Below are positions 1-64,000 of a stretch of DNA of 64,000 bases, piece after piece (positions within the stretch are counted from its first letter, which is position 1; each line of letters opens with the position of its first letter). This stretch comes from Plasmodiophora brassicae (lineage: Eukaryota), in NCBI GenBank assembly GCA_036867785.1, contig CP145409.1, positions 1,302,001 to 1,366,000 on the forward strand, given 5' to 3'. A program made the translations under genes and the position numbers. Below the pieces are notes generated by a model that saw only the letters and a program-made list of their open reading frames with translations, was not told where the DNA came from and did no database searches.

Positions 1-161
1 TGGCCATTCCGGACTGACGAACTCAGGTCCAGCAAGTCGTATCGCTGCGAAACAATCCGCGCACAACGCACGGCGTTCGGTGTGCAGTTCAGGTTACTAT
101 TGCCGTCGCGCAGAAAAATTGCAGTTCGCAAACACCGTGACTGCCGCGTTCGACGACTGGG

Positions 162-1100
162 ATGTCGGTCGCGACTGTGCGCTGCGCAGCGTTCGAGACC
201 GTTGGGCGGTGTCTGGTTGCTGCACAAGATTTCGCTCCCGGCGATACCTGCCTGGTGGAGGCGCCGATCCTGGTCGGCACCTGGGCGGCATGCAATCGCG
301 CGTTCTCGTTGCTGGATGGCGAGCAACGGTCGATTGTGCTCGCGTTCTCCGGGGCCGATGACGAGGAGCAGCAGGATGATGCGATGCGAATCGCGAAACG
401 GTCGATTCCGCGGGAGGACTGGACGGAGACAACCGGTGACCTGATTCAGATTCTGCACAATAACTCGATTGATCTCGGCAATGGCATCGTCGGCCTGTTC
501 GCGCTGGCATCGCTTGCCGCGCATCACTGCCGGCCGAATATCGAGGGCACAGCCAGCTTCGATGGCGTGTCGTACCTGTGGACTGTGCGAGCTCTTCGGC
601 AGATCCGCAAGGGAGAGATCCTCGGATGGAATTACAATCTGTCTGATCGTGCCATGCTGTCCAGCACGGCGGTTAGACGCGACGAATTGCTCGAGCTTCG
701 TGGGTTCCTGTGCAGGTGCGACGCATGCACTTCGTTGGACTATCTGCGGTCGTTCCCGTGTCACAAGTGCGAAACTGGGTTCGTCGTTGGAGTTGATCGA
801 GGTCCCAGCCCGAGTTGTTCCACCTGCGGGGCGGGCCTTAGCGATGCTGCAGAGGCTGACGAGCGATCATTGTACTTCGAGATGATCGATAGCGAGCGCC
901 CTGATTGGGGATCGTTATGCGATCGCGCTCATGCGTCGCTTGGGCCGTACCATTCGATAACGGGGCGATGTGCAATTGAAGCATTCGCGTTGAACCGAGA
1001 ACAGCGGCACTCAGACCTAATCCAGCTGTTCCTGTCATCGCCGAGCATGGCCGATGCCGTTACTGCCAAGGAATACGTCGAGAAGCGCTTCCAGGTTTGA
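162..1100 (+). CDS. SET-domain (SMYD-like) lysine methyltransferase-family protein
   Basis: 312-aa intronless ORF. N-terminal GRCLVAAQDFAPGD split-SET motif, ASLAAHHCRPN (NHSCxPN-like), VRALRQIRKGEILGWNY, and post-SET RRDELLELRGFLCRCDAC. Confidence 0.8.
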   Translation: MSVATVRCAAFETVGRCLVAAQDFAPGDTCLVEAPILVGTWAACNRAFSLLDGEQRSIVLAFSGADDEEQQDDAMRIAKRSIPREDWTETTGDLIQILHNNSIDLGNGIVGLFALASLAAHHCRPNIEGTASFDGVSYLWTVRALRQIRKGEILGWNYNLSDRAMLSSTAVRRDELLELRGFLCRCDACTSLDYLRSFPCHKCETGFVVGVDRGPSPSCSTCGAGLSDAAEADERSLYFEMIDSERPDWGSLCDRAHASLGPYHSITGRCAIEAFALNREQRHSDLIQLFLSSPSMADAVTAKEYVEKRFQV

Positions 1101-1173
1101 CAGTAATAATTGTTTTAGAGCATACAGTATTCGAATTGGACAATGAATAGTGTCAATGAGCCGATGATACGAC

Positions 1174-2717
1174 TTAAGGGATTGCATCGAGGGCAGAGCG
1201 GAGGTCAGCCAGTATGTCTTCGACGGCTTCGATGCCAATGGAGAGCCGGACCATCGTATCGCTAATCCCGAGTACAGCCTATCCGAGCAATAAGTGAACG
1301 AATTCGTAGCGGGATTATGGACGGCAATACTCTCTGCTCAGGAGGCACTGAGGCGTGCGTCATTATAGCTGGATGCTCAGCAAGACATTCCACAGCCCCT
1401 GAACCCACACAATTCATCATCATCGCTGAGGCGCATATATCGGCAAGGCTTACCAAGGCTCTCGGCGCACTTGAACAGGTGCAGGTTTTCCAGGAATGTG
1501 CGGGACTCAGCAAGACCTCCCTTCAGATAGCAGGTGATCATGCCGCCGAATCCCCTCATCTGTTTCAGCGCAATGTCGTGCTGGGGATGCGACGCCAGCC
1601 CTGGGTATACGACCCTGCCAGGATATTTAGACGACCTGCACTGTACTGGGGGTGGGCACCGACCGGTCAATTTTCTCGTGGCTCTCCAGGAACTGAGCGA
1701 CAATCATGGAATTCTGGGAATGACGATCCATTCTAACCGCCAACGTCTTTGCGCCTCTCATAGCCATGTAACAGTCGAACGGGGCTGGAATGCCGCCGAT
1801 TGCTATGTGAAACTGCCTATCAATGACAGGGAGCCCGACTTCACAATTCACCGAACCGTTGTTAAAGAAGCTCAGGCGCTCGGCAATGCTCTCATTGCTG
1901 GTGACAGCGACGCCCATGACGACATCACTGTGACCGTTGATATACTTCGACACTGAATGCACAACAATATCGGCGCCGAGGTCGAGAGGAGACTGCAGGT
2001 AGGGCGACATGAACGTGTTGTCAACGACAACAATAAGCCCGTTGCGATGGGCGACCTCGGCCGCCTCGGCGATGTCGATTATCTTCAGAGTGGGATTCGT
2101 CGGCGTTTCCAACCACAGCATCTGCACAAACGTTGGGCATTATTCATATGCGACCGCGATTTCGATACGCTTACCTTCGTCTTAGGCGGCACGATGGCCT
2201 TTTGAAGTGAACCAGGTTTAGACAGATCAACGAAATCAAACTTCAGCTCCATGCAGGGTTTTGCAACGCGGTTGAAGAATCGATTTGTGCCTGCTCGCGA
2301 TGTCAGGCACATCGTTAGGGACGGAGCGGCCACCAGAATGGGCATACCACCGTAGACGTCGTCGACTGTGACAACATGGTCTCCTGGCCTGAGCAATCAC
2401 GTGTCAGCATCGACGGTGTCGCGTCAATAACGCCCTTCGTACTGGAGCAGGTGGAGAATGGTGGACGTGGCAGCACTGCCCGATGCGAACGCGAACCCGT
2501 ATTTGCCGTTCTCCAGATCGGCAATACAATCCTCGAACGCTTTTCGGGTCGGATTGCCCGACCGCGAGTACTCGTACCCGGTATGTACACCCGGCGACTT
2601 CTGCGCGAACGTCGACGCCAGGCTGATCGGCACGGTCACCGCCCCAGTCACCACGTCGGCCTTCTGGCCCGCGTGTATGCATCGCGTCGCCAACGACTGC
2701 TCCGTCCCACGCGTCAT
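1174..2717 (-). CDS. CTH: Cystathionine gamma-lyase (multi-exon)
   Basis: Exon fragments give ATRCIHAGQ, YEYSRSGNPTR, AFASGSAA, WLETPTNP, VVDNTF, PLP-lysine motif HSVSKYINGHSD, AESLG, HPAIMTHASVP and VRLSIGIE; they are separated by short GT-AG introns. Confidence 0.93.
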
Positions 2718-2996
2718 GGCACGGTTCGACCCGGCGTGACCGGAATTGCAAAATGCCAAAGTGGACTTGTTTTGTAGGGCATGTCGCGTCACGTGCGGCC
2801 CGCCAAATGGCCACCGGGGCCACCACTGACCAGCGTGGCCTATTTTGGTCAACGTGCGGGACCACGTTCCGCCACGTCGACTTTGCGGGCCGCAGGAAGG
2901 CGTGTTTCGGAAACGTCGGGTCCTGACCACTGAGGAAGGGATCGAAGTTCGGTACCGTTTATTATACAGGCAGTACAGTTGACGACGGTGTCGAGG

Positions 2997-4664
2997 ATGG
3001 CGATGAAGGCGCCGGTGCGCCTGTCCGAGAACTGGAAGTACCTGAAGCACCTGGTGAAGACCAAGCGGGTCACCATGTTGCACGATTCCGTCGCTTCCGT
3101 CGCCATGAAGAAACGAGAGAAGCTGCGTGCGAACCGCGAGGCGGGCATCGAGGACGATGTGGATGATGTGGATTCGGACAGCGGGGACGAGGGTACGAAA
3201 CTGAAACGGGCCGCCGTTGCCAACTTTAACGTCCGCCGTAAACTGGACGACGAGACGGAAATCCTGTGGGTTTCCTCGCCGCCGACGCCACGACATGCGG
3301 AGGCGCCATTACAGATGTATGCGTTCCACACGGCGGAAATGACGGGGCATAAGTCCCCGATCCTTCTCATGACCCAGAACCTGAACTTCGTCGTGACTTG
3401 TTCGAAGGACGAGACCTGCGTCTGGTGGAAGCAGCGATGGATGTTGGTGCATCGGCTGGAGTCTCCTCGGGTCTACAGCGCCTGCATGAGCACGAACATG
3501 CTGTTCCTGCGCGACGCCCAGTTTAACATCACGGTCTGGAACCCGGCCATCGGCCGCCTGCTCTACAAGCAGGCCGTTAGTGGTGACCGTGCCCCGTTCG
3601 GCGTCACCGACAAGCTCATGCTGGTTGCGGCCCACACCTGTGACATCATGGAGGTGTTCAACGTGCAAGCAGGCAGCATGTCCTGGGTCTGTATGATGGA
3701 GAACGAAGCGCACAAAGGCAAGATCGAGACGATGTCCTGCGCCGGGCGGTACTGCGTCACAGCGATCCAGAACGCTGGCTTCTTCCTGTGGTGCGTCGAC
3801 ATCGACTACCAGCGCTTCGCTCAGTGCGTCCGGCAATTCCCTTGTCCGGGTCGTGCTCGGATCCCGTGCTCGGTCGGCATCTCTGAAAGCCTCGACGGAT
3901 CCTTCATCGGGTCGTTCTTCGACGGCACGCTGTTGGTCGCCCCCGAGCACCACGAACCTCGTGAGTTTGGCAGTGCGGACAAGTTGCCACCGCCTGGCGA
4001 GGCGTTCACGATGAAGATCGAACACGACGTGGACCTGGGCGTCGTCGGGTCGTCGATGGCTGGGATCAGTCGGGACGGGCGGTTCGCGATGGCAGTCGTG
4101 GACGGTATGGGCGTCGTCACATACGACCTCCGACATCGATGCGTTCTGCATATCCTGAAGGATAACGAGTTGGCAACGGGACTCGGGATACTGTACACCA
4201 GGAAGGGGACGGTGAACGGGTACCAGATCGTGTGCGCAACACGAAACAAGGCTTTGTCGGTGTGGACAATCGAAGCTGTTGACCGAGTTCGTAGCACGTT
4301 CCTGATGTCGTTTCATGAGCGGGCCGGCCAGGGCAGTATCGTGCACACTGCCTGGGTACAGCAAGGGCAACCGCTGTATACGAAAGCGATCGGCAGCAAG
4401 CTGCTGGCGCTCATCTTTGCGATGGGCACACCGACGCCCGAGCCCGGCCAGGTCCAGACCGTCTGCGCGGAGGCGAAGAACGCCAACAACGAGTTCGACG
4501 CCGATGCGTTCGCACTCCACATCGACGACAACGAGCTGTGCGGCACGGATCCAACCGTCGAAATCGGCGAACCGCTCGTCCCATTCCCGCCCGGCGTTCA
4601 CAGCATGGCGGACGCTGCCACGGATTCGGCAACGTCTTGGATGAAACATCGAGACTCGCATTAG
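2997..4664 (+). CDS. Hypothetical WD40-like beta-propeller protein
   Basis: Long intronless ORF with degenerate WD repeats (GHKSPI...VTCSKDETCVWW; AHKGKI...; ATRNKALSVW). First ATG is at 2997. Confidence 0.6.
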   Translation: MAMKAPVRLSENWKYLKHLVKTKRVTMLHDSVASVAMKKREKLRANREAGIEDDVDDVDSDSGDEGTKLKRAAVANFNVRRKLDDETEILWVSSPPTPRHAEAPLQMYAFHTAEMTGHKSPILLMTQNLNFVVTCSKDETCVWWKQRWMLVHRLESPRVYSACMSTNMLFLRDAQFNITVWNPAIGRLLYKQAVSGDRAPFGVTDKLMLVAAHTCDIMEVFNVQAGSMSWVCMMENEAHKGKIETMSCAGRYCVTAIQNAGFFLWCVDIDYQRFAQCVRQFPCPGRARIPCSVGISESLDGSFIGSFFDGTLLVAPEHHEPREFGSADKLPPPGEAFTMKIEHDVDLGVVGSSMAGISRDGRFAMAVVDGMGVVTYDLRHRCVLHILKDNELATGLGILYTRKGTVNGYQIVCATRNKALSVWTIEAVDRVRSTFLMSFHERAGQGSIVHTAWVQQGQPLYTKAIGSKLLALIFAMGTPTPEPGQVQTVCAEAKNANNEFDADAFALHIDDNELCGTDPTVEIGEPLVPFPPGVHSMADAATDSATSWMKHRDSH

Positions 4665-4901
4665 GTAGACGAACCTTTGTTCGCGCATTTTGCCGTAGGC
4701 AGGGCAGGTAGGTAACGTCTCCCAGTGGCCGAAGCTGCACTTGGCAGCCTTGCCAGTGGACGCAGCACTTTGGCGGTGCCGGGGGAACTGCATGCAGCAT
4801 AAACACCGCCACAGTGGGAGAGCAGTCGCAGCTGCACCTCGGCAGAGGAGTGCGTGGCGCACTTTCCTGTCCTGTTGTTGCTGCCCGTCGGCGCTGCCAT
4901 C

Positions 4902-5456
4902 ATGAGCGGGCCTGCACGGTCGCCGGCGGGGAAGACGGCGCTGTCGTCGCGTGTCCTTGGCATGAAGTTCATGCGGCGTAAGGATGAGGCGGCACATCGG
5001 GACAATCTGCAACGCCAGCAGAGCACAGCGCTGGAGGCATCGCACTGGTCCGTTGCGTTGCCTCTCGCGACAGATGTTTGTTAACATCGTGTTTCTTCGT
5101 ATAGGGTCCTCGTGCCGTCTGCTATCGCCAACGTCAGTGCACAAACGGCAGATGACACCAAGTCCGAAGCACGCGTGCCAACTCGAAAGTCTTTCATGAG
5201 TTTCAATCCAGCAGTCGACAGTGCCCGCGAATCGTATCGGTCGGCGGCGGCAGCCGCTGACCTGGAACGCGACGCGGCGCGAGATTCGCTCTCCGACAAG
5301 GAATTGGCGGCTCGCTACGAGCGATACGTTGGCGGGCGCTCTGTGTCAGATGAACAGCCACCATCTAAGAAGCGGCAGAAGCGGAACAACAACGACAACC
5401 GGTCAACGTCTGAAATGAAACAATCGTCGTTTCGAAAGCCTAAACCGTTAATATAA
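4902..5456 (+). CDS. MPP6: M-phase phosphoprotein 6 (exosome cofactor)-like
   Basis: LSSRVLGMKFMRR and RKSFMSFNP motifs, joined by an inferred intron 5048-5104 (gtccgt...atag); C-terminal FRKPK. Confidence 0.75.
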
Positions 5457-5470
5457 TAACAATGGCGCCA

Positions 5471-8400
5471 CTACGATGTTGGTGTCCCCTGTGGTATTCG
5501 TGATGCGAGCGAATCGACAGCGGCCGCCAGCTGATCGACTTTGGATGACGTCGCTTTCATGTCGCCCTCCAGTGAGCGGCGCGCTGCGCTCTCCATGCGA
5601 AGTTTCGTTTCAATGCTCGCGCTGAGCTCATCCTTCGTCGTCGACACCATCGTCGTCAACGCTTCCACGTCCGCTTGTACGGTCGCAGCCTTCTCCACCG
5701 ACGTTCCGAACTTCCTCATCATGTCGTCGACGTTGCTGTTGATCGTGTTCACCTTGTCGATAACCCCCGATGCATCCCTCTTAGCATCCATGATGTCCAC
5801 TTTCACCTGGTCCAGTGACTTGGTCAGCGTGTCGACCTTCTCTCCGACGTCGGCACCCTGCTTCTCCAGCACTGACTTCATCGTCGCGTCGTCCGCCTTG
5901 GACCGGGCGTCCACTTCCGATTCCAGCTTCGTCTCTAGCGCCACCACCGCCTGATCGAGTCGATCACCGGCGAGCGTCCGCTCCCTGGCCTCGTTCGCCA
6001 GGCCGTCATCAAGACGGGCTACTTTGGACAGAACGTCGCCCAATTTCGCGTCGAGTGCGGTTTGGCTCTCAACGACTTTCGCCGACAGTTCGCGGAGGTC
6101 GAGGCCCGATCGCTCAGCGAGAGCACCCACCGTCGTATCGGTGTACGATCGCAGGTCGGCGATGAGTTTGGCGTCAACTTGTTCCCGAGATCCCGCCAAC
6201 TCAGCGAATTTCGCCTCGTTCTCCTTCCTGTTCTGGACCTCGTTGTCGAGTGCCGCATGCAAGGCGGTCAGCTTCTCGCCGATCTCAGCATCAGCGGCCT
6301 TGCGATCGCTGGCCTCACCTGATACCATAGCCATGGCGTCCACCATGTTCTTGTCCAACCTGGCGATGTCACTGGTGACGGCTTGCTGGATGTCGCTAAC
6401 AGCCGATGCCCTGGATGAGATCTCGCTCGAAACCCGCTCGTTGATTTCTTTCAGCTGCTCGTCAATGACAGAGTTTCTGTTTCGGATATCGTCCGAGAGT
6501 TTCGCATCCAAGTCTGCCACCTTGCGGTCGCATTCGGTGGCCCGGTCGCGAGCCTCCCCGTCTAGTCTGCCTTCGAACCTGCTCAAGGCCGCGTCGACCC
6601 GCTCGCCGCTTGCCATTCGCTCTTGGGCCTCGCTAGCAATCTTCCTGTCCAGCTGCTCGTCGCCGCTCTGTCGGCCCTGAATCTCCCCGTCCAGTCGCTT
6701 CTCAGCAGCATCGACCTGTGCGATCACGCAGTCGATCTGCGCCGAACGTTCGCGCACTTCGTCGGCGATATTTTTGTCCAGGTCGCGCATCACCCTGTCG
6801 ATCTCCGTGAACCGATCGCGGACATCGCCGTCCAGGCGGCTCTCGACGCCGGCCATCCTTGCCGCCAACCGGTCCGCCTCCGACGAACGTTCGCGCACTT
6901 CGTCGGCGATATTCTTGGCCAAGTCGCTCATCATCCTGTCGGTCGCCGCGAGCCGATCGCAGACGTCGCCGTCGAGTCTGCCTTCAACGCCGGCTATCGT
7001 CATCGTCAACCGATCGGTGTCTAATGCACGTTCGCGAGCTTCGTCTGCGACACGCGAGTCCAGGGCCGACACCTTTCTGTCGACATCGTCGAATCGCTCC
7101 CGAACGTCGCCGTCGAGTCTGCCCTCAACGCCGGCGAACCTCATTGCCACCAGCTCGACGCCTGCGGAACGCTCACTGATCTCGGACGCAAGCTTCGTGT
7201 CGAGCGCGGCGAGCGTCGCATTGACAGTGTCGTTATCAGCCTTGCGGTCGCGGGTCTCGCTGTCGACTTTCGCATCGATGCGCTGTACGTCCTGCGATCG
7301 CTCGAGAGACTCCCTCGCAAGCTTCCCGTCCAGTGTCGCAGTCGCGTCGGCGACGCGATCGACAGACGTGCAACGCGCGCGAATTTCGTCGCTGAGCTTC
7401 CGATCGGTTTCGACGACGGTGCCGTTGAGGCGCTCCTGGGCAGCAACCCTGTCCTTGATTTCAGCGTCGACTATGGCCGCAAGAGCCGTGATCTTCACGT
7501 CGCTGTCCTGGTCGGCCCTAGCGCGATCGCCAGATTCACCAGTCAGGCGCGCGTCGACCGTGTCAACCCGTGCCGCCATGGCGTTCAGGGCGTCAACGCG
7601 ATCCCGTACTTCGGACGCAATCTGGTCGCAGAGGTCGTCCGCCTTGGCATTCGCGTTCCTTGACGACTCTTCCCGAACGAGTACCTCTCTCGCAAGATCG
7701 TCCCCGTGCCTGACGAGCGTGGCGCTCAGCTCGCCGTCCGACGCGATTCGCTCCTGGGTCTCTTTGACGAGCTTCCCGTCCAGCTTCGCCAGCACCTGCT
7801 CCAGGAGCTTCACGTTCGATTGCCGATCGCGCGATTCCGACTCGAGCCGCGCCGACAGTTCACCTCGTAACGCGCACGCCTTCGAGTCGCTGTCCGCCCT
7901 GGCCTGCGCAATCTGCTGGTTGACGTTCTCGACGTCCTTCTGCGTCTCGGCACGCAGCGCCTCGTCCGCGTCCTGACGGGCGCGGCTTTCTGCCACGATC
8001 TCGTCGCGCAGCGCCTTCCGAACGTCGTCAATCGTCGTCAGCGTTGTCGATGATGTCTCCTCCAGGTCGGCGATGCGGCGGGCCAGCGCCTCGGCCGCGG
8101 CGGTGATCGTCCGCTCCAGGCGTCGCTGGGCGCCGGCAATCTCCTGGCAGCGTGCCTCGAACGTGTCCTGGATCTGGGCCGCCCTCTTGGTCAACCGGTC
8201 GACATCGTCGGCGCGGTCGCGCTGGACCCGATCCAGTCCTGTGTCGAGGCGCGTGTCCAGGCGCGCCACTGCCGACGCCGTCGTCTCGCCATGCGCCTTC
8301 CGCGTGCGAATCTGTGCAACGAACGCCCCGCTCAGCGGGTGGATCGCCTTCGTCACTGCGACAGTCGTTTTACCTCGGCGCGCAGCACCGCTTCCAGACG

Positions 8401-9321
8401 TCGCATGCCGCTGGACAACGACGCCACGGCGGCATCGATGTCGGCCTTCAGCCCGACGACGCGATGGTCAGCGTTCGTGTCCACCTCGCGCACCTGCTTC
8501 GAGAGGTCGTCGTTCGCAGCCGTGCACGCGGCGCGGCGCTTGGCAATCTCGCCGAGGATCTCGTCGCGTACCGCGTGCAGGTCAGCGGCAACCGCCTGGA
8601 GGTCATCGGCAACGGCGCGCTCCAGGTTGCCGAACAACTGGCGGGCCATTGCCGCGTTCGACGACGCGCCGTCGTCGACGCGGCGCTTCACGACGCGCAG
8701 GTCGTGACGGAGGGTCTCCAGTTGCACATCGACCGCTTGCCCTGATTGGCGCAGCCGCGAATCGATCATCGACCGCTGCCATTCCTGCATGCCCTCGTCG
8801 GCGGCGCGGGCCCTGCCGAACGCGGCGTGCACCGCTTTGATCTTGTCGTCGACCTCGACGGCCGTCACCACGGGCGGCAACGATGACGACGGGCGGACGA
8901 CGTCGTTCGCAGACGGGAGGCGCTGAGCGGGCGCCGATGATCGCTGCGACAGTTCTGCACGAAGCGCAACGGCGTCGTCGCGAAGCCTCGTGAATTCCGC
9001 CATCAGCGGGCGAACATCGGCCAGGAACTTGTGCTTGTCATGGTCCATGGCGCGTCGGAAGACGCGCATCGTGGCCTGGACGACATCGGACGAGTCGAAC
9101 GTGTCGCCGTCACTGCCTCCGGCGAGGCGATGCCGCAGGGCGATCTGCGACAGGAACTCCTCGTGCCTGGCGATCTGCGCCTGCATCGCCTGACGCTGGG
9201 TGATCTCACGTCGCAACGCAAACTTGAACTTGGACAGGACAGCGTCCAGTGCGCCACGATCGACACGTTCCGCGTCGATGGCCGATGGTGCCGGTCCCGC
9301 ATCCGTCGGCGTCGTCGACAT
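5471..9321 (-). CDS. Large (~1260 aa) repetitive coiled-coil protein, 2 exons
   Basis: ORFs 8353-9321 and 5471-8356 join in frame through a 62-nt intron at 8312-8373 (gtaaaa...ctgag...gcacag). LxxExxxRxxxD repeats occur throughout. Confidence 0.8.
6690..7120 (-). repeat. 141-bp (47-aa) intragenic tandem repeat, ~3 units
   Basis: RLDG(D/E) recurs every 141 nt; gaacgttcgcgcacttcgtcggcgatatt occurs near 6744 and 6885. Confidence 0.85.
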
Positions 9322-9542
9322 GACGAACCGGGTCTGTCACTACGAGGCACGCGGGCCCTCCAGATATTTCCGCTAGTCGGCTCTACGTTTAGAACGGCGC
9401 CCCTGGACCGATATCACGCCGCTGGGCAGCCCTCCTGGATCCCACGTCGGGTCAGCTTAAGAATGCGGACGCTCCGTTTAGCACCTTCCTGCTGAAACAG
9501 CTGAATGGATGAATGTATTGGTTGTCTACAGGCAGCATACGT

Positions 9543-10670
9543 TTAGAAGCACTTGCGGTGGACGATGGACGGGCCGGCCTCGTCGTACTCCTCCTTGGAG
9601 ACCCACATCTGCTGGAAGGTCGACAGCGACGACAGGATCGACCCGCCGATCCAGACCGAGTACTTGCGCTCGGGCGGGGCCACGACCTTGACGCGCATCG
9701 ACGACGGCGCCAGGGCGGCCACCTCCTTCTGCAGGCGCGTCGCCAGCCCGTCGTACATGGTGCTGCCGCCGGACATGACGATGTTCTCGTACAGGTCCTT
9801 GCGGATGTCGACGTCGCACTTCATGATCGACTGGTACGCCAGCTGGTGGATGCCCTCGGACTCGTTGCCGATCATGGACGGCTGGAAGAGGACCTCCGGG
9901 GCGCGGAACCGCTCGTTGCCGACCGTGATGACCTGGCCGTCGGGCAGCTCGTAGGCGCGCTCGACCTCGGACGACTGCTCCGAGTTGGACATCTCGGTGT
10001 CGAAGTCCTGCGCCACGTACGCCAGCTTCTCCTTGATGTCGCGGACGATCTCCCGCTCGGCCGTTGTCGTGAACGCGTACCCGCGCTCGGTCAGGATCTT
10101 CATCAGGTAGTCGGTGATGTCCCGGCCGGCAATGTCCAGGCGCTGGATGGCGTGCGGCAGGGCGTACCCTTCGTAGATGGGGACCGTGTGCGACACGCCG
10201 TCGCCCGCGTCCAGGACGATACCCGTCGTGCGGCCGGACGCGTACAGCGACAGGACGGCCTGGATGGCGACGTACATGGCCGGCGTGTTGAACGTCTCGA
10301 ACATGATCTGCGTCATCTTCTCGCGGTTGGCCTTCGGGTTCAGCGGCGCCTCCGTCAGCATGACCGGGTGCTCCTCGGGGGCCACGCGCAGCTCGTTGTA
10401 GAACGTGTGGTGCCAGATCTTCTCCATGTCGTCCCAGTTCGTCACGATGCCGTGCTCGATCGGGTACTTGAGCGTCAGGATGCCGCGCTTGGCCTGCGCC
10501 TCATCGCCGACGTACGCGTCCTTCTGCGTGGCACCCACCATGATGCCGACGTGGCGCGGGCGACCCACGATCGACGGGAACACGGCACGCGGGGCGTCGT
10601 CGCCCGCGAACCCGGCCTTGACCATGCCGGAGCCATTGTCGACCACCAGGGCCTGGACTTCGTCGGACAT
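9543..10670 (-). CDS. ACT1: Actin (intact, intronless, 375 aa)
   Basis: Canonical actin sequence [23 protein letters not shown]...IVHRKCF. Confidence 0.99.
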
Positions 10671-11458
10671 GTTGATGATGGGAGAGGGGTCGGCTTTGAC
10701 GAACTTGGCTGCGAAGGCTGGCGGTGCGTTTGCGGAATGCAGATCGTGCTGCCCTGAGGGGACGGGTAAACCTCGGCCGGTCGAGTCGCTCCACCCTCTG
10801 CGTTGTGTCCCGATTTAGGTCGGCATTGCTTCATGCACAGATTTAGCTCATCGTGCCGCGCGCGTTTCCAAGAATAGGACAACGACATCTGATGCGCGCA
10901 TCACCAGCCCAAGAGGTGGTGTCCGGCGTAGGCAAACCGTGGATGCGGCTGTAGAGTGTAGACCCAAACCGAAGCAAAGCACTTCATGCTGCTGTTGAAG
11001 GCGGACAACGGGTTCGCACGTCTGTCAGATGCCTTTGATGTCGACAGCTGGTATCCAGATCGGAATTGTTCAGTCGTCGGAATCGTCGCGTGCAGTCTGA
11101 TGACGACGTTTGCGAAGCGGACGGCGACGAAGTGCTTTTCAAGGCTTCTGTCCTTCGACACCGGACGCATCTGGCGATAATACCAAGCTCGTGACGAGCA
11201 CGAAGACATACCTGTCAACAATCATGCCCGGCTGTCGTTGGTCGCCTGCGTCGGCTATCAGGACTTCCACCTCACGGGTGCTCCCTAACGATGCACGGCC
11301 CATTTCGTGGGAATGGATGACAATGTAACCCTGATGTTGTATCTGACCCCGCCGAACTGTCTTCCCAAGAAGCAACGACTGCAGCAACCCCAGCGTGATA
11401 GTCGCAGCAATACACGCGTGCTTGTCAGGGCATGGTCGACGGCTGCCTGGCGAGTTCG

Positions 11459-11496
11459 TGGCGCCCACGCAGGGTAATGGCGCCCACGCAGGGTAA
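11459..11496 (-). repeat. 19-bp tandem direct repeat x2 in the 5S-actin spacer
   Basis: ttaccctgcgtgggcgcca x2 on the minus strand; mirror copy at 18821-18858. Confidence 0.9.
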
Positions 11497-11560
11497 CAGA
11501 CTGTCAGTACTGAGCTCCAGAGCGCATCACAACGATTACGTGATGTGTGTCTGAAAGGAC

Positions 11561-11565
11561 AAAAA
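11561..11565 (-). terminator. Pol III T5 terminator of 5S rRNA
   Basis: TTTTT on the minus strand just after the 5S 3' end. Confidence 0.8.
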
Positions 11566-11566
11566 G

Positions 11567-11687
11567 TGGTTACATCACCATGCGGTTCCCCGGTGGTCCC
11601 CCTCCCGAGTACTGGACAGGCCAAACACCATTTGGCTTCGCAATTCGGAATGAGATACGGCACATTCGGTGTTGTATGAACGTAACC
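11567..11687 (-). rRNA. 5S rRNA: 5S rRNA (copy 1)
   Basis: 121 nt with complementary ends (GGTTAC...GTAACC), CATAC, GAAGCCAA (box A-like), AGTACTCGGGAGGGGGACC (intermediate element/box C-like), GGGAA, and a following T-run. Confidence 0.9.
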
Positions 11688-11850
11688 ATCCGCATGTGGT
11701 CGCTGCGCCGTGTCTGGTGATGTCCCGCCCGGCCTGATGGTCCGGCATTGATGGGTTCCAGATTGAGCAGCAATCCGGGCGGACGTTCCCGGGGTCCGAG
11801 ACACCGACCACCATCCCTGAAACGGGACGGGGGTGTCGGGGCCTTGGAGC

Positions 11851-13490
11851 ATGGAGTCATCTGACGGTGCCGACGAGTTCATGCTGGCCCGCGTACTGCT
11901 GCTCCTTTACGAACGTGTCAATTCATGTAGCGTCGTCGCGCCTCACTCAGCGCCTCGCTCGTGTATCCCGAGAATTTCAGGAGGCACTTCTGAACGTTAC
12001 TCTGCCACCTGGAACGAGCAAGCAGCCAAGTACGATCCTGGACGAACGTCGGTGTGCCCCCTTGATCAAGCGATGGACATCGCCGGTCGCCGGTAACGTG
12101 ACGACACCGAAAGTATGTTTCATCGTCCTGGTCGGTACCTACCGACGTTGCTTCCGTCATTGTCATGAGCTTGCACGCTTCGGCGATGAGGACGTCTTTA
12201 GTCTGGCCGGCGATTCCCTCTGCAGCCATATGGGCGCAGCAAGTACTACTGTCCTGCTCCTCATCTGCTACCCGATCCCACGCGGCAGAGTCTGTGCATT
12301 CCTGCCTCCCTGTCCAGCGCCTGGGTAGTGCCTGGCGCTGATCGCAACGATACGCTCTGCAACTGCCTGCAACTGCCATGGTCTCGTGCACTCCGCGTGG
12401 ATCCTTTCGCCACAGTCAATAGGGAGGTTCGAGATCGTCATCGAAGACAAGTATGCCCGCGTTCAGTACTCGCGTTCCCGCTCGCAGGGACGACCCGCCG
12501 AACCAGATGCGGCGGACGTCCCTGGCGAACATGCGGCCACGACGAGGCGCGTTGAAATCCGTCAAGCCCGCTCATCCCGTTGCCCAGTCCGGCCGATCGT
12601 CGACGACATCGACCAAGGCCCGCAACGTGTCGTTCGCGCCGGGTCCCGACCAGGTCACACATACGTGCCTGGGCATCCTGGCGCCCTGGTTGTTGCACCT
12701 GTAGACATGCCTGACTGCTGTGCTGCTGTGCCTGCAGGGTACCGCTCTGGTGATCCCCCGAACCAGGTGGTGGGGCGCGCGGCCGTCCCGAACATGCAAC
12801 CCCGACCGTCCGCATTGAAGTCTGCCAAGCGCTCGTTGCCGACATTTCACCTGCCGCGGTCGGTCGCACGCGGCTCTTCGACCAGTGCAGGCAGGAGCTG
12901 ATGTCCTAATTGCAGAGCTCAACCTGAGTCGGGCGAGGAGGCCAGACGAGCACGAATTCGGGCACGCCGCCTGGAGCAGGTCCTCAACACATTCTGGAGG
13001 CGTATTCCTGACACCATCGTGGCTGACAAAGTCGTATGTGTACAGGAGGTCCGCGCTGAGGGCGGTGAACGCGGCACCGCTGGTCGACGGGTCAAATCGG
13101 CCACCCCGAGTGGCGCGCGTTCAGGCCGCGTCACTCGTCGCCAGACGCCGTGCACCCAGGCATTGCAGGCGTCGTTGAACGGCAGGAAGCGATCGGATCC
13201 CGCGCCTCGGTCGTCTTTGCTTCGTCGTCGACTCCCACGGTTTCAGGGTGCGTCCGCGACCGTCAACCCTGGTATCAGCGCCAAAGCCCCTTGGCGAATG
13301 GTGCCACCCTTGGCGGTGAAGACGAGGAGCAGGATCCGCGTCGTTGCTTAGTGGATGGCCACTTGCGTCGGCCACATCGCCACAATCAAGCGGTGCGGGC
13401 ATTGCTCTTGTCAAGACTGTTGACCCTTTGTCATCGCTGTACCTGCGCAACTGCAACATGTACTATGCGAATGGTCCGATTCCTGAACTG
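11851..13490 (+). CDS. Possible multi-exon hypothetical protein
   Basis: Coding-like fragments (MESSDGADEFMLARVLLLLYERV; RFEIVIEDKYARVQYS; RLEQVLNTFWRRIPDTIVADKVV) with GT-AG sites. No recognisable homology and boundaries are uncertain. Confidence 0.3.
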
Positions 13491-13712
13491 ATTGTCGTCG
13501 TTGGTTAAAACACGGCTTGGAGTCGGAAGAGTTCGTGTACTGACTGGCGAAGAGCACAGGAGCCAGTGCGCAGCGCTGCGAAGGGCAACATCGCGGAGCT
13601 GCGCCATCGGTGTCGCGGCCACATCAACCGAACCTTTCGCTTCAGGCAGCTGAGGCGGCCGCCACCGACACAGCTGCGTCAGCTGCAGTGGTGACCAGGC
13701 CGGCGCCCCGGC

Positions 13713-14091
13713 ATGGCTGATGACGACAAGGAAGCCATGCATATCCAGGTACGCCGGGATGCAACGGTGTGCCATCGTTATCTGAACGGCGCCGTCGCGT
13801 TTGTTCGAACAGCTGCGGGCGTTCGAGGAGCGCCTGCGGTCGTACGAGTCGCTGCGTCGGGAAATCGACCTGGACGCTGACAACGGCCTGCGTCGCTGGA
13901 TGAACATCGGCGATCTGTTTGTCCGGATCCCGTCCACCACGATCGGCAAGATCATCGAAAACGGTACCCGCGTTTCCTGTTTGCATCGTGGACGCTGATG
14001 GGCGGACTCGTCTACAGATATGCGGGCGATCACCGCCGAAGCCCAGTCATTGCGAGAGCGGATCCACGAAACCGGCCGTGTCGAACAGTAA
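13713..14091 (+). CDS. Prefoldin beta-like / PDRG1-like small protein (3 exons)
   Basis: MADDDKEAMHIQ|LRAFEERLRSYESLRRE...RWMNIGDLFVRIP...|DMRAITAEAQSLRERI: coil-hairpin-coil pattern with a WxxxGxxFV hairpin. Confidence 0.55.
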
Positions 14092-14145
14092 ACGTGGTTG
14101 CCAAGGCAATGCCTTCTTCAGTTACGGTTCATGTTTATCCATCGA

Positions 14146-15450
14146 TTAGTAGATGGGCGCCTCGGCTCGGTCGAGGGCATCGATGCCGGGCGTCGTCTTC
14201 GACGGGTCAGCCGCGACCTGCGTTTTGTACTCCAGGTAGAGCGTAAACAGGACGTGCAGGGATTCCTTGAGGTTGTTGTAGACGGGGATGTCGAGGATGG
14301 CGCAGACGAGCTTGGCCGTGTTGACCAGGTCCAGGTTCAGGTCGGTACCGGGGTCGCCCAGCTCATTGATCAGCGCTTCGTACTCCGGCGCCCACGGTTG
14401 CATCAGTTCGTCGACGTCGGGCATGATTCTCGAGTACGACACGGTCGGCGGCGGCTTCTGCTTGTGCAGGTCCTGGATGCTCGTGATCCACGCCGTGATG
14501 TTCTTCGGGAACTTGTCGGCATTCTCAATGCTCCTCACGGTCACCGCCGTTGCTGACGTCGACTGCTTCGACAGGACCCTCAGTTGCAGGTCCAGGACGG
14601 TTGGGTCGGTTTGGTTCGCTCCTGGCTCGTCCAGTACCACAAGGCCAAGGCCGTCCGGTTTGCCATCGGGGCGCGGCACCTTGATGAAGGCGTCGATGTC
14701 GCCAACGGACGGGATGTACTCGGGGACGAACGGGGCCAGCGGCGTGTCCAGCTCCATAACCTGTGGTTTGTACCGTCCAATGTAGTCGAACAGGTCCAGG
14801 ATCTCGCTGGACACCTTCAGGTCCTTGTAGTCCGCTGGGTTGTACAACGCTGGCGGCTGCACCGATCGCGCCTGCTGCGACGTTTCATCGCCTTCATCGA
14901 CGTCGTCGTCGTCAGCGCTGTCGTCATCGTACTCGCCACCACCACCCTGCCTAACACCAACCAGGTTATTCCCATTGGTCGAATTCGTCACACGGTTGAC
15001 GCTGTTACGAGATCTAGCGACCATATCAGGAATGGACGACACGCGCTGTCAGCGGCCTCTTACCGTTTGACGAGATGATTGGCCTGGGCTTGCGCCTGAT
15101 AAGTATTTGGTTGTCAGGTCAGTCGTGCTGGCGAAGGGCAGTATATGCCCAGTGTACCTGCGGAATTGGTGGCGGCCAGGTGCCGATCCGGTGGCGTCGG
15201 TGATGGGGCCGTCCCAACGGATGCGTCGTCACTCAGTTCGACAGCCTCGTCGTGATGCTGGTTAGGAACGAGCACAGACGTCCCCTACGAGACCGGTCAG
15301 AAGCGCTTGTACCAAACGCAGAACGGTGCCTTATGCGCTCGCACATGTCGTTTCTGTGGTGACCTGGGGGAGGGATCGCCGTAGTCGAATTCGTCGTCAC
15401 CGTCTGGCGACGGGCTGCGATCCAGATCGGTTCGCGCGTCGCTGTCGGAT
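14146..15450 (-). CDS. IFT46: Intraflagellar transport protein 46 (5' exons approximate)
   Basis: YNPADYKDLKVSSEILDLFDYIGRYKPQ, LAPFVPEYIPSVGDIDAFIKVPRPDGKPD.LGL.VLDEP and ESLHVLFTLYLEYK; upstream exon contains NQHHDEAVEL. Confidence 0.92.
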
Positions 15451-15897
15451 GCCTATCGGAGCAATTAACACCAAATGCTTTGGAGGCCAGATGACAGTCC
15501 GATCTCTAACGCTCATCGCGCCGGCGCCACCTGAACGCGGACCGTCTGAAGCTGAAGGCCGCGCGTCCTGTGAGTGTGATGCAGTGACGCCCCCGACTAT
15601 CGGCCGTCCCTCTGCTTTCGTACTCAGAAACCATAGCAGACTCGTCTAGCATGTTCCGCTACAGCGCCACACCCAGGGAAGGTAGCAGGCTCGGGTCGCA
15701 TGTTTCGCAGACGGGCGAAACAACCAGAGAGATGGCTGAAGGCGCTGGCGGCGGCGCCTCCTCCTGCGGTGCTTTCCCGTTCGCTGTGTGTGGCGACTTT
15801 ATTTTTAGGTCGCGGCGGGTTGCTAAAAAATGGCTGACCGGCCGACGACAGCAAAACGACGTAGCGGTCGGGGCGTCATTTGGGATTGGGACCGCCG

Positions 15898-17148
15898 ATG
15901 GGGAAGGGCGAACAGGAGAAGGCTCTCTGCCGGGCCATCACCTGCCATGCGTGGAACGCCGACCGCACGCAGGTCGCCGTCTGCCCGAACAACAATGAGG
16001 TTCACATATTCGCCGTCAGCGGCACGGACGCCGGCAACTGGACGGCGCTGCACGTGCTGAAAGAGGTCCGTCTAGCGTCGTCACGGTATCGTCGTCCCCC
16101 GGTGGCTGAATGGTGTGTACAGCATGATTCGTTGGTGTCGGGAATCGATTGGTGCCCCCGTACGAATATGATCGTGACGTGCGGGCACGACCGGAACGCG
16201 TATGTCTGGAAACTGGTGGACAATGTCTGGTGCCCGACACTTGTCATTCTGCGCATCAACCGGGCGGCGACCTCTGTGAAATGGTCGCCGTCCGGCGCGA
16301 AATTCGCAGTGACGAGCGGCGCCAAAGCCGTCCCAGTTTGCCATTACGAGCAGGGCAACGACTGGTGGGTCAGCAAGACCATCAAGAAGCACAAGTCGAC
16401 CGTGCTGACGCTGGACTGGAACCGAAACAACAAGTTCGTCGTCACCGGCTGTGCCGACTTCAAGTGCCGCATCTTCTCTGCGTTCATTGACGACGTTGAC
16501 GTCGACGAGGACCATGACGCGTGGGCGGACATCTTCCCGAACCAGAACCGGTTTGGCGCCCAACTCGCCGAGTTCGACGCCGCCAACGGCTGGGTCGAGG
16601 CTGTATCGTGGTCGCCAAGCGGCTATCGTCTTGCATTCGCCTCGCATGACTCGTCGGTGCACATTGTCCAGATCCTCGCTGGCGAACCACCAACCTGCCA
16701 GACCATCTCCACCGCATTCCTCCCGTTCTCTGCTGTTGTATTCCTGTCCGAGGACGCTGTCGTGTTCGCCGGGTACGATGCCAACCCGGTCCTGTTCATC
16801 AACAAAGGAACGGAAGCAGAGCCCTCATTCGAAGCGCATGGTGTCCTGGACAAGATGCTGGCGACGCCGGGATCGAAGCCCAAGGCGGTGTCAAGCTTCT
16901 CGAACGCGCGTAACCTGTTCGACGCGTCATCGCGAATGGGTGTCAACTTTGGCACTGAATCGACGGACACTGACGGGACGCTGAAGACGCGGCACCAGAA
17001 CGCCATCAACGGCCTCGTTCCGTTCTGGGCGGACGAGACGCGCTACCATGCCATCGAGTTTAGCACGTGCGGCATCGATGGACGGGTCCTCCTCTGGAAC
17101 ATGTCCAAGATCGATGGCGTCAATCTCGCCGATATCGGCCTGGCGTAA
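15898..17148 (+). CDS. ARPC1: Arp2/3 complex subunit 1 (p41-Arc)
   Basis: ITCHAWNADRTQVAVCPNNNEVHIF, DRNAYVW, LVILRINRAATSVKWSP, NDWWVSKTIKK and HQNAI; in-frame intron at about 16066-16122. Confidence 0.96.
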   Translation: MGKGEQEKALCRAITCHAWNADRTQVAVCPNNNEVHIFAVSGTDAGNWTALHVLKEVRLASSRYRRPPVAEWCVQHDSLVSGIDWCPRTNMIVTCGHDRNAYVWKLVDNVWCPTLVILRINRAATSVKWSPSGAKFAVTSGAKAVPVCHYEQGNDWWVSKTIKKHKSTVLTLDWNRNNKFVVTGCADFKCRIFSAFIDDVDVDEDHDAWADIFPNQNRFGAQLAEFDAANGWVEAVSWSPSGYRLAFASHDSSVHIVQILAGEPPTCQTISTAFLPFSAVVFLSEDAVVFAGYDANPVLFINKGTEAEPSFEAHGVLDKMLATPGSKPKAVSSFSNARNLFDASSRMGVNFGTESTDTDGTLKTRHQNAINGLVPFWADETRYHAIEFSTCGIDGRVLLWNMSKIDGVNLADIGLA

Positions 17149-18629
17149 CAGCCAGTCCTCTGCCCAATGATATATCCAACAGTTGTATACGCTGCGAACC
17201 CCATCGTGATTCATCGTGGGATCGGTACACCCATTCGCATAAACGACCTGTCGTGCTTCACGTAGCCCAAGGCGCAGCGAAGTGCAGTCGCATGCGACTA
17301 TGGCGCGAAGGCGAAACCATGGTGAGGGACGGAGCCGTAAGCAACTCGTTGACAGGGGACAAACAGGTTCTATGGAAGGGATCCAGAAGCGGACTTGGAG
17401 AGACAAGCACAGGCCGACTTGAAGGGAGATCAGAAGCGGCCTCCTCGATCGGGAACTCCTACTCGAAGAACAACCGGGGCCTCAGCGCCGCTGCTCCCAT
17501 GCGAGTATCGTGGAGGCGGATCATACCCGTTTGGACGACGTTGCTCTTCCGGTGGTACCTGGACACGACCGACCGCATTAAATGCAGCTTCCGTTAACTT
17601 GTCCATTGTACCTGGACGTGTCAGGGTACGGTATACCTACTGGAAACACCATGAGGCTTGGAAACCAGTGAATGCCCTGCACAATCATCGCTGAGCGCAA
17701 ACCCGGCGGTCACGATATACGCGTTGTCTGGACGTGTTAGTACACGAGGTCCTGCGGGTTCAACGTTCACGACAAATCTGAACATCCTGAACAAATGGAG
17801 TCTCCGCGATATACGATTGACCCGGTGGCCAGGCTCGTTAGGGCGGGGACCAGGACCATCGATGTGGGGACGCTGGGATGCTGAGGACGATGATGATGAT
17901 GGCGGCGACGAGCCTGCGGTTGGTGGTGGTGGTGCACGCCTCCCAACAAGAACATGGCACCAGTGCCCCTGGGTCGATCCGGACGGCAGATGGAGGCATC
18001 CTGAAGGACGCGGTCGGAAACCGGACTCTGGGAACGCCGGAACATGGCGCCAGTTGGCACAGGACCTGGATCCACAGCCAGCTGGACAACGACGACCAGG
18101 ACATGCCGACGTGTTCGCAGGAATTGGGTGCTGCGATCCGATCACTGCGTTTCGAGGCGGTATAGACGATGATATCTCTGTAGGTGGACGCGCGCACGGA
18201 ATCCGTCCCCATGCTTGGCTGCATCGCCTTCCAGGAGTCGTACCACCCACCCAGCCACCCTACAAATGGCCAGCAACAGGCAACCATGCAACAGGGCAAG
18301 TTTGCCGACGACGTCGACCGGTGACGTCGCCTGTTGGTTCTCGGCAACACTGATAACCCAGACTTGTAGAGCTGTCAGCGATACGGGGATTACGGCCAAT
18401 GTCCAGTCGTCGATAGATCCGGCCAAATATTTGCCATCAACACACTACCCCTAGATAGCGAACAAACGGAGCGCTTCGGCTCACCCGGAGAGCCGATGAA
18501 GATAGGGCGCAGGTCGGAAATCCCCCGACGGTCCCTCCGGTTACGTGATTCAAACTCAGACCACTGCCCGGACAATCGACTTCGTCTTGTATAGCGTGAT
18601 TCGAACTGCCGCAATGACGGCTAACCGAC

Positions 18630-18750
18630 GGTTACGTTCATACAACACCGAATGTGCCGTATCTCATTCCGAATTGCGAAGCCAAATGGTGTTTGGCCTG
18701 TCCAGTACTCGGGAGGGGGACCACCGGGGAACCGCATGGTGATGTAACCA
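18630..18750 (+). rRNA. 5S rRNA: 5S rRNA (copy 2)
   Basis: Appears identical to copy 1; followed by CTTTTT. Confidence 0.9.
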
Positions 18751-18751
18751 C

Positions 18752-18756
18752 TTTTT
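18752..18756 (+). terminator. Pol III T5 terminator of 5S rRNA
   Basis: TTTTT just after the 5S 3' end. Confidence 0.8.
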
Positions 18757-19646
18757 GTCCTTTCAGACACACATCACGTAATCGTTGTGATGCGCTCTGG
18801 AGCTCAGTACTGACAGTCTGTTACCCTGCGTGGGCGCCATTACCCTGCGTGGGCGCCACGAACTCGCCAGGCAGCCGTCGACCATGCCCTGACAAGCACG
18901 CGTGTATTGCTGCGACTATCACGCTGGGGTTGCTGCAGTCGTTGCTTCTTGGGAAGACAGTTCGGCGGGGTCAGATACAACATCAGGGTTACATTGTCAT
19001 CCATTCCCACGAAATGGGCCGTGCATCGTTAGGGAGCACCCGTGAGGTGGAAGTCCTGATAGCCGACGCAGGCGACCAACGACAGCCGGGCATGATTGTT
19101 GACAGGTATGTCTTCGTGCTCGTCACGAGCTTGGTATTATCGCCAGATGCGTCCGGTGTCGAAGGACAGAAGCCTTGAAGAGCACTTCGTCGCCGTCCGC
19201 TTCGCAAACGTCGTCATCAGACTGCACGCGACGATTCCGACGACTGAACAATTCCGATCTGGATACCAGCTGTCGACATCAAAGGCATCTGACAGACGTG
19301 CGAACCCGTTGTCCGCCTTCAACAGCAGCATGAAGTGCTTTGCTTCGGTTTGGGTCTACACTCTACAGCCGCATCCACGGTTTGCCTACGCCGGACACCA
19401 CCTCTTGGGCTGGTGATGCGCGCATCAGATGTCGTTGTCCTATTCTTGGAAACGCGCGCGGCACGATGAGCTAAATCTGTGCATGAAGCAATGCCGACCT
19501 AAATCGGGACACAACGCAGAGGGTGGAGCGACTCGACCGGCCGAGGTTTACCCGTCCCCTCAGGGCAGCACGATCTGCATTCCGCAAACGCACCGCCAGC
19601 CTTCGCAGCCAAGTTCGTCAAAGCCGACCCCTCTCCCATCATCAAC

Positions 19647-20773
19647 ATGTCCGACGAAGTCCAGGCCCTGGTGGTCGACAATGGCTCCGGCATGGTCAAG
19701 GCCGGGTTCGCGGGCGACGACGCCCCGCGTGCCGTGTTCCCGTCGATCGTGGGTCGCCCGCGCCACGTCGGCATCATGGTGGGTGCCACGCAGAAGGACG
19801 CGTACGTCGGCGATGAGGCGCAGGCCAAGCGCGGCATCCTGACGCTCAAGTACCCGATCGAGCACGGCATCGTGACGAACTGGGACGACATGGAGAAGAT
19901 CTGGCACCACACGTTCTACAACGAGCTGCGCGTGGCCCCCGAGGAGCACCCGGTCATGCTGACGGAGGCGCCGCTGAACCCGAAGGCCAACCGCGAGAAG
20001 ATGACGCAGATCATGTTCGAGACGTTCAACACGCCGGCCATGTACGTCGCCATCCAGGCCGTCCTGTCGCTGTACGCGTCCGGCCGCACGACGGGTATCG
20101 TCCTGGACGCGGGCGACGGCGTGTCGCACACGGTCCCCATCTACGAAGGGTACGCCCTGCCGCACGCCATCCAGCGCCTGGACATTGCCGGCCGGGACAT
20201 CACCGACTACCTGATGAAGATCCTGACCGAGCGCGGGTACGCGTTCACGACAACGGCCGAGCGGGAGATCGTCCGCGACATCAAGGAGAAGCTGGCGTAC
20301 GTGGCGCAGGACTTCGACACCGAGATGTCCAACTCGGAGCAGTCGTCCGAGGTCGAGCGCGCCTACGAGCTGCCCGACGGCCAGGTCATCACGGTCGGCA
20401 ACGAGCGGTTCCGCGCCCCGGAGGTCCTCTTCCAGCCGTCCATGATCGGCAACGAGTCCGAGGGCATCCACCAGCTGGCGTACCAGTCGATCATGAAGTG
20501 CGACGTCGACATCCGCAAGGACCTGTCGAGAACATCGTCATGTCCGGCGGCAGCACCATGTACGACGGCCTGGCGACGCGCCTGCAGAAGGAGGTGGCCG
20601 CCCTGGCGCCGTCGTCGATGCGCGTCAAGGTCGTGGCCCCGCCCGAGCGCAAGTACTCGGTCTGGATCGGCGGGTCGATCCTGTCGTCGCTGTCGACCTT
20701 CCAGCAGATGTGGGTCTCCAAGGAGGAGTACGACGAGGCCGGCCCGTCCATCGTCCACCGCAAGTGCTTCTAA
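19647..20773 (+). pseudogene. ACT: Actin copy 2 with 1-nt deletion (pseudogene or sequencing error)
   Basis: gacctgtcgag here versus gacctgtacgag in copy 1 (A missing after 20526). The remaining actin sequence continues in another frame to HRKCF*. Confidence 0.85.
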
Positions 20774-20867
20774 ACGTATGCTGCCTGTAGACAACCAATA
20801 CATTCATCCATTCAGCCCGCCAGGGGTCACTCCGAAAGGGCCTTTAGTTGTACAATGGGATGATGGC

Positions 20868-22289
20868 CTAACGATTCCAGTACGTTCGTCGGCGAATGAC
20901 GTCGTAGTCGGGAAGCTCGTTGATGGCACCCAGGGCGCTGACGACCAGGTCGGCGTCCTCCAGGTACTTCTTCGCACAGGCACGAACCGCCTCCGTGTCG
21001 ATGTTATCGATGCGCGCGACGATCTCAGCCGGGTGAATACGCCGCCCGTGGCACAGCATCTGCCTGCCGACCTCGTCCGCCAGCGTCGTCGTCCCGTCCA
21101 ACGCCGTTAGCGTCGCGGCCTTCAGCATGTGCCTGGCCATCAGCACCTTCTCGTCCGTCAAGTCGTAGCACGTCTTGCAGATCCCGTTCATAATCTGGTA
21201 GACCGCCTCGTTCAAGTCGCACGGCCTCGCCTCGACGTACAGGCCGAACAGGCCCGTATCGTTGTACAGCGACACGAACGGGCTCAGCTTGTCGACACAG
21301 TCCGACTTGATGACACTCTCGACCAGGTTAGAGTGCGAGTAATTACCGGCTGCCGCCGTCTGCGACGCCAACCCCCGATCGAACTTGCCGAGCAATGTCT
21401 GAAGGTACAGCAGCGGGATCGCGTCCGCTGAGTTCACGCCTTCCGTCTTGAACGCCAACGCCCAATGTGCTCTGCCGAGTTCGTCGTTCCTGACGCGCGT
21501 ATCGCCCGGCGTGAATTGCGCGGGAGCGAGCGGGAGCGGGTCGGCGGGCGGCGGGTTCAGGTCCCCAAAGTGCTTATCGGTGAGCTCGACAAGCTGGTCG
21601 TGGTCAACGGCACCCGTCCCGACCACCAGGAACCGATCCGTCGTGTAGTGCCGGTCGATGTATGCCAGCAGCATGTCGCGGTTGATGTTCCTGGCGATCT
21701 GCTCGGCGGATCCGAGGATGGTGTGCCCCAGGGACTGGCCCGGGTACGCGGACTCGTGCAGACGGTCGAAGACGACTTCCTCGGGGATCGACTCAATCTC
21801 CTGCAATTCGCGAAGGATCACATCGCGCTCGACGTCGATCGCTCTCGGGTCCAGGCGCGAGTACTGCAGGATGTCGGAGAGGATGTCCATCGACTGAGGG
21901 ATATGGTCCTGGAAAACGGATGCGAAGAACACAGTGTGCTCCCGCGACGTGTACGCGTTCAGGTGCGCGCCGATGTTCTCCACTTCCTTCTCGAGGCCGA
22001 CGCGCGTCCGTTGCCGGGTGCCCTTGAACTTCAGGTGCTCCAGGAAATGGGCGGCGCCGTTGTTCTCGGCGGTTTCGTACCTGGATCCGGCGTTGATCCA
22101 GACCTGGATCGTGGCCGTGCGCCCCGGCAGGGTTTCGGTCGCGACGCGCACGCCGTTCGATGCCGTCGACACGCGGCACTCCGGGTACGACGTGAACATC
22201 GTGTACGGCGAGTTCGACCGCCATGACGACTGAAGCGGCGACACGTCGACCTTGAATCGGCGTACGCCACGCCGCAGCATGCTCGTCAT
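20868..22289 (-). CDS. MPPB: Mitochondrial processing peptidase beta subunit
   Basis: Arg-rich presequence, [21 protein letters not shown] (HxxEH), LNAYTSRE, and C-terminal [12 protein letters not shown]. Confidence 0.95.
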
Positions 22290-22688
22290 GATGCCCGGGC
22301 GCCGCAGAAGTCGGTACTGCGGCTGCTGCAGCTTCCCGGACTGCGTATGGCCGTCGCCGTCGCGGTCTGGATTCGCTCCTGCCGATGGGGACGGGCCGCC
22401 CGATACGGCTATCGCAGTTCGTCAGGCTTCCTCTTCAGATGGTGTTGTAATGCGCCGTCGCCGTGTTGCTTGTGATTCGAGGGGCGGTGACGATGTCCAC
22501 AATGCAGCAGCCAGCACGCGACCTGGTCAGTAGAATGGAACGCGATCGGAAGGGTCCGGTTGGCCTGTACCCCCATAACGACAGGTGGCGTGCAATGGGC
22601 AGTATGTGTTCTCGAACACAGAATGTATTAGTACAAGATTCAATCGCGATCGAAGTGCACACGACAGCGTAGGTAGGTAGTGGCTGTG

Positions 22689-23584
22689 ATGGTCGGGCGA
22701 GTTGCCATCATCGCCCTTCTCGTCGTCGCCCAATGCTCCGGGGCCTTGCTCGAAGGCAGGTCGCTGGTTGACGTCGTCGAACTTCTGTCGCATCCGATCA
22801 TGGATGACTATGGCAATGAGTTCCCCGCCTACTGGATGTCGTTCGACTGCACATCTCTAGGTGGCGCAGACTGCACCCTGTCGAAGAAGTCACCCGGCGA
22901 CCGTAACCGGACTCCAGAAACCGCCAAAGCGTTCTCCATGGTTGTCGAAGCCATTCGAGCCACGGTACTGGCATTACAACGCGGACGAATTCAGGTCGCT
23001 CACATTAGTACTCCACCCAGGTTGGCTCATTGTTGTCTGATCCGTCGGTGAACAACGATGCCCTAGAAGTGGTGCTTCGAGCGCTGCTAGGTCCAGACAG
23101 TATCGACGAGTTCGGATTGCACGTAGAGGATGGCAAGGGCGAGGCGGAAACGAATATTCCAAATCAGATCGCGGACGCCAACGACAGTATGGTAGGGGAT
23201 GCGGCTCCCGCCCCTATCCCGTTGTACGTCATTGGCAAATCGTTCACAGCGCATACGTTCTCCGTCCATTTCAACATGCTTAAGGCGGAACCGTACGATG
23301 TAATCGACGACGGCATAGAAGACGAGTCTGGTGGGGCCCTTCAACCATCACGGCAGGGCGACGAGCTGCCAACCGCAATGTTCTCGAAGCAGCTGGTTGT
23401 GCACATGGCGGTGCCCGTAAGAGCATCCGACTCCGAACTAGAGGTCATTCCAGTCGATGTGCTCATCCGGTGCAACGTGTTCGAAAAGCGACTATTCTAC
23501 CAGTTCCGATGCCTCGTGCAGTTCTGCCCGAAACAGAGCGCCGGCCACGACGCTCATGTCGACGGAGACCACTTCAAGCATTGA
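22689..23584 (+). CDS. Putative secreted hypothetical protein (~280 aa, 2 exons)
   Basis: Signal-peptide-like MVGRVAIIALLVVAQCSGA; in-frame intron 22965-23020 joins two ORFs. Confidence 0.65.
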
Positions 23585-23964
23585 TTCCGCCCATAGTTCA
23601 CGTGGTCATTGTGTTTCCTCTATACAGGATGGACTTATGTAGATAATGCTCATCACGATGCATTGCAATAATAATGTTAGTTTAGTTTAGTTTATTTGTG
23701 TTTCGCGCTTTTAACGCAGGCGCCTCGTTCTCGGATCCGAGGACCGTAGGCAATAATAATGTTAATTGACTCGGGCGTGGCTTGAGCCTGTTGACCTTTG
23801 GCGAGCGAGTATGTCGGTCTATACTTACCTACCGTAGGAGCTGCACCCGATCGCACGGACTGCGCGAGGCGAGCGCCCATCTCTCATCGAGACGCGCCCA
23901 CGTTCGTCTGCTTGCCCGGGATCGTCTGCGATTGAGGACTGATGATATTGCATTCCTGTGCAGG

Positions 23965-24108
23965 ATGTTCTTTGGCGAGCGCCCTCAACCCGACATGAAG
24001 AAGGTCCGACGCGAACTGACGCAGAAAGCTATCTGGATGGGTTCGTTCGTGGCCGTCGTCCGCATCCTGCCATTCGTATTCCGCAAGGTCGCTGAACGCC
24101 TTGAATAA
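23965..24108 (+). CDS. TOM5: TOM5-like small mitochondrial outer-membrane translocase subunit (47 aa)
   Basis: MFFGERPQPDMKKVRRELTQKAIWMGSFVAVVRILPFVFRKVAERLE: MF start, C-terminal TM with Pro (VAxxRxxPFxxKK as in metazoan TOMM5) and a basic tail. Confidence 0.65.
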   Translation: MFFGERPQPDMKKVRRELTQKAIWMGSFVAVVRILPFVFRKVAERLE

Positions 24109-24249
24109 GATCAACGTCGACACCCGTACCATTAAACCTGGAGATCGATGAGTTACAGACTGGGCGATTCGATCTCATCGGCACGAGACGTGTCTGGCCG
24201 CCCCAATGCGTTCGAGTAATTGTCTTGACGCCGGTACTGGCTTACGAGT

Positions 24250-25332
24250 ACTAGCAAAGAACATGCTGAGCATCAGCGTTTGACGGCCAGTCGACCCTGT
24301 CCATAAAGGGGCGATACCACTGGACAACATCGCCGGCCGCCACGCCCGTCGGCTGCCCGACCTTCAGCAACGCCTTCACGCAAACGCATCACCGTAACCC
24401 ATGCCACAACGGTCGCACATACCAAGTTGGACCGGAAAGTGGATGCGCTTGCGGCCCACCAAAGCGATTTAGCCTGTGTGGGTACACTTCACTGCTATTA
24501 GCAGTTGCTCGACCCGTCGGAATCAAAAACGGGAGAGCGGGGACGACAACGCATCTCGTTTCAGGGACCTGTATTTTTCACAACGTCGTACGCTGCCGGC
24601 TGCAGCAGGCGTCATGGATGCCGCTGAACACGTCCTCGAGGAGCAGGCCGGCGGAGAGCGCCAGAAGTCCAAGTCGGTGGCTTATGATCTCAGGTCGCAT
24701 CCGCGTTGCCGCAAAGTGAAGGGCGGTCGGCGCTGACGGGCGCGTCCAGGTTCGACGACAGGCCGTTCCGCAGCCCATCCCGATTCGCCGGTGCCAAGCC
24801 ATTCTCGTAACGGGCGAGCTCGGTACTCCACTATTTGGTTCGGACAGTGACGGATGCCTGACGTAGGCCGAAGCGCCCCGACAATGGTCCTGACGCGAAC
24901 AGGAGACCCGCCTCTCCTCATATGGTGAATCTTAGGCTGTCACCACGTTCGGGAAACCCTAATGTCCTTCTGTTCCCTGATACCCCAGAGCACACGAATG
25001 AGGAGCTCGTTCACTTTGCCAGTGAAGGCGAGAATGTGGGCGAAATTGCCGAAATTTCGTCTCCATTGCAGTGCGCTTGCGTTGCTCCCGTTATCGGTCT
25101 TGCCACGTTTGGTGCTGGAGACGATGGGAAACACATCCAGATATGCCCGGATGGGATCGATAATGGCACGATCGTCATCAGCACCGTTGTCGGCGTGAAT
25201 GTACACGTTCAAGATGGTCGGACCCTGTCGAACAGGTCCGAGTCGTATTTGTGTCCTACTCGCTCGCTGCTTTATCGATTTCTGATATGCAGACCCACCC
25301 AGGTTCGACGTCGTCGATAGTTTAGGCGGCAT
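24250..25332 (-). CDS. Possible multi-exon hypothetical protein
   Basis: Coding-like segments (MPPKLSTTSN...IIDPIRAYLDVFPIV...NFAHILAFTGKVNELLIRVLWG; VVQWYRPFMDRVDW). Structure is uncertain. Confidence 0.3.
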
Positions 25333-26068
25333 CTTCGTATTCGAAGGCGGATGCAGTCGACAATGCTGGTCGTGGTGCGAATCTGTTCGCGACACAACAT
25401 CACTCCGGGTGCCAGCATCGGTTCCCGCATCGGTCATCAACATCGTTGAACGTTCCACCGCCATGATCGCTCCTCGGTGAACGCCAGACGGCGTTCAGTC
25501 CAACATGTACCGTAAACGGCTCCATGAAGACGGCTCGTAGTTGCGGTAACCTAGCCTGGCTGGACAATGCGATTCTGCGTAACCATTCGCAAGGGGTCGT
25601 TTGATTCGCGATGGAAGGGGTGGAAGGGGTGTGTGTCACTGAATATAAGTAGGGCATGCCTGCGTTATTATCTATCAGGTTTCGCGACACCCCTTGCAAC
25701 GATGGTTCTGGTGACCGTACAGGCATATTAATCCCTCACAATCTTGTTTTGGATCCTGAAGCGACCATGCACATTCTTTACACGTGGAATGAATCGTTTC
25801 AATTGCTTATGCACAACGAACGCTTTCCGCAACAACGCTTGCAGTTAGGTCTCTGGACACCAGTGTCCACACAGATGACACTCCCAATACGGCTTTGCAA
25901 GTTGCGGTTCGGTGCCCGAAACCGTCCCGGCCCAACCCCTCCAAAACGTCCGCTGCTGAGCTGCACTGCGCTTTTTGCTCCGTTGAGATTTCGTTTTCAT
26001 GATGGCGGCCGCCGTGTTGTACAAAATGGAATGAATGAGGCGACTGGAGGTCGCATCGTTAGACGAGA

Positions 26069-27283
26069 ATGGACAGTGGGTCGTTCGTGGACATGGACGC
26101 TGTCGAGGCGCCCGTGCCTGTCGTCGAGGACACTATCATGGATGTCGACCCGCTGGCGGAGGCGCTGGGATGCGCGCCGATAACGCGACTTGCCGTCAAT
26201 GACCATGCCGTTGCCGTGACTTGCTGTGGACGGTTTCGCGCGATAAATCAGGTCAGATCGACCCAGCTAACCATTAAATTTCATCGTGTTTCAACGAGCT
26301 CTCCTTTAGGATCGCGTATGCCTCGAACAACTGCCTGACGATGATATCGTTGCAGGTGTTTTCGACGGGCACGGATTCCTGGGCGAGAACGCTGCGTTGC
26401 TATGCTCGGCGGCGGTACCGTCGATGGTTGCCAGCGGTAAATCGTTTCCTGAATGCCTTCGGGCTCTGCAATCGGTACTCGTGCAGATAGCCGACAATGA
26501 GCACCGCAGATTGCCCGAAGAGGGCTTCGATTATGGGACGACGGCGGCCATCGTCCGCATCTCGGGGCTCCAGGTGAAATGCGCCTGGGTTGGCGATTCT
26601 CGCATTGCCTTGTTTGAGGAGAATGCGAGGACGCGGACCTGGTCATGGCAATGGTCGTCAATGGTAAGGCACATACCGTCGACGAAATGTGTATTGTGTA
26701 ATGCTTTTTATGAAAACCATGCAGGAACACAATCCCGAGACTCATGAAGCGGAGAAAGTTCGTCTCCTGCAATCGCCTGCGCGAACCACTGTGGTCGCTG
26801 GTAGCACCCGGGTGTACCCGCGTTCGATGTCTCTGGAGGACGCTGTTCGGAACAAGTTAACGCTGAACATGTCCCGGGCACTCGGTCATCGCATTCTGGT
26901 CCAGCATGGGGTATCGCCAGATCCCGACGTTCACGAAATCACGCTGAGTCGTCTACGAAACGTTAGTGCTGTAGCGCGATGTAACTGTAACCTGAATACC
27001 TAGACTCACCTCGTTGTTGTAGAGTTGTATCGTGATTGCAAGCGACGGCATATGGGATGTCCTCGAGGAGTCAGATGTTGCCCAGATCCTGACAAAGCAT
27101 ATGTCGCATGGCGTCCTGACTGTCGCTGAGGCGCTCCTGGCCAAGAGTGACCGTGCGTGGAGTGACTGTGCGACAGGAGACAACATGAGGTCTTCCAATA
27201 ATCATCACCTGGACGACCGCAAATCTAATCGATTGCATATCTACAGTGTCATTATCATAAGGATATTAAAGTCGGCTTCGTAA
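26069..27283 (+). CDS. Protein phosphatase 2C (PPM family), multi-exon
   Basis: GVFDGHG, GTTA, WVGDSR, LNMSRALGH, IASDGIWDVL and GDN motifs in order. Confidence 0.9.
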
Positions 27284-27367
27284 CGCGCAAGGAGGCTCGT
27301 TCCGTATTCTCTACGCATCGGAAATGACATTCGCACGTTTTAAACAGACACCTGTTTACTTTACTGT

Positions 27368-27862
27368 TCAACATGTTTCGTTTATATTTAACACTGCTGA
27401 CTGGCAAATGTGCCAACAATGCAGATAGTAAACGAACCGACTTCTCTCTAGCACATCTGTTTGCAAGCACAGCGTAGCATGCTGCTGTACCCGTCAAAGA
27501 TTCGTGTGCATGCCCGTGTTAACCAGAGCGACCTATAGAGTACATAAACATCGAAACCTTGCGCAACCTGAAGTAGCCTGGATTGCCAGCAGCGCAGACA
27601 ATGCCAGAAATGCTTCTTCACATGGGGCTACCACGTCACATTTCGGGCGCCGCTTGCAGCTTGACATTCTCCAGGCTAATTCTCGGGTTTACACAGCCTC
27701 GTATGATAGAGGTTTTCAATCTGTTCCGCTTAGATTTAGCACGGCTGACTGGAAGCACTTGCCAGCGATGTAGATAGTAAACGGATGATGTTCACTCTAG
27801 CACAACTGTTTGCAAGCACAGCGTGGCAACAATATCGCTGTGCCCGTCAAAGATATGTGTGC
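27368..27862. repeat. Diverged ~145-bp direct repeat (27368-27510 and 27715-27862) in AT-rich intergenic DNA
   Basis: Shared blocks gctgactgg, agatagtaaacg, ctctagcaca, ctgtttgcaagcacagcgt and cccgtcaaagat. Confidence 0.8.
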
Positions 27863-28726
27863 TGACGCATCGCCGATCTCCACGATGAGCAATAGCCACA
27901 GCACCGATATTGCTCATCGCCGAGTACCTGATCGGGAACGATGCGTTCCAGGCGAAAAGAGGTTCTGGACTCCGGTCTGAACGCCGTCACGGACTCCGCA
28001 ACGGCTCTCCGCACTGTGTGCTGCGCCTGCGCGCTATATGTGAGGCCAGCCTTAAATCTGCGCCATTGGGGGTGATCATTTGATCAAGCGCAATTATTAT
28101 TTCTCGTGTCCTGTTTTCCACAAATGCGGTCAGTTACCACTGCAGAGCAGTTTGCCGGACACGATACGCTTCATATCGCCATGGCAATGAATCGGTTCTG
28201 GCAGACTGTTTGCTTGCTGGGTTTTGTGGTATCCGAGTACCTATTACGGTTAGCACTGAAGCAGAAAATTAACCGCAGGCATTGCAGCATCAGGGACTGT
28301 GTCAACGCTTGGAACTCGAGGGCACACTGGTTGGTCTTCTGCACCCCGCTTCCCAGTAAGGGACGTTTTGCCATTCTGTTGTCATCAATTGCGTTCTCCA
28401 CGGCTCTGTGCAGATTGAATGGTGGTTAACGTACCTTAGCAGACACACGTTCGACACATAATGGGTTGAACAGTCATGACTACAATTCCGCTTTGAAGCA
28501 GCGGGACGCAGGATGGCACCCTGTTGCAAGCAGCAACGGACAACGGCGCCCATGGTGTAGCATCTTTGGTACGGCTGCGACGTTTGCCCCAATCTTGGAT
28601 GAGGTATTCTCCTTGGAGAGGTACGTTCACTTCGCAAGGCGGAGCTCAGTACTCGGAGGAAGAGGGCGCACGATAGGTTATGATAAATAATCATAGCTGA
28701 ACATTTTATAAAAGTATGCTGCCCAA

Positions 28727-31123
28727 TCATACAATATCCGCGTCGACGACTGCTTCTTGCTGTGGCGGCTCCGAGGACCCGTCCAGTTCTGTCTTGACAC
28801 TGTCGTTGGACCTGCCAATATCGTTTGTATCGTCGGCGCCAGACTTCGCGTCAAACAAGGAAACGACGTGCGGCGCCCAGGGAATCGGCGACGCCCTGGC
28901 ACAGACCCTCAATTTAACGAACCTCGCAGTGGATAGAGCATTGCAACGTACTTGAAGACTGCCTCCCATGCAGAGGCGCGAAAGAAGCTCTCCGTATCTT
29001 CGGAATCCTCGTAGTAGAACTTCTGGATCGTCGGGACTTCAAGGCCGGGCGGGCCACTATATGTGCGGGCGTCGACTCGAAGAACGTTCTGAACGGTAGC
29101 GACGCTACAGTCGTCAGGTAGAGCTCTTTGACTCAGGCGATTGATGAAGTCATGCACCTGCGAACGTACTACGGTCAGACACGACGTGGCGTGTGGACGT
29201 GAACAATGTTACGATTATCCACAGGTATTCAGCGACGTGCCCTAGCTCGCGATCGTGGTGAAACGGTTCCAGAATGCGCTGGTCGTGCATGAGGCAATAC
29301 AACAAAGGGACATTGTCGCCCAAGCTTCCGTTCGTTAGGCACGCGCACACGATATCCAGGACAGTCCGGACGTATTGCTCTGCACATGACGTGATTTAGT
29401 GCCTATCACGGCATCACGAGCCAGACAGACTTACGGAAAGCGACAATGTCACCAGGTGACAGCAGATCGTCTTCGCAGAATGATTGCCGTCTCGAAACGT
29501 TCACCCGCGGTTGATCAGAGGTGCACGCCCGCGACGCAATAACGCCTCGATCGCAGAGGCGCTGATATCGACGAGACAGCCCTCCGAGAAGGCCGACCAG
29601 ACGCTGGGCAGTGTGCCTGTGGGTCCCGGTCGTATGCGGCGCCAGGTTACTCAGTGCTGCTAGACAACTTGAATGCAGGTACGCATCGCGAAGCGTCGCC
29701 TGGTTTCGTTGGATCGTGCGCAGGATCACCGCCATGATGAGGCTACCAAGGCTGATGTCACTCAGGTGAAACTCGGCGAACCAGGGCACGTTCGAGATAA
29801 TGAGTCGACGATGCGCGTTGTCGCAGAACGAATCGTCCTGCAACAGAAGAATCAGGCCGATTGCACCGCGCCAACCGGCGGTTCGACAGTACCGACACTG
29901 CTCAGAATGATCAGGATGACAATGATGGTGTAGATGCGGCTGGAATCAAACCGCTCCTCGCTGTACGCCATTTCCAACATGGGCATGACGACGCAGTCGA
30001 CGTCCGACTTCGAGTATAGGAAGTCGCAGAACGCCTTGTTGCTATGCAGCATGGTGAACAGCAGCGAGACGGCCCAGTCCTGCGACGAGCGCTCAAACAG
30101 GCAATGCACGAGCGCTTCGAACACCCGGTCGAACGAGACCGTCACAATTCCAGCCGCCCGGGTTTGATCATCGTTATCAGCATCAGCCGCTGCGCTTAAC
30201 ACCTCGCGAAACGCGTTGTCATCGCGCCCGCCCTGATGCGCCAGAACCAGCAGCAGAAACGCGGCACTGTCGGAGATCTGACTCGCAGCACTGCTCTTGG
30301 CGAACAGGACCCGGTAGATTTGGAACGGCCACAGCAGAACGCTGACGAACGATTCCCGCAGCGACTGGAACCACGACGGCGACGAATGCGATCCCGTTCG
30401 TGCAACCGGCGAGATCATCGACACTGGCGCGCGCCGGACGAACCTCGCCAGCAGCACCTGGCAGAACGTGGCGAACTTGCCAGCGAGCGTGTCGAAGAAT
30501 TCGTCTAGAAACAGGTTGGACCCGGAGCTCCCCGCGAACATTTGTGTGGAGAAGAGGACGAGAAGCAGGTTCTGGAGTTCGACGTGGAAGTCCATGGTGT
30601 CGTCGGTCAACGGAACGCGAACGCACGCGTCGACGACAACGTTCAGGAGGCGCTGCGGGATGGGCAGGTGCGACATGGACTTGGAATGGACAGGAACGAT
30701 GGCGATGGCAACGGCATGCGTTACGTTCGAAGAGACGGCGGGTTCTAAATGCTCGCGGAGCTGGTCGGATGGCAACTTCTCACAGAAGTATTTCATGAAG
30801 GTCCGCGCCAGAAAGACGAGGTTCGTGGTTGTCGGGACGACAGGCGATCCCGCGACGGTTTCGCCAAGGCGCTCACAAACGATGGCAAGTAGGACGTTCA
30901 GGTTCCTGGACTCCAGGTTGTTCTTCACCATCTGCGAACAGGTGATGTCGATGACGCGCGACACCTGGCTGGCGTCGAGATGGTCCAACGAGAACCGCAG
31001 GAGGTGGAGTCGGGACCAGAACGCATGGTCCGGCGGCAGGCTGCGACGACCGGACAGCAGGCCCAGGTCGGACTGGTCGCCTTCGACCAGACGCTGCTCA
31101 GCGACAGATAAGCCGCCGCCCAT
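28727..31123 (-). CDS. DYM: Dymeclin (multi-exon)
   Basis: MGG N-myristoylation start; LLLVLFSTQMF, LLFTMLHSN, YTIIVILIILS|QDDSF, ISLGSLIMAVILRTIQRN..RDAYLHSSCLAALSNLAP and FYYED...FF. Confidence 0.9.
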
Positions 31124-31557
31124 CGCGCGCCACCGACCGGTCTGCGGACCTGGATTTCGAATTTATCGCGCTCTGCCGACCTCGCTTTTTGAGATTATTA
31201 TTTTATTGCGAACGTGACGCGATGGTAACGCCCGAAAATTATGGACGCTTTCAGAGTCGCCGCCGGAAGCCGTTTCGAAAGTGCTGTAGCCGGGATGGTT
31301 ATTGGGAAGACGGACGGAAACCCGGGTGCATCATCGTCGTCCGCGCGCAATGCCAATCAGGGTGATGCGAGTCCGCGCGGAATTGCTGCTGCTGGCCCCG
31401 AATGCTGCATGGCGGTAGGCTCGCCACTCGGCATCAGGCGGCGCTACGGTATCCATGCAGATTGACGACGGCAGTGGCACGTCGCCTGACGACGCATGAA
31501 CCGGCCCGGTCGCCATTCGTGCCGTCGTCGGTGCCCAGGAATTCCGTCAAATGGGGA

Positions 31558-32370
31558 ATGGGTGTCTTGGATCGCCTCGGGGTCTCCGTCCACGATGAAT
31601 CATCATCGTTCGAGGCCATGTTCGGCGCGCACAGGTCCAATTCCCTGTACGCGCACAACGTGCGAGCGCAGCGCATTCTGGACATGGACCTGTCATCACT
31701 AGAGGCGGTCGACGAACAGATCCGCGTCGATAGGATGTCGTCCTCTCCGGACGACATTGTCGTCATGTTGCTTAAGAGCCTGCGCGAGGTGGCGTACTTT
31801 CCTTTGTCGGAAAAGATGCACGTCGATCTCGTCATGTATTCGTTGTTCGTTATCGCTGAATTTCTCACGGCCGACATCGACATCATCCTGAGCCCCGACG
31901 TCGGCTTCAACGTCTTTATGCCTGTCGGCAGCAGCCAGGGCACCGTCGGCATCTCAGCCGTGACGAATTTGGCCATTCGCCGACGCTCCACACTCTCGAT
32001 TGTTGTCAAATCGGACGAGCCAGGCGAGGGGGGCGACACAGATCTCCCAGCGCAGCTGTTCGCGAGCATGGCTGGCGCCTACTTCACGAACATGATTAAC
32101 TGCGACACCGACGAACAGGACATGTTCGGCGTCAGCCTGGTCGGAACCTTGCCGACCATCTTCAAAGTGCACTTCACTCGACAGAAATTCAACGCGTTAC
32201 GACGGGCATTGGTTTGCGCGCGCGACGCTTCAGCTCCCCTTCTCGAAATGCGTCGATACGACCTTGGCACGGAGCAGAATGCGTTGCCGACCTTCGCGTC
32301 GGACGATAAGGACCACCTCCGCCATGTGTTCCAGTGCCTGTTCGCCCTGCGTCAGTCCATCGGCACATGA
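31558..32370 (+). CDS. Hypothetical protein with degenerate PD-(D/E)XK restriction-endonuclease-like fold
   Basis: LSIVVKSDE...AQLFASMAGAYFTN...MFGVSLVGTLPTIFKVHFT resembles the Crinkler-type REase pattern (EDK..QLIAEAIAA..N...GITM.GT.P.FYK). Confidence 0.5.
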   Translation: MGVLDRLGVSVHDESSSFEAMFGAHRSNSLYAHNVRAQRILDMDLSSLEAVDEQIRVDRMSSSPDDIVVMLLKSLREVAYFPLSEKMHVDLVMYSLFVIAEFLTADIDIILSPDVGFNVFMPVGSSQGTVGISAVTNLAIRRRSTLSIVVKSDEPGEGGDTDLPAQLFASMAGAYFTNMINCDTDEQDMFGVSLVGTLPTIFKVHFTRQKFNALRRALVCARDASAPLLEMRRYDLGTEQNALPTFASDDKDHLRHVFQCLFALRQSIGT

Positions 32371-32571
32371 CTAGAAATACAGCAGAGCGTCCCCCCCCCA
32401 TCGTCGGCGGCCGCGCGTGATGGCGTTCCGGCGCCCCCGTTTATAGCGCCGCCCATCCCATGCCAAGGAGCGCGGCGCCACCATGATTGGGCCAATGTCG
32501 CCGGGGAGGAAACCCCCAACTTGGACAAAGCGTTTTTGTTCGCGTTCGATCAGGTGGGATCGTCGGCGACG

Positions 32572-34443
32572 ATGACGAAGCTGAGCCTGGCGGACAAGGT
32601 GGCCCTCGTCGGCAAGACGGCGACGGTGCTGGGGCGCAATACGAACCAGGCCCGCGGCATCGCCAAGTTCGCGATCGGGTTCATGAAGGGGACGCTCGGC
32701 GCCGGCCCCGACGATTCCGTCTATGACCGCGTCGAGCTGTTCCATACCGACTCGGTCGTCTGCGGCCTGTCGGCCCTGGCGCTGAGGACGAATGCGCCGA
32801 CTGTGCTTCGCGAGGAGGCCCTGAAATACAAGTGGAACAATGGCGCCACTGTCTTCGGTTCAAACGTGTCTGTCGCCCCTGAAAAGGTACAACCTTATTG
32901 CAATGCGTTGTGGTTCGACACCGTTTTAGAAATGTGTTGGCAGGCTATTGCGGCGAACTCGTCCGCCGTTCGCGAATGGGATTCCAACGGCACCGTCTTC
33001 GGGTAACAAGACCGGTGTTTGCATCAGCCCGGCTTTGTCTAATGACGTTATCCAGGTTTAACGGCAAACTCGGGGAAGAGCACACGGCGGGAGAATTTGG
33101 TCATAACGGTATGTAATTTCGATCGGCACCTTGATTAACACCTCAATCGAAGCCGGCGTAGACTTTTACCCGGTTGTTGTTGCGGCGTGTCAGATCAAGA
33201 AAGTCGACGGAAAGACGGCTGCTAAGGCCATGATCATGCTGGACGAAATTCGTGGTCGCCTGGCCGAAGTATTCAGCTTGAAGTCGTACAGAATTGACCG
33301 TAAATGGATCGCTTTAGCTGTGCGATGCAGCGACCTAACCACTTCGTGCCTGTAGATGTCGTCCACGGCGCAATCGCATCGGCTGCGACATACGGTGCAC
33401 TTCTGGACGCCACTGAGGAACAGGTCGGAACGCCCCCCGTAGACTTCCATGTCCCTTGTTGATCCGGCTCCCAGATCGAGAGCGCAATCGGTATGGTTGT
33501 GGCTCATTACATTCCCTGGCGCGCGATTCGTGCTGGACATCAGTTGAGCGATTCCAAAGGCGCAAGCGCAGCGCTCAGCACCGAGGTTGCGATCATGTCA
33601 ATGCAGAGGTCGATGCAAGGTTTCGTCGGCCCGGCAGATATCTTCCGCAACCCAGAGGCGATCTTCCGCCAGTTCGAGCCGAGCCCGAAAGGCAGCGAAG
33701 ACTCGCCATTTGACCTGGCCCTGAGCCACTCCGGCAGCGACTTTGCTGTCATGGGCATGCACTTCAAGCTTGGTCTGTACGAACATCAGTCAGCTGGCGC
33801 GCTTCAAGGTGTCATCAATCTGTTGAAGGGTTCACCGCAGCTCGCGACTTCAGTCGACGGCATCAAGTCAATCAAGGTCGTTGCTTACCAGCCTGCTTTC
33901 GGGATCATCGGCGATCCGGCGAAGCGAGACCCAAAGACGCGACAGTCTGCTGATCACTCGATGGTGTTCATCGTGTCGCGACTGTTGCTGAAGGCCATCA
34001 AGCTTGGACCGAGCAAACTGGCGGCTGCGTCAGACGGCACAAATGACCTGTGGAAGCAGTTGATCCTTACACCAGCCGACTACAGCCACGATGCCCTGAC
34101 CTGCAAGGAGACGCGCTCACTGATGGAACGTATTTCGTTCGAGCATGGTGGCAAAGAGTATGACGAGAAGTACCCGGATGGCATCCCGACGTCCGTTGTC
34201 ATCACTGACGCTAAGGGCGCCGTCCACGACAGCAAGCTCGTCATGTACCCCAGCGGACACGCTCGGAACTCTACCTGCGACCTGTCAGGCATTCTGCAAT
34301 CCAAATTCCTGAAACTCGCCTCCCTCGCGGTCGACGATGCCCCCGCCCTCATCAAGAAGCTGTCAGGACTGAAGTCGAAGACTGCCTCCGATATCGCCTC
34401 GCTCTACGACTGCAAGCTCGTTCTTCGTGACCCTATCGACTAG
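32572..34443 (+). CDS. prpD: 2-methylcitrate dehydratase (MmgE/PrpD), multi-exon
   Basis: VREWDSNGT, GEFGHN|DFYP, ID|HVVHGAI, RAIRAGHQLSDSKG, FKLGLYEHQSAG, RQSADHS and YPSGHARN. Confidence 0.9.
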
Positions 34444-34848
34444 AGAGTGCTTCTCGCAAACTTCCATGACTGCGATTACTAAACCTGCGGGCTACGACCC
34501 AAATTCTCTTTGATAATTGTGGGGCAATCCCTTCTCTCTGTGGCGATGGTCTTGGATATGGAGACTACGAGTTACCTAGATCCTGCACTGGGACGTCTAC
34601 CTGGACTATGTACATCCCGACGCTCCTTATGATGGAGTAAGGACGGACTACAAACTGTTGTTTAGTGCTCGTGAAACTTTCAGCATTGACGATTCCCGCG
34701 TCCATGCCCGTCAACGAAGACCACTCAGATGAAATGTAACTTGTGCCGTTATCTGCTCATGCTACGATATGCAGGGCATACGTGTTCTGCACCCTGAGCT
34801 GTCCTTTGAGTGTATTGAGACAGTTATTGTATCGTATGTTCTAACTAA

Positions 34849-36447
34849 TCAGGCAGCACGCTGCGTCTCCGTCTTGAATTCGTGGTTGATAGAGTTAGCA
34901 GGAACACCTTTGACCCAGTCAGGGGCAGTTGGGTGGCGTGCATTCTTGTTGCCTTTCGAACTGCCATGGTCGAACCCGATCGCATGCAGATTCGCGTACT
35001 GCAATGAAGGACAAGTCAGACATTGCATGTACACACGGTGGCAGCAGGAACAGACCATGTCATACATCGCACGCCAGTACGTCGTGACATTGTAATGCAG
35101 GCCCAACTCGGGAACCTCTGCGGCAAGCGCACGTACAGCAGCGTGGACGCGCGGATCGGCCTGCTTGTGGTGCGGCATGAGAGGCCACAAGTGGTGAATA
35201 ACCTGGTAGTTCAGGTAGCCCTGGCAAATAGACCATTAAGACCAACAGCATGGTGATAAACCCAGCAAATGTCACACCATCAGCCAATCAACGAACTGGT
35301 CGCACACGTAGCCAAGCGCTGGGCCCACCGCCTTCGAGTGGCTGTGAATCTGAGGCCACTCAATTCAGTAAAGCACGCGGTTTGAGGAATAGTACACCCT
35401 TACATCGATGGTGCGACGGAGCGACCTTTCGACCCAGTGCTCCCGAACATGGTTGTGCAAGAACGGCATCGTCGTGTGCGACAGGGCGAAGTTCGTGAAC
35501 AGAAGTGAGGCCTCGACACCGGACGCGAAGAAGTGCAGGGCCAGGGTGGACGCCAGGCCGAGCTTCGGGTAGAAGAGCATGAACCAGAGCGCCCAGTGCA
35601 TGATGACAAAGAAACCATCCAACAGCGCCATTCGCATGAGGATGTTCTTCGGGTGCAACCAGAACTGCCAGAAGTGGACAAGGCCCCATACGAGCGCCTG
35701 GTACGTCCAGGCCTGGATGCGCATCATCACAGGGCTGCCCCACTGCGCCGTCAGCGAGTCCAACGCCAGCGGCAGCGTGTCCATGTCGACGTCGGCACCA
35801 TGACGCTGCGGATCGGCATGGTGTCGATTGTGCGCCCGACGCCACCAGTTCGCGCTGCCAGCCTCGCCAATCCCGAACCAGAACGATCCGAGGAATTTGT
35901 TCAGCGTGTGGTTCTTCGACGAGCTCCCATGGTTGCATTCGTGCTGGAACCAGCCGGAACGCTGCATGAACACGCCCATACAGGTGGCGCCGTGAAACCA
36001 TCCGAACCAGGCCCCCGGCGACAACGCGCACCAGGCACCCCATGCGAAGATCGCCCAGATCTCAAACTGGCGCCAGAGGAGGTGCTGCCACGTGTAGTCG
36101 AACATGCCCATGGCTTTCAGGTCGCGCGTCACGGTCTTGAACTTGTTCGACAGGCGCTCGTCGTACGGGCGCTTGGCGCGCATTGCTTTGATTTCCTCAG
36201 GGGTCAGTGAGCGCGACTTGCCCTTGGCCTTCAGCTCCGACAGCTTCTTCAACGGTTCCTTCGATTGCCCATGCAGAGAGTCGAACGCGATCGTGGCGTC
36301 GGCCGGGAATCCCGCATCGGGCGGGTTGCACTGGTTCAGAAGGATCGACCCACCGGGGTGCTTGAAGTCGGTGACATCGTAGACAACGCCGTTGATCACA
36401 ACCTCGGCCTTGCCCTGGCCATGCGGGTACGACTGACGCTGCCCCAT
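34849..36447 (-). CDS. Front-end (delta-5/delta-6-type) fatty acid desaturase with N-terminal cytochrome b5
   Basis: HPGG heme motif; His boxes HECNH and HNRHH; third box QVIHH (Q for H, diagnostic of front-end desaturases). Confidence 0.93.
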
Positions 36448-36749
36448 GACCTTGCTTGTCTCGTCGCGCGCACGAGCCCAAGATGGAAATGAGAGACACC
36501 ACGGCGTTCTCCGCACCGCACGGGCAACCCCGCTGGGCCGGCACGGACTTTGCAACACCGTCGACGGACAACGAGGGTTCTGCGCGGCGAAGATTTACCA
36601 GTCGACATTGTCTAAAACGGGGATCGCATGTCGCGCTTTCCGACCGGAGCTGGTGGGTGCTGGCAATGCCCCTACGTAGGTTCGGATGCGGCTCCAAGGA
36701 GCGGCTGCAAAACCACGGATGGACTGCCGGCAACAGGGAACCACGCTTG

Positions 36750-36831
36750 GCACGCGGACAGCGTCGCGCAACTCGGGCAGCACACAGCACGCGGACAGCG
36801 TCGCGCAACTCGGGCATCACACAGCACGCGG
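36750..36831. repeat. 37-bp tandem repeat x2.2 in the divergent desaturase/MetRS intergenic region
   Basis: gcacgcggacagcgtcgcgcaactcgggca(g/t)cacaca x2 plus a partial gcacgcgg. Confidence 0.9.
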
Positions 36832-36871
36832 CGTTCTCGGGAAAACGGGTTTGCCACCGTACGGCCAACTC

Positions 36872-36878
36872 TATAAAT
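36872..36878 (+). promoter_or_regulatory. TATA-like box upstream of MetRS
   Basis: tataaat about 100 nt before the ATG at 36973, in otherwise GC-rich DNA. Confidence 0.3.
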
Positions 36879-36972
36879 GGAACGGTCTGGCAGGGATCGG
36901 AAAAAATCGATCCCTCGGTCCGCCTCGGACTGTTTGATGATGCAGCAGCTCGGCGGCGTCAGATCAGCAGAC

Positions 36973-39520
36973 ATGGCTCCGTCCGCCAGCGTCGGCGAAG
37001 CGCAGCGGCGGCCGGTCCTGCCCAAGGACGGTGCGCGCAACATCCTGATCACGTCGGCGCTTCCGTACGTCAACAACGTGCCGCACCTGGGCAACATTAT
37101 TGGCTGCGTGCTGAGCGCCGATGTGTACGCGCGGTTCTGCCGGCTTCGCGGGCATAACGCCATCTACGTGTGCGGGACGGATGAGTACGGGACCGCGACG
37201 GAGCAGAAGGCGATCCAGGAGGGACTGACGCCTAGGGAGATCTGCGACAAATTCCATGCCATTCATGCTCAGGTCTATGAATGGTTCGGCATCTCGTTCG
37301 ATATTTTCGGACGGACGTCGACGCCGCTTCAGACTGAGATCGTCCAGCGAATCTTCAAGGAATGCGAAACAAACGGCATTGTTCACGAGGATACAGTCGA
37401 ACAGCTGTTCTGCACGAAATGCGATATGTTCCTCGCTGATCGCTACGTTCGAGGTGCGCTCGCTTGTCGCCTGGCCATTTATGATTGGGATGCTCACGGT
37501 GGTGTGTAGGAACTTGCCCTGACTGTGGTCACGTTGGCGCGCATGGTGACCAGTGCGATAAGTGTGGGCACCTGATGACGGCGACTCTCTTGAAAGACCC
37601 GTACTGCGCCAGCGACAAATCGACGCCAGTCATTCGCAAGACGGAGCATCTGTTCCTGGACCTTCCGTTGATGAGCGAGCGGCTGGAGAAGTGGATTGAT
37701 CAGCGCTCGGAGAAGGGGTTCTGGTCGCAGAACTCCATACAAGTGACGAAGGCGTGGATTGCAACGGGTCTGAAGTCCAGATCCATAACGCGCGATCTGA
37801 AATGGGGGGTTCCTGTTCCAAAAGACGGGTTCCGTGACAAAGTGTTCTACGTGTGGTTCGATGTCAGTTCAGTTCGTTGATTTGTGAGATGTATCTCGGT
37901 CCTGATATGTTTGCTGATGAATAGGCCCCAATTGGGTACATGTCCATCACTGCTGCATATACCCCAGAATGGGAGCGCTGGTGGAGGAACCCGGAACAAG
38001 TGGAACTGGTCCAGTTCATGGGGAAGGACAACATTCCTTTCCACACTGTCATCTGGCCATCCGTTCTTCTCGGGGCCGACCAAGGGTACACGATGCTTCA
38101 CCATATCAACACCACTGAGTACCTTCAGTATGAGAGCGGAAAATTCTCAAAGTCGATGGGAGTCGGTGTTTTCGGTGACAGCGTCCAACTGACCGGCGTC
38201 TCGCCGTCGGTATGGCGATACTATCTTCTCGTCAACCGGCCCGAAACGAACGACACCGTGTTCACTTGGGACGATTTTATGCAGAAGAACAATGGTGAAC
38301 TGCTGAAGAACGTGGGCAACTTCGTGAACCGCGCTCTGGTCTTTATCAAGAACAACTTCAGTTCCGTTGTCCCTGAGTGTACGTTGACCCCCGACGATGA
38401 ATCGTTCATTAAGGATATGAACGAACACGCAAAGACGTACGTTGCTCTCCTGGAGAAGGTATGGCTGGTGCTGGGAATAGCCGGCAATTTCTGATTCCTC
38501 GTTAGGTCGAGATCAAGGACGGGCTGAAGCAAGCGATGCAGGCCTCGCACAGATGCAACTTGTATTTGCAAGACAACGCTCCTTGGCATCTAATCAAAGA
38601 TGGTATGCAGATTCGTAACTTACGCAATCATGTTTGCAATTACTCACAAATCTACAGACAAAGCGCGCGCCGGTTCCGTTATCAACGTTTCTGTGAACGC
38701 GGTTGTCCTTCTTGCGACGATGCTCGAACCGTACATGCCCGAGCTTGTTGACAGGTCGGTTCAATGATTGCACCCTATTGGCGTATCTCTTACCAGGGCA
38801 GCAGAATTTTCAAGCAGCTGAACACCGACCGATCGGTCCTGTCTTTGAAGGGTGATGGGCCGTACTTCCGGCATTCCATTCGCTCGGGCCATGTTATCGG
38901 AGAACCGCAAGTGCTGTTTACGAAGATATCCGAGGAACAGATCACGACCTGGCGGCGCCTTTACGCGGGACAGCAACCGGTCGTCGAGGATTTCCCACTC
39001 AACCTCGTCACTGGTGTCATTCGCAGTGTCTCCGAGTACGCTATGACGCGTGTCTCATATTGTTACTCTACTCATACCGGTCCTCTGTAGGCACGAGACG
39101 GCCGAGCACCTCTTTGTGCTGCAAGTCGACATTGGGTCTGAGACGCGACAGATCGTTTCGGGATTGCGAGCCCACTACTCCTCCAATGAACTGCTGAACA
39201 AGAAGGTCGTCGTTCTGACGAACCTGAAGGCGAGCAACTTCCGTGGTGTTCGAAGCGCGGGCATGCTGCTTTGTGGCGTCAAACCGGACGGCAGCCTGGG
39301 CCTGCTTTTGTCCCCCGGCAACGCTGGTGATCGCGTCGGCCCGAAAGGTTACAACTCGCTGACATCATCGATTGAGAAGAAGCACTTCTCGAAGGTCTCC
39401 CCTCATCTTCGCGTGGGCGACGACTCCTTGGCGTACTTCCACGAAACGCCTATCGTCGTTGCCGACACCGGCAACCAGGTCGTTATTGATCGCATCCAAG
39501 GCCCTGCACAGATCAGCTGA
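36973..39520 (+). CDS. MARS: Cytosolic methionyl-tRNA synthetase with C-terminal EMAPII-like tRNA-binding domain
   Basis: [26 protein letters not shown], Zn knuckles, QFMGKDN, KFSKS, and RQIVSGL...[15 protein letters not shown]. Confidence 0.96.
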
Positions 39521-39616
39521 TCGATTTACCGCTATCGCCGCTCTCACTCGATCTACAATGTAAAATTGTTCAAGGATGTCCTGGTCGTGCGTATCCATAT
39601 TCACAAAACGATAGCT

Positions 39617-42600
39617 TTATTCTAGATCGGTAGGCACAGTAGTCCCTGGAGCGTGCAACGCCACAAGTCAGACCATGGGGGTCAGCCACGAACAACAGGG
39701 TAGTGTGCGTACCTTGGCTTCCAGATTGTGCTTAAACGTGGTCGGCATGAGTTGTTTCGGTTGGAAGAGCCTCTTGAACTCGGACACGTCGACCTTCGTC
39801 CAGATATCGTGCAATTTCTCCTCGCCGCCATGCTTGGCTTTGATCCTTGCCAGCGCGTCCAGGGCGATCATGCCCAGCGCCTGCGTCGTCGTCGTATTCC
39901 GCAGCATGGCAACCACATCAGCGAATGGTAGACTTCCATCGCCGACCAAATCGCCAAGGACATTCGCCAGGTACAGCGGGGCCCTGGGGATATCGATCGC
40001 GATATCGTCAAACTCTTCCAGGAGTGCCGATATGGCAGCCAGCATATCGGACGCAGGGATGATCTCCTTGTCGAGCAGCACGGCCAGGAACGTCCTCAGC
40101 TGCTCCCGGTTGCTGTCCTTCATATCAAACGCGATCGCGATCGCTGTTCGCACGACGAGTCGGTTCCCTGCCGGCCCGATCTCGCGTACGCACAGCAACG
40201 CCTCGTCCACGTCATCGCAGGAATAGTACTCGCGTACAAGCGCATCGACCTTCCTCGATACTTCGTCGTCAACCTCATTGTCTGCGTCGTTCGCCTCCGT
40301 TGTCTCTGGCTCCTCCTATATAGAGGTGCCCATAGTTAACGACAACGGCGTGCTGACAGTGACATTCCTGTACCTGTTCCGGTGCCTCGGCCTCGGGTTC
40401 GTCATCGTGTTCATCGCCGTCGTCCTGACCCCGCATGTCATGCGGGATGCTTCCCCAGCTGAATGATGGTCGCTGATTCGTCTGTTTCGGCGCCCAGGGT
40501 GCAGGTTTCGAAGGTGGCCGCAGGATGGCAGGACGCATGGCGGGCGGTGGACCGGCGAATCGCTTTGTGGGTTGGCGAGCGGACGACCACGGTGACGTCG
40601 ACTTGTCGTTCTGCTTGCGGACGTCATCGAGCATCTTCGGGTCGACGACCTTCTCCCGTCGCAGTCGCCATCGGTTTCTTCGCAGGTCGATCAGGTCCAT
40701 CAGCATGAACCGGAGCCGGGGCAGCAGCGACTTTGATTTGCTCATCGACGTGATGCGGCCAAAGTACTCGTCCATCTTCGCGGGCGACTGCTTGTCGACG
40801 AAGCTGCCCACCGTCTGAATAAACGGAATCAGGCTTTCAACGTCGTCGACACTGCGGCGACACATGGTCATGTTCGTGACGATTCGCGAAGCGCTCCCAC
40901 AGGACTAACCTTTGCGACGCTTCCCAGTTCGTCAGCAGCATTTCGATGCTGACATGAACGACGTGTTCCGCTAGCAATCCGTGCTTAAAGAGCTCGCCCA
41001 TTAGAATGACGTTTCCGGTCTGCCTTGATTTGATCTTCTGCTGCTCTTCGGACAGCTCTGGTTCTTGCAATGATTCTGCTAGCGAGTTAGGGCAAGGTCG
41101 ACAATTGATGCAACCATGTCGAGTGGAACCTAAGTGGGTTCGATCCGGGCCCTGCGTCAGGAGGTGATAGCACCGGGTGATGATCGTTGATCGTACGTCG
41201 ATCTGCTGCCCATCTTCGTTCCTGAACGTGGGCAACTTCGCGGACAGGCGCGCGATGAACTGGGCGTACATGGACGCGAAACTGGCCTCGTCGATCGCCT
41301 TCTCGAACATCTTGGCGCACAAGCGCTCGAGCGTCTCCGCACCGGTCACCGTGATCGTCGCCGCCTGATCCGACAGCTTCATGAACGTTTCCGGCGTCAG
41401 CTTGTTCAGGATGACGAGGATCGCCGACTCGGCCTGTTCGCATTCGTCACGCGACGACTTATCCATTTTCCATTTGTTGTCGCTCTGGTGCAGCCCGCCG
41501 TGTTTCGGCTTATTCTGCACGGCATCGCACACACCCTAAGGATCCCGAGTTCCACGTTATGCGAACGTTCCTTCACCTCGTCATAGCGCCCGCCTTTGGC
41601 CCTGGGCGGTTGCGACCGGTCCCTCCAGTCACGGGTATCGCCACGTCTCTGTCGCGGCTGCTGCGACTGTTCGCGTCGTCGCTGAGGCGCATTTGTTCCC
41701 GATTCATTGTCGGCCCCTCTGGACGATGTCGAGCGATCGGCCCGGGCAGCCGCTGCGGCAAGGACCAAGGCGTTACGGCTCTTGGAAACGTCGACGCCGT
41801 CATCGATGTCGACCTCTTTGGGGACATGGCGCCTGACCAGGCTTCGGTTGCGACTCAGTTGGACTTGGGGTCCACCGCGCGGCGACCCTCTCCAGGACGA
41901 TCGCATCGGTGACTTAACATGGTCGGTTGCGATCGAACTTCGCCTTGACTGTTGCTCCATCAGCTCATCGTAGTGCGGGTTGCCCTGGACGGGGATGCCT
42001 TCGACGCCGACGAGCTCGGCAGGCGGCGTTGTGAACTTGTCGCGGTACGACAGCAGCTGCTCAATGGTGAACACGGTCGGTGTCGGTATCAGCATGTCCA
42101 TCGACATGGAACACGGCGATGATGCCAGCTCGATGTCGTTCAGCGACCGGGATTCACAGAACGTCGAGACGGGCGACGCGGATCGTGCCGGAGACGGCGA
42201 TCGCGCTCGAGAAGGCGATCGAGATCGCGATGGCGATCGAGATTGAGAAGGCGAGCGTGATTGCGAAGGCGACTGTCGAGCACTTCCCAGCACCGTCGTG
42301 ATGGGCGGTGCTGGGGCCGACAGTGTCGCATCAGGAGGTGCCACGGGCGCTGCTCCACTGCGTGCTGCATGGCCACCTCGCTGGCTGGCGTGCGCATAGA
42401 CCTGAGCTGCATTTGCGGCACTGTGGACTGCATGCGCGCCTGCCGGAGCTGCATAGCCATACGAAGGTGCGGCTGCCGCAGTGCTGGGGCTCGCGTAGGC
42501 GGGACCTGCAGAGGCGCCGGCGGCAGCCGCGTATACACCATTGGAGGCCGCCCGGTATGCATGCACCGCCGGCGACACATTCGCGCTTGTGGATGCCGCA

Positions 42601-42767
42601 ATCGCATCAGCGTGTTGAGGATTTGCGCCAGTGGGGGTCGCGTTCGCCGTGCGAGAGTTGGCCGGCGCATCGGGGCGACCTGTCGCCGGGTCGGGCGCAC
42701 CCAGCGGCGGGAATTCCGTAATGGCGGGCTGCCATCTGAACTCGGTGGCGTTCGGATTAAGTTTCAT
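39617..42767 (-). CDS. EIF4G: eIF4G-like translation initiation factor (MIF4G + MA3)
   Basis: ILNKLTPETF, FEKAIDEASFASMYA, GELFK, RLRFMLMDLIDLRRNRW and the MA3 segment DIAIDIPRAP; eIF4E-binding-like FTIEQLL. Confidence 0.88.
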
Positions 42768-44020
42768 CGAGCGATCAAATCGCCATGAACGACCGGGATC
42801 AACAGGTGGCTGGGCGCACTGAACGGGGGAGCCTATCCGAACCACGACGTTCAGGCCGCGCGCGATTCACGACGCCCCAATGAATGTACCGCGATGCGAT
42901 CGAATCGGGGCACGCGACTGGCGCAGCACAATATCTCCGCCGTTGGATCCCGCTATGTACTTCTATACCGACTTGCATCCTTATAGAAACAGGCAGTACG
43001 TGGAAGCATTGCGAGGTGGATACGTTCGCCGTGCACAGTAGTGGCCTGAGCGTGACGGTGCGCAATGTGCCCCGCCGATGCTGCGGCTACAGGGCACTTA
43101 TTCGAGACAAGGTGTCAACGGTATCGTACGCGTGCACATATGAACACCACCTCAAAAGCAGCTCATGTTTGCTTAGCGACTCTGTACACTGATTCCGTAC
43201 CGCTGACTCGCCTATGAGTCTATGACTGCATGGAGTGAAACTCATCCAGTAACTCGTCCCGTTGTGGTGGAACCTGTCGCCGTACACAAGCTTGAGTGGC
43301 AGTATTTCGTCATGCCACGTGCCGTCCGAAGATCGGCATGCCCCGTCAGCACGTCGCGTCGACCGCGATCGTGCTGATTATACTGCTCGCGGTATCCCGG
43401 GTCAAATGCAGACCGTCAAGATCGACATCAACCAGATCGTCATATTGTACAGAAAGGTCGTGACCGAATGCCCGATGGCCACTCGTACACTTTACGTTCT
43501 GGAACCCGGGCTAGATACAACCGGAAGGCGACGTCCTCGTCAAATTGGCGACCTGCCAGTGGATCAACCTGATCATACTTCCATCGCGAGAGCTGTGGCC
43601 GTCGACAAGTTCTGTCCATTGATTAACTGTCTGGTCACAACCGCCAGCCTGCCCGGTAATGCAGAGAACCGATTTATAGCGCTAATGGCGCTTAAACTTT
43701 GCGCCCGGCAAATACAGCGCTCTGCCATGGCGGGTCGAAGTACCTGAAGCGTCCGATCCACCTCACTGCACAGCAGCTTAGGCTCACTGAGTGCTACTGT
43801 GTAGGACACCCTCTTGAGGGGGTATCCTACACAACGCGGGCTACATTTGCTACTATAGCACTATGCCAGCAAGCCAGCATGCCCCGCCGTCACAGAATGA
43901 CATGTCTACCGCCTAGTATACCGAACCTCGGACTGACCCGGGCAAGCAGTCATAACCCAAGGTCTTCCTGGAGTCGAGTTAGCGCCTGCTGCGTCATATC
44001 CTTGACGACGGCCACCCACG

Positions 44021-47000
44021 ATGTCATCGTTGCCGAGGTACCGTCCGATGGACGGGTACAACGTCAACCCAGATCATCCGACATGGGGGACGCTGCGGCA
44101 ACCGCTCGAGTACATCTCGACACCGGAGGCATATGCCGACAATGTGTCGTCTACGGCCGGCCCACACCGGAACAGCGCCCGATACATTTCGGACGTCCTG
44201 TTCACATCGCAGTTCAAATTCAACGTCATCAGCGGCGCAAGCGGCTGGTTCCCGTATTACGGCCAGTTCCTGGCGCACGACATGATCCTGCAAGCATCGT
44301 CCAACGTGACGTTCCACATTCCCGTTCCACGGTGTGATATGGGATACGGGTTCGACCCCAACTGCACGGGCACAGCCACGATCCCGTTCACGCGCGAGGG
44401 CGGATCAGTTACATCCCGCGGGTACTTCCAGGGACAGAACCTTGCGACGTCGTGGCTTGACCTGAACCTGGTCTATGGCCTCGGCGACAACCGCACGTCG
44501 TACCTTCGAACGTTCAGTGACGGGAAGATGAAGACATCACAGGGCCCACGCGGCGAGCTGCTGCCGTTCAACCTCCCGCTGTTCGACAACGCGGGCCCGA
44601 TGACGCCGAACATGTTCCTGGCTGGAGACCCGCGCTGTAACATCAACCTGCCGCTGCTGGCGCTCCACACGCTGTTCGTCCTGGAGCACAACAAGTGGGC
44701 GACCACGTTCAAACAACGCAACCCGACGTGGGACGACGAGACCCTGTTCCAGGAGGCGCGGCGCTTCACCATCGCGATCCACCAGAAGATCGCCTATTAT
44801 GAGGTGGACTCTATCGCGTGCAGCCCCGCAGTTTGGTTTTGCGAGCGCGACTGACTGGGTGCCCCGCTCGACGAACAGTACCTGCCGAAGCTGCTGGCGC
44901 ACGGGCTTGAACCATACACGGCCTTCAACCCGAACCTGTCGCCCGCCATCGACGTCGCCTTCATGACGGCGGCGTTCCGGTACGGGCACAGCTCGACGAA
45001 CCAGCAGGTGTACCGCATGCAGGAATCGCGGGTCCCGGTCGCCGACGGGCCGCTCAACGTCGCCGACACGATCCTGAACCCGCAGGAGTACCGCGTCAAC
45101 GGCATGGACGACGTCCTGCGAGGGCTTATCCTGGAACCAGAGGCCGACGCCGACGACAACATGGTGGAAGGCATGCGGACGGTCCGTTCCCTGGCACCTC
45201 GCGTGTGCTGTCGCGCGCAGACATGAACGTCCCTGCCTCTGCTTAGCACCCGATCCTGGGCGATATGGCGGCTGTTGACATCCAGCGTGGTCGGGATCGC
45301 GGCGTGCCCGACTATAACACGGTGCGGCAAGCGCTCGGGATGCCCAGGGCCCGCAACTGGTCGGACGTCACCAGCAATCCCGAGTACCAACGGCGCCTGG
45401 CCATCGCCTACAACAGCGTCGACGACCTGGACCTGTACGTCGGCGGGCTCTCCGAGGACAAGGTCGGCACGGGGATCATCGGGCCGACGTTCAACGCGCT
45501 CGTCACGGCCCAGTTCCTTCGGACGAGGGATGCCGACCCGTACTTCTTCATGCGACCCGGCCTGTTCTCCACCGACGAACTGAACAAGATCCAGAACCGG
45601 TCCCTGTCGAGTATGATCCTTGACTTCACCCAGGTAGGCGAAGAACGGCGACGGGTTCATATCGCACCGCCTGACATGTTGCCGGGCACAGGTGAAGTGG
45701 ATGCCGTCGGACGTGTTCGCGCTGGAACAGATCCCGACGGCTAGTTCGGCATCGTCAACGTCAGTGGCGACTGGGTTCACGGGCATCTTCTCGCCCCTGC
45801 CAGGGTACACGGTCAGCTGGGCGATCACCAGCGACTGCGTCTGGACGGTCCAGATCGTCAGCACTCGGGGCGGGTGGGCCGGCATCGGATTCGGCACCCA
45901 GATGGCGGGCAGCGACGTCATCCTGTGCTACATGAACGGCGGCGCCATGACCTGCGTCGACTCCATGGTGGTCGGCCAGTTCGAGACGGCACCGACGTCT
46001 GACGATGAAATCGGCCACACGAACGATGTCCTGCCCGGGACAGTCACCGGCCAGATCCTGGGCGGGGTCCTGACCGCTCAGTTCTCCCGGCGATGCAGCA
46101 CGGGCGACTCGATCGACCACGTCATTACGAGGGCGATGACGCCGATGATCTTTGCGCATGGGCCGACGCCACGACCCGCCCAGCACGGCCTGTTCGGCAG
46201 GGCGCTGGGCACTGTCAACCTGTTCACGAATCAGGCGGCTCTTAGCAACGAGGACGTTTTCCACCTGAGCACCACGTCGGCGGCGGCCTTCTCTTCCATC
46301 GGTTTCATCTTCCTCGCCCTGCAAGGTTCGTGCTCCGCGCTCTCGTTCGATGTCGACATGGCTGACCAGGATGCTAGCGCTGACGTTGCTGGCGATTGTT
46401 GGCTTCCGCAAGACACGTGCCGTGTTCTTCCAGGGCCCATCGCTGCTGATCACAATGCTGCTGGGGTCCATGATGATCAGCGGCACCCTGATCCTAACCA
46501 CTGTGGAGCAGTCTGCCTCGATCTGCGCCTGGCGTTTGTTCCTGTCCAGCATGGGGTTCTCCCTGATCTTCGCTACCCTACTAGGCAAGCTCTACCGGTA
46601 CAACAAGGTTGCCATCCAGGCTGAATGCTGCAATGCGTTCCACGACTGAGTGCTGATCGGCAATGCAGATTTTCTACAACAAGTCGGCGCTGACCGTGAA
46701 AGTCACCAACGTGCACATTGTATCGGGGACGCTAATCTTCCTGGCGGTCGACGCGATCCTGTGCGGGATCTGGATCGGCGTCTCGCCTATGAAGATCGCG
46801 TCAGAGGCGCCGAACACCTGCTCGGATTCCCTAACGGCAACGGGGATTTCCACGGTCCTGCTCATCGTCAAGGGCGTCATCCTGGTCGGTAGTGTATGGC
46901 TGTACCGGAACCTGCAGGCTCTGGAGGGGCGCACCGCATCGATGTTCAAGTCGGACATCAACATGACTGGGCAGATCAGCGCGCTCAGCCTGCTCTTCCT

Positions 47001-47563
47001 GGCCATCCTGCTGCTCGTCAACGAAGTGTCCACCAGCACCGTCTTCCAGCGGACGATCCTTCTCATCCAGTGCATTGCCGCGCTGTTCGTTTCAGGTGTG
47101 GAACAGTGGACCCGCCTTGTTCCCTGGAATGCTGCTCAACGTATCCAATGTTGCAGTGGTGCCGTACGTCTGGTACGCGTGCGTCAAGGTGGTGTTCCTG
47201 CTCGACGACAGGAAGGCGCGCAAGTCGAGTCACGTGTCGGAGGCGATCGCGAGCACGAACATGGCGGCGAAGGGGTACACCAGCACGAAGAAGACGAAAG
47301 GCGACACGAAGGTAGCCGGCGGCACATCTGTGCAACTGGGCGATAGCACGTCGGAGAGCGCCACGGCGGGCGATGCGGCGGACACGAAGGGCCTCCAGTC
47401 GGACGTCTCGAAGAACTTCCGGATCAAGCTGGACGAGGTGCAGAAGGCGCTCACCGAGTACAACATGTACGACCAGCTGGCGCAGAAGTCCAGCGCCAAA
47501 TTCAACAAGCTCAAGTCCGAGTTGCTGCAGATGGAGGCGGAAATGGATTTCAGGAACCAGTAG
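44021..47563 (+). CDS. Heme peroxidase-DOMON-class C 7TM GPCR-coiled-coil fusion, paralog A (7 exons)
   Basis: Peroxidase: YRPMDG, GQFLAHD, TSWLDLNLVYG, GDPRCN, WDDETLFQEARR, AAFRYGHS, DIQRGRDRG. DOMON: GWAGIGFGTQMAGSD...QHG. Seven hydrophobic segments including CAWRLFLSSMGFSLIFATLLGKLYRY. Inferred introns approximately 44804-44878, 45182-45246, 45634-45691, 46326-46377, 46608-46668 and 47097-47156. Confidence 0.85.
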
Positions 47564-47678
47564 AACCGAGCAAATTTCGTCCGCATTCTTCACGTCATCA
47601 TCGTCAGTACAACTAAACTCGTTTTGGACACGGAACCCAGCTGTCATGTCGGACGCGTTTGGAATTGGCTATAATAAA

Positions 47679-47905
47679 TAGTTCGAGAACAAGGAGATAA
47701 CACACCGCTGTTGGTGATGGACTGGAACGGTCCCGTGAGCGTGACGTATCGAGCGGTGTTCGGATTGGACCCAGTTGGCGTCGAGCCCTTGACGTCTGCG
47801 TATGCCTGTGGCCGACTCGCGATAAAGTCAAGCGGCTGTGTAGGTGGTTTCCCAGACCGGATGCTCGGCCGGGATTCGCGTTGTACCCGTCCATAGGCGA
47901 TACCT
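47679..47905 (-). pseudogene. Decayed 5' fragment of a third peroxidase-receptor paralog
   Basis: Minus strand reads, with frameshifts, PMDGYNANP..HPVWETT..QPLDFI..PQAYAD..NTARYV..PFQ..NSGV..SLFSNY, matching exon 1 of paralog B. Confidence 0.8.
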
Positions 47906-48428
47906 TGTCTTTGACTGCATCTTGGACGTCGGCGCCAGACACGTCTGTCAATATGCTATACGAATAATAGAGACCGGGCTGTGTTACGTCTGTGGCGCTT
48001 ACTTCTGTACCCCAACGATGAACGGGACATCAGGGGTATTTACTGTCTGACGCCGACTCTGGATTCGAGAAACGCAAAGGGCAGGTCACCCAAAGCAACT
48101 TCCCCATGGGTTCATGAACATAAACCTGGATGCAGGAGCGGGTAGGAGAAGGTGAAGCGCGTGGCAAAGACGGTAGATGATGGAAGTTATATAGCCGCAC
48201 CAGAACCGTAATCAAATCACAGCGGATAGCCAGACGCCACAGGCATCCAGTGGGACCTCTCGACAACGTTCCGAGACAGCTTTTACAGCGCTATCTAATT
48301 TCAAGGAGAGAAGCCGAAGTCCAATTTGCTTCGACTTGACAGGGGAACCATGGCTCAGCTTACAAACAGATTTATTGTTGCTGTTTCACCAGTCAGGTAT
48401 GGCCACTTTGAACAAAGCACAATGGAAC

Positions 48429-64000: not shown

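What the first reader, a model, noticed from the sequence alone, without database searches (positions are those of the whole stretch)
9500..20816. 5S rRNA-actin cassette duplicated as a 2.19-kb inverted repeat with a boundary exactly at 5S +1
Seen: arm identity starts at the first base of the 5S gene (upstream gcggat versus ccgac), runs through about 0.9 kb of spacer and intronless actin, and stops 43 nt after the actin stop codon. About 3 differences were noticed; no poly(A) tail or clear target-site duplication. Established: 5S genes are often linked to other multicopy genes in protists. Inference: ectopic recombination or gene conversion seeded at dispersed 5S genes copied or homogenises actin, or the cassette is a repeated mobile unit.
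Basis: partly seen in the sequence, partly recalled or inferred. Interest (0 to 1): 0.7.

Follow-up and report, generated by a model that had tools for sequence, protein, structure and literature searches.

The report
Inverted 5S rRNA–actin duplication in clubroot pathogen
Two near-identical, head-to-head copies of a 2.19-kb block (a 5S rRNA gene followed by an actin gene) sit 6.9 kb apart in the Plasmodiophora brassicae genome, a young local gene duplication whose inner edge falls exactly on the first base of the 5S gene; it is a neat but fairly ordinary case.

Summary
The arms are 9500-11687 and 18630-20816 (2188 and 2187 nt). They differ at three places only. Each arm starts at position 1 of a full-length 5S rRNA gene (RF00001, 81.7 bits) and ends 43 nt after the actin stop codon.

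The organism is Plasmodiophora brassicae.

It frameshifts the right actin copy at codon 294. This is either a fresh pseudogene or a consensus error.

Both edges are sharp. There is no residual flank homology. There is no poly(A), target-site duplication, terminal inverted repeat or 5S remnant at the outer ends.

My best reading (about 0.45) is copying primed by 5S homology between two pre-existing, inverted 5S genes, with a non-homologous outer junction. The closest published parallel is wtf genes duplicating onto dispersed 5S genes in fission yeasts (PMC9562144).

The premise that other 5S genes are dispersed in this genome could not be tested. A plain segmental duplication with a coincidental edge remains a serious rival (about 0.3).

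Interest is low to moderate.

The parts
9500..11687 (-). Left unit (2188 nt): 5S gene, spacer, actin, 43-nt tail; read 5'->3' on the minus strand
11567..11687 (-). 5S rRNA gene, left copy; T5 terminator directly after it (11561-11565)
   Evidence: RF00001 81.7 bits, model 1-120; only T>=4 run of the unit's sense strand
10671..11566 (-). 896-nt spacer (presumed actin promoter and 5' UTR); contains a perfect 19-nt tandem duplication (11459-11496)
   Evidence: no Rfam match at E<=1; no other copy in the window
9543..10670 (-). Actin gene, left copy, intact, uninterrupted ORF of 375 aa, GC3 0.97
   Evidence: (PF00022; 99-100% to P. brassicae actins)
9500..9542 (-). 43 nt after the actin stop codon; outer end of the left arm
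18630..20816 (+). Right unit (2187 nt), same content as the left unit
18630..18750 (+). 5S rRNA gene, right copy, 121/121 identical to the left copy; T5 at 18752-18756
18590..18596 (+). TATAGCG, a TATA-like motif at -40..-34 of the right 5S gene; no such motif within 80 nt upstream of the left 5S gene
   Evidence: read by eye
19647..20773 (+). Actin gene, right copy: identical product up to residue 293, then out of frame
20526..20527 (+). Site of the 1-nt deletion (second base of codon 294, TAC); the shifted ORF runs on to 21110 (487 aa)
11688..18629 (.). Unique 6942-nt centre between the two 5S starts; holds IFT46 (14146-15024, -) and a WD40 gene (15898-17148, +). The several hundred nt next to each 5S start show no codon periodicity
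20868..22289 (-). Peptidase M16 gene, convergent with the right actin; its stop codon lies 51 nt beyond the arm end
8353..9321 (-). Coiled-coil ORF with coding-type GC3 (0.81); its start codon lies 178 nt beyond the left arm end

Best explanation
This is a young DNA-level inverted duplication in the nuclear genome of Plasmodiophora brassicae. It may instead be an older pair kept identical by gene conversion. The copied unit is a complete 5S rRNA gene with its T5 terminator, the 896-nt spacer that must carry the actin promoter, an intronless actin gene, and 43 nt of 3' flank. The two units lie head to head around a unique 6.9-kb centre.

Inferred mechanism: two 5S genes already lay here in opposite orientation. 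A broken or stalled DNA end carrying 5S sequence at one of them paired with the other. The new strand was joined back without homology a few dozen bases after the actin stop codon. Because separate 5S genes share only the transcribed 121 nt, such an event leaves an edge exactly at 5S +1.

After the duplication one actin copy became redundant; the right copy now carries a frameshift.

Shown: the anatomy, the sharp edges, and the absence of retro or transposon marks. Inferred: the 5S-primed copying, which copy was the donor, and whether the frameshift is real.
For: The repeat and its three differences are.

Both 5S copies are full length at 81.7 bits. They keep their helices through two-sided changes relative to the closest 5S sequences found: 6 of 40 predicted pairs have such changes, and four of those six (columns 15/65, 17/62, 81/97, 83/95) involve the window's sequence, by my reading of the alignment. 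So these are real genes, not fragments.

The edges are sharp. Local alignment of 300 nt of inner flanks and of outer flanks scores no better than shuffles (z = -1.0 and -0.2). Outer-flank ungapped identity is 7/40.

There is no A-run, direct repeat or inverted termini at the ends. There is no 5S fragment at the outer ends.

The region next to each 5S start is non-coding for a few hundred nt, so a random break had a few hundred possible positions.

Precedent: in Schizosaccharomyces, wtf genes were shown to have duplicated onto pre-existing dispersed 5S genes. Ectopic gene conversion or circle integration was proposed as the mechanism (PMC9562144, passages read).

A second, older inverted gene pair lies in the same window (haem peroxidase-DOMON, 74-81% identical). 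So local inverted duplication recurs here.
Against: The key premise is untested.

The 5S-peptide search of protein libraries found no further P. brassicae 5S locus.

In 13 of 17 metagenome contigs with the most similar 5S (101-102 of 121 identical), the gene sits in the rDNA spacer rather than dispersed.

Only one side of the unit has 5S homology. The two-sided conversion and circle models proposed for wtf therefore do not apply as such.

The first 29 nt upstream of the two 5S genes match at 14 positions (P about 0.01 against random window pairs). That could hint at slightly longer original homology, or at a shared promoter element.
Confidence: 0.45

Rival explanations
1. A plain segmental (inverted) duplication of one ancestral 5S-actin block, with breakpoints unrelated to 5S homology. 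In a genome where genes fill about two thirds of the DNA, only copies that carry whole genes and end in short intergenic gaps survive. The edge at +1 is then a coincidence.
For: The genome is compact. The right arm ends 51 nt from the stop codon of the M16 gene, and the left arm ends 178 nt from the next start codon. Genes make up 66% of the genome (PMC4471660, passage read). A second inverted gene pair without any 5S lies at 44021-51881. No other 5S gene of this genome could be shown.
Against: The non-coding stretch upstream of each 5S is a few hundred nt. An edge within one base of +1 therefore has a chance of roughly 1 in 100 to 1 in 300 (my estimate). That is low but not negligible for a finding picked out of many windows.
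Confidence: 0.3
2. Assembly artefact: only one 5S-actin block exists and the second arm was created by the assembler. A milder form: the repeat is real but the 1-nt deletion is a consensus error.
For: No database protein carries the frameshifted tail, and the 487-aa product is not in the collection.
Against: Both arms are embedded in unique sequence with intact neighbouring genes on every side. They differ at three positions, and they lie internally in the window. Artefactual palindromes usually sit at contig ends with no unique spacer (general knowledge). The deleted base is not in a homopolymer (CTGTACGAG becomes CTGTCGAG).
Confidence: 0.07
3. RNA-mediated copy: a transcript started at 5S +1, read through the T5 terminator and ran to the actin mRNA end. 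It was then reverse-transcribed and inserted.
For: One edge is at a transcription start and the other is a short distance after a stop codon. The unit's sense strand has no second run of four or more T after the 5S terminator. The actin gene has no intron, although genes of this species average 4 introns (PMC4471660).
Against: There is no poly(A) tract and no target-site duplication. The copy would have to read through a canonical T5 terminator. IFT46, the WD40 gene and the M16 gene in the same window are also long uninterrupted ORFs, so the lack of an intron is weak evidence.
Confidence: 0.05
4. The 5S-actin block is a mobile or multicopy cassette present at many sites.
For: Only the sharp, identical ends of the two copies.
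Against: There are no inverted termini, target-site duplication or transposase. The window holds only two copies of the 5S and of the spacer. Three other near-identical actin products of the species (P0064, P0067, P0068) have different residues directly upstream of the start codon than the window's copies.
Confidence: 0.03

Closest known systems
[quoted passage not shown]
   Same: A protein-coding gene travels with a 5S gene. 5S homology is proposed as the anchor for non-allelic copying, and the duplicates are near-identical.
   Different: There, many copies exist: 72 of 83 wtf genes are 5S-associated in one species, often with 5S on both sides as direct repeats, and pre-existing 5S genes at the empty sites were shown by synteny. 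Here there are only two copies, in inverted orientation, with 5S on one side only. The gene is a housekeeping actin, and the empty-site test could not be done.
5S rRNA genes linked to other repeated genes (rDNA, histone genes, spliced-leader genes) or dispersed (Drouin and de Sa 1995, as cited in PMC10946416; passage read)
   Same: A 5S gene is physically coupled to another gene and copied together with it.
   Different: Those are tandem multigene arrays. Actin is not among the partners named in the passage read. This is a two-copy inverted pair, not an array. Three literature searches for 5S-actin linkage or P. brassicae nuclear 5S found nothing on it.
5S gene inside the rDNA intergenic spacer (L-type arrangement)
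   Same: The most similar 5S genes I could find (101-102 of 121 nt identical; unnamed soil and rhizosphere metagenome contigs) belong to this type.
   Different: 13 of 17 such contigs carry SSU or LSU rRNA next to the 5S. The window carries no SSU, LSU or 5.8S rRNA at all. Whether P. brassicae also has rDNA-linked 5S genes is unknown.
5S-derived retroelements (SINE3-type SINEs, Cassandra TRIMs; PMC10946416)
   Same: 5S sequence sits at the very start of a repeated unit.
   Different: Those carry a 5S promoter fragment, tails or LTRs, and are present in many copies. Here there is a complete 5S gene with its terminator, no tail, no LTR, and two copies.
Growth of an inverted repeat by copying outward from its edge (plastid inverted-repeat 'ebb and flow'; template exchange at nearby inverted repeats in fission yeast). 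Recalled from memory; no paper read here
   Same: A short inverted repeat (here two 121-nt 5S genes) could have been extended outward on one side.
   Different: This is a nuclear locus. The extension is 2 kb on the downstream side only. No experimental evidence is available.

Membership tests
5S ribosomal RNA gene (RF00001) | Covariance-model score above the curated threshold over the full model | tested here: met
   81.7 bits against a gathering score of 38, model positions 1-120 of 120, both copies
5S ribosomal RNA gene (RF00001) | Helices kept through compensatory changes relative to related sequences | tested here: met
   6 of 40 predicted pairs have two-sided changes in a 7-sequence alignment. 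Those at columns 15/65, 17/62, 81/97 and 83/95 involve the window's sequence, by my reading of the alignment
5S ribosomal RNA gene (RF00001) | RNA polymerase III terminator (run of T) directly after the gene | tested here: met
   TTTTT at 18752-18756 and at its mirror position in the left arm
5S ribosomal RNA gene (RF00001) | Upstream TATA-like element near -30, as in the closest 5S genes found | tested here: inconclusive
   7 of 8 distinct metagenome flank types have [T/G]ATA starting at -31..-28. The right copy has TATAGCG at -40; the left copy has none within 80 nt (read by eye)
5S ribosomal RNA gene (RF00001) | Transcribed into a stable 5S rRNA | not testable with these tools
Actin (PF00022) | Full-length actin domain and close identity to known actins | tested here: met
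   Left copy: 375 aa, PF00022 precomputed, 99-100% identical to P. brassicae Actin I and II
Actin (PF00022) | Intact reading frame in both copies | tested here: not met
   The right copy lacks one base in codon 294 and reads out of frame for 194 codons. Real mutation or consensus error is undecided
Processed retrocopy | Poly(A) tract at the 3' end and target-site duplication | tested here: not met
   The unit ends ...CATTCAGC, followed by TGTTTC (left) and CCGCCA (right). There are no flanking direct repeats
Transposable element or mobile cassette | Terminal inverted or direct repeats, target-site duplication, more than two copies | tested here: not met
   The termini GGTTACG... and ...CATTCAGC are unrelated. 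There are two copies in 64 kb. Genome-wide copy number is not testable
Gene duplication onto pre-existing dispersed 5S genes (wtf type) | Duplicate bounded by 5S sequence, with homology ending at the 5S gene edge | tested here: met
   The inner edge is at 5S +1 and there is no flank homology. This holds on one side of the unit only
Gene duplication onto pre-existing dispersed 5S genes (wtf type) | Other dispersed 5S genes in the genome, and a lone 5S at the syntenic site in relatives | not testable with these tools
   No genome is held. Protein-library searches with the 5S-encoded peptide were uninformative
rDNA-linked (L-type) 5S | 5S gene within the spacer of an 18S-5.8S-28S unit | tested here: not met
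   No SSU, LSU or 5.8S match anywhere in the 64-kb window

The most novel reading that the evidence does not exclude
5S rRNA genes are scattered through the P. brassicae genome and act as portable homology anchors. Through them, neighbouring genes (here actin, a family with at least seven near-identical or similar members in this species) are copied to new sites. This would be a housekeeping-gene counterpart of the 5S-assisted spread of wtf drivers in fission yeasts, and the first such case in Rhizaria.
Probability: 0.15. Interest if true: 0.55.

Novelty: new member of a known kind. Interest (0 to 1): 0.3.

Why it matters
If the 5S-primed reading is right, this locus is a clean, almost undecayed snapshot of how a 121-nt RNA gene can seed the duplication of a neighbouring protein gene. 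One junction is homologous and the other is illegitimate.

It also records two things I did not find described for P. brassicae in the papers searched: where at least two nuclear 5S genes lie, and that they are linked to actin rather than to rDNA.

There is a practical point. P. brassicae actin is commonly used as a reference gene (my recollection; no call checked this). Primer design and copy-number reasoning should take account of two near-identical copies, one of them possibly broken.

If the edge is a coincidence, this is an ordinary young segmental duplication.

Tried and rejected
Whole-genome search: no genome is held for this window.

Reads: the look-up of sequencing runs listed 24 runs. 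Twenty of them, from 8 studies, hold at least half of the sampled words of 11700-21400. All are kept as contigs, and no RNA holder was listed. Because arm words are identical in both arms, these shares do not test the two-copy structure.

Read depth, junction support, the deletion, paralogue variants and transcript ends therefore all remain unexamined.

Metagenome scan with a 32-nt 5S word: 0 hits. A 22-nt word gave 17 contigs. None carries actin (tblastn).

Frameshift tail (residues 290-487 of the shifted product) against the protein collection: one hit, P0122. It turned out to be an unrelated organism's actin, 70% identical, shifted at a different place. It says nothing about this locus.

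Exact look-up: the intact product is on record on 2 contigs; the shifted product is not on record.

Trick to find other 5S loci through ORFs that read across the 5S gene: there was no candidate in the word-indexed collection (135-433 aa only). There were 10 hits at 59-71% identity in the representative library, and none was P. brassicae-like.

Earlier notes of this scan: three look-ups, nothing.

Residual homology beyond the arms: ungapped 14/29 upstream (P about 0.01) is not supported by local alignment. I treat it as chance or a short promoter element.

Rfam at E<=1 over 8000-19800 gave only two sub-threshold mir-598 matches in the central genes (24.4 and 22.8 bits against 69), taken as chance.

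No tRNA genes were found in the window.

Papers: P. brassicae genome papers (PMC6823432, PMC4471660), a review (PMC9831288) and an rDNA paper (PMC5297718) were searched for terms only. None mentions nuclear 5S genes or this actin pair. Their supplementary files were not seen and may list rRNA genes.
Full report
OBSERVATION.
The repeat finder on 8000-23000 reports one inverted repeat in two pieces, 9791-11707/18610-20526 and 9500-9789/20527-20816. A MAFFT alignment of the two arms with 60 nt of flank shows uninterrupted identity from 9500 to 11687 against 20816 to 18630. A base-by-base script finds exactly three differences:
- A/G at unit position 551 (11137/19180, spacer).
- One A missing from the right arm at unit position 1898 (opposite 9790; between 20526 and 20527).
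- G/C at unit position 1941 (9747/20569).

Rfam places full-length 5S rRNA (model 1-120, 81.7 bits, gathering score 38, E = 8e-16) at 11687-11567 on the minus strand and 18630-18750 on the plus strand. The inner edge of the repeat is therefore the first base of 5S. The bases at -1 differ (T and C).

The left actin ORF is 9543-10670 on the minus strand, 375 aa, so the arm ends 43 nt after the stop codon.

ORGANISM AND ANATOMY.
The actin product is 99-100% identical to proteins named Actin I and Actin II of Plasmodiophora brassicae. The exact product is on record in NCBI and UniRef on two contigs, the longer being 2,120,846 bases.

Each unit reads, in its own direction: a 121-nt 5S gene, a TTTTT terminator one base later, an 896-nt spacer, an uninterrupted actin reading frame with extreme codon bias (GC3 0.97), and a 43-nt tail.

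The two units are head to head. The two 5S starts face a unique centre of 6942 nt. That centre holds an IFT46 gene (14146-15024, minus; Pfam E = 1e-84) and a WD40 gene (15898-17148, plus).

Outside the arms, a peptidase M16 gene ends 51 nt beyond the right arm. A coiled-coil ORF starts 178 nt beyond the left arm.

Codon-position composition shows no coding signal for roughly 600 nt next to the left 5S start and roughly 380 nt next to the right one.

THE MISSED DIFFERENCE.
The single-base deletion removes the second base of codon 294 (TAC) in the right actin copy. The frame then stays open by chance for 194 more codons, giving a 487-aa ORF that runs to 21110.

The other coding difference is synonymous in the intact frame (GGG/GGC).

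The deletion is either a fresh inactivating mutation in a redundant copy or a consensus error. The base is not in a homopolymer, which argues mildly for a real mutation. No database protein carries the shifted tail and the shifted product is not on record, which argues neither way. I put real against error at about 60:40.

THE EDGES.
Local alignment of 300 nt of inner flanks and of 300 nt of outer flanks scores no better than shuffled controls (z = -1.0 and -0.2). Ungapped identity beyond the outer edge is 7/40.

Beyond the inner edge, ungapped identity is 14/29. That is nominally unusual (P about 0.01 against random window pairs), but no gapped alignment supports it.

There is no A-rich tail, no flanking direct repeat and no inverted termini. 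There is no partial 5S at the outer ends, and no further copy of the 5S or the spacer in the 64-kb window.

The unit's sense strand has a single run of four or more T, the 5S terminator itself.

RELATIVES OF THE 5S GENE.
A 22-nt word of the 5S gene hit 17 metagenome contigs. Sixteen of the 17 carry a full 5S gene (78.6-88.1 bits), 101-102 of 121 nt identical to the window's gene. L009 carries a degenerate copy.

Thirteen of the 17 also carry SSU and/or LSU rRNA, which places the 5S gene in the rDNA spacer. It is on the same strand in 4 and on the opposite strand in 9. Three of the four short contigs without rRNA repeat the 5S and flanks of rDNA-linked ones. None carries actin. These organisms are unnamed. 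I call them only the closest 5S sequences available.

Compared with them, the window's 5S keeps its helices through two-sided changes, as expected of a working gene.

Seven of their 8 distinct upstream flanks have a [T/G]ATA motif starting at -31 to -28. The right copy here has TATAGCG at -40, and the left copy has nothing similar within 80 nt (read by eye). This weakly suggests that the right site is the older 5S locus. It also raises the question of whether the left 5S is transcribed as well.

OTHER ACTINS.
Annotated P. brassicae actins P0064, P0067 and P0068 are 99-100% identical to the window's product. They carry Ser where both window copies have Ala at residue 199. Their predicted N-terminal extensions differ from the translation of the window's sequence just upstream of the start codon. 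Two more actins are about 91% identical (P0078, P0098). So the species has several actin loci, and only this pair shares the 5S-spacer flank as far as protein records can show.

MECHANISM.
The lack of any retro or transposon mark, and the inclusion of a promoter-bearing spacer and a terminator, point to a DNA-level event.

A base-exact edge at 5S +1 is what one expects if the event was primed by pairing between two separate 5S genes, which share only their transcribed part. Synthesis would run from the 5S homology through spacer and actin. The product would then be sealed without homology 43 nt after the stop codon.

Published work on fission yeasts shows genes duplicating onto pre-existing dispersed 5S genes, and proposes ectopic conversion or circle integration (PMC9562144; passages read). 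The present case differs in having 5S on one side only and in being inverted. A one-ended, template-switch type of event is therefore needed. That part is inference.

I give this reading 0.45. The main rival (0.3) is an ordinary inverted segmental duplication whose edge fell at +1 by chance within a few hundred permissible bases, filtered by the need to keep whole genes in a compact genome. A second inverted gene pair without 5S (haem peroxidase-DOMON, 44021-51881, 74-81% identical) shows that such duplications happen here anyway.

Assembly artefact (0.07), an RNA-mediated copy (0.05) and a mobile cassette (0.03) are less likely, for the reasons listed under the rivals. Whether the pair is very young or is kept identical by conversion cannot be told from one genome.

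WHAT COULD NOT BE DONE.
No whole genome is held. So copy number of 5S, read support for the repeat and the deletion, and transcript ends are all open.

Literature searches for P. brassicae nuclear 5S, for 5S-actin linkage and for this actin pair found nothing. Term searches within four P. brassicae papers found no mention either.

VERDICT.
The feature is real in the sequence and is accurately described. It is a new instance of known kinds of event: 5S linked to and copied with another gene, and a young inverted segmental duplication. Interest is 0.3.

Noticed in passing
window 44021-47097 and 48824-51881: A second, older inverted repeat (arms about 3 kb, 74-81% identical, 1.7 kb apart). It is a convergent pair of genes encoding animal-type haem peroxidase plus DOMON domains.
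   Followed up: partly
window 18821-18858 (mirror 11459-11496): Perfect tandem duplication of a 19-nt motif (TTACCCTGCGTGGGCGCCA) about 70 nt downstream of each 5S gene, in the 5S-actin spacer. It may be a promoter or factor-binding element (read by eye).
   Followed up: no
window 5471-7579 (-), 14146-15024 (-): Genes around the actin pair are flagellum-related: an SF-assemblin/beta-giardin-like coiled-coil protein and IFT46. The SF-assemblin-like ORF contains a 141-nt tandem repeat at 6684-6965.
   Followed up: no
L001-L017 (metagenome contigs): Unnamed soil and rhizosphere eukaryotes whose 5S is 83-84% identical to that of P. brassicae carry it in the rDNA intergenic spacer, on either strand depending on lineage. 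Several have a group I intron in the LSU rRNA gene.
   Followed up: partly
P0064, P0067, P0068, P0078, P0098: P. brassicae has at least seven actin loci by protein records. Several have 99-100% identical products but different upstream sequence. Whether their DNA homology stops at the coding edges (conversion or retro-origin) is open.
   Followed up: partly
window 36750-36823: Two tandem copies of a 37-nt unit, 97% identical.
   Followed up: no
P0122: An unrelated organism's actin record (304 aa) is also frameshifted near its 3' end. Its out-of-frame tail resembles that of the window's right copy only because both are out-of-frame readings of GC-rich actin genes.
   Followed up: yes
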